NCBI GenBank assembly: GCA_012799645.1
Contig: JAAZKV010000001.1
Location: 1 to 51,850, forward strand
DNA from: Candidatus Iainarchaeum sp.
GTDB taxonomy: Archaea > Iainarchaeota > Iainarchaeia > Iainarchaeales > JAAZKV01
Direction of reading: 5' to 3'
Length of the DNA stretch: 51,850 bases
Translations under genes and position numbers: made by a program
The notes under the pieces: model-generated
Told to the model about the DNA's origin: nothing
What the model saw: only the letters and a program-made list of their open reading frames with translations
Databases searched by the model: none
In this document: one piece after another, positions 1 through 51,850 of the stretch
Numbering within the stretch: position 1 is the first letter of the stretch
Layout of the letters: each line of letters opens with the position of its first letter

Positions 1-1112
1 CAATTGTATTTTAAGAATTGTAATTCTTTTTTATTCACTTTTTTTGAATCAATTAATTTTTTTACTTTCGGAGCAATTATTTGCATTTCGTTAATTAAGT
101 GTCTTATTGAATCACAAATTTCATTAATTCCTTTTTTTGGCCATACTGGATTTATGTTTGAATACAAACATCTTCCTCCGCATAGTTCCAAATCTTTACA
201 TTTGTTGCACGGAGCTTTAACAGTTATTTTGAAAGGAAGGGTTTCTGGTTTTGTTGATTTTATGTCACCCAAATAGTATTCTTTTACTCCGCTCATTATT
301 GGACAAGTGGATATTTTTCCGTTCGGCAAAATAGTAAAATTACCTACCCCTGATCCGCATCTTAAATAATATTTTGTTCCAAAAATTAATGAATTAAGTA
401 TTCCAATGAATGGATAAAATCTCAAAGTGTTTCCTTTACTCAATTGATCCAACCAATATGCTGATAGTTTTGAAATATCTTCATTGTATTCTTTAACCCA
501 TTTAGCAAAATTTCTTTTCTCATAATCGTGCCACATATTTGCGTCAAGTTGCCAATGAACTGAACTGAACTTAAATGATTCTTTATCTTTTGGTTCCACT
601 AAATCCATCACATCTTGATAAAAATGTGTGGGTTCTTCTACTGCCATTCTCGCAATTATTTCTCCTTTGAAACCATTTTTTTTTATTAAGTGCAAATTTT
701 TTGTGACTTTTTCCCAAGTTCCTTCTCCCCTATTTTTGTTTGTGGTTTCTCTTCCCCCATCAATTGACACTAAAATTGTGTGAAATTTGTTGACGTATTT
801 TTTTGGTAATTTATCAAGGAGGGTTCCGTTTGTTTGTATTAAAAAATTTTTTACTACTTTGTATTTTTTTTGAGAATCCATCACTTTTTTTATAAAATCA
901 ATATTTAGTAATGGTTCTCCCCCATAAAAAATAATTGAAACTGGTTTGTCCTCATCTTTTTTTAAAAAAGAATTCAATTCACTCATTGTGTATTGTGGTG
1001 TTTCTGGAACTGATTCAAATTTTAATTTACTTTCAGGTTCTGAAAAACTCTTTCCGCAACAATACTCACAACACAAATTACACTCAGGAGTGGTTACAAT
1101 GTGATAAATCAT
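1..1112 (-). CDS. radical SAM / SPASM-domain enzyme (C-terminus runs off the left edge)
   Basis: Own translation of the minus strand from ATG (complement of 1110-1112): MIYHIVTTPECNLCCEYCCGKSF... contains a CxxxCxxC radical-SAM motif (C-NLC-C-EY-C). Near the window edge, CNKCKDLELCGGRC is a Cx2Cx5Cx3C SPASM-type motif. The frame stays open to position 1. It is absent from the ORF track because it has no in-window stop. Confidence 0.8.
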   Translation of the reverse strand, partial: MIYHIVTTPECNLCCEYCCGKSFSEPESKLKFESVPETPQYTMSELNSFLKKDEDKPVSIIFYGGEPLLNIDFIKKVMDSQKKYKVVKNFLIQTNGTLLDKLPKKYVNKFHTILVSIDGGRETTNKNRGEGTWEKVTKNLHLIKKNGFKGEIIARMAVEEPTHFYQDVMDLVEPKDKESFKFSSVHWQLDANMWHDYEKRNFAKWVKEYNEDISKLSAYWLDQLSKGNTLRFYPFIGILNSLIFGTKYYLRCGSGVGNFTILPNGKISTCPIMSGVKEYYLGDIKSTKPETLPFKITVKAPCNKCKDLELCGGRCLYSNINPVWPKKGINEICDSIRHLINEMQIIAPKVKKLIDSKKVNKKELQFLKYN

Positions 1113-1181
1113 AAAGATCACTATTTTTCAAAAATATTGAATAACAAAAGAATTATTAATGAATTAAAAACAATAATACTT

Positions 1182-1721
1182 ATGGGTTTACGAAGAGTTA
1201 TTTCAAACAGATTTGCTAGTGTGTTTAGAAGAGCTAACAAAGTAATTGCTTTAAACCAAAAAAGACGAGCAATAACTAAATTTAAAAAAGCAAAAGAAGC
1301 TCAAGAAATTACTCAAATTATTTCTGACAAAAAAGCCAAAAAATATTATCCCCAAAAAAGTGAAAAAAGTAAACAAAATTTTAAAGCAGCGGATAATGCA
1401 GCGAAAAAAAATGCTAAACAAATTAAAAAAAGAAAACACGCATTTAGTGATCTTTTAGTAGCGAGAGCAAAAACAAAACGCCAACTAAGTGCTATTGAAA
1501 AGAAAGCACACAAATTAACCAGAGGGATTTATAGAGGAGATTTTTGTTCATTTAGAAGTTATTCGGGAAATATTTACGAAGGAGCGTTTAGAAGAATAAC
1601 CACTGCAAAAGTTAGAACTAATTCAGGAATTAAAGAAGTTTTAGCAATAGAAATTGTTCCAAGTGGAAAAAACAAATCAATAAAACTAGCAGTGGATCTG
1701 CTTGAAAAATCAAATAATTAA
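1182..1721 (+). CDS. hypothetical lysine/arginine-rich protein
   Basis: ORF 1101..1721. The longest-ORF start overlaps the divergent rSAM start, so the internal ATG at 1182 (MGLRRVISNRF...) is preferred. No recognisable domain; highly basic. Confidence 0.45.
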   Translation: MGLRRVISNRFASVFRRANKVIALNQKRRAITKFKKAKEAQEITQIISDKKAKKYYPQKSEKSKQNFKAADNAAKKNAKQIKKRKHAFSDLLVARAKTKRQLSAIEKKAHKLTRGIYRGDFCSFRSYSGNIYEGAFRRITTAKVRTNSGIKEVLAIEIVPSGKNKSIKLAVDLLEKSNN

Positions 1722-1946
1722 AATAAATAAACAAAAAATTAAAACAAAAAAAACAAAAACCAAAATAAACTAAAAAAATAAAATAATTAAAAATAATGAA
1801 CAAAATAAAAAACTTCAAAAAACTAAGAAAAAAGTTATATTTATAAATAACAAATCAAATAGTATAATGAAAAATAATATGGTGAAATTAGAACAATAAA
1901 GAAATTAGAACAGTAAAAGAAAAAAATAAAGTGATTTGGTGAAAAA

Positions 1947-2807
1947 ATGTTTAAATCAATCAACAAAAGTATTGCTTTAACTAAAACAACTATAAAAGTA
2001 ATTTCTAAAGACAAAAAATTGTTTATATTCCCAATCTTGTCAGGGATTTGTTCAATAATTTTTTTCTTCGTAATGATATTTCCTTTCTTTTTAAGCGAAA
2101 TCGCTAAACAAATTGTTGGGGACACTGCTTCCCAAGTTTTGTTCTACATCGCATTATTTTTACTATATCTTGGAATGGCTTTTATTACAACTTTCTTTAA
2201 TGTGTGTGTCGTGTATATAGTGAAAAGTAGACTTGATGGCGGGAGTGCAAAAGCAACGGAAGCAATAAGCTCTGCTTTTTCTAGAATACACTTAATTTTT
2301 GCTTGGAGTATTATTGCAGCAACTGTGGGAATAATAATGGATATAATTGACCAAATTGCTGAAAACCAAGAAGCGATCGGAAAACTAATCATAAATTGGA
2401 TAAATTCAGTTATTGGAGCAACATGGGGAATAATAACTATTTTTGTGGTACCCGCAATGGTTTACAATAATTTAGGCCCACTTGGAGCAATAAAAAAATC
2501 AGTGCAAGTTTTGAGAAAAACTTGGGGAGAATCAGTAATAAGATATGTTGGAATTGGGGTAGTTCAAATGATATCAATAATACTTGCTTTTTTAGTGGGA
2601 ATAGTTTTGTTCTTTATTGGAGCAATGTCAGGAAATGCAATAATTTTTTTCTTAACTTTACTAATATCAATAATGCTAGTTGTTGGAGTAATAGTGTTCT
2701 TTGGACTTGTAACCAGCGTATTTAACACCGCAATATATCATTACGCTGATAGAGGAGAAGTGCCTGAATCTTTTGATGAACAAACAATTAGAAGTGTTAT
2801 TCAATAA
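1947..2807 (+). CDS. multi-pass membrane protein (DUF6159-like by recollection)
   Basis: ORF translation has several hydrophobic spans. The N-terminus MFKSINKSIALTKTTIKVISKDKKLFIFPILSG resembles the DUF6159 family from memory. GGTGA Shine-Dalgarno at 1938-1942. Confidence 0.7.
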   Translation: MFKSINKSIALTKTTIKVISKDKKLFIFPILSGICSIIFFFVMIFPFFLSEIAKQIVGDTASQVLFYIALFLLYLGMAFITTFFNVCVVYIVKSRLDGGSAKATEAISSAFSRIHLIFAWSIIAATVGIIMDIIDQIAENQEAIGKLIINWINSVIGATWGIITIFVVPAMVYNNLGPLGAIKKSVQVLRKTWGESVIRYVGIGVVQMISIILAFLVGIVLFFIGAMSGNAIIFFLTLLISIMLVVGVIVFFGLVTSVFNTAIYHYADRGEVPESFDEQTIRSVIQ

Positions 2808-2987
2808 AACAAAAATAAACACGGAAACGAACAAAACCAAAATAATGAAAAAAAACAACCAAAAATAATAACACAAAAAAACAATTAAAAATAATTGAAA
2901 TCAAAAAACCAATCAAAAAATAAAATCAAAAAAACAGAAATTTAATTAAAAAAATCTAATTAAAGAAATTTAATTAAATAAACTTAA

Positions 2988-3917
2988 TCAAAACTCTCTT
3001 CTAAAATTAATTCCTTTATAGTATTTAGTAACACCAACTTTTTTTCCTTCTTTTATTCTAGAAGCGGCTTTTCTATATTTGAGCACTTTGTTTTTTTTCC
3101 AAACAATCGGCATTTTGGAAACAATTCCATTTCCACCAATGCATCCCCCTTCACAAAACAAAATATCGTAAAATATTTTATCAGGGTTTGAACCAAACAA
3201 TTTTTGTAAATTTTGACACCCGTCAGAAAAAATCATTTCTTCATCTTCCAAAATGTGTTTAGTGTGAAGTGTTTCTGTTAACCCTCCACTTAAAGGATAC
3301 ACTTTTGTGTATTCATTGTAAAATGAATCAAAAATATTTGAACCCACTAATCTTGGTTTTTCTTTAGCAACAATTTGTTTTAATTCACTAAAAGTTATTA
3401 CCACATCAATAAGAGTTTTTTTGTTTTTTTCGTTAAATTGTTTTGACTCAATTTTTTTTGCAGAGCAAGGGGAAACAAAAACTATTTTGTGTTTAGGATA
3501 GTGTTTTTTCAAAACTTTTGCCATCGCAATCATTGGACTATCAAAAGGTAAAAGAAATCTAGAAAAATCAGGATACTTTGCTTTCAACAAATTAACACTT
3601 AATGGACAAACAGATGAAATGAATTTTATTTTTGTTTTCTTGTTTTCTTTAATGTATTTGTGATAATTTTTATTCACTATTTTTGCCCCAAAAGTTAATT
3701 CAGTGATAAGATCAAATCCAAGCCCTCTCATTAATGGAACAAATTTTTTAAAATCAAAATCAACTACAAAAGAAGGAGCAACCATCAAAATAACTTTACT
3801 CTCATTATACCTCAAAGAGTTTCTCAAAAGTCTTAAAGTTTTTAATTGATCTTCTGAATAAGCAAATCCGAAAAAATCAGGATAACCATAAGAATCCAAT
3901 TCAACCATTAATACCAA
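2988..3917 (-). CDS. [FeFe]-hydrogenase large-subunit C-terminal (H-cluster) domain protein, H-domain only, 309 aa
   Basis: Translation carries the three H-cluster signature regions in order: ISSVCPLS (cf. TSCCPxW), VSPCSAKKIE (cf. MPCxxKxxE), LFCEGGCIGGNG (cf. ExMxCxxGCxxGG). It also has APSFVVDF, GFDLITELTFGAKIV and PLSGGLTE blocks typical of PF02906. Start is TTG 3917 or ATG 3908. Confidence 0.8.
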   Translation of the reverse strand: MVLMVELDSYGYPDFFGFAYSEDQLKTLRLLRNSLRYNESKVILMVAPSFVVDFDFKKFVPLMRGLGFDLITELTFGAKIVNKNYHKYIKENKKTKIKFISSVCPLSVNLLKAKYPDFSRFLLPFDSPMIAMAKVLKKHYPKHKIVFVSPCSAKKIESKQFNEKNKKTLIDVVITFSELKQIVAKEKPRLVGSNIFDSFYNEYTKVYPLSGGLTETLHTKHILEDEEMIFSDGCQNLQKLFGSNPDKIFYDILFCEGGCIGGNGIVSKMPIVWKKNKVLKYRKAASRIKEGKKVGVTKYYKGINFRREF

Positions 3918-3959
3918 TAACTAAAAGAGATAAAGAGATATTTAATCATACCCTCTCTT

Positions 3960-5369
3960 TTAATTAGTTTTTTTATCATTCAAAATTAGTTTGAACACTT
4001 TGTCTTTTGGTCTAACCCTATCATTAACTTTTATTCCAACAGATTGTCCTTGACTAGCAGTATCAATTGGTTTTAGATTTATTTGCATTGAATCAATTTT
4101 TTGTTCTAAAAAAGTTGTTTCTCCTTCAATAAGCAAATTATCTCCTACTGATACTGAATCAAACAATTTTATTTCAGCAACATTTACTTTTGCATAATAT
4201 TTTGTAACGACTCCAATATTTTGTCTTTTTTGTTTTTGGAAACTCCCTTGTCCTTTTGCCAAATCTTTTCCACCAGGAGTTGATAAGTAAAAACCTTTAG
4301 AGAATTCTCTATTATAAACTTTTTTAAGTTCGTTATTCCAATAATTTATTTTCTCAACAGAATAGGTTTTGTCAAACACTGAATCAATTGCTTCCCTATA
4401 ACACCTAGTAGTTGTTGCTACGTAATCGCTTGGTTTTGTTCTCCCCTCTATTTTTAGTGAATCAATTCCTGCTTCAATTAATTTATCAATAAACTCTATT
4501 GTTTTCATATCTTTAGGAGAAATAATTGTGTTGCCCTCCAAAAACACTTCTTTTTTTTCAAAATCAGGAGCGGAACCATCCAGGAAATATACGCTCGCCG
4601 AAGGCACTTCTTTCCCGCTGGTTTTTTCCGAAGGAAAAAAGGATCGCCTACACGGTTGTAAGCATTGACCCCTGTTCGCACTTTTCCCAAAAACCTCGTG
4701 ACTCAAAAAACACCTACCTGAAATAGCAACACACATTGCTCCGTGAATAAAACACTCAATCTTCACTCCCAATTTATGCGCAATTGGAACTATTTTTTTT
4801 ATTTGAACCAAATCAAGTTCTCTTGCAAGCACAATTCTTTTTACTCCAAGATCAGCGTATTTTTTTATTGCAATAGAATTAGTTACTGATGCTTGGGTAG
4901 ATAAGTGTGCTTCAATTTTGTGTTTGTTTGCAAGAGACAACACACCCATATCTGATAATATTATTGCATCAACTTTGGCTTTTTTTGCAGCAACAATTAC
5001 TTTCTCAACCGCACTCAATTCATTCTCAAAAACAACTGTATTCACTGTTAAGTAACCAAAAACTTTTCTTTTACAAGGATTTTTTCCGTGCAAATACTCC
5101 ATCACTTTTTTCAAATCACTATTAGAAAAATTTGTCCCAAAATCCCTCATATTAAATCCTTTAACACCAAAATAAACCGCATCCGCTCCATTTTTTACAG
5201 CAGCAATCAAACTTGGCCAATCCCCTGCCCCACTAAGAAGTTCAGGTTTGGAAAAACTTGGTTTTGAAAAATTAGATCTTGACAATTTTGATTTGTGGAG
5301 TTTAGGTTTATTATTTTTTGTAAGAACTTTTTTAGCAACTTTTTTAACAACCTTTTCTTTAAACTTCAT
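3960..5369 (-). CDS. U32-family Fe-S protein (peptidase U32 / RlhA-TrhP-UbiU-like)
   Basis: PELLSGAGDWPSLIAAVKNGADAVYFG, STQASVTN and GAMCVAISGRCFLSHEVFGKSANRGQCLQPCR (C-x6-C-x15-C-x3-C) match the U32 family. About 40 aa of K-rich N-terminal extension. Confidence 0.85.
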   Translation of the reverse strand: MKFKEKVVKKVAKKVLTKNNKPKLHKSKLSRSNFSKPSFSKPELLSGAGDWPSLIAAVKNGADAVYFGVKGFNMRDFGTNFSNSDLKKVMEYLHGKNPCKRKVFGYLTVNTVVFENELSAVEKVIVAAKKAKVDAIILSDMGVLSLANKHKIEAHLSTQASVTNSIAIKKYADLGVKRIVLARELDLVQIKKIVPIAHKLGVKIECFIHGAMCVAISGRCFLSHEVFGKSANRGQCLQPCRRSFFPSEKTSGKEVPSASVYFLDGSAPDFEKKEVFLEGNTIISPKDMKTIEFIDKLIEAGIDSLKIEGRTKPSDYVATTTRCYREAIDSVFDKTYSVEKINYWNNELKKVYNREFSKGFYLSTPGGKDLAKGQGSFQKQKRQNIGVVTKYYAKVNVAEIKLFDSVSVGDNLLIEGETTFLEQKIDSMQINLKPIDTASQGQSVGIKVNDRVRPKDKVFKLILNDKKTN

Positions 5370-5432
5370 AATTAATCAAATCCAAAAAATCAAAAAATCA
5401 AAAAAATTAATTTTTAAAAATTTAAAACTAAC

Positions 5433-5483
5433 ACTCACTAATTCATTATCCTTACTAATTTATTATCCCCACTAAGTTATTAT
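5433..5483 (-). repeat. three tandem 17-nt units (minus strand: ATAATGAATTAGTGAGT / ATAATAAATTAGTAAGG / ATAATAACTTAGTGGGG) in the G-depleted spacer upstream of the U32 gene
   Basis: Plus-strand units at 5433-5449, 5450-5466 and 5467-5483, aligned by eye. Confidence 0.75.
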
Positions 5484-5537
5484 CAATTAATAATAACAAC
5501 CAATCAATTCATTATCAATCCAATATTACTCAAACAC

Positions 5538-5563
5538 CTAACCAATAATACTAACCAATAATA
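5538..5563. repeat. perfect tandem 13-mer CTAACCAATAATA x2 (a third, degenerate copy follows)
   Basis: 5538-5550 and 5551-5563 are identical. Confidence 0.85.
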
Positions 5564-5649
5564 CTTGCTAACAATACCAATTAATAATTATAGTGTAATG
5601 GTTTTAAATTCGACACAATTATAAACATTTTTTATTGAGTAATTCTAAA

Positions 5650-6081
5650 ATGAGCAAAGTGTATTATTCAATTGCGAAAGCAAATTCGCTAATCCCAAAA
5701 ATAAAAAAATCAATAGAAAAAATTGAAAAATTAAGGGACGAGATTTTTTTAATTGATAACACAAAAATTCTTTTTGATGAATTATCCCCAAGTAGTCTTT
5801 TGCTAGAAATTGAATTAAACAAAAATTTTCACGAAAAAAACCTAGAAATGTTCACCCTAATTGCTGAACTAATAAAAGAAGGGTGCATTATTAGAAACTT
5901 GGAAGAAGATATTGAAGTGGATTTTTACTCAAAATTCAGAAACAAAGACATTTTTTTGTGCTGGAAAATGGGGGATGAAACAATCAGGTTTTGGCACGAA
6001 ACTTACGAAAAACAAAAACAAAGAAAACCCATTGAAGAACTACACGCACACTATTATGAAAAACTAAAAGAACTAAAATAA
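5650..6081 (+). CDS. DUF2203-like protein
   Basis: ORF 5635..6081, with the ATG at 5650 preferred (TTATAAAC box at 5618-5625, about 25 nt upstream, suggesting a leaderless mRNA). The C-terminal block GCIIRNLEEDIEVDFYSKFRNKDIFLCWKMGDETIRFWH resembles DUF2203 from memory. Confidence 0.55.
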   Translation: MSKVYYSIAKANSLIPKIKKSIEKIEKLRDEIFLIDNTKILFDELSPSSLLLEIELNKNFHEKNLEMFTLIAELIKEGCIIRNLEEDIEVDFYSKFRNKDIFLCWKMGDETIRFWHETYEKQKQRKPIEELHAHYYEKLKELK

Positions 6082-6317
6082 CACCAAAAAACAAAAAAAC
6101 TAAAACAAAAAAAGAAATTAACACCAAAAAAATGAACCCACCAAAACCACAAAAAAACCAAACTTAACCAGCAGCCTTTTAAATGTTTCTTAATAAATTT
6201 TCTTTAATTAATCGGCCTTCTAGCCGTAAGAATGCATTACAATTGGTGAGCAAATTTTTATAAAAAAATGATTATTTTTATAAAAAAAATTGAACTTTTT
6301 AAAAAAATGTTTAATTC

Positions 6318-6596
6318 TTGCCGTGCATTGAAAAAATTTTGGTGATTTTATTGGTTGAAAAAAATGAACAAAAAATTATCCAAAGACACTATTTAGTACC
6401 AGAACACGTTTTAATAAAAAAAGAAAAAGTTGACGAATTAATGGCCGAACTTGGAATCAAAAAAGATTCTTTACCAAGAATAGCAAAACTTGATGCTGCA
6501 ATAAAACACTTAAAACCTGAAAAAGGAGATGTTGTAAAAATTATTAGAGATTCAATAACAGCAGGACAAAGTACATATTATAGAAGAGTTGTTTAG
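6318..6596 (+). CDS. rpoH: DNA-directed RNA polymerase subunit H (Rpo5)
   Basis: HYLVPEHVLIKKEKVDELMAELGIKKDSLPRIAKLDAAIKHL...GDVVKIIRDSITAGQSTYYRRVV is classic RpoH. There is no in-frame ATG; the start is TTG 6318, GTG 6342 or TTG 6351 (uncertain). Confidence 0.85.
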   Translation: MPCIEKILVILLVEKNEQKIIQRHYLVPEHVLIKKEKVDELMAELGIKKDSLPRIAKLDAAIKHLKPEKGDVVKIIRDSITAGQSTYYRRVV

Positions 6597-6680
6597 AAAA
6601 ATTATTTTTAGAAAAAAAAAATTGGTTAAAAAAAAACCAATTTTGTGCTTTTTAGCACTAAAAGAATTGGGTGAAATTGG

Positions 6681-8144
6681 ATGGGTTGGGAATTAATAGA
6701 ATCTTATTTTAAAAACAAAAACATAGCACAAATGGAAATTGATTCTTATAATCAATTCATTAGTACAAGGTTGAACGAAATTGTTAAAGAAAATAATCTA
6801 ATTGTTCCAAAAATTGAAGAGGTAAGAATTGAGTTAAGCGATATTGAGGTTGAGAAACCAAAAATAATTGAAGCTGATGGAAGTCCAAGAGATATTTTCA
6901 CTCCAATGGAAGCACGACTTAGAAACAGAAATTACGCAGGGCCAATCTATTTAACTATGAGACTTTTTAGAAGAGATGTTGAACAGGATGCGAGAAGAAC
7001 AAATATTGGAGATATGCCTGTAATGACAAAATCAAAACTATGTTGGCTTGAAGGAAAAAACGAACAAGAACTAATTGAAATGGGAGAGGATCCAAAAGAT
7101 TTTGGAGGATACTTCATAATTAACGGAAGCGAAAAAGCACTAATGACACAAGAAGTACTATCATCCGACAGAGTACTAATTTCGGAAGGAGAAAAAGGAG
7201 TTGTTGCCGAAGTAATTTCAACAAGAGGAGCTTTCAAAGGAAGAGTAAGAGTGTTAAGAACACCAGAAGGAATGATTTACGTATCATTCCCAACCAGTCC
7301 AAAAAGATTGAGTTTGTTCGGATTGTTCAAAGCACTAGGACTTAAAACAAAAAAAGAAGTTTTTGAAGCATTCAATGATGAAAAAGAAATACAAAATGAT
7401 CTACTACTAAACTGGGAAGAATGCGATGTTAGTAATGAACAAGAAGCACTTGACAAAATCGGAAAATATGTTGCACCAGGACAAGTAATTGATTATAGAT
7501 TGAGAAGAGCAAGAGAAGTAATTGACGGATTTTTATTACCACACATTGGACAAGATGAACCAGCAAGATTAGCAAAAGCATACTACTTAGCAATGATGGC
7601 AACAAAAGCAATTGAAAGACACTACAAATTAAGAGGAAAAGATGACAAAGATAATTATGTTAACAAAAGACTTGAACTAAGTGGAAAACTAATGGAACAC
7701 TTATTCAGATACTCGTTCAAGTACTTTGTAAAAGATTTAAGATTCCAAATTGACAGAACTGTTACCAGAAGAAGAAAACTAAACATATCAACTGTTGTTA
7801 GACCTGGAGCAGTGAGTGAAAGAATCAGGTTTGCTATGAGTACAGGAAACTGGATAGGGAGAAGCACAGGAGTAGCAAAATTCATGGACAGAGTGAATTA
7901 TTTAGCACCACTAACTGATTTACGAAAAGTAAAATCACAATTAGCAAAAACAAGAGAATTGTACGAAGCTCGGGATGTTCACGGAACACACTGGGGAAGA
8001 CTTGACCCAATAGAAACACCTGATGGACCACAATGTGGATTAGTAAAAAACTTGTGTTTCATGGCAGAAGTAACAACTGATGCATCAGAAACACCAGTAG
8101 AAGAATTATTACACAAACAAGGAGTAAGATTGAAAAAATTATAA
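6681..8144 (+). CDS. rpoB2: RNA polymerase subunit B'' (N-terminal half of split Rpo2)
   Basis: Translation MGWELIESYFKNKNIAQMEIDSYNQFI...GRLDPIETPDGPQCGLVKNL is recognisably RpoB''. GGGTGA Shine-Dalgarno upstream of ATG 6681. Confidence 0.95.
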   Translation: MGWELIESYFKNKNIAQMEIDSYNQFISTRLNEIVKENNLIVPKIEEVRIELSDIEVEKPKIIEADGSPRDIFTPMEARLRNRNYAGPIYLTMRLFRRDVEQDARRTNIGDMPVMTKSKLCWLEGKNEQELIEMGEDPKDFGGYFIINGSEKALMTQEVLSSDRVLISEGEKGVVAEVISTRGAFKGRVRVLRTPEGMIYVSFPTSPKRLSLFGLFKALGLKTKKEVFEAFNDEKEIQNDLLLNWEECDVSNEQEALDKIGKYVAPGQVIDYRLRRAREVIDGFLLPHIGQDEPARLAKAYYLAMMATKAIERHYKLRGKDDKDNYVNKRLELSGKLMEHLFRYSFKYFVKDLRFQIDRTVTRRRKLNISTVVRPGAVSERIRFAMSTGNWIGRSTGVAKFMDRVNYLAPLTDLRKVKSQLAKTRELYEARDVHGTHWGRLDPIETPDGPQCGLVKNLCFMAEVTTDASETPVEELLHKQGVRLKKL

Positions 8145-8280
8145 ATCGCACTACTAAGCGAAGCGCATGTAGTGCTTCGTCTGGTCCAAGCAAAATTTTA
8201 TTTTGCGGGACCCGTAAAAGCTAAGTGCTTTTACTTGGTCATGGCGAAACAGGACAGAGTAAGATTGAAAAAATTATAAA
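8122..8280 (+). repeat. 24-nt perfect direct repeat (8122-8145 and 8257-8280, the last 24 nt of rpoB'' including its TAA) bracketing a 111-nt GC-richer three-hairpin insert
   Basis: Base-by-base comparison: GAGTAAGATTGAAAAAATTATAAA occurs twice. Hairpins at 8148-8175, 8183-8212 and 8214-8234. Confidence 0.9.
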
Positions 8281-8353
8281 AATTATGAACATCACTAAAC
8301 GAAGTTCGCAAACTTTGATTGTGGTGTCAAAACAAAAAATGGGTGAAAATGGT

Positions 8354-10168
8354 ATGGCAAAAGTAGCAAAGGTTTACATTAATGGAAGATTGATTGGGTT
8401 TCACGATGATCCAGAAAGTTTAACAAACAAAGTTGTGGAATCAAGAAGAGAAGGAAAATTACAAAAAGAAATAAACATCGCTTACCAAAAAGACACTAAC
8501 GAAGTTTACATAAACACTGATGCTGGAAGAGTACAAAGACCACTAATTGTAATAAAAAACGGAAAAAGCACTTACACTCCTGAAATCGCAAAACAAGTAA
8601 AAGAAGGAAAATTAACTTTCCAAAAATTATTAGAAATGGGAATAGTAGAGTACCTTGATGCTGAAGAAGAAGAAAACACACTAATCGCACTAAACGAAGA
8701 AGAAATAACAAAAAACCACACCCACTTAGAAATAAACGGAAGCGCAATACTCGGAGCTGTTAGTAGTTTAATCCCATACATAGAACACGATATGGCAGGA
8801 AAAGCACTACACGGAGCAAAAATGTTCAAACAAGCAATAGGGTTCGGAGCAGCGAACTACAAAATAAGACACGATACAGAAGGATACTTATTATACTACC
8901 CAGAAGTACCAATTGTTAAAACAAAAACAATGGATATGTTACAATTAGAAAAAAGACCACAATCACAAAACTTTGTAATGGCAATAATGCCATTTTACGG
9001 ATTCAACACAATGGATGCAGTAATACTAAACAAAGGAGCAATTGACAGAGGATTAGCAAGAGCGTGTTATCTTAGAAATTACGAAGCATCAGAACAAAGA
9101 TACCCAGGAGGACAAAGAGACAAATTCGAAATACCAACAGAAGAAAAAGTAGGGTTTGTAGAAGAACAACAATTCAAAAAACTAGGAGAGGACGGAATAG
9201 TTAGACTTGAAGAATACATAGAAGAAGGAGAAGCAATTATTGGAAGAACCTCACCACCAAAATTCTTTGAAGACATGACTGATTTTGGAGTGGATGAAGA
9301 AAAAAGAAGAGATAGTTCAGTAACTATTAGAAAAGGAAAACCAGGATATGTTGATACAGTAATGATGACTGAAGGAGAAGATGGAAGCAGATTAGTGAAA
9401 ATAAAAGTAAGAACAACACTAACACCAGCAGTAGGAGACAAAATCGCTTCAAAACACGGACAAAAAGGAGTAGTATCAGCAATCATTCCAGAAGAAGACA
9501 TGCCATTCACTATTGAAGGAATAAAACCTGACCTAATCCTAAACCCACACTCAATCCCATCAAGAATGACCATGGGACACTTAATGGAAATGTTCGGAGG
9601 AAAACTAGGAGCAGCAAAAGGAGAAATAATTGACGGAACCCCATTCAATAGTATGACAAGAGAAGAAATAGAAAAAGAACTAACCAAAGCAGGGTTCAGA
9701 GCGGACGGAATGGAAATATTCTACGACGGAATTACAGGAAAAAGAATAGAAGGAAGCATATTTACAGGAGTAATCGCAACACAAAAACTCTACCACGTAG
9801 TATCACACAAACTACAAGCAAGAGCAAGAGGACCAGTACAAGTACTAACAAGACAACCAACAGAAGGAAAAGAAAAAGAAGGAGGACTACGATTCGGAGA
9901 AATGGAAGGAGAAACACTAGTAGGACACGGAGCAGCAATGTTACTCCACGAAAAAATGATAGAGGACTCAGACAAAACAGTAGAACTCGTATGCGAAAAA
10001 TGCGGAGTAATCGCAGTAAATGATGAAATAAGAAGAAAAAAATACTGCCCACTATGCAAAACAGCAGCAGTGTATCCAGTAGAAATGTCATACGGATTCA
10101 AACTACTATTAGATGAATTAAAAGCGTTAGGAATAATGACAAAATTAAACCTAACAGACAAAGTATAA
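8354..10168 (+). CDS. rpoB1: RNA polymerase subunit B' (C-terminal half of split Rpo2)
   Basis: MAKVAKVYINGRLIGFHDDP...SKHGQKGVVS...GGLRFGEMEGETLVGHGAA...CEKCG...CPLC. GGTGA at 8342-8346 precedes ATG 8354. The ORF-track start at 8225 reads through an upstream insert and is rejected. Confidence 0.95.
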   Translation: MAKVAKVYINGRLIGFHDDPESLTNKVVESRREGKLQKEINIAYQKDTNEVYINTDAGRVQRPLIVIKNGKSTYTPEIAKQVKEGKLTFQKLLEMGIVEYLDAEEEENTLIALNEEEITKNHTHLEINGSAILGAVSSLIPYIEHDMAGKALHGAKMFKQAIGFGAANYKIRHDTEGYLLYYPEVPIVKTKTMDMLQLEKRPQSQNFVMAIMPFYGFNTMDAVILNKGAIDRGLARACYLRNYEASEQRYPGGQRDKFEIPTEEKVGFVEEQQFKKLGEDGIVRLEEYIEEGEAIIGRTSPPKFFEDMTDFGVDEEKRRDSSVTIRKGKPGYVDTVMMTEGEDGSRLVKIKVRTTLTPAVGDKIASKHGQKGVVSAIIPEEDMPFTIEGIKPDLILNPHSIPSRMTMGHLMEMFGGKLGAAKGEIIDGTPFNSMTREEIEKELTKAGFRADGMEIFYDGITGKRIEGSIFTGVIATQKLYHVVSHKLQARARGPVQVLTRQPTEGKEKEGGLRFGEMEGETLVGHGAAMLLHEKMIEDSDKTVELVCEKCGVIAVNDEIRRKKYCPLCKTAAVYPVEMSYGFKLLLDELKALGIMTKLNLTDKV

Positions 10169-10306
10169 AATAAAAAAATTTGAAAAAAAAAGAAAAATGT
10201 GAAAATAAAAATTTTTGAAAAAATGGAGGAACAATGACTTGAAAAGCTTTATTGAGCGAGTGAAAAACAAGCGAAAATAATGCTCACACGTTAAGGGTGA
10301 TTGGTT

Positions 10307-12925
10307 ATGATAATGAAAAAAATTGGAAGTGTTGAGTTCAGTATTTTAGGACCTGAAATGATTAGAAAAATGAGTGCGATAGAAATCAAAACACCCGAAA
10401 CTTATGACAAAGATGGATACCCAATGGAAGGAGGGCTAATGGATGCTCACCTAGGAGTAATCAATCCAGGAATAAGATGCAAAACTTGCGGACAAGGAAT
10501 GAGAAATTGCCCAGGACACTTCGGACACATTGAACTAGAAAGACCTGTTGTTCACTCAGAGTTTGGAAGAAAACTAGAACTACTAATGAACACTACATGT
10601 AAAGATTGCGGAAACATACTATTACCAGAAGAACAAATAAAAAAATTACAAGAAGAAGCAAAAGGAAAAGTGGTTGATAAAACAAAAAAAATAATGATAA
10701 AAACAAAAACCGTAAAAAAATGCCCACACTGTTCAGCACCAGCACACAAAACAACACTTGACAAACCAACAAACTTCTTCTACAACAAAGAAAGAATTTA
10801 CCCAACACAAATAAGAGAATGGGTAGAAAAAATACCAGAAGAACACCTAAGAATACTAGGATATGACACTACAAGAATCAAACCAGAATGGTTCATAATG
10901 ACCTCACTACAAGTACCACCAATCACTATAAGACCGAGCATAACACTTGATAATGGAATAAAATCAGAAGATGATTTAACACACAAACTAGTTGATATTA
11001 TTAGAATTAATCAAAGATTAAAAGACAACATAGAAGCAGGAGCACCACAACTAATAATAGAAGATCTATGGGACCTGCTACAATACCACGTAACAACCTA
11101 CTTTGATAACAACACCGCAGGAGTGCCACCAGCAAAACACAGAAGTGGAAGACCACTAAGAACAATAATACAAAGATTGAAAGGAAAAAAAGGAAGATTC
11201 AGATACAACCTAACAGGAAAAAGAGTAAACCACGCAGCAAGAACAATAATCGTGCCAGACCCATACATTGATTTATCAGAACTAGGAATACCAGAAGAAG
11301 CAGCAAAAGAACTAACAGTACCAGAGTTCGTAACAGAATGGAATCTAGAAACAGTAAAAAAAATTGTGGAAAAAAGCGACAGACCAGTATACATTATAAG
11401 ACCAAACGGAACAAGAAGAAAAGTAACAGAAGAAAACAAAGAAGAAATCGTAAAAGAAATTGATATTGGATACAGAATAGAAAGAAACCTAAAAGACGGA
11501 GATATTGTTTTATTCAACAGACAACCATCACTACACAGAATGAGTATGATGGCACACACCGCAAGAATTATGCCAGGAAAAGTATTCAGAATGAACCCAA
11601 TAGTGTGTCCCCCATACAACGCTGACTTTGATGGAGATGAAATGAACTGCCACGTACCACAAACAGAAGAAGGAAAAGCAGAAGCAAAAAAACTAATGCT
11701 AGCAAGAGACCAAATCATATCACCAAGATTCGGAGCACCAGTAATCGCACCAAAAGAAGACGGAGTGAGCGGAGCATTCGCACTAACAATGCCACAAACA
11801 GAATTCACAAAAGAAACAGCAATGCAACTAATGTACGAAATAGGAGTAACAGAATTACCAAAACCTGACAGAGGAAAAAAATACTCAGGAAAATTAATAT
11901 TCTCACAAATACTACCAAAAGACCTAAACCTAGAATACGAATCATACACAAGCAAAATATTCAAACAAGCAGGAATGAAACCAGAAGACGGAAAAATAAT
12001 AGAACAATACATGAACAAAGTAAAAATCGTGAACGGAAACATAGAAAGCGGAGTAATTGATTCCGCATCATTAAGTGAAGGAAAAGGAGTACTAGTTGAT
12101 ACAATAGCAAGAGAATACGACAGCATAGTACTTGAACAATTCTACCACGATCTAAACAGATTAACAGGATACATTTTAACAGAAAAAGGAATGACAGCAT
12201 CACTAGCAGAATATGATGTGAGCAACAACATCGAAACACTAAAAAACAAAGTAATAAACGAAACCATGAAAAAAGCAGAAGAACTAGTAGAATCATACAA
12301 AAAAGGAACAATGGAAATCATACCAGGAAGAACAATACAAGAATCATTCGAACAATACATGATGAGAATTTCAGCAGAAGCAAAAGACAAAGTAGAAAAA
12401 GCAATAATGCAAGAAAAACTACAATACGTAACAGGAGAAGAAGCAGTGCTAAACACAATCGCCATGATACTATCAAAATCAAGAGGAAGCACTACAAACC
12501 TAATGAACATAGCAGGGTTCTGGGGACAAGCATCAGTAAGAGAAGGAAGACCAAAAAAAGGATTCAAGAAAAGACTAATCACATCAAACGAAAGAGCAGA
12601 TGAAGGACTACTAGCAGGAGGATTCATAACCAACAACTTCTTGGACGGAATGACAGCAAAACAATACTTCTACCACTCAATGGGAGGAAGACAAGGAGAA
12701 GTAGACACAGGAGTATCAACAAAAGTATCAGGATACTTATACAGAAGACTAGCAAACTCACTAAAAGACATAGTATCAGCTCCTGACGGAACAGTAAGAA
12801 CAGCATCAAACTCACTAATACAATACCAATACGGAGAAGACGGAGTGTTCCCAAAAAACACTAACAAAGGAAAAAGCGTGGATGTATTAGAAGAATACAA
12901 AAAAATGAAAGCGAAAAAAAATTAA
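10307..12925 (+). CDS. rpoA1: RNA polymerase subunit A' (Rpo1N)
   Basis: CKTCGQGMRNCPGHFGHIEL, RFNRQPSLHRMSMMAH-type block (FNRQPSLHRMSMMAHTARIM) and the catalytic NADFDGDEMN motif. GGGTGA at 10295-10300. Confidence 0.95.
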   Translation: MIMKKIGSVEFSILGPEMIRKMSAIEIKTPETYDKDGYPMEGGLMDAHLGVINPGIRCKTCGQGMRNCPGHFGHIELERPVVHSEFGRKLELLMNTTCKDCGNILLPEEQIKKLQEEAKGKVVDKTKKIMIKTKTVKKCPHCSAPAHKTTLDKPTNFFYNKERIYPTQIREWVEKIPEEHLRILGYDTTRIKPEWFIMTSLQVPPITIRPSITLDNGIKSEDDLTHKLVDIIRINQRLKDNIEAGAPQLIIEDLWDLLQYHVTTYFDNNTAGVPPAKHRSGRPLRTIIQRLKGKKGRFRYNLTGKRVNHAARTIIVPDPYIDLSELGIPEEAAKELTVPEFVTEWNLETVKKIVEKSDRPVYIIRPNGTRRKVTEENKEEIVKEIDIGYRIERNLKDGDIVLFNRQPSLHRMSMMAHTARIMPGKVFRMNPIVCPPYNADFDGDEMNCHVPQTEEGKAEAKKLMLARDQIISPRFGAPVIAPKEDGVSGAFALTMPQTEFTKETAMQLMYEIGVTELPKPDRGKKYSGKLIFSQILPKDLNLEYESYTSKIFKQAGMKPEDGKIIEQYMNKVKIVNGNIESGVIDSASLSEGKGVLVDTIAREYDSIVLEQFYHDLNRLTGYILTEKGMTASLAEYDVSNNIETLKNKVINETMKKAEELVESYKKGTMEIIPGRTIQESFEQYMMRISAEAKDKVEKAIMQEKLQYVTGEEAVLNTIAMILSKSRGSTTNLMNIAGFWGQASVREGRPKKGFKKRLITSNERADEGLLAGGFITNNFLDGMTAKQYFYHSMGGRQGEVDTGVSTKVSGYLYRRLANSLKDIVSAPDGTVRTASNSLIQYQYGEDGVFPKNTNKGKSVDVLEEYKKMKAKKN

Positions 12926-12960
12926 AAAAACAAAAAAAATAAAAAAAAACAAAATTGTGA

Positions 12961-14304
<1,344 letters not shown>

Positions 14305-14362
14305 AAAAAAACAAAAAAAAATCTACGACAAAAAAAAACTCCACTAAACAATTAAAAAAAGC

Positions 14363-14392
14363 GTGGCCAAAAGCCACTGCTTTTCTATTTTT
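14363..14392 (+). terminator. hairpin GTGGC-CAAAA-GCCAC plus T-rich tract after rpoA''
   Basis: Stem-loop at 14363-14377 followed by TGCTTTTCTATTTTT. Confidence 0.6.
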
Positions 14393-14450
14393 AAAAAAAA
14401 CAATTACCCAACAATCGGCCAAAACATAACACAAAAAATAACCCCTCACA

Positions 14451-14465
14451 TTAACCTTTATAAAC
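14451..14465 (+). promoter_or_regulatory. BRE/TATA-like box (TTTATAAA at 14457-14464) for the L30e-nusA-S12 unit
   Basis: CCTTTATAAAC resembles other putative boxes in this window (GCCTTTAAAAGC, GCATTTATAAACC). Confidence 0.55.
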
Positions 14466-14709
14466 TTTACATTATTGAATTAGTTTAGAACCTTGAGAAG
14501 TCCAAAGCGATGCTTGGATGGAGTAGGGTAATTTATTATTACTTATTTTCCAAATCATTCTCAAGAAAAATTAGCAAAAAAAACAAAAAAATTGAACAAA
14601 GAAAAATTGGTAAAATTTTAGTTCTGGTGAGCTAAAAAATTATTGAACAAAAATTAAACAAAAATAATTGAGTAAAAATAATTAAAAGAACAAAAAATAG
14701 TGATTTTTT

Positions 14710-15006
14710 ATGGATACAAATAAAGAAATTAGAAGAGCGGTGGATACAGGAAAAGTATCTTTTGGATACAAAACTTGTCAAAAAAATTTATTACACGGAG
14801 AAGGAGAAATGATTATTGTTAGCAACAATTTACCAAAAAATGATAAAGAAGTTTTACAACATTTAGCAAAAACGGAAGGGAAAAAATTTTTTGAGTACCC
14901 CGAAAATGGTTTAACACTAGGAAGTGTGTGCGGAAAACCATTCGTAGTATCAGCAATGATAGTGCTTGACGCGGGAAAAAGTAGCGTACTCGAATTAACA
15001 AAGTGA
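14710..15006 (+). CDS. rpl30e: 50S ribosomal protein L30e (eL30)
   Basis: IRRAVDTGKVSFGYKTCQKNLLHGEGEMIIVSNNLP... is typical eL30; conserved position after rpoA''. Confidence 0.9.
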   Translation: MDTNKEIRRAVDTGKVSFGYKTCQKNLLHGEGEMIIVSNNLPKNDKEVLQHLAKTEGKKFFEYPENGLTLGSVCGKPFVVSAMIVLDAGKSSVLELTK

Positions 15007-15046
15007 GGTTTGCTAAGCGAACTTTACTAAATGTGAGCGGTTAAAT

Positions 15047-15442
15047 ATGAAACTCACTATGAAAGAAATATTGTTAATGAATGCATTAACTAATGTGAGC
15101 AAAGTCTCACCAAAGGATTGCATTATTGAAAACAACATAGTTACTTTCCTTGTGAACTCCAACGAAGTTGGAAAAGCAATAGGAAAAAAAGCAACAAATG
15201 TTAAAGAACTTGAAACCAAGTTAAAAAAAAGAATAGAAATAATTGGTTATTATGAAAAACCAGAAATGGTGATAGAGAAAACATTTGATGCGACAAGCAC
15301 CTCCGTGAAAGAAAAAAAAGAAAAAATAATAATCACAATGGATGGAACAAATAAAAGAAAAGTTTTAGGAAATTTTTCAAGGTTTAAGAGAGTGAAAGAA
15401 TTAATTAAAAGAAATTACGGAGTGGAAATAATTTTAGTATAA
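15047..15442 (+). CDS. nusA: archaeal NusA-like KH-domain transcription factor
   Basis: About 130 aa; KH-type block NEVGKAIGKKATNVKELE; conserved position between L30e and S12. Confidence 0.85.
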   Translation: MKLTMKEILLMNALTNVSKVSPKDCIIENNIVTFLVNSNEVGKAIGKKATNVKELETKLKKRIEIIGYYEKPEMVIEKTFDATSTSVKEKKEKIIITMDGTNKRKVLGNFSRFKRVKELIKRNYGVEIILV

Positions 15443-15624
15443 AAACACAATGAGTAATAATATGAGTGAGGATTGTGAGCAGGGATTATGTTTAGTGAGT
15501 ATGAGCAGTAATTAGGTTTAGTGAGTATATTTAGTGATTATGAGCAGGGATATGAGTAATAGTGGTTATGGGTAGTGAGTATGTTTAGTAATTTAGAAAT
15601 TTGATTTTTAGAGATGTGATTTGA
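15443..15624 (+). repeat. C-poor degenerate array of TTTAGTGAGTAT-type motifs in the nusA-rps12 spacer
   Basis: TTTAGTGAGTAT at 15491 and 15517, TTTAGTGATTAT at 15530, GGTAGTGAGTAT at 15571, TTTAGTAATTTA at 15584, interleaved with TGAGCAGGGAT/TGAGCAGTAAT. Confidence 0.8.
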
Positions 15625-16056
15625 ATGGGTTATGGAGAATTTGCAGGAAATAGTTTGATCAAAAAAAGAAAAAAAGCTAAAAAGAAAGACATTAGATATT
15701 TGAAAAAAATTAGGGCAAAAAGAGGAGAGTACAAAGATTTACTAGAAGGCGCTCCACAAGGAAGAGGAATTGTTCTAGAAAAAAGAGGAGTGGAAGCAAA
15801 ACAACCAAACTCAGGAATACGAAAATGCGTAAGAGTACAATTAATCAAAAACGGAAAAGAACTAACCGCACTAGCACCAAGAGATGGAGCAATAAAATTT
15901 ATTGATGAACACGATGAAGTAACAGTATCAGGAAGTGGAGGAGCACAAGGAGGACCATACGGAGATCTTTGGGGAGTAAAATACCAAGTAACTCACGTTA
16001 ATGGAGTAGCTCTACAAATGTTAAGAAAAGGAAAGAAAGAAAAATCTAAGAGATAA
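15625..16056 (+). CDS. rps12: 30S ribosomal protein S12 (uS12)
   Basis: [44 protein letters not shown]... is recognisably uS12. Confidence 0.95.
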
Positions 16057-16077
16057 AAAAAATAGGTGTGTGAATTG

Positions 16078-16872
16078 ATGGATAAAAAAATTGATGACAA
16101 TAAAAAAATAGAAGACAAAAAAGAAACAAAAATTGTTGCAGAAAAACCAAAAGGAGAAAAAAAAGTTTTCTCACAAAAAAAACACGAACCAAAAGAACAA
16201 GTTCCACAAGAACACAAAAGCGAAGCTAAAGAAAAACCTATTTTTGTTAAAAAGAAAAACTTGTTCCCTGAATACAAAATGTTCAACAAGTGGGACACAA
16301 GTGAAGTGGTAGTAAAAGATCTAAGTTTAGTTAGATACATTAATCTTGACACAATCATTATTCCACACACTTTTGGAAGAAAAGGACAAGGAAGATTTGC
16401 TAAAGCAAACGTAAACATTGTTGAAAGATTAATCAACAAAATAATGAGATCAGGGCAAGGAAAAAGAAAACTAAGTGGAAAATATGTTAGAGGGAGAGGA
16501 AGTTGTGGAAAAAAAATGCAAGCAATACAAATAGTAGAAAGAGCATTTGAAATTGTTGAAAAGAAAACAAAAAAGAACCCAATCCAAGTACTAGTTGATG
16601 CGGTAGAAAATGCTGCACCAAGAGAAGATATTACAAGAATCAAAAGAGGAGGAGTTGCATACTCACTCGCTGTTGATGTTTCACCAATCAAAAGACTTGA
16701 TGAAGCACTAAAAAACATTGCACTCGCAGGTTTTGGTAATTCTTTTAACAAAAAAGTAAGCGCTGAAGAAGCACTTGCGGAAGAAATAATTGCTGCTGCT
16801 GCAGGAGACATGAAGAGCTCTGCACTAAAAAGAAAAGAAGAAGTAGAAAGAGTAGCAAGGGCAAGTAGATAG
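16078..16872 (+). CDS. rps7: 30S ribosomal protein S7 (uS7) with about 65 aa of K/E-rich N-terminal extension
   Basis: NIVERLINKIMRSGQGKRKLSGK...VDAVENAAPREDITRIKRGGVAYSLAVDVSP. AGGTG Shine-Dalgarno, then ATG 16078. Confidence 0.92.
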   Translation: MDKKIDDNKKIEDKKETKIVAEKPKGEKKVFSQKKHEPKEQVPQEHKSEAKEKPIFVKKKNLFPEYKMFNKWDTSEVVVKDLSLVRYINLDTIIIPHTFGRKGQGRFAKANVNIVERLINKIMRSGQGKRKLSGKYVRGRGSCGKKMQAIQIVERAFEIVEKKTKKNPIQVLVDAVENAAPREDITRIKRGGVAYSLAVDVSPIKRLDEALKNIALAGFGNSFNKKVSAEEALAEEIIAAAAGDMKSSALKRKEEVERVARASR

Positions 16873-17017
16873 ATGCCTTAATTCTATCAAGCCAAAGGCA
16901 AAAATAGCGCACTCTAAAACAAACAAATGAAATGAGAGTGTAATAAGCCCTACCTCGCGTTAGCGAGTGTAGTGCGCGTGTGAACGGAGCAAGCCGTTCA
17001 GCAAGGGCAAGTAGATA
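16854..17017 (+). repeat. 18-nt perfect direct repeat (16854-16871 and 17000-17017, the 3' end of rps7) bracketing a 128-nt GC-richer hairpin-rich insert
   Basis: AGCAAGGGCAAGTAGATA occurs twice. The first copy is completed to stop TAG, the second to TAA. Hairpins CTCGC-GTTA-GCGAG (16954-16967) and TGAACGG-AGCAAG-CCGTTCA (16981-17000). Confidence 0.9.
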
Positions 17018-17087
17018 AATAATTTATTTGCGATTTAGTTTTCGTGCTTTTTTTTTAAAAGCACAAATTTATTTTTAAGGTGGTTAG

Positions 17088-19280
17088 ATGGGAAGAAGAG
17101 AAGAAATGGCAAAAGTAGTTGAAGATTTAATGATTAATAGGGATGATATTAGAAATATTGGAACAGTTGCACACATTGACCACGGAAAAACAACACTATC
17201 TGATTCTTTAGTTGCTGCGGCAGGATTAATAAATTATGATTTGGCCGGAGAAGCACAAGTAATGGATTATGAAGATCAAGAACAAGAAAGAGGAATAACC
17301 ATTAACTCGGCTAACATTTCAATGATGTTTGAATGGAAACAAAAAAAACACATCGTTAATTTAATTGACACTCCAGGACACGTTGATTTTACTGGAGAAG
17401 TAATAAGAGCAATGAGAGCGGTTGATGGAGTAATATTACTAGTTGATTCTGTTGAAGGAGTAATGCCACAAACAGAAACAGTTATTAGACAAGCACTAAA
17501 AGAATACGTAAAACCTGTTTTGTTCATAAACAAAGTTGATAGAATTATTAAAGAACTAAACGCTAGCGAACAACAAATGCAAGAAAAATTCATAAAAGTA
17601 ATATCACAAGTAAATAATCTAATTGAAAGAAACGCACCTGAACAATTCAAAAAAGAATGGCAAGTTAGTATCCAAAAAGGAACTGTTGGTTTTGGTTCAG
17701 CTAAAAGAAAATGGGGAATTAGTGCAGCGCATATGCAAAAAACAGGAATTAATTTTAAACAAGTATACCAATACTTGAAAGAAGATAAACAAGATGAGTT
17801 AGCAAAAATTTCTCCAGTACACGAAGTTGTTTTACAAATGGTTGTAGAACACTTACCTTCACCTGTGGAAGCACAAAAATACAGAATACAAAAAATTTGG
17901 GGCGGAGATATGGAGAGTGACATTGCTAAACAAATGGCGGCATGTAACCCTGATGCACCACTATCAATGGTTATCACTGATGTATCGGTTGATCCACACG
18001 CAGGAGATGTTGCAACAGGAAGAATTTACTCCGGAGCAATTCACCCAGGAGATATAGTAAAAATTTTGTCAGCTGATAAAGAACTAAAAGTACAAAAAGT
18101 TGGACTTTACTTTGGAAACGATCTTGTTCCAATAAACAAATCAGTTGCTGGAAACATTATTTCTCTTGTTGGATTAAAAGATATTTATTCAGGAGAAACA
18201 ATTTCTACAACAGAAATGAAATCTTTTGAAAACTTTATGAGTAATGCAGAACCAGTTATGACAATATCTATTGAAGCAAAAGACCCAAAAGATTTACCAA
18301 AACTAATTGAAGCTTTAAGAAAACTACAAAAAGAAGATCCTAACCTAAAAGCAACAATAAACCAAGAAACAGGAGAACACTTACTTAGTGGAATGGGAGA
18401 ACTTCACTTAGAAGTAAACATTTACAGAATAATAAACAACCACAAAATACAAGTACAAACATCACAACCAATTGTTGTTTATCACGAAGCAATAACAGGG
18501 GATAGTGAAACACTTGAAGCAAAATCACCAAACAGACACAACAAATTCAAAATGAAAGCACGACCAGTGCCTCAAGAAATTTATGACAAAATAATTGAAA
18601 CAAGATTGGATGGAAAAATCAAACCAAAACACGCAGAAAGTGTTGAAAAACTAAAAGCTGTTGGGTTTGACACTGATACTGCTAGAAAAGTATGGGCAGT
18701 AATTAATGGGTGTGTTCTAATAGATAAAACAAGAGGAATACAAGCATTACACGAAATCAGAGAACTTGTAGTACAAGGATTCAGTGATGCTGTAAACGAA
18801 GGACCACTAGCTAAAGAAAGATGCCAAGGAGTAATGATAGAACTAGAAGATGCAACACTACACGAAGATGCAATCCACAGAGGACCAGCACAAGTACTAC
18901 CAGCAATTACAAGAGGAATATACGCTTGCATGCTACAAGCAGGAACACAATTATACGAACCAAAACAAATACTATCAATCACAGTACCGGAAGATATGAT
19001 GGGAGCAGCATCAAGAGAACTAGGAACAAGAAGAGTACAAATAACAGAAATGAAAACAGAAGGAGACTCAAGTATAGTTATAGGAAAAGCTCCAGTAAAA
19101 GAACTAATCGGATTCAGTTCAGCAATGAGAGGAGCAACACAAGGAAAAGCACAATGGACAGCAGAATACTACGGATACGAACTCCTACCAAGAGAACTAC
19201 AATCAACAACAATAAAAGAAATAAGAAAAAGAAAAGGAATGCCTGACGAAATGAAATCATGGCAATTCTTTTTAGAATAA
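17088..19280 (+). CDS. fusA: translation elongation factor aEF-2
   Basis: GTPase motifs AHIDHGKTTLSD, DTPGHVDF, NKVDR; diphthamide-loop region HEDAIHRGPAQ. AGGTGG Shine-Dalgarno upstream. Confidence 0.97.
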   Translation: MGRREEMAKVVEDLMINRDDIRNIGTVAHIDHGKTTLSDSLVAAAGLINYDLAGEAQVMDYEDQEQERGITINSANISMMFEWKQKKHIVNLIDTPGHVDFTGEVIRAMRAVDGVILLVDSVEGVMPQTETVIRQALKEYVKPVLFINKVDRIIKELNASEQQMQEKFIKVISQVNNLIERNAPEQFKKEWQVSIQKGTVGFGSAKRKWGISAAHMQKTGINFKQVYQYLKEDKQDELAKISPVHEVVLQMVVEHLPSPVEAQKYRIQKIWGGDMESDIAKQMAACNPDAPLSMVITDVSVDPHAGDVATGRIYSGAIHPGDIVKILSADKELKVQKVGLYFGNDLVPINKSVAGNIISLVGLKDIYSGETISTTEMKSFENFMSNAEPVMTISIEAKDPKDLPKLIEALRKLQKEDPNLKATINQETGEHLLSGMGELHLEVNIYRIINNHKIQVQTSQPIVVYHEAITGDSETLEAKSPNRHNKFKMKARPVPQEIYDKIIETRLDGKIKPKHAESVEKLKAVGFDTDTARKVWAVINGCVLIDKTRGIQALHEIRELVVQGFSDAVNEGPLAKERCQGVMIELEDATLHEDAIHRGPAQVLPAITRGIYACMLQAGTQLYEPKQILSITVPEDMMGAASRELGTRRVQITEMKTEGDSSIVIGKAPVKELIGFSSAMRGATQGKAQWTAEYYGYELLPRELQSTTIKEIRKRKGMPDEMKSWQFFLE

Positions 19281-19303
19281 AACAAAAACGATTTTTAGGA
19301 ATA

Positions 19304-19344
19304 GCAAACGCCAAAAGCGTTTGCGAAATTCTTTTTTTCTTTTT
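19304..19344 (+). terminator. hairpin GCAAACGC-CAAAA-GCGTTTGC plus T-tract after aEF-2
   Basis: 8-bp perfect stem at 19304-19324, then GAAATTCTTTTTTTCTTTT. Confidence 0.7.
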
Positions 19345-19417
19345 ACAAAATTTTTTTATAAAAATTGTTTTTCCCAAAAAAATCTATTTATTATTCTTAT
19401 CTTAATTATTTTTTATT

Positions 19418-20548
19418 ATGATACCGAATAATTTGAAGGATCTTGTTACTTTTGTTCCAAACAAAAATGAGTCAATACACAATTGGTTTTATTACAAAGA
19501 AGGTTATTCAAAAGAACTCATAGAGTGGCTTGTTAAAGAATACAAACTCACTGGACCAATTTATGATCCCTTTGCAGGAGTTGGAACAACTCTGCTTGTT
19601 GCAAAAAATTTGGGGATTAGTGCGATAGGAACTGATGTGAGTCCGCTAACATCATTCATTTGCAGTGTGAAAACAAGAAATTATGACACTAGTATTTTGA
19701 AAGAAGAGCTTGAAAAACTTGCTAAACTAAAACCAACAATGGTTGGAAAATATCCAAACAAAAAAATCAGAGAATTATTCAGAGCAAAAAACTTGGATGA
19801 TATATACTACTACCATCAAAAAATATTTGAAATCAAAGATGAAAAAACAAAAAACTTTTTTATGCTCGCATTAATTGACACCACTGGAAGAGTAGCGAAT
19901 GTAATCAAAACCGGTGGAAGTTTAAAAAAAATAAAAAAACACCACATGGATGTAAAAAAACTTTTATTAGGAAAAATAAAAAGAATGATACTTGATATTG
20001 AAAGAACAGAAAACAAAAAAAAACAAATCTCGCAAAATATTGGACAACCTTTGGAGTCAATTGAACCAATTATTTACAACGAAGATGCGCGAACTTTTAG
20101 ATTGGAAGAAAATTCTATTGGGTGTGTTATCACTTCCCCCCCATATTTGAATAAAATTGAGTACACTTCTGTTTACAAAATGGAGCTTGGATTATTTTTT
20201 GATGAACAAGAAACTAGACTTCGTTCTTATGTTGGAGATGTTCCTAGTGTAGAGGGTGAAGAATATGCAGGGTTACCAAATATCGCTATTGCATATTTTC
20301 AGGATATGAAAAAAGTTTTGGAAAATATTTATTTTTGTTTAAAACCAAAAGGAAAAGCTTTCATTATTGTCGCAGGAGGGTGTTTGCCTGATAGAACAGT
20401 GAATTCCGAAACAATAATTGCTGAAGATGCTAAAAAAATAGGATTCACCCTAATTGACATAATTACTGCGAGAGAAATTGCTTGCGTAACAAACCGAACC
20501 CAACACATCGGAAAAGTAAAAGAAGCGATAATCATACTAGAAAAATAA
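19418..20548 (+). CDS. SAM-dependent DNA methyltransferase (N4-C or N6-A type), orphan
   Basis: DPFAGVGTT (SAM-binding motif I) near aa 50 and VITSPPY (motif IV, (S/D/N)PPY) about 190 aa later. No adjacent endonuclease ORF. The 3' end is followed by a duplicated copy of itself (see findings). Confidence 0.65.
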   Translation: MIPNNLKDLVTFVPNKNESIHNWFYYKEGYSKELIEWLVKEYKLTGPIYDPFAGVGTTLLVAKNLGISAIGTDVSPLTSFICSVKTRNYDTSILKEELEKLAKLKPTMVGKYPNKKIRELFRAKNLDDIYYYHQKIFEIKDEKTKNFFMLALIDTTGRVANVIKTGGSLKKIKKHHMDVKKLLLGKIKRMILDIERTENKKKQISQNIGQPLESIEPIIYNEDARTFRLEENSIGCVITSPPYLNKIEYTSVYKMELGLFFDEQETRLRSYVGDVPSVEGEEYAGLPNIAIAYFQDMKKVLENIYFCLKPKGKAFIIVAGGCLPDRTVNSETIIAEDAKKIGFTLIDIITAREIACVTNRTQHIGKVKEAIIILEK

Positions 20549-20648
20549 TTGCCACTACGTGTGATTGAAAACCACACAATGAGTCATTCACGCCGGCTCT
20601 GAAGGCCGATCGAGGAGAGTAAAAGAAGCAATAATCCTACTAGAAAAA
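20515..20648 (+). repeat. 31-nt direct repeat with 2 mismatches (20515-20545 and 20618-20648, the 3' end of the methyltransferase) bracketing a 72-nt insert that begins with the stop codon in use
   Basis: AGTAAAAGAAGCGATAATCATACTAGAAAAA versus AGTAAAAGAAGCAATAATCCTACTAGAAAAA. The insert starts TAATTGCCACTACG. Confidence 0.9.
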
Positions 20649-20994
20649 GGAGGATTGGAAGTCGAAAATAAGGCTTGGAAAGTGCAAGGACAAAAACACG
20701 CTATTAAACGTGGATAGAGCGAAACAAATGAACTCTTCAAATTTTAACCAAGGGGAAATAATTTAGCCCCCTTTCCTTTCTCAACCCTTGCACAAGTCAA
20801 ATTAAAACCAGCATTAGTAATATTCAGACTTTGCTAAATCAATAAAGTGGGGAAATTGATTCACTTGAAGGTCCAATAAACGACAAAACTGTTAGACAAG
20901 TAATGGTAGCAAAAGTAACAAAAGATTGTTATTTAAGTTCAAATAGTGACTCAACAATTAGTCCGCCAACATTACCAAACTAAATTAATAATTA

Positions 20995-21029
20995 ATTACC
21001 GATCGAAAGATCGGTAATTCTTTCTTTTT
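20995..21029. terminator. 10-bp perfect palindromic hairpin ATTACCGATC-GAAA-GATCGGTAAT plus T-tract, between the convergent methyltransferase region and hicA (bidirectional terminator candidate)
   Basis: Inverted repeat at 20995-21018, then TCTTTCTTTTT. Confidence 0.6.
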
Positions 21030-21036
21030 AAAAGAA

Positions 21037-21267
21037 TTATAAAAGTTTTACTAGTTCTTCTCTTGTAATATTCAAATCTTGTTTCATTATTTTGTTTAAC
21101 AATCCAACAGGGATTGGTTTGTTTGAGTGAAAAGGAATTGTTAATTTTCTCCCATCAAGATGCACAAAAGTTTTGTGTGATCCTTTTTGTCGCTCTTCAA
21201 CAAAACCCAATTTTAAAACGATTTTGCACAACTCTTGAGGATAAATTATAGGAAGTTTCATTAACAA
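21037..21267 (-). CDS. hicA: type II toxin HicA-family (YcfA-like mRNA interferase)
   Basis: GFVEERQKGSHKTFVHLDGRKLTIPFHSNKPIPVGLLNKIMKQ matches the HicA GSH...H...P.H pattern. Confidence 0.85.
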   Translation of the reverse strand: MLMKLPIIYPQELCKIVLKLGFVEERQKGSHKTFVHLDGRKLTIPFHSNKPIPVGLLNKIMKQDLNITREELVKLL

Positions 21268-21274
21268 TCCTTCT

Positions 21275-21493
21275 TTAACAAACAGCTACTTTCACCAAAC
21301 CAACAACGCTGGTAGTAACTTTTATTTTACTTTTTTTCATACTTTCAAGATGCAAACTAATCGCTTCTTTTATTGATTCAAGCAATTCTTCAACAGAATC
21401 AGCATAAGAATAACAACCAGGCAAAGCAGGAACAGAAGCATAAAATTGCCCGGATTTAGAATCTTTTTCTAAAACAACATCAAAATCCAACAT
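21275..21493 (-). CDS. hicB: type II antitoxin HicB-family (UPF0150)
   Basis: FDVVLEKDSKSGQFYASVPALPGCYSYADSVEELLESIKEAISLHLE is a typical HicB N-terminal domain. It sits 7 nt upstream of hicA. Confidence 0.85.
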   Translation of the reverse strand: MLDFDVVLEKDSKSGQFYASVPALPGCYSYADSVEELLESIKEAISLHLESMKKSKIKVTTSVVGLVKVAVC

Positions 21494-21738
21494 ATTAAAA
21501 ACACCTAAAATAATAACCTAAAGTAATACATACAAGAACTTAATAAAAAACTATCTAAATTCAACAAAACCCAAATCCCACAAAATCAATCCTATAAAAT
21601 CATTTTTTATTAAATTATTTTTTTAAAAAAATATAACTTAAATTCAAACAAAATTAAACTCAAACAAAACTTAAGCAATAAAATAATTTAATATTGCTAA
21701 GTGGTGAGTGAAATTCGTATTTTTTCAACATTCTTTGC

Positions 21739-21753
21739 GAAGCCTTTAAAAGC
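21739..21753 (+). promoter_or_regulatory. BRE/TATA-like box (TTTAAAAG at 21745-21752) upstream of tuf
   Basis: GAAGCCTTTAAAAGC, about 100 nt before ATG 21855. Confidence 0.55.
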
Positions 21754-21854
21754 TTTCTTTAAGAGTAATTACTTAAATGCGTTGTCTGGTGAACGGCTTA
21801 AAATCGCGGAAGTAACGCTATTTAGTGCGATATAAGAGCATGGAGGAATTGAAA

Positions 21855-23123
21855 ATGGCTGGAAAAGAATTAATCAACGTTGTTTTCATTGGGCACGTTG
21901 ATCACGGTAAATCAACTACGGTTGGTAGATTACTTTACGACGGAGGAGCTTTATCTGAACAAGAATACAGAAAGCTTGAAGAAGAAGCTAAACAAAAAGG
22001 AAAGGGAACTTTCGTTTTTGCGTACGTAATGGATAATTTGAAAGAAGAAAGAGAAAGAGGAGTAACTATTGATGTATCATACAAAAAACTTGAAGCAAAA
22101 AATCACATGTTCACAATTATTGATGCACCAGGACACAGAGATTTCGTAAAAAACATGATAACAGGAACTTCACAAGCTGATGTTGCGGTTTTAGTTATTG
22201 CAACAAAAGAAGGAGTGCAACCACAAACAAAAGAACACGCATTCTTAGCTCAAGTAATGGGTATAAGACAAATTGTTGTTGCTACAAACAAAATGGATGA
22301 AGTGAATTATGATCAAAAGAAATTCGAAGAAGTAAAAGCAGAAGCAACTAAATTATTACAAGGAGTTGGATTCAAACCCGACAATATCAAAGTTGTGCCA
22401 ATCTCATCATGGAGAGGAGATAATGTTGTTAACAAGACATCAAACATGCCTTGGTACACAGGAAAAACTCTGTTAGAAACTCTTGATGAAATGCAAGCAC
22501 CACCATCACCACTTGATAAACCTCTAAGATTACCAATCCAAGATGTTTATAGCATTAAAGGTGTTGGAGCAATCCCTGTTGGAAGAGTAGAAACAGGAAT
22601 AATGAAAACAGGAGACAAAGTTATTGTAATGCCTTCAGGAAAACAAGGAGAAGTAAAAACAATGGAAGAACACCACACCACATTAACAGAAGCAAAACCA
22701 GGAAACAACATTGGTTTTTCTGTAAGAGGACTTGGTGCGGATGATATGGGAAGAGGAGATGTTATTGGACCAGTAACAAATCCACCAACTGTTGCAAAAT
22801 CATTCGAAGCACAAATTGTTGTTTTGAATCACCCAACAGCAATCCCAATAGGATACACTCCAGTATTCCACTTGCACACAGTACAAATGTCAATGACATT
22901 AACAGAAATCAAGAAAAAACTTGATCCAAAAACAGGCGCAGTTCTGGAAGAAAATCCAAAATTCCTAAAAACAGGAGATGCAGCAATCGTAAAAATAACT
23001 CCTACAAAACCTGTATGTATCGAATCATTCAAAGAATTTCCACAACTAGGAAGATTCGCTATTAGAGATATGGGACAAACAGTAGCTGCAGGAATTGTAC
23101 TAAGCGTAGAAAAAAGAGAATAA
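21855..23123 (+). CDS. tuf: translation elongation factor aEF-1alpha
   Basis: [21 protein letters not shown] motifs. GGAGG at 21843-21847, then ATG 21855 (the ORF-track GTG 21825 is rejected). Confidence 0.97.
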
Positions 23124-23146
23124 ATGAACGAAAAATAAAAATCAAT

Positions 23147-23180
23147 TGTGGGAACATTTTTTTGTTCCCACATTATTTTT
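23147..23180 (+). terminator. hairpin TGTGGGAACA-T6-TGTTCCCACA plus T-tract between tuf and rps10 (terminator/attenuator-like)
   Basis: 10-bp perfect stem at 23147-23172, followed by TTATTTTT. Confidence 0.6.
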
Positions 23181-23228
23181 AAATGTATTTGATAGTAAAA
23201 TTGGTAACAAATAATGGTGAGCCAGAAA

Positions 23229-23534
23229 ATGCAAACAGCAAGAATAAAATTAACAGGAACTAATTACAAACAACTAGAAGAAATTTGTGACAGAATTCTT
23301 GATGTTGCACAAAAAACAGGAGCAAAACACTCAGGAAAAATACCACTACCAACAAAAAAACTAGTTGTACCAACAAGAAAAGGAATGTGTGGTGGAGGAA
23401 CAGAAACATACGAACACTGGCAAATGAGAGTGCACAAAAGAATGCTGGATATACAAGCTGATGAACGAACACTAAAAAGAGTAATGAGAGTAGAAATACC
23501 GGAAGAAGTACACTTAGAAATTGAACTAAAATAA
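23229..23534 (+). CDS. rps10: 30S ribosomal protein S10 (uS10)
   Basis: ARIKLTGTNYKQLEEICDRILDVAQKTGAKHSGKIPLPTKKL. GGTGA at 23216-23220, then ATG 23229. Confidence 0.93.
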   Translation: MQTARIKLTGTNYKQLEEICDRILDVAQKTGAKHSGKIPLPTKKLVVPTRKGMCGGGTETYEHWQMRVHKRMLDIQADERTLKRVMRVEIPEEVHLEIELK

Positions 23535-23790
23535 AACTAACAAAAAACAACCCACCTAAACTAAATTATAATCCAAAAATCAAATTATTATTTAGAATTA
23601 TTAAAACAACCCCCCACTAAAAAATAACTTTTTTTAATCCAAACAAAAAAATAAATTAATCACGAATAAAAAAAAACAAACACCGCAAAATAGCAAAAAT
23701 AATACAATTATGAAAAAAATAAACAAAATAATATTAATTAAAAGCGCTATTAGTTATTAAGAAATTAACAAAAAAAATATAGTGGTTGTT

Positions 23791-25110
23791 ATGGAACAAG
23801 AAAAAATAAAAATTTATGCAAAAGACATTGACACTCCTACTCTTGAACAATTTCTAAATTGCATTAAAGAAAATTATGTAATTGATGCAGCGCTAATGCC
23901 TGATGCACATTATGGTTATGTTGCGCCAATTGGAAGCGTTATTGTTACAAAAAAATACATTGTTCCTTCTTGGGTTGGATATGATATAGGGTGTGGAGTT
24001 ACTGCAATCAAAATTGAAGGAAAAAACATTTTAGAAAAAATCAAAAAAAACAAAAACGAAATATACAAAACCATAAACCAAACAATCCCGATGGGGCTTG
24101 GAAAATTAAACGCGGAACACAAAATTAGTAAAAAAAATAAAGAAGAGTTCAAAAAAATATTAAAAAAATTGGAAAAAAACAAAATTGATCCAGAATTATT
24201 TAAGTGGATAAAAAGAAAAGCACTAAGCAATATAGGATCACTCGGGCACGGAAATCACTTTATTGAACTAAGCGAAGAAAATGAAACAAACACTAATTCC
24301 AAAAAAAACAAACACACAAAAACAAAACCCAACAACAATATCGCGTGGTTAATTATCCACTCAGGATCAAGAAATGTAGGACACCGAATTGCTGGACACT
24401 ACATGAAAAAAGCACAAGAAATAGCGCAAAAAAACCAACTTAACAAAAATGAAATAACTAAACAAAACGAAACCAACAAAAAAAATGAAACCAATAACCA
24501 AAATGAATTTAATGAAATAAAAATAAATGAAAAAGAAAGCATAGAAAAAACATACCCTCTTGATTCTACCACAAAAATTGGAAAAGAGTATTTAGCAGTG
24601 CTTGATTTTTGTTTAGAACTAGCTCTAATTAATAGGATTGAAATAGGAAAAAAAGTTGTTGAAAATATTGAAAATATTTTAGGAGAAAAAACAAAAAACA
24701 CTATATGGGCAAACAAAAACCACAATCACGCACAAAAAATTGAAAAAACTGAAAAATTTATTCACAGAAAAGGAGCAACCCCAAGCAAAAAAGGAGAGCG
24801 AGGAATTATTCCCGGAAATATGAGAGATGGTTGTTTTTTAGTAATTGGAAAAGGGAACAAAAAGTTCTTAGAATCAAGCAGTCACGGAGCAGGAAGAAGT
24901 ATGAGCAAGAGTCAAGCAAAAAAAGAAATCACTCTTGACCAATTCAAAGAAACAATGAAAGGAATCACTGCAACAATTGAAAGTGGAACAATTGATGAAA
25001 GTCCTTTTGCTTACAAAAACATTAACTCTATTATGGAAGCACAAAAAGAAAGCGTAAAAATATACAAACACTTAAAACCAATAATTAATTGGAAAGGAAC
25101 AGGGAAATAA
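23791..25110 (+). CDS. rtcB: RNA-splicing ligase RtcB with N/K-rich low-complexity inserts
   Basis: MPDAHYGYVAPIGSV, GYDIGCGV, GSLGHGNHFIE, HSGSRNVGH, HNHA, SSSHGAGR are the RtcB metal and GMP-histidine motifs. Confidence 0.9.
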   Translation: MEQEKIKIYAKDIDTPTLEQFLNCIKENYVIDAALMPDAHYGYVAPIGSVIVTKKYIVPSWVGYDIGCGVTAIKIEGKNILEKIKKNKNEIYKTINQTIPMGLGKLNAEHKISKKNKEEFKKILKKLEKNKIDPELFKWIKRKALSNIGSLGHGNHFIELSEENETNTNSKKNKHTKTKPNNNIAWLIIHSGSRNVGHRIAGHYMKKAQEIAQKNQLNKNEITKQNETNKKNETNNQNEFNEIKINEKESIEKTYPLDSTTKIGKEYLAVLDFCLELALINRIEIGKKVVENIENILGEKTKNTIWANKNHNHAQKIEKTEKFIHRKGATPSKKGERGIIPGNMRDGCFLVIGKGNKKFLESSSHGAGRSMSKSQAKKEITLDQFKETMKGITATIESGTIDESPFAYKNINSIMEAQKESVKIYKHLKPIINWKGTGK

Positions 25111-25152
25111 TTTCAAAACCCAAAAAAAACACAAATTTTCCAAATGGATATC

Positions 25153-25160
25153 TTTAAATA
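25153..25160 (+). promoter_or_regulatory. TATA-like box TTTAAATA upstream of the DUF4013-like gene
   Basis: About 50 nt before ATG 25210, with AAGGAGG between them. Confidence 0.45.
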
Positions 25161-25209
25161 TACCACTTTCCTCTTTTAATCTAATAACACGCAAAGGAGG
25201 TTATTTACA

Positions 25210-25878
25210 ATGGTTGATTACGTAGAAGCAATCAAGAAGCCATTTTCTGATCTTAAAACACTAGCTATTGGAACTATACTATCAGCAATTCCACTAGTTA
25301 ATTTGTTAGCATCAGGATTTGCTTTGAAAGTTGCTGAAGATACAATCAAAGGAAAAAAAGCATTGAGAAGCTTTGCTGTAGATGATATTGTTGAATACAT
25401 TATCAAAGTAATTATGGCATTCGTTATCTCACTAGTGTACATGATAATCCCAACAATAATATTAGGGATAGGAATCGGAGCAGGAGTTACTGCCCTAATC
25501 GGCGGAATGACTGATCCAAACGCTGCAGGAGAAGCAATCGCGGCTACTTTGGCTTTAGGAGGACCATTCATACTAATCGGGGTACTTCTAATGATAATAG
25601 CATCATTTTTGCTGCCAATGGCTATGATGAAATGGCTAAAAGCAGGAAAAATCGGAGCAGCTTTCAAAGTAGGAGAAGTTGTTAAAAGTGCTTTAACATT
25701 AAAGTACATAATAACTCTTGTAGTAATAGTAATCTACGCAGCAATTGTTGGAACAATCGCAGGAATACTTTCAACTTTGTTAGCAATAACAGTAATCCTA
25801 CCAATACTAATAATGGGATTAGTGTCATTCATAATGAGTGTAACTACTATGACAATGTATGCGGAAGCATCAAAATAA
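25210..25878 (+). CDS. multi-pass membrane protein (DUF4013-like by recollection)
   Basis: The N-terminus IKKPFSDLKTLAIGTILSAIPLVNLLASGFALKVAEDTIKG resembles archaeal DUF4013, followed by several TM spans. AAGGAGG Shine-Dalgarno at 25194-25200. Confidence 0.7.
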   Translation: MVDYVEAIKKPFSDLKTLAIGTILSAIPLVNLLASGFALKVAEDTIKGKKALRSFAVDDIVEYIIKVIMAFVISLVYMIIPTIILGIGIGAGVTALIGGMTDPNAAGEAIAATLALGGPFILIGVLLMIIASFLLPMAMMKWLKAGKIGAAFKVGEVVKSALTLKYIITLVVIVIYAAIVGTIAGILSTLLAITVILPILIMGLVSFIMSVTTMTMYAEASK

Positions 25879-25888
25879 AGATTCAATT

Positions 25889-25933
25889 GTTAAGTGTGGT
25901 CAACAAAAGCTACACTTAACATTCTCTTTTTTT
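25889..25933 (+). terminator. hairpin (GTTAAGTGT...ACACTTAAC) plus T-tract after the DUF4013-like gene
   Basis: 9-11 bp stem at 25889-25920, then ATTCTCTTTTTTT. Confidence 0.65.
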
Positions 25934-26127
25934 AAAAAATTAGGATTTTAAAAACACACAAAAATATTTTATATATAGATATTTTATATATTTTATTCAA
26001 AAAAATAATTAAAAAAATAAAAAAACAATTTCAAAAAAAGCAAACATTTGCAAAAAAAAACAAAATCTAAACTAAAACAAAAATCAACACCAATCAAATT
26101 AACTTCTTCCCGTGAATAAACGAAAGC

Positions 26128-26135
26128 TTTATATA
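26128..26135 (+). promoter_or_regulatory. TATA-like box TTTATATA upstream of the 26169 surface-protein gene
   Basis: AAGCTTTATATAG, 34 nt before the ATG. Confidence 0.45.
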
Positions 26136-26168
26136 GTTCCCCCTACGCTAAATACATAAGGTGAGTTT

Positions 26169-27779
26169 ATGCCACAATGTAACGTTATGAAGTTAATTTA
26201 TACGAGTGTTTTTTTAGTGCTAGCATTTAGTTTGGTTAGTGCTTGTAGTGTTGATTTTAGAGACACTATTTTGGAGCTAAGAAGTGATAGTAGTGGTTAT
26301 GGAACAAACATTACTGCGGAAGATTATGATAATGTTACTATTAGATTGAAGTTTGAAATCGAAGATGTTTATGGATCAAATTGTGCCCAATACATTAAAG
26401 CAAACGCAAAAATTTATAGACAGGACGAGGATGGGTATTGGAGTGAATTCAAAACAATTAGCACAAAAAGTGAAAAATTAGAAGAAAATTACTACACTTT
26501 TACTTGGAAAGATATATTTAGAGTGGATGATAGATACACAAAGTACAGGGTTAATGCAGAGATTTTTGACAACAAAGATCAAGAATATGAAAATCTAAGA
26601 GCTTATGTGGAACTAAAAAACAACAACTCATCAAACAGTGATTATGATTACAAACCAACCACTTATTGTGAGGATCTTTCAATAATTGCAAATGATATAG
26701 AAATTAATGAAAATAGTGAACAAAACACAATTTTTTATCTAAAAAATGATTCTACAAAAAGATTTGAAATAACTGAAATAAAAATAACAAGCAACGGATT
26801 AACACTAAACAATTACTACAACGAAAAATACGCTTCTGCTAACGGAATAGCCAACATTATAGTGAAAGCAAAAGCGGATAATGTGTTCTCAAACCAAACT
26901 TACGAAAACAACATAAGCGTAAGAGGAACATTTAGTGATGGAAAAACTTGTTCATTTTCTAACATTCAAAGAAAAACATTCAATGTAAATATTAGAAACA
27001 ATGATTCTATTAGTGCAACATTCAACAACACCCCAAATTGTAATAACTTTTCTATAATCGCACAAGACTATGTGCAAATAGAGAACTTTGGAAAAATACC
27101 AATCAGCATTACAAACGGAACTAACCAAAGAGCTGATGTTTATATAGAAGGAACAATTGAAAGCACCCCTTCACTAATATCACTACCAGCAAACAGTGCA
27201 ATAACAAGAGATATTGACATAAAAACATATTTAGGAAGCGGAGAAATAACACTAAGACCAATAGTGAGTGGATGTAATTTTTCTTCAAAAACAATCAAAA
27301 TAACAAACACTGCAAGAGGAAGCATTACCCAATTAAGTATGAACACAAAATTTGAAGAAAATGAAACACAAGGAAACATAATTATCCAAGTAACAAACCC
27401 AACCACAAGAATATTCAACGGAATAGTGAAAATTAGTGCTCCGAATGGATGGAGTGCCAACACAAAAGAAGTAACAATCACTCCTGGAACAAATAATATT
27501 GTAATACCATTAACAAAAACAACTAACGCAATAAATGGGGCAGGAAAGGTTTCATTAATTGTGGAAGATGAAGAAATAAACAACGAATTTAGTGTAACAG
27601 GAGGAAACACTACAAGATCACTTGCAGGATTATTCACACTAGGAATTTTTGGAATAAACAATTTAGCCAACCTACTAATCCTAATCATAGTAGTAATACT
27701 AATAATTGGAATGATAGGAAGAATAACAAGTGATGAAAAAAACGAAAAAACACAAGCGTGGGAAGAAAAAAATAACTAA
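26169..27779 (+). CDS. secreted/surface protein: signal peptide with lipobox-like VSAC, beta-sandwich-like repeats, C-terminal TM anchor
   Basis: N-terminal hydrophobic segment LIYTSVFLVLAFSLVSAC. Internally repeated module (YCEDLSIIANDIEINEN... / PNCNNFSIIAQDYVQIEN... / GCNFSSKTIKITN...). C-terminal LANLLILIIVVILIIGMIG. Many NxS/T sequons. GGTGA Shine-Dalgarno at 26160. Confidence 0.75.
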   Translation: MPQCNVMKLIYTSVFLVLAFSLVSACSVDFRDTILELRSDSSGYGTNITAEDYDNVTIRLKFEIEDVYGSNCAQYIKANAKIYRQDEDGYWSEFKTISTKSEKLEENYYTFTWKDIFRVDDRYTKYRVNAEIFDNKDQEYENLRAYVELKNNNSSNSDYDYKPTTYCEDLSIIANDIEINENSEQNTIFYLKNDSTKRFEITEIKITSNGLTLNNYYNEKYASANGIANIIVKAKADNVFSNQTYENNISVRGTFSDGKTCSFSNIQRKTFNVNIRNNDSISATFNNTPNCNNFSIIAQDYVQIENFGKIPISITNGTNQRADVYIEGTIESTPSLISLPANSAITRDIDIKTYLGSGEITLRPIVSGCNFSSKTIKITNTARGSITQLSMNTKFEENETQGNIIIQVTNPTTRIFNGIVKISAPNGWSANTKEVTITPGTNNIVIPLTKTTNAINGAGKVSLIVEDEEINNEFSVTGGNTTRSLAGLFTLGIFGINNLANLLILIIVVILIIGMIGRITSDEKNEKTQAWEEKNN

Positions 27780-27916
27780 AAAAAGAATTACAAAAACAAA
27801 AAAAATAAATAAAAATCAAAAAAATAAATTAAAAAAAACAAAAAAAACCCGCAAAAAATAACACCCCTAAAAAATAACCTCCAAATAAAGTGAAATCACC
27901 TCAATGAAAATTTAGA

Positions 27917-27946
27917 TAGAAAAGAGTGAGAAATCACTCTTTTCTA
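27917..27946 (+). terminator. 13-bp perfect hairpin TAGAAAAGAGTGA-GAAA-TCACTCTTTTCTA downstream of the 26169 surface-protein gene
   Basis: Perfect inverted repeat with a GAAA loop; a C/T-rich tract follows. Confidence 0.55.
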
Positions 27947-28011
27947 AACTACCCCCCTCTTCTTTTTCTAAACGACTCTAAAAAAAATAAATTTGAAAAA
28001 CAATGGAAAAG

Positions 28012-28019
28012 TATAAATA
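28012..28019 (+). promoter_or_regulatory. TATA-like box TATAAATA, 22 nt before ATG 28041 (leaderless transcript likely)
   Basis: The spacing fits an archaeal TATA-to-TSS distance; no Shine-Dalgarno is present. Confidence 0.5.
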
Positions 28020-28040
28020 CACTCCAAAGAAATATATGTT

Positions 28041-30422
28041 ATGGAAATTGGAAAAAAACAATTAACAATAATTGGAATAATAATAATCCTAATAATAGTT
28101 CTATTCTTGTTATTTAACAATACTCAAACAACCACTCAATCTTTTTCTTTTTCTGAGTTCAAAATGGATAAATCCATTTCTATTAACGGAGATACTCGAA
28201 TCGAAACTTACACATTTGATACACAAAACCCAATAATCGCATACTTAATAATCCCAAAAACAATCGCTGAAAATATCTCCCAACTAACAATAAACGGAGA
28301 TTACTCAACAACCATAATAGAAAGCGACCCAATACTATTACTAAAACAAAACGAATACACACCAGGAACAAAAAAACTAACAATAGAAACAAAAACAGGA
28401 AACAAAGAACACACCACCATCCTACTCCCAATAAACCTAACTGACTATGAAACATTCACCGAAGAAGAAAAACAACAACTAACAGAAACAATAAAACAAT
28501 TCAACCACATAGAAGAAAAATACTACACAACCGAAGAAGTAAAACAAATAATAGAAGAATTCGCAAAAGGAACACAAACAAACATAGAACTACAAGAAAA
28601 AAAAGAAGGGCAAATTTTTTTATCAGAAACGAGCAAACCAAAAAACAATATTATAAAATCAATAAACACCATTCTTGAAAACACTAATACTGACCCGAAC
28701 CAAAATTTTGCAAAAAAAGAAAGCATATTTGAAACACTAATGTTTATTTTGGATCAAAAAGTAAAAGAAGAACCAACAAAACTAGAAGAATTTGAAAATA
28801 AAATTCTAATTGAACTTGAACCAAAAAACAACAAATCAATCCCAAAAGAAATTAATCTATATTTATCTGAAAAAAAATTATCGGATACAATCAACATACA
28901 ATTAAATAACACCAACCAACACATAACCCCAATTATAGAAACAAGTAACGAAATTTCTAAATACATCAAAGCAAAAGTAAATAATTCAGATAAAAATGAG
29001 AAAGAACTCATTATTTCAATAGATCTGAACGAAAACACATTTAACGATTTAAATCAAATAAAATTACGCCAAATTAAATTTACTTTAAATTACCATTTTG
29101 AAAAAAAAACGGATCACAACATAAACATAATTTTTGGAAAATGTGAAGAAAACATTGGCTTAAAATTAAGAACAATCGGACAAGAAATAAACCCAGACAA
29201 AATACTTGCAAAATGTGATAATAACACATTTACAAACGATTCAAATACCCTTGATAAAAACAATTCAAAAACAAACACATTTACAAACGATTCAAATAAA
29301 CTAGATAAAAATAATTCAAAAATAAACCAAAACGATAAAAACACTCAAAAAGATTCTAATATTTTTGATGAAAAATTAATAGAAACCTTACTAGAAGAAT
29401 TTTTCCAACACAATTCAATACTAGCCAATCTACCAATTTATACAATCACCAAAGACCAAAATATTTCATTAAAAAACTGTGAAAATGGTTGTTATATTCA
29501 AACAAATTCTAATTTAATAAAAGAACTATTTGATCAAAACATCATAAAAGACAAAAACACTATAAAAATCCCATTTGACCAAATAAAAAGCATCACCATT
29601 CAACTTGTTGATTCCAACAGCGAAGAATCAGAACCAACTGATATGAATTTATTTTATCAATGCAATAGTCCTTGCACTTGGGTAGCAACAAATAGTATTG
29701 AAATTAAAAGATTTGATACAATCTCAATTGCACACATACAACAAAGCACTTTAGCAAATATAAAAATTCAAGGAGAAAATAACAAAGAATTTGTAAATAA
29801 TTTTGAATTCATTTACTACAATAGTGAAACAAATTTCCAAATACCAAATAATGATGCGATGAAATATGTTGAAGAGTTAAAAAAACAAAAAAAAATTATT
29901 TCAGTAATTCAACCTTTTGAAACAAAACAAAAAATAAAAATATTTATTCCCCAAGAACTAAAAAAAATAGAAGAAATGATGAAAACAAGAACCGCACCAT
30001 TTTTATTAAAAGATGGAACAACAAATCCGAACAAATCCGGGTGGTGTTCAGCATACGCTACTAGGTTTGCAAATAAATACTTTGGATTAAACTACAAAAA
30101 AGCAGATGCGTGGGATTTAGTAAAATTAAAGGATCACCAATTGGTTTATAGAGAAACGAAAAAAGGCGGAATAACAAAAGAACAATTTGGAACACTCGTA
30201 GAAAACGACAAAATAATTGAACCTGGAAACATAATAGGAGTTTATTATGCAGATAGCAAATATGATGAACCCGGAAGATTATACACCCATGTGATAGTAT
30301 ATTTAGGAAAAATGAATAAAGAGTACTTGTTCGCGGAAAACTTTACCGGACCAAAAATATCAAGTCTTGATGAAATTTTAAAAAGGCACACAATTATTGA
30401 TGTTATTAAACCAAAAAAGTGA
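28041..30422 (+). CDS. large N-terminally anchored surface protein with C-terminal papain-fold (NlpC/P60-, CHAP- or transglutaminase-like) Cys/His domain
   Basis: N-terminal TM LTIIGIIIILIIVLFLLF and a long N/K/T/E-rich ectodomain. The C-terminal approx. 130 aa contain GWCSAYATRF (Cys669, nt 30045-30047) and YTHVIVYLG (His750, nt 30288-30290), followed by FAENF. TATAAATA box at 28012-28019, 22 nt before the ATG (leaderless). Confidence 0.7.
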   Translation: MEIGKKQLTIIGIIIILIIVLFLLFNNTQTTTQSFSFSEFKMDKSISINGDTRIETYTFDTQNPIIAYLIIPKTIAENISQLTINGDYSTTIIESDPILLLKQNEYTPGTKKLTIETKTGNKEHTTILLPINLTDYETFTEEEKQQLTETIKQFNHIEEKYYTTEEVKQIIEEFAKGTQTNIELQEKKEGQIFLSETSKPKNNIIKSINTILENTNTDPNQNFAKKESIFETLMFILDQKVKEEPTKLEEFENKILIELEPKNNKSIPKEINLYLSEKKLSDTINIQLNNTNQHITPIIETSNEISKYIKAKVNNSDKNEKELIISIDLNENTFNDLNQIKLRQIKFTLNYHFEKKTDHNINIIFGKCEENIGLKLRTIGQEINPDKILAKCDNNTFTNDSNTLDKNNSKTNTFTNDSNKLDKNNSKINQNDKNTQKDSNIFDEKLIETLLEEFFQHNSILANLPIYTITKDQNISLKNCENGCYIQTNSNLIKELFDQNIIKDKNTIKIPFDQIKSITIQLVDSNSEESEPTDMNLFYQCNSPCTWVATNSIEIKRFDTISIAHIQQSTLANIKIQGENNKEFVNNFEFIYYNSETNFQIPNNDAMKYVEELKKQKKIISVIQPFETKQKIKIFIPQELKKIEEMMKTRTAPFLLKDGTTNPNKSGWCSAYATRFANKYFGLNYKKADAWDLVKLKDHQLVYRETKKGGITKEQFGTLVENDKIIEPGNIIGVYYADSKYDEPGRLYTHVIVYLGKMNKEYLFAENFTGPKISSLDEILKRHTIIDVIKPKK
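29224..29325 (+). repeat. 51-nt (17-aa) tandem duplication inside the large surface-protein gene
   Basis: The first 24 nt of each unit, ACACATTTACAAACGATTCAAATA (29224 and 29275), are identical. Peptide units TFTNDSNTLDKNNSKTN / TFTNDSNKLDKNNSKIN. Confidence 0.85.
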
Positions 30423-30598
30423 AATAAAATTAATGAACTCTGACCCTAAAAGTTACTAAACAATCAAAAAAAACAAAATAAATAAAAAAATCACCCCCCA
30501 CAAAAAACGTTCTTAAACCAATTTAAATTCAAAAAATATCCTAAAATAAATCAAATTTAAAAAAATAAAAGGAACTAATTTTTTGGACAAGCAATTTG

Positions 30599-30613
30599 AG
30601 TGCATTTATAAAC
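30599..30613 (+). promoter_or_regulatory. BRE/TATA-like box (TTTATAAA at 30605-30612) upstream of the L3 operon
   Basis: GTGCATTTATAAACC, about 195 nt before ATG 30807. Confidence 0.55.
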
Positions 30614-30806
30614 CTTTCTTTAGCAAAATTAATTATTGATTGATGTTAATCAATGGTAAAGTACACTACTAAACAAGAGTTTCTGGTGAGGCTTATTTGT
30701 TTAGCAAATACGAAATTATTTTCCTATTTGTGCTTTTTAGCGTAGTGATTTTTTAAAAAAAAATAAAAAAATATTTTTTTGTAATTAAAATTTGGGTTGA
30801 AAAAGT

Positions 30807-31841
30807 ATGTCACAATATAATGCTCCAAGAAGAGGATCAATGGCTTATTATCCTAGAGTTAGAGCAAAAAAAGAAACTCCAACAATTAAAGGAAAAGGAA
30901 CAGAAAATAAACCACTTAGTTTTTTAGCTTACAAAGTTGGAATGGTTCAAGTTAAAGGAAAAAATACTCACAAAAATAGTCCAACTTTTGGAATGGACAC
31001 AATTGTTCCAGCAACAGTAATAGCTACTCCTACACTAAAAGTTTTTGGAGTGAGAGCATACACTAAAAGAGAAATTGGAATAGAAGTGTTGAGTGATGTT
31101 TTAGCAACCAATGTTGATAAATTTTTGTTAAGAAAAATAAACAATTTCAAAAAACCATCACAAAAAAAACAAACAAAAGAAAACAAAACCGAAAACAAAA
31201 ATGAAAAAAAAGAAGAGAAAAATGATTTTTACACATTAGAGGATTTTGAAAAAGAAATGAATGACATCACAGGATTTACTTTACTGGTTCATACCACACC
31301 GAACGAAATTGGATTAAAGAAAACACCTGATGTTACAGAAATCACTATTGGTGGAACAAAAGAAGAACAATTAAATTATGCTAAAGAAAAATTAGGAAAA
31401 GAAATAAAATTTGAAGAAGTATTCAACGAACAAGATTTTTTGGATGTAAAAGCAGTTACAAAAGGAAAAGGATTTAGTGGAGTGGTGAAAAGATTCAATG
31501 TTAGAAGTCTTAGACCAAAAAACAAAAAAAGAAGAGTGGTTGGATCTGTTGGACCATGGCACCCACACACAATAATGTTTACTGTGGCAAGACCGGGACA
31601 AATGGGATATCACAATAGAACAGAGTCAGGAAAAAAATTAATAAAAATTTCAACAAACCCTGAAGAAGTAAATCCATCAAATGGATTTTCAGGATACGGA
31701 ATTGTTAAAGGACAATACGCTCTAGTGTATGGATCAATTCCAGGGCCAGCAAAAAGATGTATTGCTTTGAGAAAAACAATAAGACCTGCAAAACAAAAAG
31801 GAGTGCAACTTGAAGCAGTGGAGAAAATAATAAAAAAATAA
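30807..31841 (+). CDS. rpl3: 50S ribosomal protein L3 (uL3)
   Basis: PRRGSMAYYPRVRAKK...KGKGFSGVVKRFNV...GPWHPHTIMFTVARPGQMGYHNRT; contains a K/E-rich internal insert. Confidence 0.95.
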   Translation: MSQYNAPRRGSMAYYPRVRAKKETPTIKGKGTENKPLSFLAYKVGMVQVKGKNTHKNSPTFGMDTIVPATVIATPTLKVFGVRAYTKREIGIEVLSDVLATNVDKFLLRKINNFKKPSQKKQTKENKTENKNEKKEEKNDFYTLEDFEKEMNDITGFTLLVHTTPNEIGLKKTPDVTEITIGGTKEEQLNYAKEKLGKEIKFEEVFNEQDFLDVKAVTKGKGFSGVVKRFNVRSLRPKNKKRRVVGSVGPWHPHTIMFTVARPGQMGYHNRTESGKKLIKISTNPEEVNPSNGFSGYGIVKGQYALVYGSIPGPAKRCIALRKTIRPAKQKGVQLEAVEKIIKK

Positions 31842-31878
31842 AATGAAAAAATAATTAAAATAAAATGAGTGAATGATT

Positions 31879-32784
31879 ATGAAAGCAACAATAATTAGCA
31901 TAAATGGTTCTAATAAAGGAACTATTGAATTACCAAAAGTTTTTGAAACAGAGTACAACCCAACTCTAATTAGAAGAGCTGGACTTGCGTTACAAACAAC
32001 AAAAAAACAACCAACAGGAAGTGATCCTCGAGCAGGAAAAAAGAACACAGCGGTTTATGTAGGGTACAGAGGGGTACCAACACCAAGAAGAATAATTAAC
32101 ACTGAACACGCGAGATTACCAAGATTAACTAATAGAAGATACTTACTTTACGGAAGAGTAGCATTTGTTCCACAAGCAGTGGGAGGAAGAGCAGCACACC
32201 CACTAAAATCATGGGAAAATATTGTAGAACAAATAAACAAAAAAGAAAGAAAATTAGCACTAGCAAGCGCAATCGCTGCAACAGCAAACAAAAAACTTGT
32301 AGAAAAAAGATTTATTGTAGAAAAAGAACTACCAATTGTTGTAGAAGATGCTATTGAAGATATTTCAAAAACAAAAGAAGCAATTGAAGCACTAAAAAAA
32401 ATTGGGGTAGGAAAAGATCTTGAAAATGCAAAAAACAAAGTTAGGAGAAGAGCAGGAAAAGGAAAATCGAGAGGAAGAACAAAAAAAGAGAAAAAAAGCG
32501 TATTAATTGTTACTGGAAAAAACTCGCCAATATTAAAAGCGGTGAGAAACATACCAGGAGTGGATTCTGTTACAACAGCATCACTAAATGTTGATCTTGT
32601 TGCACCAGGAGCAGAAGCAGGAAGACTTGTAGTATGGACCGAATCTGCAATAAAAGAACTAGGAAAAGAAAAAACAACAGAGAAAACAGAAAAACCAAAA
32701 ACAAAAGAAACAAAACCAAAACAAACAAAAAAAGTTGTTAAAAAAGAAAAAACAAAAAAAGAAACAAAAACAAGTAAAAAATGA
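31879..32784 (+). CDS. rpl4: 50S ribosomal protein L4 (uL4) with K-rich C-terminal tail
   Basis: MKATIISINGSNKGTIELPKVF...RAGKGKSRGR. GAGTGA Shine-Dalgarno-like at 31867-31872. Confidence 0.92.
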   Translation: MKATIISINGSNKGTIELPKVFETEYNPTLIRRAGLALQTTKKQPTGSDPRAGKKNTAVYVGYRGVPTPRRIINTEHARLPRLTNRRYLLYGRVAFVPQAVGGRAAHPLKSWENIVEQINKKERKLALASAIAATANKKLVEKRFIVEKELPIVVEDAIEDISKTKEAIEALKKIGVGKDLENAKNKVRRRAGKGKSRGRTKKEKKSVLIVTGKNSPILKAVRNIPGVDSVTTASLNVDLVAPGAEAGRLVVWTESAIKELGKEKTTEKTEKPKTKETKPKQTKKVVKKEKTKKETKTSKK

Positions 32785-32818
32785 GGAAATTTAATAAAAA
32801 AAATGAATAGTGATATTT

Positions 32819-33202
32819 ATGGTAAAATTAACAAAAACTGATAAAATACAACAAAAAGCAGAAACTGCTAAAAAAACAGAAACAGAAAAAACAAAAGAAA
32901 CAAAACCAACAAAAAAAGAAATAATAGAAACAACCGCAACAATAAAAGATCTTGAAATAGTGCTTTACCCACTAGTAACAGAAAAAGCTGTTAATATGAT
33001 TGATAGTGAAAACAAAATAACATTTATTGTGAATAAAAACACTAACAAAAAGAAAGTGAAAGAAATAATTGAAAGAGTGTACAATGTAAAAGTTGATAAA
33101 ATAAATATGGTTAGGGATATGAAAGGGAGAAAAAAAGCAATTGTAAAATTAAAAAAAGAATTCAAAGCAAATGATCTTGCAACAAAATTAAAAATATTGT
33201 AA
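32819..33202 (+). CDS. rpl23: 50S ribosomal protein L23 (uL23) with K/T/E-rich N-terminal extension
   Basis: LYPLVTEKAVNMIDSENKITFIVNKNTNKKKVKEIIERVYNVKVDKINM. Confidence 0.9.
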   Translation: MVKLTKTDKIQQKAETAKKTETEKTKETKPTKKEIIETTATIKDLEIVLYPLVTEKAVNMIDSENKITFIVNKNTNKKKVKEIIERVYNVKVDKINMVRDMKGRKKAIVKLKKEFKANDLATKLKIL

Positions 33203-33260
33203 ATAATAAAAATATTGTAAAAATGAATGAGTTTTATTATAATTAAAAAATGGTGAAAAA

Positions 33261-33971
33261 ATGGGAAAAAGAATAATTTCACAAAGAAGAGGAAAAGGAT
33301 CTCACACATTCAAAGCAAAACTAAGAGGAATAAACTCAGCATACTTACTAAAAACTCCTGACCTAATGCTAGGAGAGGTAACAAATTTTATAAAAGAAAA
33401 CGGAAGAAACGCAATAATGGCGGAAATAACTTTTGCTGATGGAAGAAAACAAGATGTTATCGCAGCAGAAGGAATGTATATTGGACAAAAAATAGAACAA
33501 GGAAACGGAGCAAGTACAAGTATTGGAAACGTATCAGAAGTAGGAGCACTACCAGAAGGATGCCCGATCTTTAATATTGAAAGAACAGTAAATGACGGGG
33601 GAAAAATGGTTAGATCATCAGGAAGTTACGCACTACTAATGGCAAAGGATAACAAAAACGCAACAATAAAAATGCCATCAGGAAATATGATCAAATTACC
33701 ATTAGATGTTAGAGCAACTATTGGAAACGTATCTTGCGGAGGAAGACAAGATAAACCAATGGTAAAAGCAGGAAATAAATTTTATGCAATGAAAGCAAAA
33801 AAGAAAATGTGGCCAAGAGTAAGAGGAGTGAAGATGAATGCTGTTGATCATCCATTCGGTGGAGCAAGTCACCACCCAGGAAAATCAAAAAGCACATCAA
33901 GAAACGCACCACCTGGAAGAAAAGTTGGAGCAATTGCTTCTACAAGAACAGGAAGGAGAAAGAAAGGCTAG
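33261..33971 (+). CDS. rpl2: 50S ribosomal protein L2 (uL2)
   Basis: GKRIISQRRGKGS...NAVDHPFGGASHHPGKSKSTSRNAPPGRKVG. Confidence 0.96.
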   Translation: MGKRIISQRRGKGSHTFKAKLRGINSAYLLKTPDLMLGEVTNFIKENGRNAIMAEITFADGRKQDVIAAEGMYIGQKIEQGNGASTSIGNVSEVGALPEGCPIFNIERTVNDGGKMVRSSGSYALLMAKDNKNATIKMPSGNMIKLPLDVRATIGNVSCGGRQDKPMVKAGNKFYAMKAKKKMWPRVRGVKMNAVDHPFGGASHHPGKSKSTSRNAPPGRKVGAIASTRTGRRKKG

Positions 33972-34032
33972 AATTAGAATTAAAAAAAAGTTAAAAAAAA
34001 TTAAAAAATATGGAATGTTTTGAAGGGATATT

Positions 34033-34431
34033 ATGGAAACACAAGGAAAGAAATTTAATTTCAGAGGAAAAACACAAGAAGAATTACTATCAATGAGTTT
34101 AGAAGAGTTTGCAAAACTATGCAAAGCTAGACCAAGGAGAGCATTACTAAAAGGATATGATAAAAAGTTCCTAAAAAAAGTTGAAGCATACAAAAAAAAT
34201 CCAAAAGCAAAACCAATCAGAACACACAGAAGAGATTATGTGGTGATTCCACAATTAGTAGGAGTGAAAATCGCAGTACACAAAGGAAACGGATTTGAAA
34301 CAATTGATATTACAGAAAAAATGTTAGGACATTATTTAGGAGAATTTGCGCTAACAAGAAAGAAATTACAACACGGAAAAGCAGGAATAGGAGCAACAAA
34401 ATCATCAAGTGCAGTAACAGCAAGAGGATAA
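34033..34431 (+). CDS. rps19: 30S ribosomal protein S19 (uS19)
   Basis: RTHRRDYVVIPQLVGVKIAVHKGNGFETIDITEKMLGHYLGEFALTRK. Confidence 0.95.
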   Translation: METQGKKFNFRGKTQEELLSMSLEEFAKLCKARPRRALLKGYDKKFLKKVEAYKKNPKAKPIRTHRRDYVVIPQLVGVKIAVHKGNGFETIDITEKMLGHYLGEFALTRKKLQHGKAGIGATKSSSAVTARG

Positions 34432-34476
34432 AAATAAAAAAATGGTAAAAATATTGAAAAATATTGATGTGATTTT

Positions 34477-34956
34477 ATGGCAAAAAAGAACTATCAAGCA
34501 GAGGTTGGAAAACCAAGCAAAACTGCAAAAGCAACAATAAAAAATGCGAACATTTCAATAAAATATTCAACAGAAATTTGCAACCAAATAAAAGGATTGC
34601 CAGTAAACAAAGTAATTGCTTGGCTAGAAAGAATCCAAGCACACAAAGAATATTTACCACTAAAAAGATACCACAAAAAAGTTGCACACAGAAAAGGAAA
34701 CGCACTAAAAGGAACAAAATCAGGAAGATACCCAGAACTAGCTTGCAAAGAATTTATTAATTTACTAAACCTAGCAAAAAATAACGCTGACTTTAAAGGA
34801 CTTGATTCAGAAAAATTAATTATACTAAACGCATTCGCTTCAATGGGAATAAATAGATACAGTTATCAAGCAAAAGGAAAAATTGGTGGAAAAGCAAGAA
34901 GAGTAAATTCAACCCACATTGAAGTAATAGTAATGGAACAAAAAGGATTAAATTAA
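34477..34956 (+). CDS. rpl22: 50S ribosomal protein L22 (uL22)
   Basis: AKATIKNANISIKYSTEICNQIKGLPVNKVIAWLERI...; operon position. Confidence 0.9.
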   Translation: MAKKNYQAEVGKPSKTAKATIKNANISIKYSTEICNQIKGLPVNKVIAWLERIQAHKEYLPLKRYHKKVAHRKGNALKGTKSGRYPELACKEFINLLNLAKNNADFKGLDSEKLIILNAFASMGINRYSYQAKGKIGGKARRVNSTHIEVIVMEQKGLN

Positions 34957-34975
34957 AAGGAAAAAAGGTGTGAAA

Positions 34976-35893
34976 ATGATTGAAAGAAAATTCATTCAAA
35001 AAAATTTCGACAAAATGGAACTAGAACAATACTTAGAAAAAAAACTAGAAAGAGCAGGATTTGATAAACTAGAAATAATCAAAACACCAATGGTTACAAG
35101 AATTGTGCTATATGTAGCAAAACCAGGATTAGCAATTGGAAAAAGTGGATCAACAATAAAAACACTAACAGAAGTAATATCACAAAAACACAAAATTGAT
35201 AACCCACAAATAGAAATACAAGAAATAAATGACCAAAGATTGAACGCAAAAATTCAAGCAAAAAAAATGGCACAAATGATAGAAAGAGGATTTTCTTGGA
35301 GAAGTGTAGCATACAGATTAATTAAAGATGCAATGAATGCAGGAGCACAAGGAATAGAACTTGTAGTTAAAGGAAAATTATCAGGAAAAGGAGGAAGAAA
35401 AAGAAAACAAAGAATCGCGCTAGGGTATATGAAAAAAATAGGACACCAAGCAAAAATGGTTGATTTTGCAAAAGAAGCAGCATACCCAAAAGCAGGAGCA
35501 ATAGGAATTAGATTAAGAATAATACACCCAAGAGTGGTTTTCCCTGATAAAATTGATGCAGAAAAAGTAATTAAAGAAATGAAACAAACAAAACAAGAAA
35601 TGAAAGAACAATTAGAAAAAGAACTACCACTAGATAAAGAAGAAAAAATAGAAGCAAAAAAACTAGAAGAAAAAACAGAAATACCAAAAGAAGTAAAAGA
35701 AAAAATAATACAAACAGTGGAAAAGAAAATAGAAGAAAAAAAAGAAGAGAAAAAAACAACAGAAACAAAAACTGAAAAAGAAAAAACAGAGAAAAAAGAG
35801 GATAAAAAAGAAGTGAAAAAAGAAAACGAAGAAAAACAAGAAAATAAAAAAGAAATTGAAGAAAAAAAAGAGGACAAAAATAAAAAAAATTAA
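34976..35893 (+). CDS. rps3: 30S ribosomal protein S3 (uS3) with about 100 aa of K/E-rich C-terminal tail
   Basis: KH-domain block RIVLYVAKPGLAIGKSGSTIKTL and GAQGIELVVKGKLSG. GGTGTGA Shine-Dalgarno, then ATG 34976. Confidence 0.93.
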   Translation: MIERKFIQKNFDKMELEQYLEKKLERAGFDKLEIIKTPMVTRIVLYVAKPGLAIGKSGSTIKTLTEVISQKHKIDNPQIEIQEINDQRLNAKIQAKKMAQMIERGFSWRSVAYRLIKDAMNAGAQGIELVVKGKLSGKGGRKRKQRIALGYMKKIGHQAKMVDFAKEAAYPKAGAIGIRLRIIHPRVVFPDKIDAEKVIKEMKQTKQEMKEQLEKELPLDKEEKIEAKKLEEKTEIPKEVKEKIIQTVEKKIEEKKEEKKTTETKTEKEKTEKKEDKKEVKKENEEKQENKKEIEEKKEDKNKKN

Positions 35894-35925
35894 AAAAATA
35901 ATAAAAATAAATGAGTGAAAGTGTT

Positions 35926-36123
35926 ATGAAAGCAAAAGAAATACAAAAAATGAGTGTGGAAGAAATCACCCAAAAACTTGTTGAAGCAAAACAAGAACTA
36001 GCAAGAGAAAGAGCAACACTTGTTAGTGGAACAAAAAGTGAAAACAGTGGAAAAATAAGAAAACTAAAAAGAGATATTGCGAGAATGTTTACAGTACTAA
36101 ACCAAAAGGAGGTTAAAGCTTAA
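35926..36123 (+). CDS. rpl29: 50S ribosomal protein L29 (uL29)
   Basis: MKAKEIQKMSVEEITQKLVEAKQELARER...; the upstream in-frame ATG at 35911 lies inside Shine-Dalgarno-like GAGTGA. Confidence 0.88.
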   Translation: MKAKEIQKMSVEEITQKLVEAKQELARERATLVSGTKSENSGKIRKLKRDIARMFTVLNQKEVKA

Positions 36124-36425
36124 TGCAAGAAATAGACAAGATCAGTGGATTGCCAAAAGATTTGTTTGATATAACAAATATAACAAAAGAAAAGCAAAGA
36201 ATAAAGATCGAAGTCATTAAGCGAAAATTTTCCAAAATAATTACCTTAATTCACGGAATAGAAAAAGAGGAAGAATTAAAAGAAATTGGAAAAGAAATGA
36301 AACAAAAATTTGCTTGCGGAGGAACTATTGCTAACAAAACAATAGAACTGCAAGGAAACCACAAAGCAAGAGCAAAAGAATTTTTAATAAAAAAAGGATA
36401 CAACGAAAATTTGATTGATGCATAA
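36123..36425 (+). CDS. sui1: translation initiation factor aSUI1 (aIF1)
   Basis: RIKIEVIKRKFSKIITLIHGIE...KQKFACGGTIANKTIELQGNH; its ATG overlaps the L29 stop (TAATG). Confidence 0.9.
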   Translation: MQEIDKISGLPKDLFDITNITKEKQRIKIEVIKRKFSKIITLIHGIEKEEELKEIGKEMKQKFACGGTIANKTIELQGNHKARAKEFLIKKGYNENLIDA

Positions 36426-36438
36426 AAAGGAGAAATGA

Positions 36439-36714
36439 ATGGAAAAAAAATACGAAATCACAAAAAAAAACTTTCTAAGCCACGAATGGATCGGGCTGAA
36501 AGTAAAAGTGATCAAAAGTAGTGATAAAAAAAGAGAGGTTGAAGGAAAAATAATAAACGAAACACAAAACACAATATGGGTTGAAGTGAAAGGAGAACAA
36601 AAAATAATACCAAAAAAAGAATGTGTATTTGAATTTGATATTGGAGAAAAAATTATTGTAGAAGGAAAAAATGTGATAAAAAGACCGGAGGACAGAGTTA
36701 AAGATTTTAGATAA
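36439..36714 (+). CDS. rnp1: RNase P protein component 1 (Rpp29/Pop4)
   Basis: EWIGLKVKVIKSSDKKREVEGKIINETQNTIWVE...IPKKECVFEF...VEGKNVIKRPEDRVK; canonical position between aSUI1 and S17. Confidence 0.88.
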   Translation: MEKKYEITKKNFLSHEWIGLKVKVIKSSDKKREVEGKIINETQNTIWVEVKGEQKIIPKKECVFEFDIGEKIIVEGKNVIKRPEDRVKDFR

Positions 36715-36731
36715 ATAAGATGGTGAATGTT

Positions 36732-37088
36732 ATGGTTGAAAAAAAAGAGAAAAAAACAAAAGAAACAAAAATTAAAGATACAAAAATAGAAAATACAAAA
36801 GTTGAAACTAAAAAAACAAGTGAAGGAAAAGAAAAAACATACCCAATTAGAGGAAACATTTTTGAAGGAAAAGTAACATCAGCAAAAGCAAACAAAACAG
36901 TAACTGTTGAAAGAATAATTAGTCAATATGCACCAAAATACGAAAGATACAGAAAAATAAAATCAAAAATAAAAGCACACAACCCAACAAGCATTAATGC
37001 AAAAGAAGGAGATATTGTAAAAATTGGAGAAACAAGAAAAATCTCAAAAACAAAAAATTTTATAGTAATGGAAATTATAAAAAAATAG
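36732..37088 (+). CDS. rps17: 30S ribosomal protein S17 (uS17) with K-rich N-terminal extension
   Basis: GNIFEGKVTSAKANKTVTVERIISQYAPKYERYRKIKSKIKAHNP. Confidence 0.92.
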   Translation: MVEKKEKKTKETKIKDTKIENTKVETKKTSEGKEKTYPIRGNIFEGKVTSAKANKTVTVERIISQYAPKYERYRKIKSKIKAHNPTSINAKEGDIVKIGETRKISKTKNFIVMEIIKK

Positions 37089-37098
37089 GTGAAAAACA

Positions 37099-37497
37099 AT
37101 GAGAGCAATGAGTGTAAACAATGTGGGAGCTCTAACCCTACACAGTAGAGTAACTTGTGCTGATAATTCAGGAGCAAAAGAAATTGATATTATATCAGTG
37201 TTTGGATACAAAAGCAGAAAAAAAGGAAACCCAAAAGCAGGAATAGGGAGTTTAGTGAATGTAGTAGTGAAAAAAGGAAAACCTGAAATGAGAGGAAAAA
37301 TAGAAAAAGCAGTAGTGATTAGAACAAGACAAGAATTTAGAAGAGCAAACGGACTCCGAGTTAAATTTGAAGACAACGCAGTTGTTTTAGTTGATGAAGA
37401 AGGACTACCAAAAGCAAGTGAAATGAAAGGATGCTGCGCAAAAGAAGTGGGAGAAAGATTTCCAAAAGTACTAGGACTAGCAAGTGTGGTTGTATAA
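37099..37497 (+). CDS. rpl14: 50S ribosomal protein L14 (uL14)
   Basis: LHSRVTCADNSGAKEIDIISV...AVVIRTRQEFRRANGLRVKFEDNAVVLVD. Confidence 0.96.
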   Translation: MRAMSVNNVGALTLHSRVTCADNSGAKEIDIISVFGYKSRKKGNPKAGIGSLVNVVVKKGKPEMRGKIEKAVVIRTRQEFRRANGLRVKFEDNAVVLVDEEGLPKASEMKGCCAKEVGERFPKVLGLASVVV

Positions 37498-37518
37498 AAT
37501 AAAGGAGAATGAATTTAT

Positions 37519-37857
37519 ATGAAAGTAACAAAAAAACCAGGAAAATCAAGAAAATACGCATACACAGCGCCAAAACACAAAAAAGCAAAAGCACTAGCAG
37601 CACACCTAAGCGAAAAATTAAGTAAAGAAGTAAAAAAAAGATCACTCCCAGTTAGAAAAAAAGACATTGTAAAAATTGTTAGAGGAGAATTCAAAGGAAA
37701 AGATGGAAAAGTAATCAAAGTGGATCACAAAAACCACAAAATATTTGTAGACAAAATTGTTAGAAAAAAATCTAACGGAACAGAATACGAAGTAGCGATA
37801 GATCCATCAAATGTAATAATAATGGATTTAGATAAAACGGATAAAAAAAGAATATAA
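37519..37857 (+). CDS. rpl24: 50S ribosomal protein L24 (uL24)
   Basis: KOW block PVRKKDIVKIVRGEFKGKDGKVIKVD. Confidence 0.92.
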   Translation: MKVTKKPGKSRKYAYTAPKHKKAKALAAHLSEKLSKEVKKRSLPVRKKDIVKIVRGEFKGKDGKVIKVDHKNHKIFVDKIVRKKSNGTEYEVAIDPSNVIIMDLDKTDKKRI

Positions 37858-37895
37858 AAAATAAAAAAAAATGAAAAAAATATGAGGCGAAAATT

Positions 37896-38606
37896 ATGGG
37901 AAAAAAAGGCGGAAACAAAAAAACAAAAGCACTTGTTGCACCAAAAGCAGTGAACATAAAAAGAAAAGAACAAGTATGGACAGTGCACACAATACCAGGA
38001 GCACACAAAAAAACAGCCTCAGTACCACTAGCAATTGCGCTAAGAGAATTAATCGGAATTGCAAAAACAATGAAAGAAGTGAAAGCAATAATTAACACAG
38101 GAGAAGTAAAAGTAAACGGAGTAGTAAAAAAAGATACAAGAACAGGGCTAGGATTATTTGATACAGTGGATATGGAAAAACAAAAATTATTCTACAGAGT
38201 ACTAATGGATAAAAAAGGAAGATTGTATCTAAAAAAACTTGACGAAAAAAGTAATGAAAAAATTGTGAAAGTAACACACAAAAAAATGGTTAAAAAAGGA
38301 GTACAAATAACCACTGATGATAGTAGAGTTTATTTTAACAAAGAAGCAAAAAAAGGAGATTCACTAAAACTAAAACTACCAGAAGGAAAAATAGAAAAAA
38401 TACTACCACTACAAAAAGGAGCAATAGTATTTATAACAAAAGGAGAACACTGTTCAGAACTAGCAACAATAGAAGAAATAGTAGAAGGAACAAGTAGAAG
38501 AGAAAAATTAGTAAAACTAAAAAACAAAACCGGAGAATTTGAAACAGTGCCAAACAATGTATATGTAATAGGAGAAGGAAAAGTAGAAATAAAGGATATT
38601 GAATAA
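37896..38606 (+). CDS. rps4e: 30S ribosomal protein S4e (eS4)
   Basis: WTVHTIPGAHKKTASVPLAIALRELIGIAKTMKEVKAIINTGEVKVNG. Confidence 0.93.
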   Translation: MGKKGGNKKTKALVAPKAVNIKRKEQVWTVHTIPGAHKKTASVPLAIALRELIGIAKTMKEVKAIINTGEVKVNGVVKKDTRTGLGLFDTVDMEKQKLFYRVLMDKKGRLYLKKLDEKSNEKIVKVTHKKMVKKGVQITTDDSRVYFNKEAKKGDSLKLKLPEGKIEKILPLQKGAIVFITKGEHCSELATIEEIVEGTSRREKLVKLKNKTGEFETVPNNVYVIGEGKVEIKDIE

Positions 38607-38656
38607 AATTAAACAAAAAAAATGAGGAAAAAAATGAAAAAATTGAAGTGATAATT

Positions 38657-39160
38657 ATGACAGCAATAAATCAAGTAAAAGTAGAAAAAGTAGTTATCAA
38701 CATGGGGGTTGGTGCTGACGAAGGAAAAATGAAAAAAGCAATACAAGTAATGAACACTATTGCTGGAAAAAACGGAGTAAAAACAAGTTCAAACTTAAGA
38801 ATTCCTGATTGGGGAGTAAGACCAGGAGTAAAACTTGGATTAAAATTAACACTAAGAAAAAAAGAAGCAGAAGAATTTTTGAAAAAAGCACTAACAGCAA
38901 AAGAAAACAAAATACCTGAAAAAAGTTTTGACAAAGAAGGAAATTTTGGGTTTGGAATAAAAGAACACATAAGTGTTCCAGGAGTAAAATATGATCCAAA
39001 AATAGGAATAATGGGGTTTGATGTTTTAGTGTCATTAAAGAAAAAAGGATACAGAGTTAAATACAGAAAAATAAAACAAAGAACTGTAGGAAAAAAACAA
39101 AGAGTAAGTAAAAATGAAGCAATTGAATTTGTAAAAACTCTTGGAGTTGAAATAATATGA
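38657..39160 (+). CDS. rpl5: 50S ribosomal protein L5 (uL5)
   Basis: VEKVVINMGVG...GNFGFGIKEHISVPGVKYDPKIGIMGFDV. Confidence 0.94.
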   Translation: MTAINQVKVEKVVINMGVGADEGKMKKAIQVMNTIAGKNGVKTSSNLRIPDWGVRPGVKLGLKLTLRKKEAEEFLKKALTAKENKIPEKSFDKEGNFGFGIKEHISVPGVKYDPKIGIMGFDVLVSLKKKGYRVKYRKIKQRTVGKKQRVSKNEAIEFVKTLGVEII

Positions 39161-39345
39161 GTGAAGTAAAAAAATTTACGGATAAAAATTTCAAAAATGT
39201 TAAAAGTTTGAAAATGAAAAAAAAGGACAGAAAATGCAAAATCTGCGGAGCAAGAAAAGGATTTGTAAGAAAATACAATTTGAACATATGCAGAAGATGC
39301 TTCAAAGATAATGCAACAAAATTAGGTTTTGAAAAATTTGAATAA
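39157..39345 (+). CDS. rps14: 30S ribosomal protein S14 type Z (uS14)
   Basis: CKICGARKGFVRKYNLNICRRCF zinc-ribbon block; overlaps the L5 stop by 4 nt. Confidence 0.93.
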   Translation: MSEVKKFTDKNFKNVKSLKMKKKDRKCKICGARKGFVRKYNLNICRRCFKDNATKLGFEKFE

Positions 39346-39377
39346 AAAAAAATGGAGAAAAAAAAGCGGGTGAAAAT

Positions 39378-39770
39378 ATGAGTATGACAGATCCGGTAAT
39401 GAATGGGTTGACAATAATTCGAAATTCTGAATTAGCTTCAAAAAAAGAATGCGAAGTTAAACCCGCATCAAAATTCTTTGGAGAAATACTAAAAATAGCA
39501 AAAAACAACGGATACATTGCGGATTACAAATTAATTGAAGAACACCAAAAAATATCTTACAAAGTTAATTTGAACGGAAAACTAAACACAATCAAAGCAA
39601 TAAAACCAAGATATGCTGTAAAAAGAGATGAATTTGAAAAATATGAAAAAAGATACTTACCTGCAAGAGATGTAGGATTAATTGTAGTATCAACATCACA
39701 AGGAGTACTAACACACACAGAAGCAAAAGCAAAAAAACTCGGAGGAAGATTAATAGCATTCATGTATTAA
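39378..39770 (+). CDS. rps8: 30S ribosomal protein S8 (uS8)
   Basis: MTDPVMNGLTIIRNSELASKKECEV...VVSTSQGVLTHTEAKAKKLGGRLIAFMY. Confidence 0.95.
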   Translation: MSMTDPVMNGLTIIRNSELASKKECEVKPASKFFGEILKIAKNNGYIADYKLIEEHQKISYKVNLNGKLNTIKAIKPRYAVKRDEFEKYEKRYLPARDVGLIVVSTSQGVLTHTEAKAKKLGGRLIAFMY

Positions 39771-39851
39771 TTAAAAAAAATATTAAACAAAAATAAAAAA
39801 ATGAAAAAATAAAAAACAATGAAAATAATGATGAAAAAAATGGTGAATATT

Positions 39852-40439
39852 ATGGCAGAAAAAGAAATTATTTACACATTAACACTACCAAGCGAGGTGA
39901 GTGCAACAATAAACAACAAAACACTTACAATAAAATCAGAAAAAGCTGAACTAAAAAAAAGTATGAAAAATTACCGAGCAAATATCAAAATTGAAGGAAA
40001 CAAAATAATCATTGAAGGAAAACCAGTTACAAGAAGAACAAGAGATGTAGTAAAAACAATTATATCACACATACAAAACATGGTAGAAGGCGCAATATAT
40101 GGATATGTTTACAAACTAAAAATTGTTTACTCACACTTCCCAATGACAGCACAAGTTGAAAATGATACAGTACTAGTAAAAAACTTTTTAGGAGAAAAAT
40201 TTCCAAGAAAAGCAAAAATAAAAGGAAACACAAAAGTAGAAGTGAAAGGAACAGAAATAATTGTTAGTGGATATGATAAAGAAGATGTGAGTCAAACCGC
40301 ATCAAATATTGAACAACACACAAAAGTAAAAAACAAAGATATAAGAAGATACCAAGATGGAGTATATTTAGTAGAACAAACAAACATAACAGAAAAACCA
40401 AACAAAAAAATAGTTGAACTTATTAGAGGGAGAGAATAA
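39852..40439 (+). CDS. rpl6: 50S ribosomal protein L6 (uL6)
   Basis: YVYKLKIVYSHFPMTAQVENDTVLVKNFLGEKFPRKAKI. GGTGA at 39842-39846, then ATG 39852. Confidence 0.93.
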   Translation: MAEKEIIYTLTLPSEVSATINNKTLTIKSEKAELKKSMKNYRANIKIEGNKIIIEGKPVTRRTRDVVKTIISHIQNMVEGAIYGYVYKLKIVYSHFPMTAQVENDTVLVKNFLGEKFPRKAKIKGNTKVEVKGTEIIVSGYDKEDVSQTASNIEQHTKVKNKDIRRYQDGVYLVEQTNITEKPNKKIVELIRGRE

Positions 40440-40514
40440 GGAGAATAAAATAATTAAAATTAGGACATTTGGAAAAAAAATTTAAAGGTGTGAAAATATT
40501 AAAGGTGAATTATT

Positions 40515-41090
40515 ATGTCAGAAAGACCAATTATGAAAGAAAAAGGACAAAAATCAAAAGTTCTTAAAAAAACAGAAACCAAAGTTCCAAAAGTAGAAAA
40601 AAAAGAAGAAAAGAAAACCACAGAAACAAAAACTGACAAAAAAGAAATAAAAACAAAAAAAGAAATTGTTAAGAAAAAATTTATACCATACGAGGAAAAA
40701 GTAAAACCAAAAAAACCAAAAGAAGTAATAGAAACACAAAAATCACTCGGAGATAAAAAAGAACACCCAGTGTTTAGAGGAAGATTTGGTAAAAAACAAT
40801 TCAGGAGAAAATCAATAAAAAAATGGGACAAATGGAGAAAACCACGCGGAATTGATCTTGACAGAGATATTGCTCACGGATATAGTCCAAAAATAGGGTA
40901 CAGGAGTGATACAAAATTAAGAAACATACACCCATCAGGATACAAAGAAATACTTGTATGCAATTTAAATGATTTAGCAAAAATTGATAACAAAACACAA
41001 GCAGCAAGAATAAGTAAAACAATTGGGAAAAGAAAAAGAAATGAAATAATAAAAAAAGCAAACGAAAAAGCAATTTGGGTATTAAACTAA
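40515..41090 (+). CDS. rpl32e: 50S ribosomal protein L32e (eL32) with about 80 aa of K/E/T-rich N-terminal extension
   Basis: FRRKSIKKWDKWRKPRGIDLDRDIAHGYSPKIGYRSDTKLRNIHPSGYKE. Confidence 0.9.
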   Translation: MSERPIMKEKGQKSKVLKKTETKVPKVEKKEEKKTTETKTDKKEIKTKKEIVKKKFIPYEEKVKPKKPKEVIETQKSLGDKKEHPVFRGRFGKKQFRRKSIKKWDKWRKPRGIDLDRDIAHGYSPKIGYRSDTKLRNIHPSGYKEILVCNLNDLAKIDNKTQAARISKTIGKRKRNEIIKKANEKAIWVLN

Positions 41091-41124
41091 GGAGAAAAAT
41101 GAAAAAAATAAGAAGTGGATTTTT

Positions 41125-41571
41125 ATGGATTTGAAAAAAGCAAAAGAACTAGCAGCAAGAATACTAAAAGTTGGAGTAAACAGAATCTATATTGATCCAA
41201 CAAACCTAAAAAAAGTAGAAGAAGCAATGACAAAAGATGATATAAGAGGATTAATTGCTGAAAGAATTATTAAAAAAAGAAAAACAAACAACCAAAGCAA
41301 AGGAAGAACAAGAACAGCAACCCTACAAAGACAAAAAGGAAGAAGAAGAGGGAAAGGAAAAAGAAAAGGAACCAAAAACACAAGAGTGGATAAAAAAAGT
41401 AATTGGATGCACAAAGTTAGAGCACAAAGAAAAATGTTGCAAGAATTGAAAAAAACAAATCCAAAAGCAGTAGAAGAAAAAGGATACGGAAATTTATACA
41501 AAAAAATTAAAGGAAATTTCTTCAGAGGAAAAAATTATTTGAAAGAATATGTAGAAGGGGTGAAAAAGTAA
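41125..41571 (+). CDS. rpl19e: 50S ribosomal protein L19e (eL19)
   Basis: LAARILKVGVNRIYIDP...GKGKRKGTKNTR...WMHKVRAQR. Confidence 0.93.
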   Translation: MDLKKAKELAARILKVGVNRIYIDPTNLKKVEEAMTKDDIRGLIAERIIKKRKTNNQSKGRTRTATLQRQKGRRRGKGKRKGTKNTRVDKKSNWMHKVRAQRKMLQELKKTNPKAVEEKGYGNLYKKIKGNFFRGKNYLKEYVEGVKK

Positions 41572-42144
41572 ATGGCACACAAAAAAACCTACGAAACAAA
41601 ATTCAAAAGAAGAGCAGAAGGAAAAACTGATTACGAAAAAAGATTAAAACTTGTAAAATCAAAAAAAGTAAGATTTGTTGTAAGAAAAACAAACACAAGA
41701 ATAATTGCACAAGCAATAATGTTTGAATTAAAAGGAGACAAAACAATTGCTACTGCTGATTCAAAAGAACTAACAAAATACGGGTTCTACGGAACAAACA
41801 ACACCCCATCAGCATACTTAACAGGATTATTATTAGGAAAAAAAATATCAAACAAAATAAAAGAAGGAGTGCTTGATATTGGAAGGAAAACAGCAAGTCA
41901 CGGAAGTGTAGTATTTGCTTGCGCTAAAGGAATAAATGATGGCGGAGTAAAAGTACCACTATCAGAAAAAGCAGTGCCAAGCGAAGAAAGAATTAACGCA
42001 ACCACACTTGATGAATATGCAAAAAAACTAGGAGAAAACGCAAACACTGTTTTTGCAAACTATGCAAAAGCAAAAATAACTCCTGGAGAAATAAACAAAG
42101 CTTTTGAAAAAGCAAAAAGTGAAATACAAAAGGTGAAAGCATGA
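41572..42144 (+). CDS. rpl18: 50S ribosomal protein L18 (uL18)
   Basis: RRAEGKTDYEKRLKLVKSKKVRFVVRKTNTRIIAQ. Confidence 0.93.
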   Translation: MAHKKTYETKFKRRAEGKTDYEKRLKLVKSKKVRFVVRKTNTRIIAQAIMFELKGDKTIATADSKELTKYGFYGTNNTPSAYLTGLLLGKKISNKIKEGVLDIGRKTASHGSVVFACAKGINDGGVKVPLSEKAVPSEERINATTLDEYAKKLGENANTVFANYAKAKITPGEINKAFEKAKSEIQKVKA

Positions 42145-42866
42145 GTAGAACAAATTTCAAAAAAAGAACAGAAGAAACAACAGGAAAAGGGGAAGAAGAT
42201 TTCCAACAAATAGCAAAAGAAATAACAGAAAAACAAAAAACACTTGATGCTTGGATACCAAAAACTGAACTAGGAAGAATGGTTAAATCAGGAAAAATAA
42301 GTTCAATTGATGAAATATTTGATAAAGGATACAAAATAATGGAACCAGAAATTGTTGACTCACTAATAAAACTAGAAGAAGAAGTGGTGGAAGTTTCTAA
42401 AAAAACAAGAGTAACAACTGCTGGAAGAAAATTTAGTTACAGAGCAGCAGTACTAGTTGGAAACAGAAACGGGTATGTAGGATTAGGAACAGCAAAAGAT
42501 GTTGATAGATTTCCAGCAATAACAAAAGCAAAAAGGAGTGCAAGATTAAATTTAATAAGAGTATACAGAGGAAGCGGATCTTGGGAAGAACAACCAACAG
42601 AAGATCAACACTCAGTACCAATGAAAGTAGTTGGACAAGAAGGAAGTGTAAGAATAACACTAATGCCAGCACCAAAAGGAACAGGACTAGCAGTAGGAAA
42701 AAACATAAGAAGTGTATTTGTACTAGCAGGAATACAAAATGTGTGGAGTAAAGGAAAAGGAAGAACATCAATAAAACTAAACTTCGTAAGAGCAGCGGTT
42801 AATGCTCTAAAAAAAGTATCAGAAATGAAAATGACAAAAGATCTTGAAAGAAAATTAAAAAAATAA
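42141..42866 (+). CDS. rps5: 30S ribosomal protein S5 (uS5)
   Basis: RVTTAGRKFSYRAAVLVGNRNGYVGLGTAKD...MPAPKGTGLAVGKNIRSVFVLAGIQNVWSK. Confidence 0.95.
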   Translation: MSRTNFKKRTEETTGKGEEDFQQIAKEITEKQKTLDAWIPKTELGRMVKSGKISSIDEIFDKGYKIMEPEIVDSLIKLEEEVVEVSKKTRVTTAGRKFSYRAAVLVGNRNGYVGLGTAKDVDRFPAITKAKRSARLNLIRVYRGSGSWEEQPTEDQHSVPMKVVGQEGSVRITLMPAPKGTGLAVGKNIRSVFVLAGIQNVWSKGKGRTSIKLNFVRAAVNALKKVSEMKMTKDLERKLKK

Positions 42867-43014
42867 AATAAAGAAATGAATGGAGAAAAAGAAAAAACGA
42901 AAATAAAAAAAATAAAACAAAAAAATAAGGGAAGGAAAAAAATAAAAGTGAAAAAAATTAGGAATTATGGGAAAAATATAAATTATAAAAAAATATGTTT
43001 GAGAGTGAAAAAAT

Positions 43015-43437
43015 ATGTATGCAGTAATTAGAATAAGAGGAACAGTGAGTGTTAAACCTGATACAAGAAAAACACTAGAATACTTGAATTTAAGAAGAGC
43101 AAACAATTTGAGTATATGGCCAGAAACAAACCAATTCAAAAAAGCAATAAAAAAAATAGAGCCAATGGTTACTTTCGGAAAAATTGATGAAGAAACACTA
43201 ACAAAATTAATTGAAAAAAGAGGAAAAATGATAGAAGGAAAACTTGATACAAAAAAAATTGTTGCAGAATTAAAGAACGGAAAAAGTGCAAACGAAGTAG
43301 GGTTAGTGAATTGTTTCACACTAAGTCCGCCAAAAAAAGGATTTGAAAGAAAAGGAGTAAAAAAACCATACAACTTAGGCGGAGCATACGGGGATAGAAA
43401 AGAAAAAATAAATGAATTAATAATGAGAATGATATAA
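43015..43437 (+). CDS. rpl30: 50S ribosomal protein L30 (uL30)
   Basis: MYAVIRIRGTVSVKPDTRKTLEYLNLRRAN. Confidence 0.92.
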   Translation: MYAVIRIRGTVSVKPDTRKTLEYLNLRRANNLSIWPETNQFKKAIKKIEPMVTFGKIDEETLTKLIEKRGKMIEGKLDTKKIVAELKNGKSANEVGLVNCFTLSPPKKGFERKGVKKPYNLGGAYGDRKEKINELIMRMI

Positions 43438-43575
43438 AAGAATGAAATAAAAGGGAGTAAAAACAAAAAACGAGGGAAAAATAAAAAAAGAAAAAGGAGC
43501 ACAAAATGTTGGACAATGGAATATTGTGAATTATTAATTATTAACAATATTATTGATTATTAGTTGGTGAATTTT

Positions 43576-44070
43576 ATGGTTGTAAGAAAAAGAAAAAGAA
43601 AAAACAAATTAAGAGGACAAAGAACAATGGGTGCTGGCGGAACAAAAAACAGAAGAGGGGCTGGTTGCAGAGGGGGAAGAGGAAAAGCAGGACACAGAAA
43701 ACACAAAATCGCAACTTATATGCCATTAAAAGAAAAAAAATGCCGACTTAAAGCAGGAATCAAAGAAAAAGAAATCACACTAGGAAACCTTGACATTATT
43801 CTTGACAAATTAGTTAGTGAAGGAAAAGTAACAAAAGAAGGAACAAAATACATTGTTGATACAAAATCAGGATACGGAAAAATACTAAGCCAAGGAAATA
43901 CTGAAAAAGAAATCATACTAAAAATTAACGCTTCAATCGGAGCAATAAAAAAAATAGTTGCTGCGGGCGGAGCTTTTGAATACGAAAAAAAAGGATTTGA
44001 AAAAGAAGTTGAAGAAGCAATCGCACAAGTAGAAGAAAGCGAACTTGAATTTGAAAGCGAAGAAAAATAG
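43576..44070 (+). CDS. rpl15: 50S ribosomal protein L15 (uL15)
   Basis: RKRKNKLRGQRTMGAGGTKNRRGAGCRGGRGKAG. GGTGA at 43566-43570, then ATG 43576. Confidence 0.92.
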   Translation: MVVRKRKRKNKLRGQRTMGAGGTKNRRGAGCRGGRGKAGHRKHKIATYMPLKEKKCRLKAGIKEKEITLGNLDIILDKLVSEGKVTKEGTKYIVDTKSGYGKILSQGNTEKEIILKINASIGAIKKIVAAGGAFEYEKKGFEKEVEEAIAQVEESELEFESEEK

Positions 44071-44125
44071 TGGCGACACAAAATGGAGAAAAAAACAAAA
44101 ATAAAAAATAATTAAAAAACAAAAA

Positions 44126-45559
44126 ATGAGAAAAAAAAGTGGTGATGTATTGGGGATAATAGATTTTTTAGTTAGTATTTCACAATACTTGCCTGAAATA
44201 AAAAAACCAGAAAAAGAAGTTCCATTTAAACAAAGAATGCTTTGGACAATTGTAGCAGTACTAATTTTTTTCATACTAGGACAAATAATGCTTGTTGGGT
44301 TAAGTGACCAAACAATACAACAATTCGGATTCGCTTCAACAATTTTGGCTAGTGAAATAGGGACACTAATCACAGCAGGAATTGGGCCAATCGTAACCGC
44401 ATCAATCTTTTTACAATTATTTTTAGGAGCACAATTAATCAAAATTGATTTACACTCCCCTGAAGGAAGAGTGAAATTCCAATCACTACAAAAAATACTT
44501 GCAGTAGTGCTTTGCTTCATACAAGGATTAATTTATGTTGCATCAGGAATGCTAATGCCAATTGGCGGAAATGCACTAACAAACCCAATGCTATGGTTTG
44601 TTTCCCTACAAATCGCTATGGGATCATTAATTTTACTCTACCTTGATGAAATTGTTTCAAAATACGGATTAGGATCAGGAATTAGTTTATTCATTGCAGC
44701 AGGAGTGAGCGGACAATTATTTTGGCAAATATTCCAACCACCAATAAGCTCAATACTAGGAATATCACAAGGAGGAATATTATGGCAATTCTTATTCGTA
44801 ACACCAGGGGATTGGTTATTACTATTACCAATACTGGGAGTAATAGGAATATTTTTAGTAGTAGTATTTGCGGAAGGAATGCACGTAAATATCCCAATTA
44901 GTTTCGGACAAAGTGGAATGGGAGGAAGATACCCAGTAAAATTCTTATACGTAAGCAACATGCCAGTGATTTTAGCAATGGCACTATTTATGAACTTCCA
45001 ATTATGGGCAATGCTCACAAAAGGAATACCAATACTAGGAAAAATACTTGATGTGTTCGCTTGGGCAACAATGTCACCAAGCATCGGAAACAACACCCTC
45101 TTCAGTTCAGTAAAAACAGGAGGAGGAAGTTTAATAGAAGGAATTTTAGTACAAGGATTAACTGATCTAACAATTAACGCAATTATCCAAGCAACAGTGT
45201 TTATGGCAATATTAATATTAGTGTGTATAGTGTTCGGATGGTTCTGGGTACAAATGGGAAACCAAAGCACAGAAGCAGTGGCAGCACAACTAGAAAGAAG
45301 TGGAATGCAAATACCAGGATTTAGAAGAGACAAAAGAGTAATAGAAAAAGTGCTGGACAGATACATCCCACCAATCACAATACTAGGATCAATATTCGTT
45401 GCACTCCTAGCAGGATTTGGAGACATCATACTATCAGGAATTGCGAGCGGAACAGGAATACTCCTAACCGTAGGAATAATTTACAGATTGTATGAAGAAA
45501 TAGCAAAAAGTCAAGCAGAAAAACTAGCACCACTACTATCAAAAATGGGAGGAAAGTAA
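44126..45559 (+). CDS. secY: preprotein translocase subunit SecY
   Basis: About 10 TM spans; FKQRMLWTIVAVLIFFILGQI, GIGPIVTASIFLQL, GISLFIAAGV blocks; canonical position after L15. Confidence 0.95.
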   Translation: MRKKSGDVLGIIDFLVSISQYLPEIKKPEKEVPFKQRMLWTIVAVLIFFILGQIMLVGLSDQTIQQFGFASTILASEIGTLITAGIGPIVTASIFLQLFLGAQLIKIDLHSPEGRVKFQSLQKILAVVLCFIQGLIYVASGMLMPIGGNALTNPMLWFVSLQIAMGSLILLYLDEIVSKYGLGSGISLFIAAGVSGQLFWQIFQPPISSILGISQGGILWQFLFVTPGDWLLLLPILGVIGIFLVVVFAEGMHVNIPISFGQSGMGGRYPVKFLYVSNMPVILAMALFMNFQLWAMLTKGIPILGKILDVFAWATMSPSIGNNTLFSSVKTGGGSLIEGILVQGLTDLTINAIIQATVFMAILILVCIVFGWFWVQMGNQSTEAVAAQLERSGMQIPGFRRDKRVIEKVLDRYIPPITILGSIFVALLAGFGDIILSGIASGTGILLTVGIIYRLYEEIAKSQAEKLAPLLSKMGGK

Positions 45560-45584
45560 AAAAAATAACAACTAAATAGGAGCA

Positions 45585-45593
45585 TTTTTAAAG
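45585..45593 (+). promoter_or_regulatory. TATA-like box TTTTTAAAG upstream of the DUF106 gene
   Basis: GAGCATTTTTAAAGG after the secY stop. Confidence 0.4.
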
Positions 45594-45699
45594 GTTATTT
45601 TTAAGAAATTAGTTATTGGTGAGTAAAAAATTTTTACAAAAACTACAAAAAAATTAAAAAGGTGTTTTTATAGAAATAATCAGCCCAGCAATAACAATT

Positions 45700-46188
45700 T
45701 TGATATTGTGTATTGTGCTAGGAAGTATAACAAAAATATTGCAAAGAAAATTTATTGATAAGAGAGAACTTGAATACAATAGAGAAAAAATGAAAGAAAT
45801 GCAAAAAAAAATGAACGAATTAATGAAAATAGGGAGTGAAAAAAGCAGAAAAGAATTAGAGTTATTGCAAACAGAAATGTTGGAAGTTAACACAAAAATA
45901 CTAAACCAAAGTATGAAATTAATGTGGATAACAATGCCAATATTTTTAGTAGCATTCACAGGAATGAATCATTTGTATGGAGGGAAATCATTAGAATCAT
46001 TTATCGCGCTACCAATGTTTGAAGGATTTAATATGCTAAATCCACTAAGTTGGATACCGGTAGGGTTAGAAACAAGCGGGATAGGATTTTTCAAAATGTA
46101 TTTCTTTTATTATTTAATAGTATCACTAGGATTGAATTTAGTGGAAAAAGTTTATGATAAAAAAATAAAACCAAAAATGAAAAAATAA
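45700..46188 (+). CDS. DUF106 / EMC3-YidC-like membrane insertase homolog (start uncertain, possibly upstream at 45670)
   Basis: TM, then a coiled K/E/M-rich segment (REKMKEMQKKMNELMK), then TMs, as in archaeal DUF106 proteins encoded after secY. The frame is open from 45658, with GGTG at 45661-45664. Confidence 0.75.
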   Translation: MILCIVLGSITKILQRKFIDKRELEYNREKMKEMQKKMNELMKIGSEKSRKELELLQTEMLEVNTKILNQSMKLMWITMPIFLVAFTGMNHLYGGKSLESFIALPMFEGFNMLNPLSWIPVGLETSGIGFFKMYFFYYLIVSLGLNLVEKVYDKKIKPKMKK

Positions 46189-46241
46189 TTAAAATTAAAA
46201 AAATAATTAAAATAAAATGAAAAAAATAGAAGGGAAAATGT

Positions 46242-46577
46242 ATGACAAAACCATCAGATAAGGGAAGAAAATTCAAACACAAAAAAACAATGAGTGAAAC
46301 AAAAAAAGAATTCTTTGACAAAAAAAACAAAAAGAAAAGATGCGCAATCACAAAAAACATTTTACACGGAACAGCAAGAGAAGGAAAAGGAAAAATAAGA
46401 AAACTAAGTAAAACAAAAAGAAGACCAAGTGTGCCATTCGGAGGAATACTATCAAGCAAAGCAAGAGAAGAAGTATTTACAGAAATGGGAAAAGTTGCCG
46501 CAGGAATAAAAACAATTGATATGGTTGATGAAAAATACAAAAAATACGTAAAACAAGGAATAAGAAGAGCACAATAA
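46242..46577 (+). CDS. rpl34e: 50S ribosomal protein L34e (eL34)
   Basis: KRCAITKNILHG...IRKLSKTKRRPSVPFGG matches the eL34 core (zinc cysteines mostly lost). Confidence 0.82.
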   Translation: MTKPSDKGRKFKHKKTMSETKKEFFDKKNKKKRCAITKNILHGTAREGKGKIRKLSKTKRRPSVPFGGILSSKAREEVFTEMGKVAAGIKTIDMVDEKYKKYVKQGIRRAQ

Positions 46578-46587
46578 GGTGAAGAAC

Positions 46588-46803
46588 ATGGAAATAGGAC
46601 AAGTTTGCATAAAAACAAAAGGAAGAGAAGCTGGAAGAAAAGTAATAGTGCTAAGCACTCCAAAAAACGGAAGAGTGCTAATTGATGGAAAACAAGTAAA
46701 AAGAAGAGAATGCAATATGTTACATTTATTTCCAACAAACGAAAAAATAAAAATAGCAAAAGAAGCACCACACGAAGCGGTGATAAAAGCATTAAAAAAT
46801 TAA
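46588..46803 (+). CDS. rpl14e: 50S ribosomal protein L14e (eL14)
   Basis: MEIGQVCIKTKGREAGRKVIVL KOW block. GGTGA at 46578-46582. Confidence 0.88.
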   Translation: MEIGQVCIKTKGREAGRKVIVLSTPKNGRVLIDGKQVKRRECNMLHLFPTNEKIKIAKEAPHEAVIKALKN

Positions 46804-46849
46804 GAAAATTATGTAAAAAGGATTAATGAAAAAAAATGGTGTGAGGATT

Positions 46850-47368
46850 ATGAAAGAAATTAATTACATTGTAAGAGTAGCAGGAAAAGATCTAGACGGA
46901 ACAAAACCCGTAGAATACGCAATACAAGGACTAAAAGGAGTAGGGCCAAGAATAGCAGAAGTACTATCAAGTAAATTTATTAAAGAAATAAAAATTACAC
47001 GAAGAACAAAATTAGGAGAATTAAGTGCTGAAGAGGTAACAAAACTTGAAGAACTAATCCTAAACCCTGAAAAACACGGAGTGCCAATATGGGCAATGAA
47101 CAGAAGAAAAGATATTGAAACAGGAAAAAACAAACACTTAATTATGAACGAACTAGCGTTTTCATTGAAAAAAGATTTCGAAAGAATGGGAGAAATAAAA
47201 TCTTACAAAGGATTAAGACACATTAGTGGATTAACAGTAAGAGGACAAAAAACAAAAAGCAGACACAGAGGAAAAGGTGGAAGTGTAGGAGTATCAAAAA
47301 AAGATGCAAATAAACCAGCAAAAAAAGCAGCAGCACCAGCAAAAGCACCTGCAACAAAAAAGAAATAA
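46850..47368 (+). CDS. rps13: 30S ribosomal protein S13 (uS13)
   Basis: IVRVAGKDLDGTKPVEYAIQGLKGVGPRIAE...YKGLRHISGLTVRGQKTKS. Confidence 0.94.
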   Translation: MKEINYIVRVAGKDLDGTKPVEYAIQGLKGVGPRIAEVLSSKFIKEIKITRRTKLGELSAEEVTKLEELILNPEKHGVPIWAMNRRKDIETGKNKHLIMNELAFSLKKDFERMGEIKSYKGLRHISGLTVRGQKTKSRHRGKGGSVGVSKKDANKPAKKAAAPAKAPATKKK

Positions 47369-47434
47369 AAAAAAATAAATCAAAAAATGTTTAAAAAATA
47401 AAAAAGAAAAGGAAATGAAAAAGAAGTGATATGA

Positions 47435-48022
47435 ATGGGAGACCCAAAAAAGAGAAGAAAGTCATACCAAACACCAAGAAAATCTTTTTCAAAAGAAAGA
47501 ATTGAAAAAGAAAGAGAGACAAAAAAAACATACGGATTAAAAAACACAAGAGAATTATACAGAGCAGATTCAATAATTAGAAAAAAAAGAAAAAACGCAA
47601 GAAACCTACTAGCACTAGGACTTGAACAAAGATTAAAAAGAGAAAAAGAACTACTTGATTCACTAAAAAACATGGGAATACTAAGAGGAAACCCAACACT
47701 TGAAGATGTGCTAACACTAACAGGAGAAGCACTACTTGAAAGAAGACTCCAAACAATTGTGTGGAGAAAAGGACTAGCAAACACAGCAAAACAAGCAAGA
47801 CAATTCATAACACACGGACACATTAGTATTAATGGAGAAAAAGTAAACAAACCAGGATACCTTGTAACAACAGAAGAGGAAGAAAAAATAGCTTACCACA
47901 AACAAGAAATGATACTTGAACAAAAAAAAGTAAAAGCAACAAAAGAAAAAGAAAGTGAAAAAAAAGAACTACAAGAAGCATTTGATGAAGCGAAACCAAC
48001 AGAAATAGAGGATGGTGAATAA
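47435..48022 (+). CDS. rps4: 30S ribosomal protein S4 (uS4)
   Basis: MGDPKKRRKSYQTPRKSFSKERIEKE...RLQTIVWRKGLANTAKQARQFITHGHISINGEKV (S4 RNA-binding domain). Confidence 0.94.
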   Translation: MGDPKKRRKSYQTPRKSFSKERIEKERETKKTYGLKNTRELYRADSIIRKKRKNARNLLALGLEQRLKREKELLDSLKNMGILRGNPTLEDVLTLTGEALLERRLQTIVWRKGLANTAKQARQFITHGHISINGEKVNKPGYLVTTEEEEKIAYHKQEMILEQKKVKATKEKESEKKELQEAFDEAKPTEIEDGE

Positions 48023-48023
48023 A

Positions 48024-48413
48024 ATGACCGAACAACGAGGAATAGTACACATATACGCAACACACAACAACACAATGCTATTACTAACTGATATGACAGG
48101 ATCAGAAACCATAGCAAAAAGCACCGGAGGAATGGAAACAAAAGCACAACACAAAGAAGCATCACCATATGTAGCAATGAAACTAGCAGAAAATATTGCA
48201 AACGCTGCAAGAGAAAAAAATATTAAAGAAATTTATGTAAAAGTAAGAGGACACGGAGGAAACAAAAGTCCATCAGCAGGATCAGGAGCAGAAGCAGCAA
48301 TCAGATCACTGACAAGAAACGGACTAAGAATCGTGTCAATAGAAAATGTTACCCCAAGACCACACGATGGGTGCAGAAAGAAAAAAAAATTCAGGGGAAA
48401 AACAAAAAACTAA
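48024..48413 (+). CDS. rps11: 30S ribosomal protein S11 (uS11)
   Basis: GIVHIYATHNNTMLLLTDMTGSETIAKSTGGM...VRGHGGNKSPSAGSGAEAAIRSLTRNGLRIVSIENVTP. Confidence 0.95.
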   Translation: MTEQRGIVHIYATHNNTMLLLTDMTGSETIAKSTGGMETKAQHKEASPYVAMKLAENIANAAREKNIKEIYVKVRGHGGNKSPSAGSGAEAAIRSLTRNGLRIVSIENVTPRPHDGCRKKKKFRGKTKN

Positions 48414-48448
48414 ACAAAAAATGAACAAAAAAAATAATGGTGAAAATT

Positions 48449-49201
48449 ATGGATATAAAAAAAGTGTATGAAGAAGGAAGTGTAACAAAATACTTAATAA
48501 AAGGCACCACTCCAACTTTTATGAACACACTAAGAAGAACAATAATGACAGAAGTACCATGCCTAGCAATAGAAGAAGTTAGTTTTTATGAAAACACAGG
48601 AATAATATTTGATGAAATGCTGGCAAACAGATTAGGATTATTACCAATAAAAACTGATACAAAAGCATACAAAAGAGGAGATAAAGTAAAATTAGTTCTA
48701 GAAAAAGAAGGACCAGGAATTGTAACAACAAAAGACATAAAATGCACTGATCCAAAAATAGAAATACTTGACAAAAAAATTTACATAACAAAATTAGTGA
48801 AAGATCAAAAATTAAGATTAGAAATGACAGCACTAATGGAAAGCGGAACAAAACACGCAAAATTCCAACCAGCAATAGTATCATACAACGAAGTACCATA
48901 CATCAATAACGACAAAATTGATACAAAAAACCTAAAAGAAATAGTGGAAAGCGCACCAAAAGGAAGCATTGAACTAAAAGCAGGAAAATTATTTTTAACA
49001 GATCCTTACAACACAAAAATACAAAACCAACCAGTGGACATACTAGAAAAATACGGAGCAAAAATAAATTATTCAGAAGATGAATTTGTTTTAACAATAG
49101 AAACAACAGGACAACTAACAACACAAGAAATAATTGAAAGTGCAATAAAAGAAATAACAACAAAACTTGAAGAAATAGAAGAAGGAATAAAAAAATTATA
49201 A
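48449..49201 (+). CDS. rpoD: RNA polymerase subunit D (Rpo3)
   Basis: FMNTLRRTIMTEVPCLAIEEVSFYENTGIIFDEMLANRLGLLPIK; canonical position after S11. Confidence 0.92.
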   Translation: MDIKKVYEEGSVTKYLIKGTTPTFMNTLRRTIMTEVPCLAIEEVSFYENTGIIFDEMLANRLGLLPIKTDTKAYKRGDKVKLVLEKEGPGIVTTKDIKCTDPKIEILDKKIYITKLVKDQKLRLEMTALMESGTKHAKFQPAIVSYNEVPYINNDKIDTKNLKEIVESAPKGSIELKAGKLFLTDPYNTKIQNQPVDILEKYGAKINYSEDEFVLTIETTGQLTTQEIIESAIKEITTKLEEIEEGIKKL

Positions 49202-49352
49202 AAAAAATAAAAATTAATGTTTATATTTAATTAATTTGTAATTAATTAATATTATATTGAAGTGACTGAAAGTCACAAAAAAAGCAAAGGAAAAAAGCCG
49301 GCAAAAAATGACAAAGCCAGCAAAAAAAAACAAAAGCTGGTTAAGCAACTTT

Positions 49353-49517
49353 GCAGGGGTTCCCGAGCGGTCAAAGGGGCAGGACTTAAGATGTCAAACA
49401 AAAGGCAAAAAAGCTCTATCAAAGCCAAAAGCAAGATAGTGTGCACTTGTCCAAAGGGAAAAACAGATGTGATCCTGTGGCTTAGTGCCTTCGACGGTTC
49501 AAATCCGTCCCCCTGCA
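49353..49517 (+). tRNA. tRNA-Leu(UAA), class II (long variable arm), interrupted by an 81-nt intron at the 37/38 position
   Basis: Hand fold. Acceptor GCAGGGG/CCCCTGC. D arm CCC..GGG with loop GAGCGGTCAAA. Anticodon stem CAGGA (49380-84)/TCCTG (49473-77), loop CTTAAG+A. Variable arm TGGCTTAGTGCCTTC. T arm GACGG-TTCAAAT-CCGTC. Discriminator A; no encoded CCA. Confidence 0.9.
49391..49471 (+). other. tRNA-Leu intron (81 nt; boundary could shift by 1 nt because A flanks both junctions)
   Basis: This is the sequence between anticodon-loop G37 (49390) and A38/TCCTG. It is A-rich and does not fit any tRNA arm. I could not confirm a bulge-helix-bulge by eye. Confidence 0.75.
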
Positions 49518-49573
49518 TTGAGTTTGAAAAACAGTGGTATAAAAAAATTAAGTTTATGTTGAGTTGATAAAGT

Positions 49574-49933
49574 ATGACAAAAAAATTAGAAACAATAAAA
49601 CTCGTTGCGAGTTTAGAAAAAGCAGCTAGAAAAACAAAAAAACCAATCTGGGAAAATTTAGCTAAAAGAGCAATGTGCAAAAGAAGAGCAAAAAAACAAA
49701 TAAATTTAGATAAATTAAATACACTGGCAAAAAAATTTAAAGGAAAAACATTAATTGTGCCAGGAAAAATACTAGCAAAAGGAGAGCTAACAGAAAAAGT
49801 AACAATTGTTGCAATAAGTGCATCAGAAAGTGCAAAAGAAAAAATAGCAAAAAGTGGAAAATACATTCCACTAATTGAACTAGCAAACAATGCGACAAAA
49901 GCAAAAACAAACGAGTTAGTGATAGTGAATTAA
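49574..49933 (+). CDS. rpl18e: 50S ribosomal protein L18e (eL18)
   Basis: LVASLEKAARKTKKPIWENLAKRA...TLIVPGKILAKGELTEKVTIVAISASESAKEKI. Confidence 0.88.
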   Translation: MTKKLETIKLVASLEKAARKTKKPIWENLAKRAMCKRRAKKQINLDKLNTLAKKFKGKTLIVPGKILAKGELTEKVTIVAISASESAKEKIAKSGKYIPLIELANNATKAKTNELVIVN

Positions 49934-49954
49934 TTTTTAGAAGAGTTGATTAAA

Positions 49955-50377
49955 ATGATAGTGGATGGAAAAAATTTAATTGCAGGAAGATTGGCAAGCA
50001 GAGTTGCAAAAGCAGCAGTAAAAGGAGAACAAGTAATAGTAATTAATGCAGAAGATACAGTAATAGTGGGAAACAAAGAATCAACTCTCAAAAAATTTTA
50101 TACAAAAACACACGAAGCAAGAGTACTATCAAACCCACACTACGGACCAAAATACGACAGAATACCAAGCAAAATACTTAGAAGAATGGTGAAAGGAATG
50201 TTACCAAAAAGATCAAGAACAAAAGAAAAATTAATCAAACTAGTTACAATCTACAACTCGACTCCAAAATTAATGCCAAAAGGAGAAATAATTACTTTTA
50301 AAGAAATAGAATTTGACGGAAACAAAAACCACATAACACTAAAAGAACTAGGAACACTACTCGGAGGAAAGTGGTAA
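49955..50377 (+). CDS. rpl13: 50S ribosomal protein L13 (uL13)
   Basis: MIVDGKNLIAGRLASRVAKAAVKGEQVIVINAE...PSKILRRMVKGMLP. Confidence 0.93.
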   Translation: MIVDGKNLIAGRLASRVAKAAVKGEQVIVINAEDTVIVGNKESTLKKFYTKTHEARVLSNPHYGPKYDRIPSKILRRMVKGMLPKRSRTKEKLIKLVTIYNSTPKLMPKGEIITFKEIEFDGNKNHITLKELGTLLGGKW

Positions 50378-50394
50378 AAAAAGAGGGAATAATT

Positions 50395-50799
50395 ATGGCT
50401 GCAAAAAAAGGAAATGTAATAAAAGCAAAAAAGAAAACAGCGGTTGCAAGAACTGTTATAAAAAAAGGAACAGGAAAAATAAAAATCAACCACTTAAGTA
50501 TAGATGCTTACGCAAAAGGATACATAAAAGATCTAATAATGGAACCAATTAAACTAGCAGGAGAAGAACTAAAAGAATATGATATTATTGTAAATGTACA
50601 CGGATCAGGAAACATAAGCCAAGCAATGGCAGTAAGATCATGCATCGCAAAAGCAATAGTTAAAGCAAAAGGAAAAAAATACAAAGATTTATACCTAGCC
50701 TATGATAGATCAATGCTAGTTGATGATGTAAGAAAAGTAGAATCAAAGAAACCACTAGGAAGAAAAGCAAGAAAGAAAAAACAACACAGTAAGAGATAA
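50395..50799 (+). CDS. rps9: 30S ribosomal protein S9 (uS9)
   Basis: GKKKTAVARTVIKKGTGKIKIN...VHGSGNISQAMAVRSCIAKAIV...DDVRKVESKKPLGRKARKKKQHSKR. Confidence 0.94.
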   Translation: MAAKKGNVIKAKKKTAVARTVIKKGTGKIKINHLSIDAYAKGYIKDLIMEPIKLAGEELKEYDIIVNVHGSGNISQAMAVRSCIAKAIVKAKGKKYKDLYLAYDRSMLVDDVRKVESKKPLGRKARKKKQHSKR

Positions 50800-50862
50800 A
50801 TAAAAAAAATGAAAAAAAGAAAAGATAAAAAAATAAAGGAAAAAACAAAAAAGGGTGAAAAA

Positions 50863-51057
50863 ATGATAGTGCCAATAAGATGTTTTTCGTGCGGAAAAGT
50901 AATAGCAGGAGTACACCAAGAATTCACAGAAAGAATAAATAAAGGAGAAAATGCAGGAAAAGTACTTGATGAGCTAAAAATAAAAAAATACTGTTGCAGA
51001 AAAACACTCCTAACAAGTGTTGATATGATAGAAGAGGTAGTGAAATACACAAAATAA
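50863..51057 (+). CDS. rpoN: RNA polymerase subunit N (Rpo10)
   Basis: MIVPIRCFSCGKVIAG...KKYCCRKTLLTSVD zinc-bundle motif. GGGTGA at 50853-50858. Confidence 0.93.
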   Translation: MIVPIRCFSCGKVIAGVHQEFTERINKGENAGKVLDELKIKKYCCRKTLLTSVDMIEEVVKYTK

Positions 51058-51120
51058 AAAAACAATAAAAATTAAGAAAAATAAAATTGTTAAAAAATAA
51101 AAAATTAATGAGGGATATGG

Positions 51121-51850
51121 ATGAGTGCTAAAAATTTTGTAAAAGAAAAAGAAGAAGTGAAAGAAAACTTTGATGATACTGATACAGAATTCTACAAAGG
51201 AAAAGATCTACTCGCTGATATTGAAACATACTTAAAAAGCGGAATCCATATCGGAACAAAATACAAAACAGGAGAAATGAGAAGATACATATTCAAAAAA
51301 AGAAGAGACGGATTAATGGTATTCAACATTGAAACAATTGATAAAAGAATAAGAATGGTTGCAAAAATACTTGCAAAATACAACGGAAAAGATATTGCTG
51401 TTGTTTCAAAAAAATTATACGGACACCAAGGAGCAAAAAAATTCGCAGCACTAACAGGAGCACAAGTATACACCGGAAGATTCATACCAGGAACATTCAC
51501 AAACCCAGAAGCAAGAAACTTCCAAGAACCAAAAATATTATTAGTAGTGGATCCAATCACTGATTTCCAAGCAATAAAAGAAGCATGCAAAATACACATC
51601 CCAATAATAGCACTAGTAGGAACTGATAGTCCACTAACAAAAATTGATCTTGCAATACCAACAAACAATAAAGGAAGAAAAGCAATAGCACTAGTATTCT
51701 ATTTACTAACAAGAGAACTACTAATTGCAAGAAACGAAATAACAAAAGATGCATTCACATCAGAAATCACTGATTTTGAACAAGAAATTGAAAAAAAAGA
51801 AGAAGAACTACCAAAAAGAAGATTTAGTAACAACAGAAGAAGACCAAGAA
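51121..51850 (+). CDS. rps2: 30S ribosomal protein S2 (uS2), 3' end off window
   Basis: Own translation from ATG 51121: MSAKNFVKEKEE...YLKSGIHIGTKYKTGEMRRYIFKKRRDGLMVFNIETIDKRIRMVAKIL...ILLVVDPITDFQAIKEACKIHIPIIALVGTDSPL. No stop before the window end, so it is absent from the ORF track. Confidence 0.93.
   Translation, partial: MSAKNFVKEKEEVKENFDDTDTEFYKGKDLLADIETYLKSGIHIGTKYKTGEMRRYIFKKRRDGLMVFNIETIDKRIRMVAKILAKYNGKDIAVVSKKLYGHQGAKKFAALTGAQVYTGRFIPGTFTNPEARNFQEPKILLVVDPITDFQAIKEACKIHIPIIALVGTDSPLTKIDLAIPTNNKGRKAIALVFYLLTRELLIARNEITKDAFTSEITDFEQEIEKKEEELPKRRFSNNRRRPR

Follow-up and report, generated by a model that had tools for sequence, protein, structure and literature searches.

A probable group E ultraminimal [FeFe] hydrogenase encoded in a DPANN archaeal genome

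We analyzed a 51.8-kb stretch of archaeal DNA (the window) and find that it contains a gene, here called hydA, whose product is probably a group E 'ultraminimal' [FeFe] hydrogenase, a predicted enzyme of ∼35 kDa made up of the H-domain only. The enzyme is not of a new kind: such hydrogenases were reported from DPANN archaea by Greening et al. (2024, Cell 187:3357, PMC11216029), and the reports of small DPANN [FeFe] hydrogenases mentioned in the first-pass annotation of this DNA do exist. The Pfam profile PF02906 matches the hydA product over nearly its full length (profile positions 2–244 of 245) with an E-value of 1.3e-36 and 127 bits (cut-off 22.1). Searches against PDB sequences return [FeFe] hydrogenases only, with E-values down to 4e-13 for the single sequence and 9e-26 for the family profile, and by sequence comparison the match to [FeFe] hydrogenases is far beyond chance. 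The best NCBIfam matches are likewise hydrogenase models, every one of them under its cut-off: TIGR02512 scores 60 bits (cut-off 406), and the group A and B models fall far short of theirs.

The 309-aa ORF reported by the first-pass annotation (2988–3917) is present on the minus strand, where the ORF listing counts it from a TTG at 3917. Reading of the sequence locates an in-frame ATG at 3908, which shortens the protein to 306 aa, and this is the likely start because two orthologues of 306 aa (L001 and L002) begin at the equivalent ATG. Residue numbers given here follow the 309-aa protein. The gene is under purifying selection (dN/dS of 0.15 compared with the closest orthologue). Archaeal transcription is terminated by oligo-T tracts, and the T-rich stretch behind hydA is possibly the end of its transcription unit (Table 1). 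[quoted passage not shown] Rfam and tRNA scans found no RNA genes in the window.

Table 1. Positions in the window of hydA, its sequence motifs and neighboring features
Feature	Position	Strand	Description and basis
hydA-like CDS, probable group E ultraminimal [FeFe] hydrogenase	2988..3908	-	ORF, PF02906, AlphaFold2 and Foldseek, orthologue starts, dN/dS
P1 motif I100-S-S-V103-C104-P105	3603..3620	-	C104 = CpI C300, [4Fe-4S]H ligand; V103 at proton-relay C299 (CpI alignments)
P2 motif V148-S149-P-C151-S-A-K154-K-I-E157	3447..3476	-	C151 = C355, K154 = K358, E157 = E361, S149 at M353 of CpI
P3 motif L253-F-C255-E-G-G-C259-I-G-G	3132..3161	-	C255 = C499, C259 = C503 (bridge to [2Fe] subcluster), L253 at M497 of CpI
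A47-P48-S49	3771..3779	-	= CpI A230-P231-S232
U32-family gene	3960..5369	-	TrhP/UbiU-like, Cys-rich motif typical of the family; 42–51 bp upstream of hydA, same strand
Radical SAM/SPASM gene	1..1112	-	First 370 aa, runs off the left edge; TIGR04084 (AF0577 type), CNLCCEYC motif
T-rich stretch, possibly transcription-unit end	2880..2987	-	Directly after the hydA TGA stop, several runs of 5–8 T (sequence reading)

An AlphaFold2 model of the hydA product (pLDDT 86.5, pTM 0.87) has the predicted fold of an H-domain, and the best 50 Foldseek matches to this model are all [FeFe] hydrogenases (E ∼1e-15, probability 1.00, TM 0.71–0.75). The whole protein contains five Cys residues, of which four occupy ligand positions and the first is C104, and a Pfam profile search found no second domain besides PF02906, so the enzyme has no accessory Fe-S domain. 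Both earlier proposals, an H-domain-only [FeFe]-hydrogenase-like protein and the lack of an N-terminal ferredoxin/F-cluster domain, are thereby borne out. Small size is a trait of the family: we located 455 homologues at E < 1e-5, and the best 120 of these are nearly all 275–334 aa long and carry PF02906 alone. Among GTDB species genomes there are 230 relatives, including proteins from Ca. Forterrea sp. (59% identity) and from CABMGN01 (44%). The family alignment has 45 columns that are at least 97% conserved, the four ligand Cys, K154 and E157 among them.

Residues were mapped using HMMER and MAFFT alignments to the CpI sequence, which was validated against PDB entries 1feh and 4xdc. C104, C151, C255 and C259 align to the CpI H-cluster ligands C300, C355, C499 and C503, respectively. 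Judged by these alignments, the hydA product keeps all four Cys residues that serve CpI as [4Fe-4S]H ligands (C104, C151 and C255) and as the bridge to the [2Fe] subcluster (C259). The first-pass annotation had placed four ligand Cys in canonical order in the motifs ISSVC104PLS, VSPC151SAKKIE and LFC255EGGC259IGGNG, all of which are found at these residues; by hand check the ligand codons are 3606–3608 (C104), 3465–3467 (C151), 3153–3155 (C255) and 3141–3143 (C259). The four Cys are invariant across the family, as are A47 and P48, P105 in motif P1, P150, K154 and E157 in P2, and G258 and G262 in P3, where F254 aligns to CpI A498; S49 is at least 90% conserved. Beyond the ligands, the protein keeps A47-P48-S49, S127-P128, K154, E157 and Y207, and the matching CpI positions are those that we take to line or contact the [2Fe] site.

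In the study that defined group E, its members average 286 aa in length and are placed as sister to group C (PMC11216029). The group E enzyme from Ca. Forterrea multitransposorum (Fm) contains one [4Fe-4S] cluster and [2Fe]adt, which it takes up in a well-defined pocket, shows the Hox and Hred states by FTIR and evolves H2; it is bidirectional with a bias to H+ reduction, unlike TmHydS (PMC11216029). These group E activities were obtained with synthetic [2Fe]adt only, in E. coli lysate or with purified protein, and not by native maturation (PMC11216029). The hydA product aligns over its full length with a Ca. Forterrea sp. protein (L005, 59% identity) and with a protein (L064, 44% identity) from CABMGN01, the Nanoarchaeota genome modelled in that study and the source of its 'Na' enzyme (PMC11216029). 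Judging from the assembly name, we infer that L064 is the 'Na' enzyme. A neighbor-joining tree of family members puts the protein inside a Forterrea/Iainarchaeota clade, Ca. Forterrea itself being a member of the Iainarchaeota within Nanobdellati. At the sequence level the hydA product clusters with group E, the references being identified by genome name (Ca. Forterrea sp., CABMGN01) rather than as the exact published sequences.

The proton-relay residues of CpI are replaced in the hydA product: V103 is found at the position of C299, N84/Y85 at E279, L123 at S319, K87/Y88 at E282, and E91 or a gap at R286. Since these positions are replaced, the group A relay (C299-E279-S319-E282-R286) would be closed to protons, which would then have to reach the active site by another route, plausibly by direct solvent access to an exposed cluster. 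The two second-sphere Met are exchanged as well (M353 for S149 and M497 for L253). The first-pass annotation had singled out a Val where the TSCC pair has its leading Cys; V103 does occupy this site, and it is the family consensus and no oddity of the protein described here. Val is present in 96 of 121 homologues; the position is otherwise T, P, A or S, and it is Cys in 0/121 homologues and 0/80 genome loci. Proton-transfer residues are known to vary between [FeFe]-hydrogenase groups (PMC11216029). Compared with the residue sets of groups A and D (PMC11803613), the active-site surroundings (V/S/L versus C/M/M) appear to resemble those of group D. The rate of the enzyme may be low, because a C299A exchange strongly reduces turnover in group A enzymes (PMC11803613). 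The relay residues, the M353 and M497 positions and the low TIGR02512 score led us to reject a prototypical group A identity.

By analogy with the biochemistry of Fm, the hydA product would bind an H-cluster and catalyze the reaction 2H+ + 2e- ↔ H2, biased to H2 evolution. Reduced ferredoxin would probably donate electrons straight to the exposed [4Fe-4S]H, and the strongly basic protein (pI 9.6) would suit an acidic ferredoxin. In a DPANN symbiont with a reduced genome, the enzyme may act as a fermentative electron sink. A ferredoxin-to-H2 role of the family is supported by PFOR genes, which in 17 of 80 loci lie no more than 10 kb from the homologue, often accompanied by a gene for an ADP-forming acetyl-CoA synthetase. 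A point against a hydrogenase is that ferredoxin and PFOR genes, like hydE, hydF and hydG, are missing from the window, and none of the five lies within 10 kb of hydA in any locus of the protein's own clade.

It is unlikely, in our view, that the protein instead carries no [2Fe] subcluster in vivo and is a plain [4Fe-4S] protein (an electron carrier, an Fe-S scaffold or a Nar1-like protein), with the H2 evolved by group E enzymes in vitro reflecting artificial maturation. This reading draws on the maturases: with all long ORFs examined accounted for, the window has no hydE, hydF or hydG, as had been noted earlier, and the sole radical SAM gene is of the TIGR04084 type. Of 130 archaeal genomes with hydrogenases, only 5 contain a full maturase set, and the closed Forterrea genome has no HydE, HydF or HydG (PMC11216029). 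The missing canonical relay also fits a plain [4Fe-4S] protein. However, K154, C259, A47-P48-S49, S127-P128 and Y207 are invariant or nearly so in >120 sequences from three deep clades and would have no role in a bare cubane, Fm accepts the cofactor in its defined pocket (PMC11216029), and family members adjoin PFOR and acetyl-CoA synthetase genes. The Nar1-type N-terminal Cys cluster is lacking too. Three options had been raised earlier for the Val at position 103, namely altered proton transfer, a sensory or redox-partner role, and a non-catalytic scaffold; the published group E biochemistry favors catalysis with altered proton transfer, and the scaffold survives only because the maturases are missing.

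A low-turnover hydrogenase for H2 sensing or regulation, comparable to groups C and D with their putative sensory role, instead of a bulk H2 producer, seems very improbable. The second sphere is suggestive, as the positions of C299, M353, M497 and S319 read V/S/L/L in our protein and A/S/L/L in the group D enzyme TamHydS (PMC11803613), and so is the sister relationship of groups E and C. Yet the protein has no PAS, signalling or accessory-cluster domain, no regulator adjoins hydA, other clades of the family have PFOR and acetyl-CoA synthetase neighbors, and the proton-reducing bias of Fm sets it apart from TmHydS. Lacking any domain besides PF02906 and any spare Cys, the hydA product was rejected as a group C/D sensory enzyme.

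We next consider the genes that flank hydA. The upstream U32 gene matches PF01136 (1.3e-76) and, under their cut-offs, the NCBIfam models TrhP (1.7e-61) and UbiU (3.6e-52). The radical SAM/SPASM gene matches PF04055 and scores 291 bits with TIGR04084 (cut-off 225); HydE (TIGR03956) and HydG (TIGR03955) are absent among the 25 matches listed, the other 24 being mostly SPASM peptide/protein maturases, and we rejected it as either maturase. In most relatives the TIGR04084 gene follows hydA directly and in the same orientation. In our window two opposite-strand genes (1101–1721 and 1947–2807) are found in between, and L001 also has an insertion at this point. The second of these genes encodes a DUF6159 membrane protein, which is absent from 80 of 80 related loci and was dismissed as a 'hyd6TM'-like partner. 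Most of the 33 Forterrea-like loci have U32, hydA and the radical SAM gene on one strand, with gaps of 30–100 bp and flanking genes on the opposite strand. The radical SAM gene is linked to hydA in 30 of the 33 and adjoins it at L058 and L062, which belong to another clade; U32 is present in 28, directly upstream of hydA in ∼20 and behind heterogeneous insertions in the others. The link of U32 and radical SAM genes to hydA is unmentioned in the main text of PMC11216029 and in the literature searched.

These arrangements could describe a functional unit, but all neighboring genes in the Forterrea-like clade are about equally syntenic. Unrelated insertions, some on the opposite strand, separate U32 from hydA in 8 loci, and U32 is missing in 3, which weakens the case for a dedicated U32 partner. 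With 3363 matches, TIGR04084 is a large family in archaea; four of four radical SAM homologues at 45–50% identity do not adjoin a hydrogenase, and the radical SAM genes linked to hydA do not form a monophyletic group. Neither neighbor occurs in the Nanoarchaeota and CPR clades. The data suggest that the U32-hydA-radical SAM/SPASM block is a matter of clade synteny and not of an established functional link. That the block is a functional unit, with the SPASM enzyme taking part in an alternative way of building or inserting [2Fe] or modifying HydA, is very improbable on this evidence, which favors synteny. A radical SAM substitute for HydE/HydG is a low-probability lead, given the TIGR04084 match, the unlinked homologues, the lack of monophyly and the equal synteny. 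It is also very improbable that hydA is the redox module of such a three-gene Fe-S unit, supplying or removing electrons for its two neighbors or itself a target of the SPASM enzyme for maturation or modification, as the same strand and short gaps, and the linkage in a second clade, are outweighed by the observations above.

A group E hydrogenase is the most probable identity. The family was published in 2024, and with hydA it gains a further member, an addition to the distribution data and not a discovery. The locus illustrates two questions about group E, namely how an H-cluster is made without HydE, HydF and HydG and how protons gain access without the group A relay. The conserved hydA-radical SAM/SPASM (and U32) block of the Forterrea-like clade could help to make both testable. 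CPR (Patescibacteria) bacteria contain a clade of the ultraminimal enzyme that adjoins PFOR and acetyl-CoA synthetase genes; it could be of similar use and points to a minimal H2 module shared between two radiations of ultra-small symbionts.

Comparison with the group A1 enzymes CpI and C. reinhardtii HydA1 reveals the same predicted fold and four Cys ligands, with equivalents of K358, E361, P324, S323 and A230-P231-S232 kept. In contrast, the hydA product has no F-clusters, does not conserve the relay residues and has Ser and Leu in place of M353 and M497; it shares only 29% identity with the CpI H-domain, relative to which loops of 12, 8, 16, 9 and 17 residues are deleted (pairwise alignment). 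In its second sphere the protein resembles the groups C and D enzymes TmHydS and TamHydS, with C299 exchanged for a small or aliphatic residue, M353 for Ser, and both M497 and S319 for Leu, but these enzymes differ by PAS domains, C-terminal domains or accessory clusters, and the characterized group E enzyme favors H+ reduction. Nar1 shares with the hydA product PF02906 and the lack of the leading Cys in the TSCC pair. Nar1/NARF proteins are, however, eukaryotic and have an N-terminal ferredoxin-like four-Cys cluster, whereas hydA resides in an archaeal genome, encodes no Cys ahead of C104 and has its nearest relatives among group E hydrogenases, for which activity has been shown with Fm; the genome context and the missing N-terminal Cys led us to reject a Nar1/NARF (CIA) identity. 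Nanoarchaeota and Micrarchaeota hydrogenases adjoin a 2-oxoacid:ferredoxin oxidoreductase (PMC11216029), where the clade of our protein has U32 and radical SAM/SPASM genes instead. With group E itself, the protein shares the H-domain-only architecture (306 aa compared with a mean of 286), predicted [4Fe-4S] and [2Fe] sites, the same conserved columns, non-canonical proton-transfer residues, an Iainarchaeota-like DPANN host and a neighborhood free of maturases, and it differs from this group in no essential respect.

The first-pass annotation had proposed an H-domain-only [FeFe]-hydrogenase-like protein, and we find that the underlying ORF (hydA) is real and lies on the minus strand. Its DNA contains an in-frame ATG at 3908, and the two closest orthologues, from loci L001 (87% identity) and L002 (72%), are both 306 aa long and start at the matching ATG; the hydA CDS thus most likely spans 2988..3908 (residue numbers follow the 309-aa version). 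Comparison with L001 yields a dN/dS of 0.15 at dS 0.5, which indicates a gene under purifying selection, and a spurious ORF is excluded. The HMM search suggested in that annotation returned a significant match over nearly the full PF02906 profile (Fe_hyd_lg_C; E=1.3e-36, profile positions 2-244/245), and no second Pfam domain was found, in line with the H-domain-only claim. NCBIfam matches are to hydrogenase models only, each far under its trusted cut-off (TIGR04105, group B1, is highest at 120 bits; the group A model reaches 60 bits), which leaves the family without a curated prokaryotic model. PDB searches retrieved only [FeFe] hydrogenases, with either the single sequence (4e-13) or a 29-sequence profile (9e-26). 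An AlphaFold2 model built on the 29-sequence alignment (pLDDT 86.5, pTM 0.87; disorder limited to residues 1-16, 201-205 and 292-295) has the [FeFe]-hydrogenase fold, and Foldseek's top 50 PDB structures are all such enzymes, including CbA5H, the TmHydABC alpha subunit and the group A enzyme CpI from C. pasteurianum (E ~1e-15; query-normalised TM 0.71-0.75).

Residues 224-574 of CpI were checked against PDB entries 1feh and 4xdc and aligned with 81 family members (MAFFT L-INS-i). The CpI H-cluster ligands C300, C355, C499 and C503 correspond to C104, C151, C255 and C259 in hydA and are invariant throughout this alignment, confirming the four ligand positions annotated in the motifs ISSVC104P, VSPC151SAKKIE and LFC255EGGC259IGG, all of which are present with their codons verified in the DNA. 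The protein contains five cysteines in total (positions 104, 151, 234, 255 and 259) and no other cluster site. Also retained are A230-P231-S232 (A47-P48-S49), S323-P324 (S127-P128), K358 (K154) and E361 (E157), and F417 aligns with Y207, counted among the conserved positions; we take these CpI residues to line the [2Fe] site.

Searching 5.8 billion clustered proteins, we obtained 455 matches at E<1e-5. The best 120 of these are nearly all 275-334 aa long (with a few shorter fragments), have PF02906 as their sole domain and, where the source is named, derive from archaeal MAGs; the family is basic (median pI 9.6). In the 121-sequence alignment the four cysteines, K154 and E157 are invariant, and residue 103 is Val in 96 sequences, Thr in 14, Pro in 7, Ala in 2, Ser in 1 and never Cys. 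Val is thus the family norm at this position: the annotated Val-for-Cys replacement is real but family-wide, not a peculiarity of this ORF. Among GTDB species, each represented by a single genome, we detected 230 relatives, the closest in an 'archaeon' MAG (86% identity), others in Ca. Forterrea sp. (59%), many Ca. Iainarchaeum MAGs (51-64%), Nanoarchaeota, Woesearchaeota and Pacearchaeota MAGs (41-51%) and on contig CABMGN010000008 (44%). A neighbour-joining tree resolves three clades, with the query in the Forterrea/Iainarchaeota clade, CABMGN01 in a Nanoarchaeota-type clade, and MAGs labelled as CPR bacteria in the third.

The CPR-labelled loci (L046, L050, L051, L061, L063, L065, L070, L072, L076 and L079) come from MAGs labelled Saccharibacteria, Dojkabacteria and Moraniibacteriota, plus one 'Gammaproteobacteria' bin; in those with a complete flank, the match to hydA sits at roughly 10001-10840. 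Their enzymes are ultraminimal (280-300 aa, 40-42% identity to the query), with Pro at the C299 position and Gly/Ser at the M353 position. The bacterial-type GTPase RsgA flanks the homologue in L076, and PFOR with ADP-forming acetyl-CoA synthetase flanks it in L065, L063 and L079. CPR homologues are not mentioned in the main text of PMC11216029.

Our results support hydA as a further member of the group E 'ultraminimal' [FeFe] hydrogenases (monomeric, mean 286 aa) defined by Greening et al. 2024 (PMC11216029); the first-pass mention of reports of small DPANN enzymes was correct. According to that study, group E and minimal group A1 enzymes occur in Iainarchaeota, Micrarchaeota and Nanoarchaeota; group E retains the ligating cysteines and has proton-transferring residues unlike those of other groups. 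The enzymes of CABMGN01 and Ca. Forterrea multitransposorum (Fm) were modelled; Fm holds 4.2 Fe per protein, incorporates [2Fe]adt with FTIR states Hox, HoxH and Hred', and produces H2; electrochemically it works in both directions, favouring H+ reduction. The proposed role is fermentative H2 production coupled to ferredoxin, and 2-oxoacid:ferredoxin oxidoreductase genes adjoin the hydrogenase in Nanoarchaeota and Micrarchaeota (PMC11216029).

In the best-supported reading, the hydA product would be an H-domain-only, ferredoxin-dependent, H2-evolving hydrogenase, which by analogy with Fm probably binds the cofactor and turns over H2. Of 80 loci, 17 carry PFOR subunits within 10 kb of the homologue, frequently together with ADP-forming acetyl-CoA synthetase, supporting a redox role; none of the 17 belongs to the clade of the query, and no ferredoxin, PFOR or maturase gene lies in the window, the lack of hydE, hydF and hydG having been annotated correctly. 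Missing maturases would suit a cofactor-less [4Fe-4S] protein in vivo, but K154, the bridging Cys and other [2Fe]-region residues vary little or not at all among three deep clades, making this unlikely. All three maturases occur in just 5 of 130 genomes and none in the closed Forterrea genome, and an alternative maturation pathway was considered likely (PMC11216029).

Features in the window
Feature	Position	Strand	Remarks
Radical SAM/SPASM gene	1..1112, past window edge	minus	CX3CX2C motif scan; CNLCCEYC
206-aa ORF	1101..1721	+	no family match; between hydA and rSAM gene
DUF6159 multi-pass membrane protein	1947..2807	+	between hydA and rSAM gene
hydA ORF	2988..3917	minus	309 aa if begun at TTG
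U32-family gene (TrhP/UbiU-like)	3960..5369	minus	42-51 bp upstream of hydA
DNA methyltransferase (N6_N4_Mtase)	19418..20548	+	between aEF-2 and aEF-1alpha genes
DUF4013 membrane protein	25210..25878		weak DUF4013 similarity shared with DUF6159 protein
Large ORF	26169..27779	+	536 aa
Large ORF	28041..30422	+	793 aa

The radical SAM (rSAM) gene belongs to TIGR04084 (AF0577 type; 291 bits, cut-off 225), and its identification as HydE or HydG was rejected. A tblastn search placed an orthologue of this gene next to hydA, downstream and in the same orientation, in 30 of the 33 Forterrea-like loci, while in L058 and L062, which belong to another clade, the two genes converge; loci with an rSAM gene just downstream are L001-L031, L035, L058 and L062. 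The U32 gene occurs in 28 of the 33 and, in most of the Forterrea-like clade, keeps its place upstream of hydA in the same orientation. Because the genes flanking this block are on the opposite strand, U32 - hydA - rSAM looks like a three-gene unit in most relatives. Opposite-strand genes separate hydA from rSAM in the window and in L001; none of the 80 related loci has DUF6159, and only L001 shares the 206-aa ORF, so both look like recent insertions. The U32 protein combines a Cys-rich motif (CX6CX..C..C) with an N-terminal extension that is rich in Lys and left out by another gene call.

This layout would suit a partnership of hydA with its neighbours in redox chemistry or maturation, yet every neighbouring gene in the clade is about equally syntenic, heterogeneous insertions break both junctions (U32-hydA in 8 loci), TIGR04084 is a large archaeal family (3363 matches), all four rSAM homologues examined at 45-50% identity lack a hydrogenase neighbour, and the hydA-linked rSAM copies are not monophyletic. 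The block is a new lead, with no hydA-rSAM link mentioned in the main text of PMC11216029 or found in a literature search; with these mostly negative tests, a functional link is very unlikely.

The window (GC ~30%) encodes split archaeal rpoB and rpoA, aEF-2, aEF-1alpha, RtcB and a ribosomal-protein/SecY/RpoD cluster, and its RpoB fragments share 83-97% identity with those at Iainarchaeum-labelled loci, bearing out the annotated DPANN-like host; Ca. Forterrea is classified in Iainarchaeota, Nanobdellati (DPANN). The methyltransferase gene sits in an otherwise core information-processing region. The two large ORFs, between the translation-factor and ribosomal-protein clusters, have no significant family in Pfam or NCBIfam; GC is at its minimum (0.264) in the 28-30 kb segment, where the GC skew of -0.29 is reversed relative to the surrounding DNA. 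From 6000 to 51850 strand asymmetry is strong: the + strand carries almost every gene, AT skew is +0.3 to +0.5 and GC skew mostly positive, so the coding strand is very purine- and A-rich.

Finally, the CpI proton-pathway and second-sphere residue sets (PMC11803613) are replaced in hydA at C299 (V103), S319 (L123), M353 (S149) and M497 (L253); Q325 is not conserved either (M129). Aligners differ on E279 (N84 or Y85), E282 (K87 or Y88) and R286 (E91 or a gap), and the E/E/R triad is absent from every alignment made. Judging from these residues, protons probably could not use the group A Cys relay in the hydA protein. A sensory enzyme of low turnover, suggested by a second sphere like that of group D, is a very unlikely reading, as hydA has no signalling domain. 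The locus retains its value in the questions of maturation and proton path, the U32-hydA-rSAM block and the CPR clade. Compared with known systems, hydA shares 29% H-domain identity with CpI, several of whose loops it lacks, and its proton-pathway and second-sphere residues come close to those of group D, where the substitutions are A, F, L, E and K in the proton pathway and S and L in the second sphere (PMC11803613).

Follow-up and report, generated by a model that had tools for sequence, protein, structure and literature searches.

The junction between rpoB'' and rpoB' in Candidatus Iainarchaeum sp. raises the question of how a compact, structured insert came to lie between two copies of a gene end. 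In the 51,850-nt stretch of DNA analysed here (hereafter the window), the 24-nt sequence GAGTAAGATTGAAAAAATTATAAA, which spans the last codons of rpoB'' together with its TAA stop, is found at 8122–8145 and again, without a single difference, at 8257–8280. The initial annotation had pointed out this repeat, and it proved to be both exact and unique: no further occurrence was found in the window even when 3 mismatches were allowed, and 0 were expected from shuffled sequences. The 111 nt between the copies are richer in GC than their surroundings (46% compared to 31% for the window), and fold more stably than shuffled versions on both the + strand (z −4.2) and the − strand (z −4.9). The three hairpins drawn in the initial annotation (8148–8175, 8183–8212 and 8214–8234) were recovered at the same positions. 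A protein identical to the RpoB'' of the window has the Pfam domains RNA_pol_Rpb2_1/2/3 recorded for it, and 58 orthologous loci were identified.

One of the explanations offered at the outset was an assembly artefact or chimera. The insert sequence is identical in six independent public contigs, three of them from JGI metagenomes, two from Logan runs and one from an NCBI assembly, with the same junctions obtained from different samples and assemblers, and homologous inserts occur in other species, so the chance of an artefact is negligible. The Logan contigs end at 8213, which is the branch point expected of a k=31 assembly graph given a second copy identical from 8184 onward, such as the one in locus L065, and this suggests that the population from which the window comes carries at least two copies of the element.

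The two repeat copies are spaced by 135 nt and are in frame, and the insert is free of stop codons past the TAA. This is probably due to chance, since 11% of shuffled inserts are likewise stop-free and the repeat spacing of the homologous rpoB'' inserts in relatives is 83 nt; on the same grounds, read-through or recoding of the rpoB'' stop was rejected. Public gene calls for rpoB' begin at a GTG at 8225, inside the element, and thereby add 43 spurious residues to the protein. The features of the locus and of the related inserts discussed below are collected in Table 1.

Table 1. Positions of the inserted element, its parts and related features in the window
Feature	Positions	Strand	Details
rpoB'' (RNA polymerase subunit B'', 487 aa)	6681..8144	+	ORF; stop TAA 8142–8144; left intact by the insertion
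Left target-duplication copy	8122..8145	+	genuine rpoB'' 3' end plus 1 nt
Inserted element, long form	8146..8256	+	111 nt, 46% GC; in L007 and L022, 55-nt short homologues occupy this site
P1 hairpin	8148..8175	+	outer stem GCACUAC/GUAGUGC; apical part UAA-GCG-AAG-CGC-AU
P2 5' strand, UUCGUC	8176..8181	+	pairs with 8243–8248 (GGCGAA) in minimum-free-energy folds of the module
54-nt expansion of the P2 loop	8182..8235	+	bounded by a TGGTC duplication; hairpin 2 (8183–8212), hairpin 3 (8214–8234)
Invariant 3' module TGGTCATGGCGAAACAGGAC	8236..8255	+	P2 loop, P2 3' strand 8243–8248, tail; sharp 3' end
Right target-duplication copy	8257..8280	+	non-coding pseudo-tail of rpoB''
Possible relic of an older element copy, native spacer	8293..8310	+	ACTAAACGAAGTTCGCA compared to ACTAAGCGAAGCGCA of P1; uncertain
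rpoB'	8354..10168	+	true start ATG 8354; GGTGA lies ahead of it at 8342–8346
Second insert, same design	16854..17018	+	19-nt duplication AGCAAGGGCAAGTAGATAG/A flanks a 127-nt multi-hairpin insert, 16873–16999
Third insert	20515..20648	+	31-nt duplication (2 mismatches) flanks a 72-nt insert, 20546–20617
tRNA-Leu(UAA) intron, 81 nt	49391..49471	+	gene 49353–49517; type-B P1-like hairpin

The insert shares a layout with copies found at other loci, consisting of a covarying 5' hairpin (P1) followed by an invariant 25-nt 3' module, UCGUC-UGGUCAU-GGCGA-AACAGGAC, in which the last 8 nt, ending in ...AACAGGAC, form the 3' tail. The short form of the element measures approximately 55 nt; the window copy is longer because 54 extra nucleotides, folding into two hairpins, sit in the loop of the module. 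In P1 the sequence is variable and the pairing conserved: in an alignment of 12 copies, 7 of 7 outer pairs had changed on both sides and 96% of the cells were paired, with a mean per-copy fold z of −3.5. The sequence of P2 is invariant, and the helix is consequently without covariation support, while G.U pairs, those of P2 included, favour the + strand. Alternatively, the tail may pair upstream in a predicted helix P3 (GUC(C)UG/CAGGAC), which is perfect in the long form from L022. The 54-nt expansion is absent from the short forms at the rpoB'' site of L007 and L022 and present in L065, where 8184–8255 is matched base for base. A diverged long form at L022:1399–1512 carries an indel-bearing variant of the module and was detected through its duplication; its hairpins 2 and 3 keep their pairing through compensatory changes. 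The module is identical in some 14 low-GC copies at different loci, an invariance that is partly a matter of ascertainment, as the search used an exact 20-mer; a scan of 754 kb for diverged module copies within 6 substitutions found none.

This layout also bears on the proposal that the ends of the insert are diverged copies of the native junction, making it a second, junction-like module. The similarity of the first hairpin to 8293–8310 is suggestive at most (p ~0.005 against shuffles, 0.015 against genomic background) and possibly reflects a relic of an older copy. The resemblance of GGTCATGGCGAAAC to the rpoB' start has a background frequency of 0.0006 per 30-nt window, but was chosen post hoc; since GGTCATGGCGAAAC belongs to the invariant 3' module that the family carries at many unrelated loci, this part of the proposal falls away, and the notion of a second junction with it.

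Comparison of the rpoB''–rpoB' spacer in related genomes, suggested earlier as a check, revealed the same element at the same site in L007 (RpoB'' 97% identical) and L022 (82%). There, perfect duplications of 28–30 nt (AAGG...TAAAT) repeat the genomes' own, differing rpoB'' tails, from which we infer that the right copy in the window has lost 2 nt at its start. A second copy of the rpoB'' tail was present in the spacer of 5 of the 35 relatives. The site is empty in L059, which is as near to the window as L007, and likewise in L021, L027 and L024, the nearest relatives of L022. Between the window and L007, the element core differs at 1 of 55 positions, compared to approximately 24% of host third codon positions.

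A possible explanation for the pattern at this one site is a single old insertion, with the tails since kept identical by gene conversion, or a tail–element–tail cassette moved by homologous recombination, in which case the perfect repeat in the window need not mean that the insertion is recent. The duplication boundaries AAGG...TAAAT are common to the window, L007 and L022, which is as compatible with one ancestral event as with repeated insertion, and the 28-nt segment of L022 differs at 1 position from the window group and at 4–5 from its own nearest relatives. That comparison involves very few positions, and hints that the duplicated segment of L022 is of window-group type. Homologous recombination is moreover documented in this lineage (PMC5905446). 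On the other hand, the element-free L059, L021, L027 and L024 would require repeated precise losses, and the dozen other sites with duplications of their own are left unexplained. We regard such conversion or transfer at rpoB'' as a possibility of the less probable kind; it is compatible with the explanation developed below and does not replace it.

A metagenome scan with the 20-nt module placed these approximately 14 copies at a variety of sites in genomes that have diverged from one another; this is a small sample, drawn from metagenomic contigs. The sites include the stops of rpoB'' and rpoA', the 3' end of RNase P RNA (in three species), the 3' end of a tRNA-Leu, Bud32/uS15, eL14/uS13 and the upstream regions of thrS and uS3, among others, the genes at protein-coding sites being named by reading their translations and not through searches against protein families. 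In most cases, a duplication of the genome's own local sequence flanks the copy. A blind screen for a duplication, a GC-rich folding insert and a second duplication returned 10 matches in 446 kb, compared to 0 in shuffled DNA. The elements are mosaics, with shared 5' parts joined to different 3' modules, and L100 and L067 each hold three target copies separated by two different inserts. One of the latter, L067a, is truncated at the 5' end and lacks P1, yet is flanked by a 52-nt duplication, and in L069, 11 nt of the rpoB'' tail precede the element at the rpoA' site on the same contig.

The window contains further inserts of this kind (Table 1). The duplication of the second one includes the stop of ORF 16066–16872, and the insert ends in a hairpin, GAACGG-AGCAAG-CCGUUC, directly at the right copy. 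The third insert combines a type-C 5' part (GCCACUAC, a hairpin and AAUGAGUCA) with a different 3' module, CACGCCGGCUCUGAAGGCCGAUCGAGGAG, that it has in common with L067. The insert begins with TAA, which now terminates ORF 19418–20548; the frame broken at 20546 resumes past the right repeat, and both differences between the repeats are synonymous or conservative. The hairpin in the tRNA-Leu intron and its adjoining sequence are homologous to family members (local-alignment z 3.7–5.6).

Taken together, the membership of a family, the structure, the duplicated target, the many sites and the empty sites in close relatives are observed directly, and the window insert is in all likelihood one copy of a very small, non-coding, structured mobile-element family resident in Iainarchaeota (DPANN). 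The earlier view of structured foreign DNA inserted at the B''/B' junction, with the repeat as the signature of insertion, is upheld in its outline and replaced in its particulars. The module sequence appeared in no paper of the literature searched, and the literature on DPANN mobile elements, Iainarchaeota and long duplications yielded conventional transposons and IS1634/IS1549 only; a family of tiny hairpin mobile elements in Iainarchaeota has apparently not been described so far.

Two of the other explanations first put forward, a decayed integrative element with attL- and attR-like ends and the insertion of a foreign allele, fit poorly with these data. Integrative elements and free-standing homing genes can duplicate gene 3' ends, and the sites do include the 3' ends of tRNA and RNase P RNA. 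However, both repeat copies match the host's own rpoB'' tail in three diverged lineages, and the same element lies at a dozen unrelated loci between local duplications. The insert, moreover, is no random remnant but a conserved unit of 55 nt, no integrase or endonuclease was found nearby, and such an origin would call for dozens of distinct att sequences. That the locus is what remains of a larger integrative element, or the product of a homing event that imported a foreign rpoB'' tail, is very improbable.

The conserved structure could also point to an RNA module spread by selection, either a stability or processing element of 3' ends and intercistronic regions or an intron-like sequence excised together with one repeat. 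In keeping with this, the pairing is strongly conserved through compensatory changes, the element lies in sense to the upstream gene at 10 of 11 sites (p = 0.006), and the copies are placed after highly expressed genes and stable RNAs. The related hairpin in the tRNA-Leu intron, the RtcB ligase encoded in the window and the frame that continues past the right repeat of the third insert fit as well. Nevertheless, most orthologous junctions lack the element, those of very close relatives included, and the L065 copy is antisense to every neighbour. Rfam 15, whose families include ribozymes, riboswitches, sRNAs and CRISPR repeats, gave no match on the element, whether in the window (E ≤ 10) or in the six copy-bearing loci scanned (E ≤ 5), and nothing in the window reached the gathering threshold. 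Direct repeats alone cannot form a bulge-helix-bulge splice motif, and excision at rpoB'' would leave the protein unchanged. A selected RNA function as the reason for the spread is unlikely. Hammerhead, twister, HDV-like, K-turn and C/D box motifs were considered as well, and none fits, as judged by eye against consensus sequences and, beyond that, by Rfam only.

The initial annotation had regarded 24 nt as far beyond the length of transposase target-site duplications. Across the family and the related inserts, however, the repeat behaves as a long and variable target-site duplication, with 15 cases spanning 16–52 nt (median 26, 0–4 mismatches); four copies (L065, L069, L074 and L092) show no clear duplication. 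In most copies the duplication starts 0 nt after ...AGGAC; the 3' end of the element is sharp and the 5' boundary ragged. No convincing target motif was found at the duplication edges of reconstructed empty sites, where a weak A|A excess was seen by eye, and the tail of the element showed no significant microhomology overall to the bases that precede the duplication. The sequence AAACA lies upstream of the duplication at both RNase P and rpoB''. A guide-RNA-like logic, in which the element would match or complement the target duplication, was rejected, as it performed no better than shuffles.

Duplications of this kind could in principle stem from a non-autonomous DNA transposon, mobilised in trans by a transposase making widely staggered cuts. 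The observed lengths fall inside the 8–514 bp range of the duplications that IS1549 and IS1634 make by no known mechanism (PMC2266710), and conventional transposons are active in the related Diapherotrite Ca. Forterrea (PMC5905446). In contrast to the expectation for such an element, none of the 15 inserts has terminal inverted repeats, the first 20 nt matching the reverse complement of the last 20 no better than shuffled sequences. Moreover, sharp definition and conservation are confined to the 3' end, a 5'-truncated copy has a clean 52-nt duplication, 5' flanking sequence has been transduced, and no transposase adjoins any copy. A DNA transposon is an improbable source. No mobilising enzyme was identified in the flanks of the 14 copies, where the genes read as housekeeping, or in a partial Pfam scan of the window, and no reverse transcriptase in the same flanks or the scanned window ORFs. 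Scans of viral contigs for a viral or plasmid partner gave nothing or chance matches in coding sequence.

For the mobile-element family itself, insertion duplicates a piece of target DNA and leaves the element with one copy of it on either side. Between rpoB'' and rpoB', the last 24–28 nt of rpoB'' have been doubled in this way, with the left copy preserving the gene and its stop, the right copy remaining as a harmless pseudo-tail, and rpoB' retaining its own spacer, ribosome-binding site and start. Insertions could thus survive in tightly packed gene junctions because the duplication is long. We tentatively propose that copying is anchored at the 3' end of the element and resembles retroposition, although we would not put this above even chances. 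In the simplest scheme, a read-through transcript ending in ...AGGAC would be copied into a staggered break, as in the target-primed reverse transcription of SINEs, and where related lineages carry the element at one and the same conserved site, homologous recombination may have contributed to its spread among them.

A more speculative and rather doubtful extension is that the elements are the first target-primed, SINE-like retroposons seen in Archaea, or else that they derive from bulge-helix-bulge introns and are mobile, with tRNA introns among the places where they can settle. In the SINE-like case, read-through transcripts with a conserved 3' stem-loop and tail at their end would be reverse-transcribed into staggered breaks, preferentially behind highly transcribed genes. 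We know of neither eukaryotic-type retroposition nor a target-primed retroposon system in archaea.

DPANN genomes are small and compact, and are thought to hold few mobile elements. Here, elements of 55 nt sit in the tightest junctions of essential operons, such as RNA polymerase B''/B', H/B'' and A'/A'', and at RNase P RNA, tRNAs and ribosomal proteins, and duplicating gene ends at the landing site would be a new way to survive in a streamlined genome. The hallmarks are those of eukaryotic retroposition: the duplications are long and vary in length, the 3' end is structured and sharp, the 5' end is ragged, flanking sequence is transduced, and the sense orientation predominates. An RNA-mediated mechanism, if confirmed, would have implications for how non-LTR retrotransposition arose, and the SINE-like reading, if correct, would imply an unrecognised reverse transcriptase or nuclease activity in DPANN archaea. 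In practical terms, the elements mislead gene callers, as in the overlong public RpoB', break short-read assemblies at predictable points, and provide insertion-polymorphism markers for tracking strains of uncultivated archaea.

Among known systems, att sites are a poor match, as the repeats are site-specific copies of the host's local sequence and enclose only 55–127 nt. Off-target integration of CRISPR spacers by Cas1-Cas2 was rejected, since the insert is a conserved, structured 55–111 nt at many sites and not a random, unique segment of ~30–40 nt. The MITEs of bacteria and archaea are similarly tiny, non-autonomous, structured, multi-copy and intergenic, but carry terminal inverted repeats, and their duplications are short and of a fixed, family-specific length, whereas the present element has no detectable inverted repeats and variable duplications of 16–52 nt. 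With the IS4-related DDE elements IS1634 and IS1549, long variable duplications are the sole common trait; these are 1.5–2 kb in length with a transposase and inverted repeats, neither of which the archaeal element has, and the latter tolerates 5' truncation.

The PATEs and REPs derived from IS200/IS605, as well as the rolling-circle IS91 and Helitron families, rely on hairpin recognition and have one end that is sharp, with its hairpin in a subterminal position, and one that can vary; they do not duplicate their target and insert beside a fixed 4–5-nt motif. The archaeal element shares the hairpins in place of inverted repeats and the single sharply defined end, but usually duplicates its target, for which no motif was found. 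The GC-rich hairpin clusters and 'byp' elements of yeast mitochondria and the palindromic elements of Rickettsia are likewise GC-richer hairpin mini-inserts in an AT-rich, compact genome, tolerated in or beside essential genes. They make no long target duplications, and ribosomes bypass the byps that lie in coding sequence; in the archaeal case, it is the duplication itself that keeps gene ends intact. Archaeal bulge-helix-bulge introns are brought to mind by the family-like hairpin and adjoining sequence in the tRNA-Leu intron and by the RtcB of the host, although most copies are intergenic, where splicing is unneeded, and such introns make no long duplications.

The closest parallel is offered by SINEs and other LINE-dependent retroposons. 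The archaeal element differs from these in its host, in its length of only 55–111 nt, in having neither an A-rich or microsatellite tail nor an evident internal promoter, with expression expected by read-through, and in that no partner reverse transcriptase or endonuclease was found. It shares with them a short, non-coding sequence without terminal inverted repeats, a common 3' module joined to mosaic 5' parts, and occasional insertions without duplication. As in SINEs, duplications of variable length and the same size range accompany a constant, structured 3' end, a variable or truncated 5' end and the transduction of flanking sequence.

The initial annotation had reported a perfect 24-nt duplication of the rpoB'' 3' end at the B''/B' junction of split RNA polymerase subunit B, and this was recovered at 8122-8145 and 8257-8280 (GAGTAAGATTGAAAAAATTATAAA), with no further copy in the window when up to three mismatches were tolerated and none expected by chance. 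The 111 nt enclosed by the repeats are GC-richer than their surroundings, as had been claimed (46% against 31% GC for the window), and their predicted fold reproduces the three hairpins drawn there, with z-scores relative to shuffles of -4.2 and -4.9 on the two strands. An assembly artefact, entertained at that stage, is ruled out, since the junction is base-for-base the same in six public contigs with identical RpoB'', over their extent (three JGI metagenomes, one NCBI assembly and two Logan runs). The repeats are spaced by 135 nt, which preserves the frame, and no stop occurs in the insert past the TAA; we treat this as chance because 11% of shuffles are likewise stop-free and homologous inserts in relatives have a spacing of 83 nt. 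Public gene calls begin RpoB' at GTG 8225, within the element (647 aa); the true start, judged from relatives, is ATG 8354 (MAKVAKV...), and the 43 N-terminal residues of the RpoB' database entries (window 8225-8353) are therefore spurious.

An RpoB'' scan with one genome per species gave 58 loci, labelled nearly all as Candidatus Iainarchaeum, Forterrea or 'archaeon' MAGs (all Iainarchaeota, the former Diapherotrites, a DPANN group), with B''-to-B' spacers of 8 to 280 nt. Comparison of these spacers, which the initial annotation had proposed, revealed a shorter insert in two relatives and empty sites in others. L007 and L022 (RpoB'' 97% and 82% identical, respectively) carry a 55-nt form at the same site, CGCACUACUAAGCGAAGCGCACGUAGUGCUUCGUCUGGUCAUGGCGAAACAGGAC and a variant, bordered by perfect 28-30-nt repeats; both repeat copies match the rpoB'' tail of the respective genome, and these tails differ among genomes. 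The window element consists of this 55-nt core plus 54 nt (two hairpins) between CUUCGUC and UGGUCAUGG, the addition being bordered by a TGGTC duplication, and its right repeat lacks 2 nt at the start. The site is empty in L059, which is as near to the window as L007 (89% nucleotide identity, approximately 75% at third codon positions), and also in L021, L027 and L024, the closest relatives of L022. Spacers of at least 35 nt were compared in 35 relatives; five of these, the window included, hold a second significant copy of their own rpoB'' tail (Table); the tandem in L019 may be the footprint of a lost insert. The element cores of the window and L007 differ at 1 of 55 positions, against approximately 24% at neutral host sites. 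The duplication boundaries at the rpoB'' site are the same in three lineages and L022 shows a weak donor-like signal, which suggests a contribution of recombination-mediated transfer or conversion as well; for a related Diapherotrite, homologous recombination has been documented (PMC5905446).

Other peculiarities were seen at these loci. The RpoB'' frame of L054 (2989-5979) encodes 996 aa instead of the usual 487 aa, an excess of approximately 1.5 kb, and the RpoB'' stop of L046 is displaced as well; both look like large in-frame insertions, possibly inteins. L054 additionally carries an intergenic repeat family of its own (TTGCCAACAGGCAAATCCAACC...), located at 2358-2448 and, as two tandem copies, in the B''/B' spacer. 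L025, L010 and L052 (spacers 229-280 nt) have putative small hydrophobic ORFs in place of the hairpin element.

A metagenome scan with the 20-mer TGGTCATGGCGAAACAGGAC, common to the window, L007 and L022 versions, returned approximately 14 low-GC copies at different loci (Table; protein-coding sites were named by reading translations, not by family search), and also matched unrelated coding sequence in gut-metagenome contigs of approximately 60% GC. Host divergence is considerable: uS3 from L074 shares 64% identity with that of the window. In most copies a duplication of local sequence starts immediately past ...AGGAC; at tight junctions, such as L089 and L022:1381-1530 (rpoH/rpoB''), it takes in the stop of one gene and the start of the next, leaving both genes intact. 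The Logan contigs L005 and L006 stop at the point matching window 8213, which lies 30 nt into a segment shared with a second copy, L065 (identical from 8184 on); a branch would be expected at that point in a k=31 assembly graph, which indirectly points to two or more copies in these samples. At L092:746-1666, an ORF of 306 aa, in which LAGLIDADG-like motifs were recognized by eye, adjoins a cluster of hairpin elements; neither an rRNA nor an intron context was detected.

Features of the window and of related loci
Locus	Position	Feature	Description
Window	2988-3917 (-)	309-aa ORF	[FeFe]-hydrogenase large-subunit C-terminal domain
Window	6681-8144	rpoB''	stop TAA 8142-8144; left repeat copy is its end
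Window	15471-15593	degenerate repeat array	13-26-nt repeats (AGTGAGTATG / TTTAGTGATTATGAGCAGGGAT), between ORFs 15047-15442 and 15625-16056
Window	16873-16999 (structure 16854-17018)	second insert	127 nt, four hairpins; 19-nt duplication including stop of ORF 16066-16872; upstream of 730-aa ORF at 17088, presumably EF-2 (position and length)
Window	20546-20617 (structure 20515-20648)	third insert	72 nt; 31-nt duplication, 2 mismatches
Window	26169-27779; 28041-30422	ORFs of 536 and 793 aa	no Pfam match; 51-nt tandem repeat at 29223-29324 in the latter
Window	49353-49517	tRNA-Leu(UAA) gene	81-nt intron, 49391-49471
Window, L007, L022		between rpoB'' tail copies	rpoB'' element
L054		between rpoB'' tail copies	a different repeat element
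L019	4440-4495	tandem rpoB'' tail copies	approximately 4 nt (GCAA) between; first ends TGA, second TAA
L069		copy after rpoA'	contig shared with rpoB'' copy L086
L067, L110, L112		copies at 3' end of RNase P RNA genes	three different species
L065		copy abutting 3' end of tRNA-Leu gene	
L085		copy between Bud32-like kinase gene and uS15	
L089		copy between eL14 and uS13	
L097		copy upstream of thrS	
L074		copy upstream of uS3	
L071		copy at stop of membrane-protein gene	
L092, L100		further copies	
L067	11323-11400	another small tRNA 3'-end insertion	20-nt duplication of 3' end of intron-containing tRNA gene (minus strand, 11384-11523) around 38-nt hairpin insert

P1, the 5' hairpin of the element, comprises 7-9 bp and varies in sequence among copies but stays paired. 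When 12 copies were aligned with the register anchored, changes on both sides were seen in each of the seven outer pairs and 96% of cells were paired, with shuffled and slid controls all far below, although setting the loops to GAAA and picking stems from individual folds biases this alignment toward structure; an independent fold test of the P1 regions gave a mean z of -3.5. The conserved module is predicted to fold as UCGUC[UGGUCAU]GGCGA followed by AACAGGAC, and, being invariant in the sample (partly through ascertainment), is without covariation support. Long forms (window, L065 and L022:1399-1512) have two additional hairpins within the module loop, and compensatory changes preserve their pairing in both the window and L022; the terminal CAGGAC of the L022 long form is moreover perfectly complementary to an upstream GUCCUG, an alternative closing helix. 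Since the G.U pairs of P1 and of P2, the short hairpin of the module, become C.A mismatches on the opposite strand, the folded strand is the sense (+) one. No Rfam family matches the element.

Low-GC DNA (446 kb) was screened blind for GC-richer inserts that fold significantly and lie between close direct repeats of 15 nt or more; this yielded 10 hits, compared to none in two shuffled controls. The window itself carries two further duplication-flanked hairpin inserts, which have 5' submotifs in common with the rpoB'' family (GCCACUAC, a hairpin and AAUGAGUCA; UAUC-GAGCC..GCGAA-GAUA) and differ from it in their 3' modules; the 3' module CACGCCGGCUCUGARGG..CGAG is found again in L067. The third insert opens with a TAA that now terminates a methylase-like ORF (19418-20548), and as the frame stays open beyond the right repeat (..EKGGLEVENKAWKVQGQKHAIKRG, then a stop), the ORF has probably been truncated by insertion, or else the insert is excised from, or bypassed in, the RNA. 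Some targets are hit repeatedly. In L067 the RNase P tail is present three times: the first insert, with a 21-nt duplication, lies just upstream of the oligo-T terminator, and a 5'-truncated element with the module described above later entered that insert, duplicating 52 nt. L100 has its target three times, with two different inserts. The window's tRNA-Leu(UAA) gene was not called by ARAGORN or the Rfam gathering pass and was recovered only at an E-value threshold (38 bits); a hairpin and adjoining sequence in its intron are homologous to the insert family.

Across the family and related inserts, 15 duplications range from 16 to 52 nt around a median of 26 nt and show 0-4 mismatches, and neither terminal inverted repeats in the inserts examined nor a conserved target motif at the insertion sites was found. 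The 3' boundary of the element is constant to the base, the 5' boundary shifts by 0-19 nt, and one copy lacks P1 yet has a cleanly duplicated target. In L069, at the rpoA' site of the contig shared with L086, AAATTATAAAT, from the rpoB'' tail, stands immediately 5' of the element; this copy lacks a flanking duplication and has lost the native spacer. The element is sense to the upstream gene at 10 of 11 sites (p = 0.006). Together these features argue against a two-ended cut-and-paste transposase. A DDE enzyme making widely staggered cuts, an improbable agent here, has precedents in IS1634 and IS1549 (PMC2266710), both of which, however, possess inverted repeats. The features fit a retroposition-like mechanism, our tentative proposal, in which copying would start at the 3' end of the element on a template that takes in the upstream flank and could be a read-through RNA or the element's genomic copy; such a pattern, we infer, marks target-primed reverse transcription. 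No reverse transcriptase, transposase, integrase or Cas1 was found beside any copy or among the scanned window ORFs, nor was a viral partner, and guide-like matching and tail microhomology were not significant.

The element is probably a small non-autonomous mobile element, and the 24-nt repeat a long target-site duplication made by it. Of the initial interpretation, the foreign, insertion-derived and structured nature of the insert stands, whereas the second junction and the att remnant do not; membership tests rejected the latter as well as a MITE, PATE/REP, CRISPR mis-integration or an Rfam RNA. The module sequence is in no paper of the literature searched, in which the element is undescribed and work on DPANN/Iainarchaeota mobile elements gave only conventional transposons. 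That the element represents archaeal retroposition is less likely than not but a serious possibility, which would, if true, be categorically new for prokaryotes. In how it works, its closest likeness is to a SINE.

Follow-up and report, generated by a model that had tools for sequence, protein, structure and literature searches.

Short hairpin inserts flanked by duplicated gene ends

Three short inserts (X1–X3), each flanked by two copies of a gene end, were found in a 51,850-nt stretch of a Candidatus Iainarchaeum sp. contig (JAAZKV010000001.1, positions 1–51,850; hereafter the window). We put it at about even odds (probability roughly 0.5) that X1–X3 represent, in partly composite form, a lineage-specific family of GC-rich double-hairpin elements, short and without coding capacity, which proliferates in AT-rich genomes of the Iainarchaeia (DPANN) and whose copies were put in place by recombination or template switching. 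Elements of this kind are multi-copy, modular, nested, patchily distributed among close relatives and located at gene boundaries of core operons, with compensatory change preserving their stems. The family is best read as a variant of REP-, MITE- or mitochondrial GC-cluster-like elements, usually flanked by an 18–57 nt duplicate of a gene end, which known small repeat elements lack.

Six pairs of direct repeats of at least 18 nt, lying no more than 400 nt apart, were observed in the window versus 0.04 expected from Markov-1 simulations; apart from the three pairs flanking the inserts, these were coding tandem repeats. The flanking pairs noted in a preliminary description of the window do exist, all on the + strand: pair 1 is 24 nt long and 100% identical (8122-8145 and 8257-8280), pair 2 is an exact 18-nt repeat (16854-16871 and 17000-17017) with stop codon TAG in the first copy and TAA in the second, and pair 3 spans 31 nt with two mismatches (20515-20545 and 20618-20648). 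The described character of the inserts was likewise confirmed: they follow the stop codons of + strand genes (rpoB'' for X1, S7 for X2, a DNA methyltransferase gene for X3), measure 111, 128 and 72 nt, respectively, are rich in hairpins and non-coding, and have a GC content of 0.45–0.50 compared with 0.31 for the window. Fold significance was z = -5.1 for X1 and -3.7 for X2, and not significant for X3 (z = -0.65). Scanning with Rfam 15 covariance models gave no match at gathering score in the window and none below E ~ 1 in X1–X3, which also contained no tRNA; reading conserved motifs as C/D-box sRNA, hammerhead or K-turn was unsupported by Rfam or inspection. The sequence of X1 was the same in JGI, NCBI and Logan contigs, and those of X2 and X3 in ENA, JGI and Logan contigs. 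This agreement of independent assemblies excludes the assembler artefact raised earlier as a possible refutation and, together with empty sites in relatives, identifies the inserts as true insertions.

X1 (8146..8256, + strand) separates rpoB'' from rpoB'. The left repeat copy (E1, 8122..8145, +), consisting of the final 20 nt of rpoB'', stop codon TAA and 1 nt, is the functional gene end, and the right copy (E2, 8257..8280, +) duplicates that end and now supplies rpoB' (start ATG at 8285) with its native upstream context. X1 itself is a family-A double-hairpin element (8146-8184 plus 8238-8256) that houses a nested 53-nt module (8185-8237, +) with two hairpins and a TGGTC direct repeat on both sides. 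Among the related loci (L numbers), L087 has a 58-nt X1 core without the nested module and a second X1-type copy at 5888-5945, and further related copies occur in L095 and in L180, which also has a homologous nested module. In L013, L014, L016, L017 and L018 the rpoB''/rpoB' site is empty. All X1 copies have TTATAA(A) on their left side. At rpoB''/rpoB', E1 equals E2 in the window, in L087 and in L180, and E differs among these lineages at synonymous sites. A mini-ORF from the ATG of the X1 right module was rejected: its frame matches that of E2 in the window, whereas in L087 it does not. The inserts mislead gene callers; at this junction, for example, rpoB' is called from a GTG inside X1. A small hairpin directly 3' of the L30e stop codon (GGTTTGCTAAGCGAAC, 15007..15022, +) has CTAAGCGAA in common with X1 and is possibly a minimal or relic family member; L017 and L094, where the spacer measures 11 nt, lack it.

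X2 (16872..16999, +) is a composite of ~4 hairpins. Its E1 (16854..16871, +) comprises the final 16 nt of S7 and the TA of the stop codon, completed to TAG by the first base of X2, and its E2 (17000..17017, +) carries stop codon TAA and runs on into the native S7–EF-2 spacer. The left part, TTCTATCAAGCCAAAGGC, is homologous to the element X4 described below (z = 6.4); the match is on the + strand, and X2 is not in the opposite orientation suggested for it. The S7/EF-2 site is empty in L087, which is 93–97% identical.

For X3 (20546..20617, +), E1 (20515..20545, +) is made up of the 31 nt that precede the native stop codon in the DNA methyltransferase gene. Since all homologues of this gene end in ...LEK* and the relative L181 reads GAAAAATAATTC, the first five nucleotides of X3 (TAATT, 20546-20550) are the native stop plus 2 nt, leaving 20551-20617 as the two-hairpin insert proper. 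E2 (20618..20648, +) has no stop codon and differs by one synonymous change (GCG>GCA) and one Ile>Leu replacement (ATA>CTA). It is not continued by native downstream sequence, so at least the X3 case needs an extra event; this counts against the family reading proposed here and also against classical transposition.

A family of elements in Iainarchaeia

Two more inserts were located in the same genome just past the window end, X4 after S28e (L171 15948-16007) and X5 after S6e (L171 19863-19926), giving five cases (X1–X5) in ~60 kb. The operons of Iainarchaeia relatives contained ~15 more, while ~65 control loci from other archaea contained none; the expectation of further cases was thus borne out. 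The proposal that the inserts form a single family held at least for X1 and X2, which are alignable, structured and multi-copy together with X4, X5 and inserts in relatives, whereas X3 is joined to it only by its architecture and a weak match of its right hairpin (CGCCGGCTCTGAAGGCCG) to the right hairpins of L088 and L089. The similarity of X3, L088 and L089 to the family (z 2.4–4.1) is a weak point of the main reading.

The family plan consists of a variable left hairpin, a (C/T)TCG linker and a right hairpin with a loop that is often GGCGAAAC, in units of ~50–75 nt with a GC content of 0.45–0.57 versus 0.30–0.35 for the host. All family links are same-strand, and a right module is common to the copies in L095, L180, L017 and L179. 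Nested and mosaic units were seen, among them the nested insertion with a 5-nt repeat.

The hexamer CACTAC, pointed out earlier near one end of all three inserts, is not a family signature. It does occur as CACTAC/GTAGTG in X1, X2 and X3, albeit with a chance probability of 0.15 for a hexamer common to all, and proved to be one arm of a covarying stem (CACTAC/GTAGTG to CGCTAC/GTAGCG, and CTCTATC/GATAGTG). GTAG/CTAC in X1–X3 lies within this stem and is missing from most copies in relatives. Covariation in the X1 stem was evaluated on four sequences, with the observed value reached by 27/500 shuffles, which weakens this part of the case for the family.

Compensatory stem changes seen in the family, hairpins placed at cistron boundaries of highly expressed operons and mostly in sense orientation, and an insert right end that in several cases directly adjoins the Shine-Dalgarno sequence of the next gene would all suit immobile, selected cis-acting RNA or DNA structures (terminators, attenuators, processing or stability sites) bordered by local tandem duplications. 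This explanation is very improbable given the two 96% identical copies at different, unrelated junctions in L087, the patchy presence among lineages 82–100% identical and the nested insertion; moreover, templating of X from local flanks (snap-back or template switch in cis) gave no signal above chance. A function, perhaps in the stability or processing of the mRNA, is compatible with mobility and is no substitute for it as an explanation.

Strict targeting of gene 3' ends or stop codons, as first described, does not hold for the family as a whole. Copies without duplication occupy inter-cistronic spacers (L095 and the rpoA' site of L087), others sit within 5'-UTR hairpin loops (L091, L179), and one lies antisense across a gene start (L177). 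In the window, a homologue of the left hairpin (GCTCTATCAAAGCCAAAAGCAAGATAGTG, 49413..49441, +; compare GCTCTATCAAGCGAAGCGCAGATAGTGC in L180) lies in the ~83-nt intron of a tRNA-Leu(UAA) gene (gene at 49353-49517; Rfam tRNA match, 38 bits). One copy took 11 nt of the rpoB'' tail along to the rpoA' site, displacing the native A-rich spacer there.

Of 15 oriented copies, 14 run in the sense direction of the upstream gene, with L177 as the exception, which would fit an RNA-level process or RNA function better than neutral DNA copying. A hairpin RNA might have been joined to mRNA fragments with ends set by terminating ribosomes (e.g. by endonuclease cuts and RtcB re-ligation), with reverse transcription and recombination then returning the chimera to DNA. 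A transcript-derived copy would be expected to bring an upstream flank along, a family hairpin does reside in a tRNA intron, and RtcB is encoded in the window. In addition, repeats start at -15 or -16 from the stop codon in 5/13 cases, close to where a ribosome that has the stop codon in its A site would have its 5' edge; the main reading does not predict this clustering, albeit a pattern noticed post hoc in few cases. We nevertheless regard such an origin as quite unlikely, as no reverse transcriptase was seen in any sequence examined, the junctions lack a bulge-helix-bulge (BHB) motif and the L177 copy is antisense.

Properties of the flanking duplications

All duplications of at least 18 nt flanking GC-rich inserts contained a gene boundary, 17 with a stop codon (one of which doubles as the start of the next gene) and one over a gene start, in agreement with the suggested link of long duplications to gene ends. 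Their length, in contrast to the 18–31 nt given at first, follows no fixed rule within the family: it was 0–1 nt in L095, 5 nt, 8 nt in L091, and 18–57 nt. Because some copies have only 0–8 nt, the duplication is not the fixed target-site duplication of a transposase. Mostly, no more than 0–6 nt lay between the stop codon and the repeat end, compared with +17 in X4 and +21 in X5, a tendency not obviously accounted for by selection alone in the main reading.

A classical non-autonomous transposon (MITE- or PATE-like), with a trans-acting transposase making widely staggered cuts and the repeats as true target-site duplications, would agree with multi-copy elements, presence/absence polymorphism and young insertions flanked by exact repeats of the resident allele. 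A few insertion sequences with long variable duplications are known (IS1630-, IS1634-type). This origin is unlikely, however: terminal inverted repeats are absent, one and the same family has repeat lengths of 0–57 nt, and the copy at the rpoA' site brought the flank of its former site along and replaced a spacer. No transposase gene was present in the window or in the other loci examined. It counts against the main reading, too, that no mobilising enzyme or intermediate was seen in ~0.5 Mb of the lineage, all around the same operons. A search for the right module in viral contigs gave no match.

E1 and E2 co-evolve. The 24 codon differences between them, often patchy, comprised 16 synonymous and four stop-to-stop changes that keep the meaning and four conservative replacements. 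Purely synonymous difference patches in L179, L013, L012 and L089, a tendency of E1 towards G/C-ending codons with E2 keeping the AT-rich consensus, the GC-richness of X alongside the existence of GC-richer relatives, and the location of cases at the ends of highly conserved genes could all be read as foreign-allele capture by homology-facilitated illegitimate recombination, with E1 and X as donor DNA that used the conserved gene as its anchor, and E2 as the displaced resident end. We consider this improbable: in the young case of L087 rpoA'', E1 and E2 are identical including resident-specific synonymous variants, and no relative was found with X1 or X2 natively downstream and lacking E2. Since the same element occurs after different genes, X is also not simply the donor's orthologous 3' flank.

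Extremely improbable is a group of explanations comprising attL/attR scars of larger integrated elements with a gene 3'-end copy, BHB introns, translational bypass gaps, repeats of diversity-generating retroelements (DGR) and the assembly artefacts excluded above. Gene 3'-end duplication is typical of site-specific integration, but the ~20 events are all 17–128 nt long and without integrase. For BHB introns, no consistent motif was found among 16 cases in either bulge geometry, with only a relaxed motif recovered for the window's own tRNA intron in the same scan. GC-rich gaps between matching codons in an AT-rich genome superficially resemble mitochondrial 'byps'; however, stop codons are kept and spacing between the copies is a multiple of three in only 3/12 cases. 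The same spacing led us to reject read-through or an in-frame second copy, and open frames across X are explained by its GC content. DGR was discarded as well: with 18–38 nt the repeats are too short, and their differences are not adenine-specific, most being A/G transitions that go either way and fall on synonymous sites. Neither the window nor the other loci examined showed a reverse transcriptase.

Proposed mode of insertion

Under the main reading, elements would be copied in by recombination or replication (template switching, gene conversion at microhomology) and not by a transposase with fixed stagger. A return point on the target upstream of the point of departure would create a duplication, a return at that point would leave none, and one further downstream would cause a deletion. 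In a genome that is ~90% coding, selection would keep only those events that spare both neighbouring genes; because the duplicate spans the gene boundary, the upstream ORF retains its own end and stop codon and the downstream unit its original upstream sequence. Frequent gene conversion between the two copies would afterwards homogenise them and also place the non-functional copy under coding selection, which would explain why E1/E2 differences are almost all synonymous. Being conserved coding sequence, the second copy could serve as a right-hand homology arm by which the insert might pass between lineages through homologous recombination, and recombination between the two copies would lead to precise loss of the insert.

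A bolder version, conceivable but doubtful, would treat the elements as a new kind of selfish insert whose insertion is mechanistically coupled to the ORF end, either through ribosome-defined mRNA ends with RNA ligase and reverse transcription or through a boundary-recognising nuclease, the duplicated gene end acting as a portable homology arm with which to home into that housekeeping gene in other lineages. Mechanistic coupling to stop codons, if true, would point to an undescribed archaeal insertion pathway.

Comparison with known elements

Bacterial REP, BIME and REPIN sequences are high-copy, may have a role in mRNA stability and are associated with RAYT transposases; to our knowledge, no RAYT has been reported from archaea. 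Like these sequences, the present elements are structured imperfect palindromes in extragenic positions, grouped just downstream of genes or between cistrons. Unlike REP elements, which have no flanking duplication of a gene end, the family is usually flanked by one, and neither an invariant GTAG-type motif nor a linked Y1 transposase was demonstrated in it. MITEs and IS200/IS605-derived PATEs are similarly small, non-autonomous and multi-copy, PATEs also carry hairpins, and the family shares with MITEs multiple dispersed copies with presence/absence polymorphism. However, X1, X4, X5 and the relatives' copies do not end in inverted repeats, and duplication length is not constant (0–57 nt). PATEs are expected to have no duplication but a constant short target sequence 5' of the left end, and a cognate Y1 (TnpA) transposase in the genome. 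Two family copies lack a duplication and most have long ones; the X1 copies share TTATAA(A) on the left. The window and the other loci examined, which cover ~60 kb of this genome, contain no gene for such a transposase.

A second 3'-end copy that flanks the insert and leaves the gene intact, with copies that may differ synonymously, is also known from integrative elements and fungal mitochondrial mobile ORFs, but these measure kilobases and encode an integrase or endonuclease, whereas the inserts described here are non-coding and 50–130 nt long. Archaeal BHB introns are likewise short structured inserts in archaeal genes, and one family hairpin lies inside a tRNA intron in the window; apart from the missing junction motif, the inserts differ in following the stop codon, so that they would not have to be spliced out.

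Mitochondrial GC clusters and double-hairpin elements share with the family short GC-rich hairpin modules in an AT-rich compact genome, patchiness between close relatives, and units that merge and shuffle. The mitochondrial elements, among them the yeast GC42 family (PMC4478555) and the double-hairpin elements of Allomyces (Paquin et al. 2000, as cited in PMC4478555), move from one lineage to another when homologous recombination acts on their conserved flanks, as may hold for the present family too, and no dedicated enzyme is known. These elements are organellar and have flanking repeats of 2–3 nt (AG or ACT; PMC4478555), while the present family occupies an archaeal chromosome and has flanking repeats made of 18–57 nt of a gene boundary that co-evolve with the functional gene end. 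A literature search for an archaeal equivalent returned only analogues, namely Pyrobaculum sRNA MITEs and the GC clusters themselves.

Turnover of inserts in core operons

DPANN archaea have tiny, streamlined genomes, and we know of few repeat families described in them. Between genomes that are 93–97% identical, small structured inserts come and go even in the best conserved operons (RNA polymerase, S12-S7-EF-2, ribosomal proteins). Long gene-boundary duplications combined with concerted evolution would offer a simple route to harmless insertion in a gene-dense genome, and such duplications may let an insert spread laterally via conserved genes. The inserts could serve as strain markers. Contig ends fall within X1 and X2, and the inserts break assembly graphs.

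Repeat-flanked inserts in the window

The window (31% GC) carried the archaeal operon rpoH, rpoB'', rpoB', rpoA', rpoA'', L30e, NusA, S12, S7 and EF-2, with a DNA methyltransferase and HicAB islet, EF-1alpha, S10, RtcB and a large ribosomal-protein operon downstream of EF-2; the nearest named relatives among the matches listed were Candidatus Iainarchaeum/Diapherotrites MAGs (DPANN; S12 ~ 80% identical). All three direct-repeat pairs reported in a preliminary description were present: an exact 24-nt pair at 8122-8145/8257-8280, an exact 18-nt pair at 16854-16871/17000-17017 and a 31-nt pair with two mismatches at 20515-20545/20618-20648. These enclosed GC-rich (45–50%) inserts of 111 nt (X1, after rpoB''), 128 nt (X2, after S7) and 72 nt (X3, after the methyltransferase gene). 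Direct repeats of at least 18 nt within 400 nt were ~ 150-fold commoner than in Markov-1 simulations (6 observed vs 0.04). tRNA and Rfam searches of the three inserts returned neither tRNAs nor Rfam matches. X1 and X2 folded much better than shuffled sequences (z = -5.1 and -3.7, respectively); X3 did not (z = -0.65).

Independent assemblies agreed, as the sequence of X1 was the same in JGI, NCBI and Logan contigs and those of X2 and X3 in ENA, JGI and Logan contigs; the assembler artefact that had been considered earlier was therefore rejected. The source metagenomes are anaerobic digester samples. Several contigs terminated within X1 or X2 (a 118-kb ENA contig begins at about window position 8225, and Logan contigs break at ~ 8212 and ~ 16950), which we attribute to the effect of multi-copy sequence on assembly graphs.

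Comparison with fetched loci of Iainarchaeia relatives (L-numbers) revealed the empty sites. The rpoB''/rpoB' junction was tight and free of X1 in L013, L017, L018, L016 and L014, and the S7–EF-2 spacer of the closest relative, L087 (93–97% protein identity), was uninterrupted and matched the window sequence past the second copy of the X2 repeat. Methyltransferase homologues all ended in ...LEK*, with the sequence GAAAAATAATTC in L181, so that at the X3 site the stop codon and following two bases belong to the native gene end, and 20551 is the first base of the insert itself. X1, X2 and X3 are insertions; X3 is a less tidy case than the other two, as its second copy has no stop and the sequence beyond it is not native.

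Distribution in the genome and its relatives

About 60 kb of the genome, together with the fetched loci, was scanned for C-terminal peptides that occur twice with a stop after them, for direct repeats without bias and for repeats flanking GC-rich gaps. These scans, of a kind proposed earlier for repeat pairs, yielded further cases. Two lay in the same genome just past the window (locus L171): X4, after S28e (38-nt repeat at 15910-15947/16008-16045, 60-nt insert), and X5, after S6e (34-nt repeat at 19829-19862/19927-19960, 64-nt insert). Others were found in relatives at the ends of rpoB'' and rpoA'' (L087/L175/L176), rpoA'' (L179, L017, L009), rpoB'' (L012), S10 (L013), EF-2 (L088), RtcB (L089) and a small Cys-rich ORF (L014), at the rpoH/rpoB'' and rpoB''/rpoB' junctions of L180, and, as a 57-nt duplication, at the start of a minus-strand radical-SAM gene in L177. 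Nothing comparable was seen in ~ 65 haloarchaeal, Hadarchaeal and other control loci. Every repeat of at least 18 nt flanking a GC-rich gap had a gene boundary inside it. The phenomenon is lineage-wide, and the original finding is real and larger than first described.

A modular family of double-hairpin elements

X1 without its nested 53-nt module corresponded, with one mismatch, to the 58-nt insert of L087 at the same junction, and a second L087 copy, 96% identical, lay between rpoA' and rpoA''. A copy between L30e and NusA in L095 had a different left hairpin and the same right module, TCGTCTGGCCATGGCGAAACAGGGCA, while L180 combined an X1-type copy at rpoB''/rpoB' with a homologue of the nested module. 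X4 had its left hairpin in common both with the insert at the L087 rpoA'' end (z = 9.3) and with X2 (z = 6.4). That L087 insert had its right module in common with L095 (z = 6.7). All significant insert pairs were same-strand. A covariance model, as suggested earlier, was built from seven members and recovered X5 and additional weaker copies.

In the shared plan, the outer stem of the left hairpin was variable, its GC inner stem was small and its loops were often of the GAA type (e.g. GCGAAGC); a (C/T)TCG(T/C) linker led to a right hairpin, in which the loop was often GGCGAAAC. Compensatory changes affected four of five pairs of the right hairpin. All six variable columns of the X1 left stem were stem positions, and the four copies compared showed two double compensatory changes, a result matched by 27 of 500 shuffles. 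The proposal of one family at gene 3' ends was partly right. X1, X2, X4 and X5 belong together; X3, L088 and L089 were connected only by common architecture and by a right hairpin of the form TT(T)CGCC(G/A)GCC...GGC (z = 2.4–4.1). Siting at stop codons likewise described most cases, but not all: besides the L177 gene start, in L091 and L179 family copies occupied a conserved 5'-UTR hairpin of L30e, within its loop, and a left-hairpin homologue lay within a tRNA-Leu gene intron (window 49413-49441).

The elements thus form a mobile family of modular, structured units. Its inserts are gained and lost fast, and boundary duplication at insertion keeps both neighbouring genes intact.

Flanking repeats and possible mechanism

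The flanking repeats are not classical target-site duplications, and their length varied widely within the family. It was 0–1 nt in L095, reconstructed exactly from L094 and L017. At the L087 rpoA' site there was no duplication; the copy carried 11 nt of the rpoB'' tail and displaced an A-rich spacer. The nested module had a 5-nt repeat and the L091 copy one of 8 nt, and lengths elsewhere were 18–57 nt. Terminal inverted repeats were found in no member of the family.

The first and second repeat copies (E1 and E2) co-evolve. At the rpoB''/rpoB' junction E1 equalled E2 inside each of the window, L087 and L180, while E differed among the three at synonymous sites and the element had diverged too. 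Codon differences between E1 and E2 comprised 16 synonymous, 4 stop-to-stop and 4 conservative replacements, frequently in patches: in L179, 18 identical nt preceded three Leu/Val codons with 5 differences; in L089, three third-position differences preceded 34 identical nt; and L013 encoded EIELKA* twice with four synonymous differences. A decaying non-coding E2 does not match this near-synonymous, patchy pattern. Frequent gene conversion, repeatedly testing E2 variants in the coding copy, would yield it, as would import of donor alleles via recombination within E2.

We infer that elements could be copied in via recombination or template switching, that selection would then favour boundary-preserving outcomes, and that E1 and E2 would be homogenised through gene conversion; the element may also spread laterally, with E2, which is conserved, acting as its arm of homology. 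This recombination or template-switching model leaves three regularities unaccounted for: repeats usually ended within a few bases past the stop, 5 of 13 of them started 15 or 16 nt before it, and 14 of 15 oriented copies were sense to the upstream gene. All three keep an RNA- or translation-coupled route of insertion alive. No transposase, integrase, reverse transcriptase or Cas1 was found in the window or the fetched loci examined.

The elements are small hairpin repeats with an unusual coupling to gene boundaries. Their closest analogues are fungal mitochondrial GC clusters and double-hairpin elements, GC-rich hairpin units of AT-rich genomes that merge, shuffle and are exchanged by recombination at conserved flanks (PMC4478555), with bacterial REP/BIME also close; unlike the archaeal family, both lack long gene-boundary duplications. 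The elements failed at least one tested defining feature of each of the MITE, BHB-intron, DGR and att-scar classes, and they fit PATEs poorly, as most copies carry long duplications.

Additional observations

Gene callers placed the rpoB' start at a GTG inside X1 (window 8225-10168, 647-aa product); the conserved start is the ATG at 8285 or one lying beyond it, and the first ~ 20 residues of the predicted product therefore come from the insert. In L177, a 93%-identical relative, the rpoB''/rpoB' junction had, instead of X1, ~ 490 nt (11056-11548) that include a 110-aa ORF belonging to no known family. Past E2 of X3, window 20649-20745 contained CACG..CGTG and GAGCGAAAC..CTC hairpins, possibly the degenerate remains of an older copy of the family. 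The surrounding region (19281-21824), between EF-2 and EF-1alpha, held the methyltransferase (N6_N4_Mtase) and, on the minus strand at 21037-21493, the toxin-antitoxin genes HicA/HicB; as EF-2 and EF-1alpha are adjacent in the more distant relatives L012 and L013, it represents a small variable islet in the core operon.

The tRNA-Leu(UAA) gene (49353-49517, ~ 83-nt intron), between rpoD and L18e, was missed by ARAGORN and detected by Rfam in a permissive search only (38 bits). Upstream of L30e, the motif CCTTGAGAAG-[variable hairpin]-GGAGTAAGG was conserved in all relatives (window 14470-14530; same position in L007, L009, L013, L017, L091, L178 and L179); it is a candidate RNA element for autoregulation of the L7Ae/L30e type. 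The NusA-S12 spacer (15471-15589) contained three 26-nt direct repeats, 77–81% identical and with no relation to the hairpin family.

In L089, a free-standing LAGLIDADG-domain ORF (8305-9183, minus strand) lay between archease and RtcB, adjoining the RtcB gene whose duplicated 3' end surrounds an insert. EF-2 of L014 (9715-13437) was a single continuous 1240-aa ORF with ~ 500 additional residues beyond the P-loop region, most likely an intein. Haloarchaeal control loci L022, L059 and L069 carried, at ~ 1000-1340, exact copies of the 30-nt repeat CCGCGTCACAACCGTGACAGGGTTGTATGA spaced ~ 68–97 nt apart, in a CRISPR array-like layout.

Follow-up and report, generated by a model that had tools for sequence, protein, structure and literature searches.

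The 128 bases that follow the ribosomal protein gene rps7 in a tiny DPANN archaeon, Candidatus Iainarchaeum sp., are a real and recent insertion of a two-hairpin module that encodes no protein. The locus lies in a window of 51,850 nucleotides, the whole stretch of DNA that was analysed (contig JAAZKV010000001.1). We are highly confident that positions 16872-16999, together with one 18-nt copy of a repeat, were inserted into the rps7 stop codon and that this DNA is a member of a dispersed family of hairpin elements that encode no protein. The pattern of the copies favours a polar, RNA-templated (SINE-like) copying of processed RNA from tRNA leaders, a mechanism that we infer; for the whole explanation, which joins the insertion, the tRNA-leader family and this mechanism, we see even chances of being right or wrong. 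The features of the locus are the following:

16066..16872, + strand: rps7 (ribosomal protein S7), from the open reading frame list; Pfam PF00177, E=5.6e-37
16854..16871, + strand: repeat copy R1, AGCAAGGGCAAGTAGATA, the native final 18 nt of rps7
16872..16944, + strand: variable 5' part of the insert, delimited by the alignment with genome G006 and by the fold
16945..16999, + strand: conserved two-hairpin module of the insert, the best match of covariance model R1
17000..17017, + strand: repeat copy R2, AGCAAGGGCAAGTAGATA, the duplicated target; the original TAA and the original rps7-aEF2 spacer come next
17018..17087, + strand: native spacer between rps7 and aEF2; contains a GGTGG ribosome-binding site and the GTGCTTTTTTTTTAAAAGCAC hairpin; kept in the genome with the empty site
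17088..19280, + strand: aEF2, downstream of the insert; Pfam GTP_EFTU and EFG domains

The original prediction had described an 18-nt duplication of the rps7 3' end, and AGCAAGGGCAAGTAGATA was verified at 16854-16871 and at 17000-17017. A repeat scan of the window returned the pair as an exact 18-mer direct repeat with a spacing of 146 nt; in a 51.8-kb window of like composition, about 0.006 exact 18-nt direct repeats separated by less than 600 nt would be expected by chance (per-base match probability of approximately 0.29, raised to the 18th power and multiplied by approximately 3x10^7 position pairs). The left junction falls inside the stop codon, as had been proposed: the first copy reads AGA TA and takes its G from the insert, and the second reads AGA TAA. 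The rps7 stop codon TAG (16870-16872) is thus rebuilt from the TA of repeat copy R1 and the first G of the insert, and termination is preserved despite the insertion.

The insert was also said to be GC-rich, and its GC content is 0.45 vs 0.30 genome-wide. The insert region folds better than shuffled sequences on either strand (z = -3.6 and -3.5), and the hairpins CTCGC-GTTA-GCGAG and TGAACGG-AGCAAG-CCGTTCA are both there as claimed. The inverted pair GCGCACT/AGTGCGC exists as well, with its coordinates corrected by one base rightward to 16908-16914 and 16971-16977; it is unused in the minimum-energy fold. The termini of the insert (GATGCCTTAA at the start and AGCCGTTC at the end) are not complementary and the hairpins are all internal. 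No open reading frame was listed within the 128 nt, Rfam gave zero matches in the window at the gathering score, and permissive Rfam searches of this insert and of a second one at 8122..8280 gave chance-level matches only (E>3). The variable 5' part (16872..16944) holds a CACTCT...AGAGTG hairpin and a decayed K-type hairpin A, CTATCAAGCCAAAGGCAAAAATAG, which is homologous to CTATCGAGCCGAAGGCGAAGATAG of the G006 insert and differs from it by four G-to-A changes. The K-type hairpin A was also found in the tRNA-Met leader of G006.

Three functional readings of the structure were rejected. A self-cleaving ribozyme or C/D-box RNA, suggested by eye from GAAAC and UGA motifs, was supported by no model. 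A guide RNA, with the insert as scaffold and R2 as guide, and a pairing of the module with the duplicated copy were rejected for the rps7 locus, where the fold has only 5 bp of complementarity between repeat copy R1 and the insert, with none in G006. The AGCAAG loop of hairpin B, considered as a matcher of the target, equals the first 6 nt of the repeat at rps7, but copies with an identical loop have repeats that begin differently, which gives no general rule.

An assembly artefact, or a chance repeat within an ancestral spacer, has a negligible probability in our view. Short-read assemblies do break at the ITS-like segment 16945-16987 (contig X1 is an example). Nevertheless, contig X14 from an unrelated 2025 wastewater metagenome spans 16500-17387 and thereby covers the entire locus with 0 differences, and several further data sets contain every sampled word of the rps7-insert stretch, which rules out misassembly. 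The low chance expectation given above and the recurrence of the same architecture approximately 29 times also argue against an artefact or a chance repeat, as does an empty site: the close relative G001 carries a single repeat copy, reading AGCAAAAGCAAGTAGATAA, followed by the same downstream spacer. In G006 a related insert of 64 nt occupies the identical site, where that genome's own repeat allele (AAA for GGG) is duplicated and the junction is shifted by 1 nt. The spacer downstream of R2 is collinear with those of G001 and G006. The rps7 repeat is duplicated in none of 19 further genomes of the genus, and none of the 21 relatives checked carries the insert sequence at the rps7 site without the duplication. 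The ancestral-spacer reading is ruled out by the empty site, by the separate duplication in G006 and by the 19 genomes. The phylogeny of the window genome, G001 and G006 has one fork open (site support 14:9:7); the element may have inserted twice independently, or once long ago with a later loss in G001.

The insert and rps7 are transcribed together: metatranscriptome contigs (unstranded) continue from rps7 into the insert with no splice joints. Within the S12-S7-EF2 operon the element is apparently a passenger that is tolerated, and it may also serve as an intercistronic RNA structure.

The module at 16945..16999 is 55 nt long and consists of hairpin A (CTAC-CTCGC-GTTA-GCGAG-T-GTAG), the linker TGCGCGTGT and hairpin B (GAACGG-AGCAAG-CCGTTC), the foot of which directly abuts repeat copy R2. 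The plan of the family is the same: hairpin A, linker UGCGCGUGU and hairpin B with the loop AGCAAG. Covariance model R1, which scores 16945..16999 best (79.6 bits, E=4e-18), matches 25 of the 38 genomes of the family. Pairing holds for 94% of the cells in the module alignment, against no more than 46% in slid controls, and compensatory changes occur in 8 of 15 pairs. G-U pairs are absent from the module helices, and the helices therefore do not tell which strand is active or whether the active form is RNA or DNA. G006 and G051, the latter from a different genus, carry the final 28 nt of the module unchanged.

The question of whether the insert is multi-copy, raised with the original prediction, was answered in two ways: a segment of the insert is found again in the rRNA spacer of the same genome, where ITS1 directly upstream of tRNA-Ala matches the module with 97.7% identity over 43 nt, and the 3' module forms a family across relatives. 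The view of the insert as the second of one kind was also supported. Three more copies or sister inserts lie in the window:

8122..8280, + strand: sister insert of 111 nt with a 24-nt duplication of the end of the preceding open reading frame
10244..10307, + strand: degenerate two-hairpin module, located in the spacer immediately ahead of the next open reading frame start; model match E=7.8e-4; the flanking duplication is gone
20515..20648, + strand: sister insert of 72 nt with a 31-nt duplication containing 2 mismatches

Nucleotides 28-111 of the insert at 8122..8280 (84 nt) are 98.8% identical to C8:5749-5832, which abuts the 3' end of tRNA-Leu(TAG) on the opposite strand; the 5' hairpin is different, and this insert is thus chimeric.

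At least 20 copies of the module lie flush with tRNA 5' ends, as leaders. The tRNAs concerned include Gln, Met, Glu, Ala, Ser, Thr, Val, Cys, Asn and Ile, and among them is the tRNA-Ala of this genome's rRNA spacer. The 3' half of the insert is such a tRNA 5'-leader module, a point absent from the original prediction. Antisense copies occur within tRNA introns and at tRNA 3' ends; related modules located in introns were seen in tRNA-Trp here, in tRNA-Gln of G021 and in tRNA-Gly of G006.

Approximately 29 hairpin inserts (the two-hairpin module and related types) are bracketed by duplications of the ends of genes, tRNAs or sRNAs. The duplications measure 13-79 nt and have a different repeat sequence at each site. 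The foot of hairpin B touches the downstream repeat in every flanked copy read, so that the 3' end is exact, and the 5' extension ahead of hairpin A varies from 0 to approximately 70 nt. The orientation of the module is nearly always that of the host gene. At the tRNA-Met of G048, a 5' insert duplicates the first 21 nt of the tRNA and a 3' insert duplicates the last 21 nt, ending at the discriminator base. C/D sRNA ends are duplicated in G001 and G012, junctions at stop codons are seen at rps7 in this genome and in G006 and also at C25 and in L064, and tandem arrays of alternating repeats and inserts (R-insert-R-insert-R) are present in C26 and G012. Perfect duplications of 23 and 26 nt were found in G049. 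In some duplications (L075, copy B of C26, and 20515) an identical core is followed by a strongly diverged tail; these look more like recombination with a foreign allele than like simple copying. Selection in a very compact genome could partly explain the clustering of junctions at gene ends. An AGYAAR motif is possible at the start of the repeat in several copies; the copies are few and the genome is purine-rich, so no claim is made for it.

In the mechanism that we favour, the module would be transcribed within the leader of a pre-tRNA, and cleavage at the RNase P site would free it with a precisely defined 3' end. Starting at that 3' end, the leader RNA would be copied by a polymerase capable of reverse transcription, the copying being primed by, or switching from, a 3' end at the target. 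Having reached a variable 5' end, the copying would jump to where the RNA or DNA of the host gene ends; the terminal stretch of the target would thus be copied twice, and the product would join the chromosome through annealing or repair. Copying of leader RNA in this manner would yield long and variable duplications, an exact 3' end with a ragged and often chimeric 5' end, orientation with the host transcript and occasional tandems.

The presence of a reverse transcriptase in this genome speaks for such copying; several observations stand against it. Among them are the diverged tails, the share that selection may have in the clustering at gene ends, and module helices free of G-U pairs. An A-rich 3' tail is lacking, and the sole reverse transcriptase found in this genome is of the DGR type, adjoining an Avd-like gene and an AAC-rich template repeat. 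PF00078 was detected in 8 of 35 genomes and is absent from G047, G053 and G049, the last despite its perfect duplications; most genomes with recent insertions have no reverse transcriptase. Involvement of the DGR itself was rejected: the module does not resemble the template-repeat region of the C11 retroelement, and the G-to-A decay of the 5' hairpin differs from the adenine-directed DGR pattern.

It is possible, although we think it unlikely, that these elements represent a protein-less, RNA-templated class of mobile elements in DPANN archaea, with the 5' leader released by RNase P as intermediate, end-to-end switching and annealed cDNA. In that case the polymerase would switch onto mRNA ends at stop codons, the termini of tRNAs and sRNAs, and 5' exons, and the cDNA would integrate via annealing, with no need for an endonuclease of its own. 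The antisense modules seen at 5' splice sites would reflect the seeding of new tRNA introns, and one process would account for the long duplications, the structured tRNA leaders, the modules in rRNA spacers and the new tRNA introns.

The same pattern could be due to transposition of DNA, which we regard as rather unlikely. An enzyme from the host, a plasmid or a virus would recognise the 3' end (linker and hairpin B) as DNA and nick the two strands at positions staggered by 13-79 nt, possibly where transcription bubbles end or at transcription start sites, and gap filling would duplicate the target. The perfect conservation of the 28-nt 3' end across genera is what a cis-acting recognition site would show, and helices that lack G-U pairs and fold equally on both strands are compatible with DNA hairpins. 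The scarcity of reverse transcriptases in genomes with recent insertions points the same way, and modules flush with tRNA +1 could mean start-site targeting; Ty3 inserts at the start sites of tRNA genes. However, no candidate enzyme was found: the Y1 transposase (PF01797) occurs in 6 of 38 genomes and not in this one (G000, G001, G006, G049, G047 and G053 lack it), and TnpB was found nowhere in the genus. Enzymes that make staggered cuts yield duplications of fixed length, not of 13-79 nt, terminal inverted repeats are absent, and neither ragged or chimeric 5' ends nor an orientation tied to host transcription would be expected.

A less probable source of the duplications is recombination, by which a small circular or tandem unit of module plus repeat would integrate at the chromosomal repeat through homologous or site-specific exchange, be lost by recombination between the repeats, and be transferred between related strains at the identical site. 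A site that is filled in the window and in G006 and empty in G001 fits this, as do the tandem arrays of C26 and G012 and the identical cores with diverged tails (L075 and copy B of C26), which resemble att sites bringing a replacement gene end. It leaves unexplained how the repeat of a new site would first be captured, though approximately 29 different repeat sequences exist; a donor from another lineage would leave a hybrid, but both repeat copies are host-specific (GGG here, AAA in G006), and no integrase is encoded within the 128 nt. Very improbable, finally, is an archaeal intron-like element removed at a bulge-helix-bulge by the tRNA splicing endonuclease and hence silent in RNA. The related modules inside tRNA introns and in rRNA spacers suggest it; those in introns are antisense, the predicted fold has no bulge-helix-bulge at the junctions, and the metatranscriptome contigs keep the insert without a joint. 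With its stop codon intact, rps7 has no need of splicing.

Should the family work as proposed, it would be an archaeal non-coding mobile element, retroposon-like, whose master copies have a function as parts of tRNA genes. In reduced DPANN genomes it would account for unusual duplications of gene ends, for tRNA leaders that are long and structured and for rRNA spacers of excessive length, and it would offer a testable route for the birth and movement of archaeal tRNA introns, a long-standing question. Many data sets from anaerobic digesters, metatranscriptomes among them, contain the organism in abundance, so that existing samples can serve to test the proposal.

Literature searches for descriptions of tRNA leaders or mobile elements in DPANN or Iainarchaeota returned nothing relevant, and we could not match the spread of a module to gene ends with target duplications of 13-79 bases to any described prokaryotic mobile element. 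The SINEs and other LINE-dependent retroposons of eukaryotes, which use target-primed reverse transcription, are alike in being short, non-coding, derived from small-RNA genes and dispersed in many copies, and also in their exact 3' ends, variable and sometimes chimeric 5' ends, variable-length target duplications and empty orthologous sites. They differ in that the host here is a prokaryote, the source is the leader and not the body of a tRNA, the family has no A-rich tail, duplications reach 79 nt, and one boundary of the duplication tends to fall where a host RNA ends. A LINE-type partner with reverse transcriptase and endonuclease was not found; only a DGR-type reverse transcriptase occurs, in a minority of genomes, and reverse transcriptase does not accompany recent insertions throughout (PF00078 in 8 of 35 genomes, none in G049).

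REP/BIME, RPE, Correia and ERIC sequences and MITEs are likewise small GC-rich hairpin repeats just 3' of genes in compact genomes and are co-transcribed with them. REPs need RAYT (Y1) transposases and leave the target unduplicated, whereas the empty site in G001 reveals an 18-nt duplication here and this genome has no RAYT (PF01797). Terminal inverted repeats and short duplications of fixed length are typical of MITEs, in contrast to this insert without terminal inverted repeats and to the 13-79 nt of its family; of the possible parent transposases searched (Y1 and TnpB families), Y1_Tnp is absent from the genome and TnpB from the genus.

Transposition of archaeal tRNA introns and disruption of tRNA genes (Fujishima et al. 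2010, as reviewed in PMC4090602; Sugahara et al. 2012, PMC3293823) also involve short sequences common to tRNA introns and flanks and partial tRNA direct repeats beside tRNA genes. That process is not reported to reach the ends of protein genes or to make duplications, unlike the present module, which also follows protein genes. In the same literature a 1.9-kb insertion with a recombinase gene in Caldiarchaeum was ascribed to an integrase (PMC4090602; PMC3293823); the 128-nt insert differs from an integrase-made att duplication in having no open reading frame and a repeat that changes from site to site, with no fixed att core.

Insertion with long target duplication has been described in bacteria, with long variable direct repeats, often over the 3' end of a gene, no mobility gene and an unknown mechanism (Nobusato et al. 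2000; Furuta, Abe and Kobayashi 2010, PMC2853133). These cases are kilobase-sized restriction-modification units with repeats of more than 30 bp (approximately 46-420 bp) (PMC2853133). They resemble the present family in the variable flanking target repeats, the position at gene 3' ends and the lack of a mobility gene, and differ from it in that the unit here is a structured non-coding module of 50-130 nt in a multi-copy family of archaea. If our reading is true, the archaeal family makes long variable target duplications without a transposase, the same feature whose mechanism is likewise unexplained in bacteria.

The open reading frame at 16066-16872 encodes ribosomal protein S7, with S12 upstream and aEF2 downstream. 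The 18-nt repeat AGCAAGGGCAAGTAGATA occurs at 16854-16871, at the 3' end of rps7, and again at 17000-17017, on the far side of the 128-nt insert; the window sequence and a repeat search bear out the direct duplication described in the original prediction. A genome-wide scan (779 kb in 34 contigs, 30% GC) recovered the repeat as an exact 18-mer, the two copies spaced 146 nt apart and the insert between them having 45% GC; by our own arithmetic, approximately 0.006 such 18-mers are expected by chance per window. The left junction falls inside the stop codon, as had been read from the sequence: the first copy ends in AGA TA and a G from the insert completes a TAG stop, whereas the base following the second copy is A, giving TAA. 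The hairpins named earlier are present, although the GCGCACT/AGTGCGC pair is shifted rightwards by one base relative to the position originally assigned to it. On both strands the stretch folds better than shuffled sequence (z approximately -3.6 and -3.5). Upstream of S12, a series of imperfect 26-nt repeats, GATTGTGAGCAGGGATTATGTTTAGT and its variants, lies at window positions 15400-15620; by alignment, the same place in the related genomes G001, G006 and G005 is apparently the end of a protein-coding gene.

The S7-EF2 junction was compared in 21 genomes of the same genus. In G001 it reads GAAAGAGT AGCAAAAGCAAGTAGATAA ATAATTTATTTGCG, with a single repeat copy followed by the spacer found behind the second copy of the window, and no duplication was found at the junction in 19 further genomes. 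The segment had been proposed to be an insertion rather than an ancestral spacer, and the empty site confirms this. In G006 a 64-nt insert, GATGACTTCAGCTCTATCGAGCCGAAGGCGAAGATAGTGCGCGTGTGAACGGAGCAAGCCGTTC, occupies the same place between two copies of that genome's own allele (AGCAAAAGCAAGTAGAT), its left junction one base earlier than in the window, after the T of a TGA stop. A second species carries an insert at the same rps7 site, and a third has none there. The first 36 nt of the two inserts are 78% identical, the window copy carrying four G-to-A changes relative to G006, with the hairpin destroyed; the last 30 nt are 100% identical, and the window insert has 65 extra nt between these common parts. 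Both repeat copies carry the coding allele of their host genome (Arg AGG in the window, Lys AAA in G006), and neighbouring genes of the window, G001 and G006 diverge by 12-16%. Either the lineages of the window and of G006 acquired their inserts in independent events, or an old insertion stayed homogenised and G001 lost it when the repeats recombined with each other.

An assembly artefact is disfavoured both by the empty site in the relative and by independent contigs. The complete 901-nt stretch is present in more than 12 independent metagenomes (digesters, sludge, wastewater) and in two metatranscriptomes, and 16500-17387 is spanned without a single difference by a 3958-nt contig that comes from an unrelated wastewater run of 2025. 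The remaining assemblies break at 16945-16987 only, a segment repeated in the rRNA spacer. Since a contig spans the locus without differences and breaks occur only at the repeated segment, misassembly is excluded. Contigs from the RNA runs extend from rps7 to 16987 and from 16958 into aEF2, so that the insert is apparently co-transcribed with rps7; this evidence consists of contigs, not individual reads, and the RNA runs may contain carried-over DNA. Nothing suggests that the insert is spliced out as an intron: its fold and the RNA-run contigs, in which no splice joints across the insert were reported, speak against it.

The architecture shared with the other window insert (8122), noted originally, recurs in 14 flanked inserts of the same genome. 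Approximately 15 more were read in relatives, for a total of about 29.

Flanked inserts in the genome of the window, by contig and position
Window: sister inserts at 8122 (also called the 8146 insert) and 20515
Contig C3: inserts at 23872 and 15742
Contig C12: insert at 6561
Contig C15: insert at 34859
Contig C19: insert at 2757
Contig C21: insert at 3686
Contig C25: insert at 2864
Contig C26: two inserts in tandem
Contig C27: insert at 17508
Contig C27, 1-116: insert at a tRNA-Pro end

Among these approximately 29 inserts the duplicated stretch measures 13-79 nt. It is taken from the ends of protein genes, often into or just beyond the stop codon, from the last 14-27 nt of tRNAs with or without the trailer, from their first 13-21 nt, or from the 3' end of a C/D box sRNA. 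At the tRNA-Met of relative G048, a first insert duplicates the first 21 nt and a second the last 21 nt, up to the discriminator base. In every flanked copy read, the downstream repeat abuts the foot of the last hairpin to the nucleotide. On the 5' side the ends are ragged and include between 0 and about 70 additional nt, often AT-rich or made of other modules; the 8146 insert has 84 nt in common with the flank of the C8 tRNA-Leu (98.8% identity) and a different first hairpin. The orientation is nearly always that of the gene whose end is duplicated, with exceptions at C12, C15 and C21. Two contig ends, C9:1-127 and C27:1-127, carry a tandem array of 79-nt period composed of the tRNA-Pro 3' end and a hairpin insert, which is probably why the assembly breaks there.

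In the search for further copies, insert nucleotides 58-116 proved to have a counterpart in the 16S-23S spacer of the same genome, directly upstream of tRNA-Ala (identity 90% over 59 nt; 97.7% over 43 nt). The repeated unit is 55 nt long: hairpin A is joined by the linker UGCGCGUGU to hairpin B, whose loop is AGCAAR. In relatives the unit lies flush with the first base of tRNA-Gln and tRNA-Glu(UUC) in G001 and of tRNA-Glu(CUC) in G006. An alignment of seven copies supports two helices, with 94% of cells paired against at most 46% in slid controls, and 8 of the 15 pairs show changes on both sides (e.g. GAACGG/CCGTTC vs CGACGG/CCGTCG). No G-U pairs occur in the helices of this alignment, so these do not show which strand is active. 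At the 3' end of the insert, 28 nt (GTGCGCGTGTGAACGGAGCAAGCCGTTC) are the same without change in the window, in G006 and in G051, a genome of another genus, against the 12-16% divergence of neighbouring genes even among the window, G001 and G006. A covariance model built from the alignment, R1, matched 25 of the 38 genomes of the family, in four of five genera; a single genome has at most 12 copies, and that of the window has 11. These findings, which go beyond the original prediction, identify the 3' half of the insert as a conserved, family-wide tRNA-leader module supported by covariation.

At least 20 copies, among those whose surroundings were examined, are no more than 2 nt away from a tRNA 5' end and point the same way as the tRNA. 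The tRNAs that they precede have at least ten different identities (Gln, Met, Glu, Ala, Ser, Thr, Val, Cys, Asn, Ile); the tRNA-Gln and tRNA-Met leaders recur across genera and are therefore old, and the tRNA-Gln leader of the window's own genome is a decayed relic of the module. Antisense copies occur in introns of tRNA-Trp (own genome), tRNA-Gln (G021) and tRNA-Gly (G006), their hairpin-B side lying no more than 2 nt from the 5' splice site, and against the 3' ends of tRNA-Leu(UAG) (own genome) and tRNA-Trp (own genome and G006). The stretch C21:3686-3937 concerns this tRNA-Trp: downstream of the gene, intron-like sequence and a decayed 3'-exon-like piece are repeated again, as if intron and 3' exon had been partly duplicated. 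Introns of 19-81 nt are found in 11 of the 34 predicted tRNAs of the genome, including an 81-nt intron in a tRNA-Leu(UAA) at window 49352-49518 that the ARAGORN intron mode found, whereas the standard scan gave no tRNA at all for the window.

Several other arrangements were observed. A fourth, degenerate module copy, outside the original set of three inserts, lies at window 10244-10307 in the spacer just before the ribosome-binding site of the next ORF, with no flanking duplication left. At C3:189-342, three tandem 49-nt copies of hairpin A and linker precede tRNA-Met, the last made complete by a hairpin B that directly abuts the tRNA. Contig C32 (locus L002, 1154-2128) has rRNA spacers that are long for a 0.8-Mb genome (ITS1 474 nt, ITS2 428 nt) and in which several module copies lie, with R1 matches at C32:11265, 11634 and 11812. 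A second module type, made of hairpin GAGCCTTTAAGAAAGKCTC, GCGAAA and an AT-rich tail, lies upstream of tRNA-Gln and tRNA-Tyr (L078, contig C75 of G021, 1378-1473; C3:15742-15843 in the window's genome), with the first 13 nt of the tRNA duplicated (13-nt and 21-nt repeats); here the AT-rich side, not the hairpin side, faces the tRNA.

The rps7 segment is thus an insertion with target duplication, the inserted DNA belongs to a dispersed, structured, non-coding family, and the conserved copies of this family are tRNA leaders. The polarity and boundary pattern of the family points to an RNA-templated process. The module has an exact 3' end, at the very position where RNase P cleavage falls in the leader copies, and its 5' ends are ragged and chimeric; together with duplications of varying length, a transcription-linked orientation and duplication boundaries at RNA termini, this suggests that RNA may be copied in polar fashion from its 3' end, with end-to-end template switching. 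We consider this the best single explanation, with about an even chance of being correct. The main objection is that no resident enzyme accounting for such a process was found. The only reverse transcriptase (PF00078) of the genome is of the diversity-generating retroelement type, beside an Avd-like gene; only 8 of 35 genomes have PF00078, and it is missing from G049, which is nearly complete and carries perfect 23- and 26-nt duplications. The retroelement occupies C11:525-2337 (locus L020) on a 2.5-kb contig and comprises a 432-aa reverse transcriptase, an AAC-rich template repeat and an Avd-like 115-aa four-helix protein, the repeat lying between the two proteins; no target gene was located for it.

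Alternatively, some enzyme may insert the element at the DNA level; Y1 transposases, present in 6 of 38 genomes, do not track the elements, and neither does TnpB, which was found in none of the genomes searched. A second alternative is spread through small recombination intermediates composed of module and repeat, to which the tandem arrays point, as do duplications whose core is identical and whose tail has diverged.

The observation holds, and the original interpretation is supported. No Rfam family matches the element, no base-pairing guide was found at the rps7 locus, and no description of such elements in DPANN archaea was found in the literature. The element lacks the defining features of MITEs, having neither terminal inverted repeats nor a fixed short duplication. 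It likewise departs from REP/RAYT systems, since it has a duplication and RAYT is absent, and from integrase att duplications, since there is no integrase and each site has a different repeat. Bacterial "insertion with long target duplication", described for restriction-modification genes, is similar in its long variable repeats and lack of a mobility gene but differs in its kilobase-sized coding cargo (PMC2853133). Work on archaeal tRNA intron transposition and tRNA gene disruption links introns and tRNA flanks (PMC4090602; PMC3293823) but does not cover insertion at gene ends. The closest in working are SINEs, from which the element differs in its prokaryotic host, in having no A-tail and in having no LINE partner.
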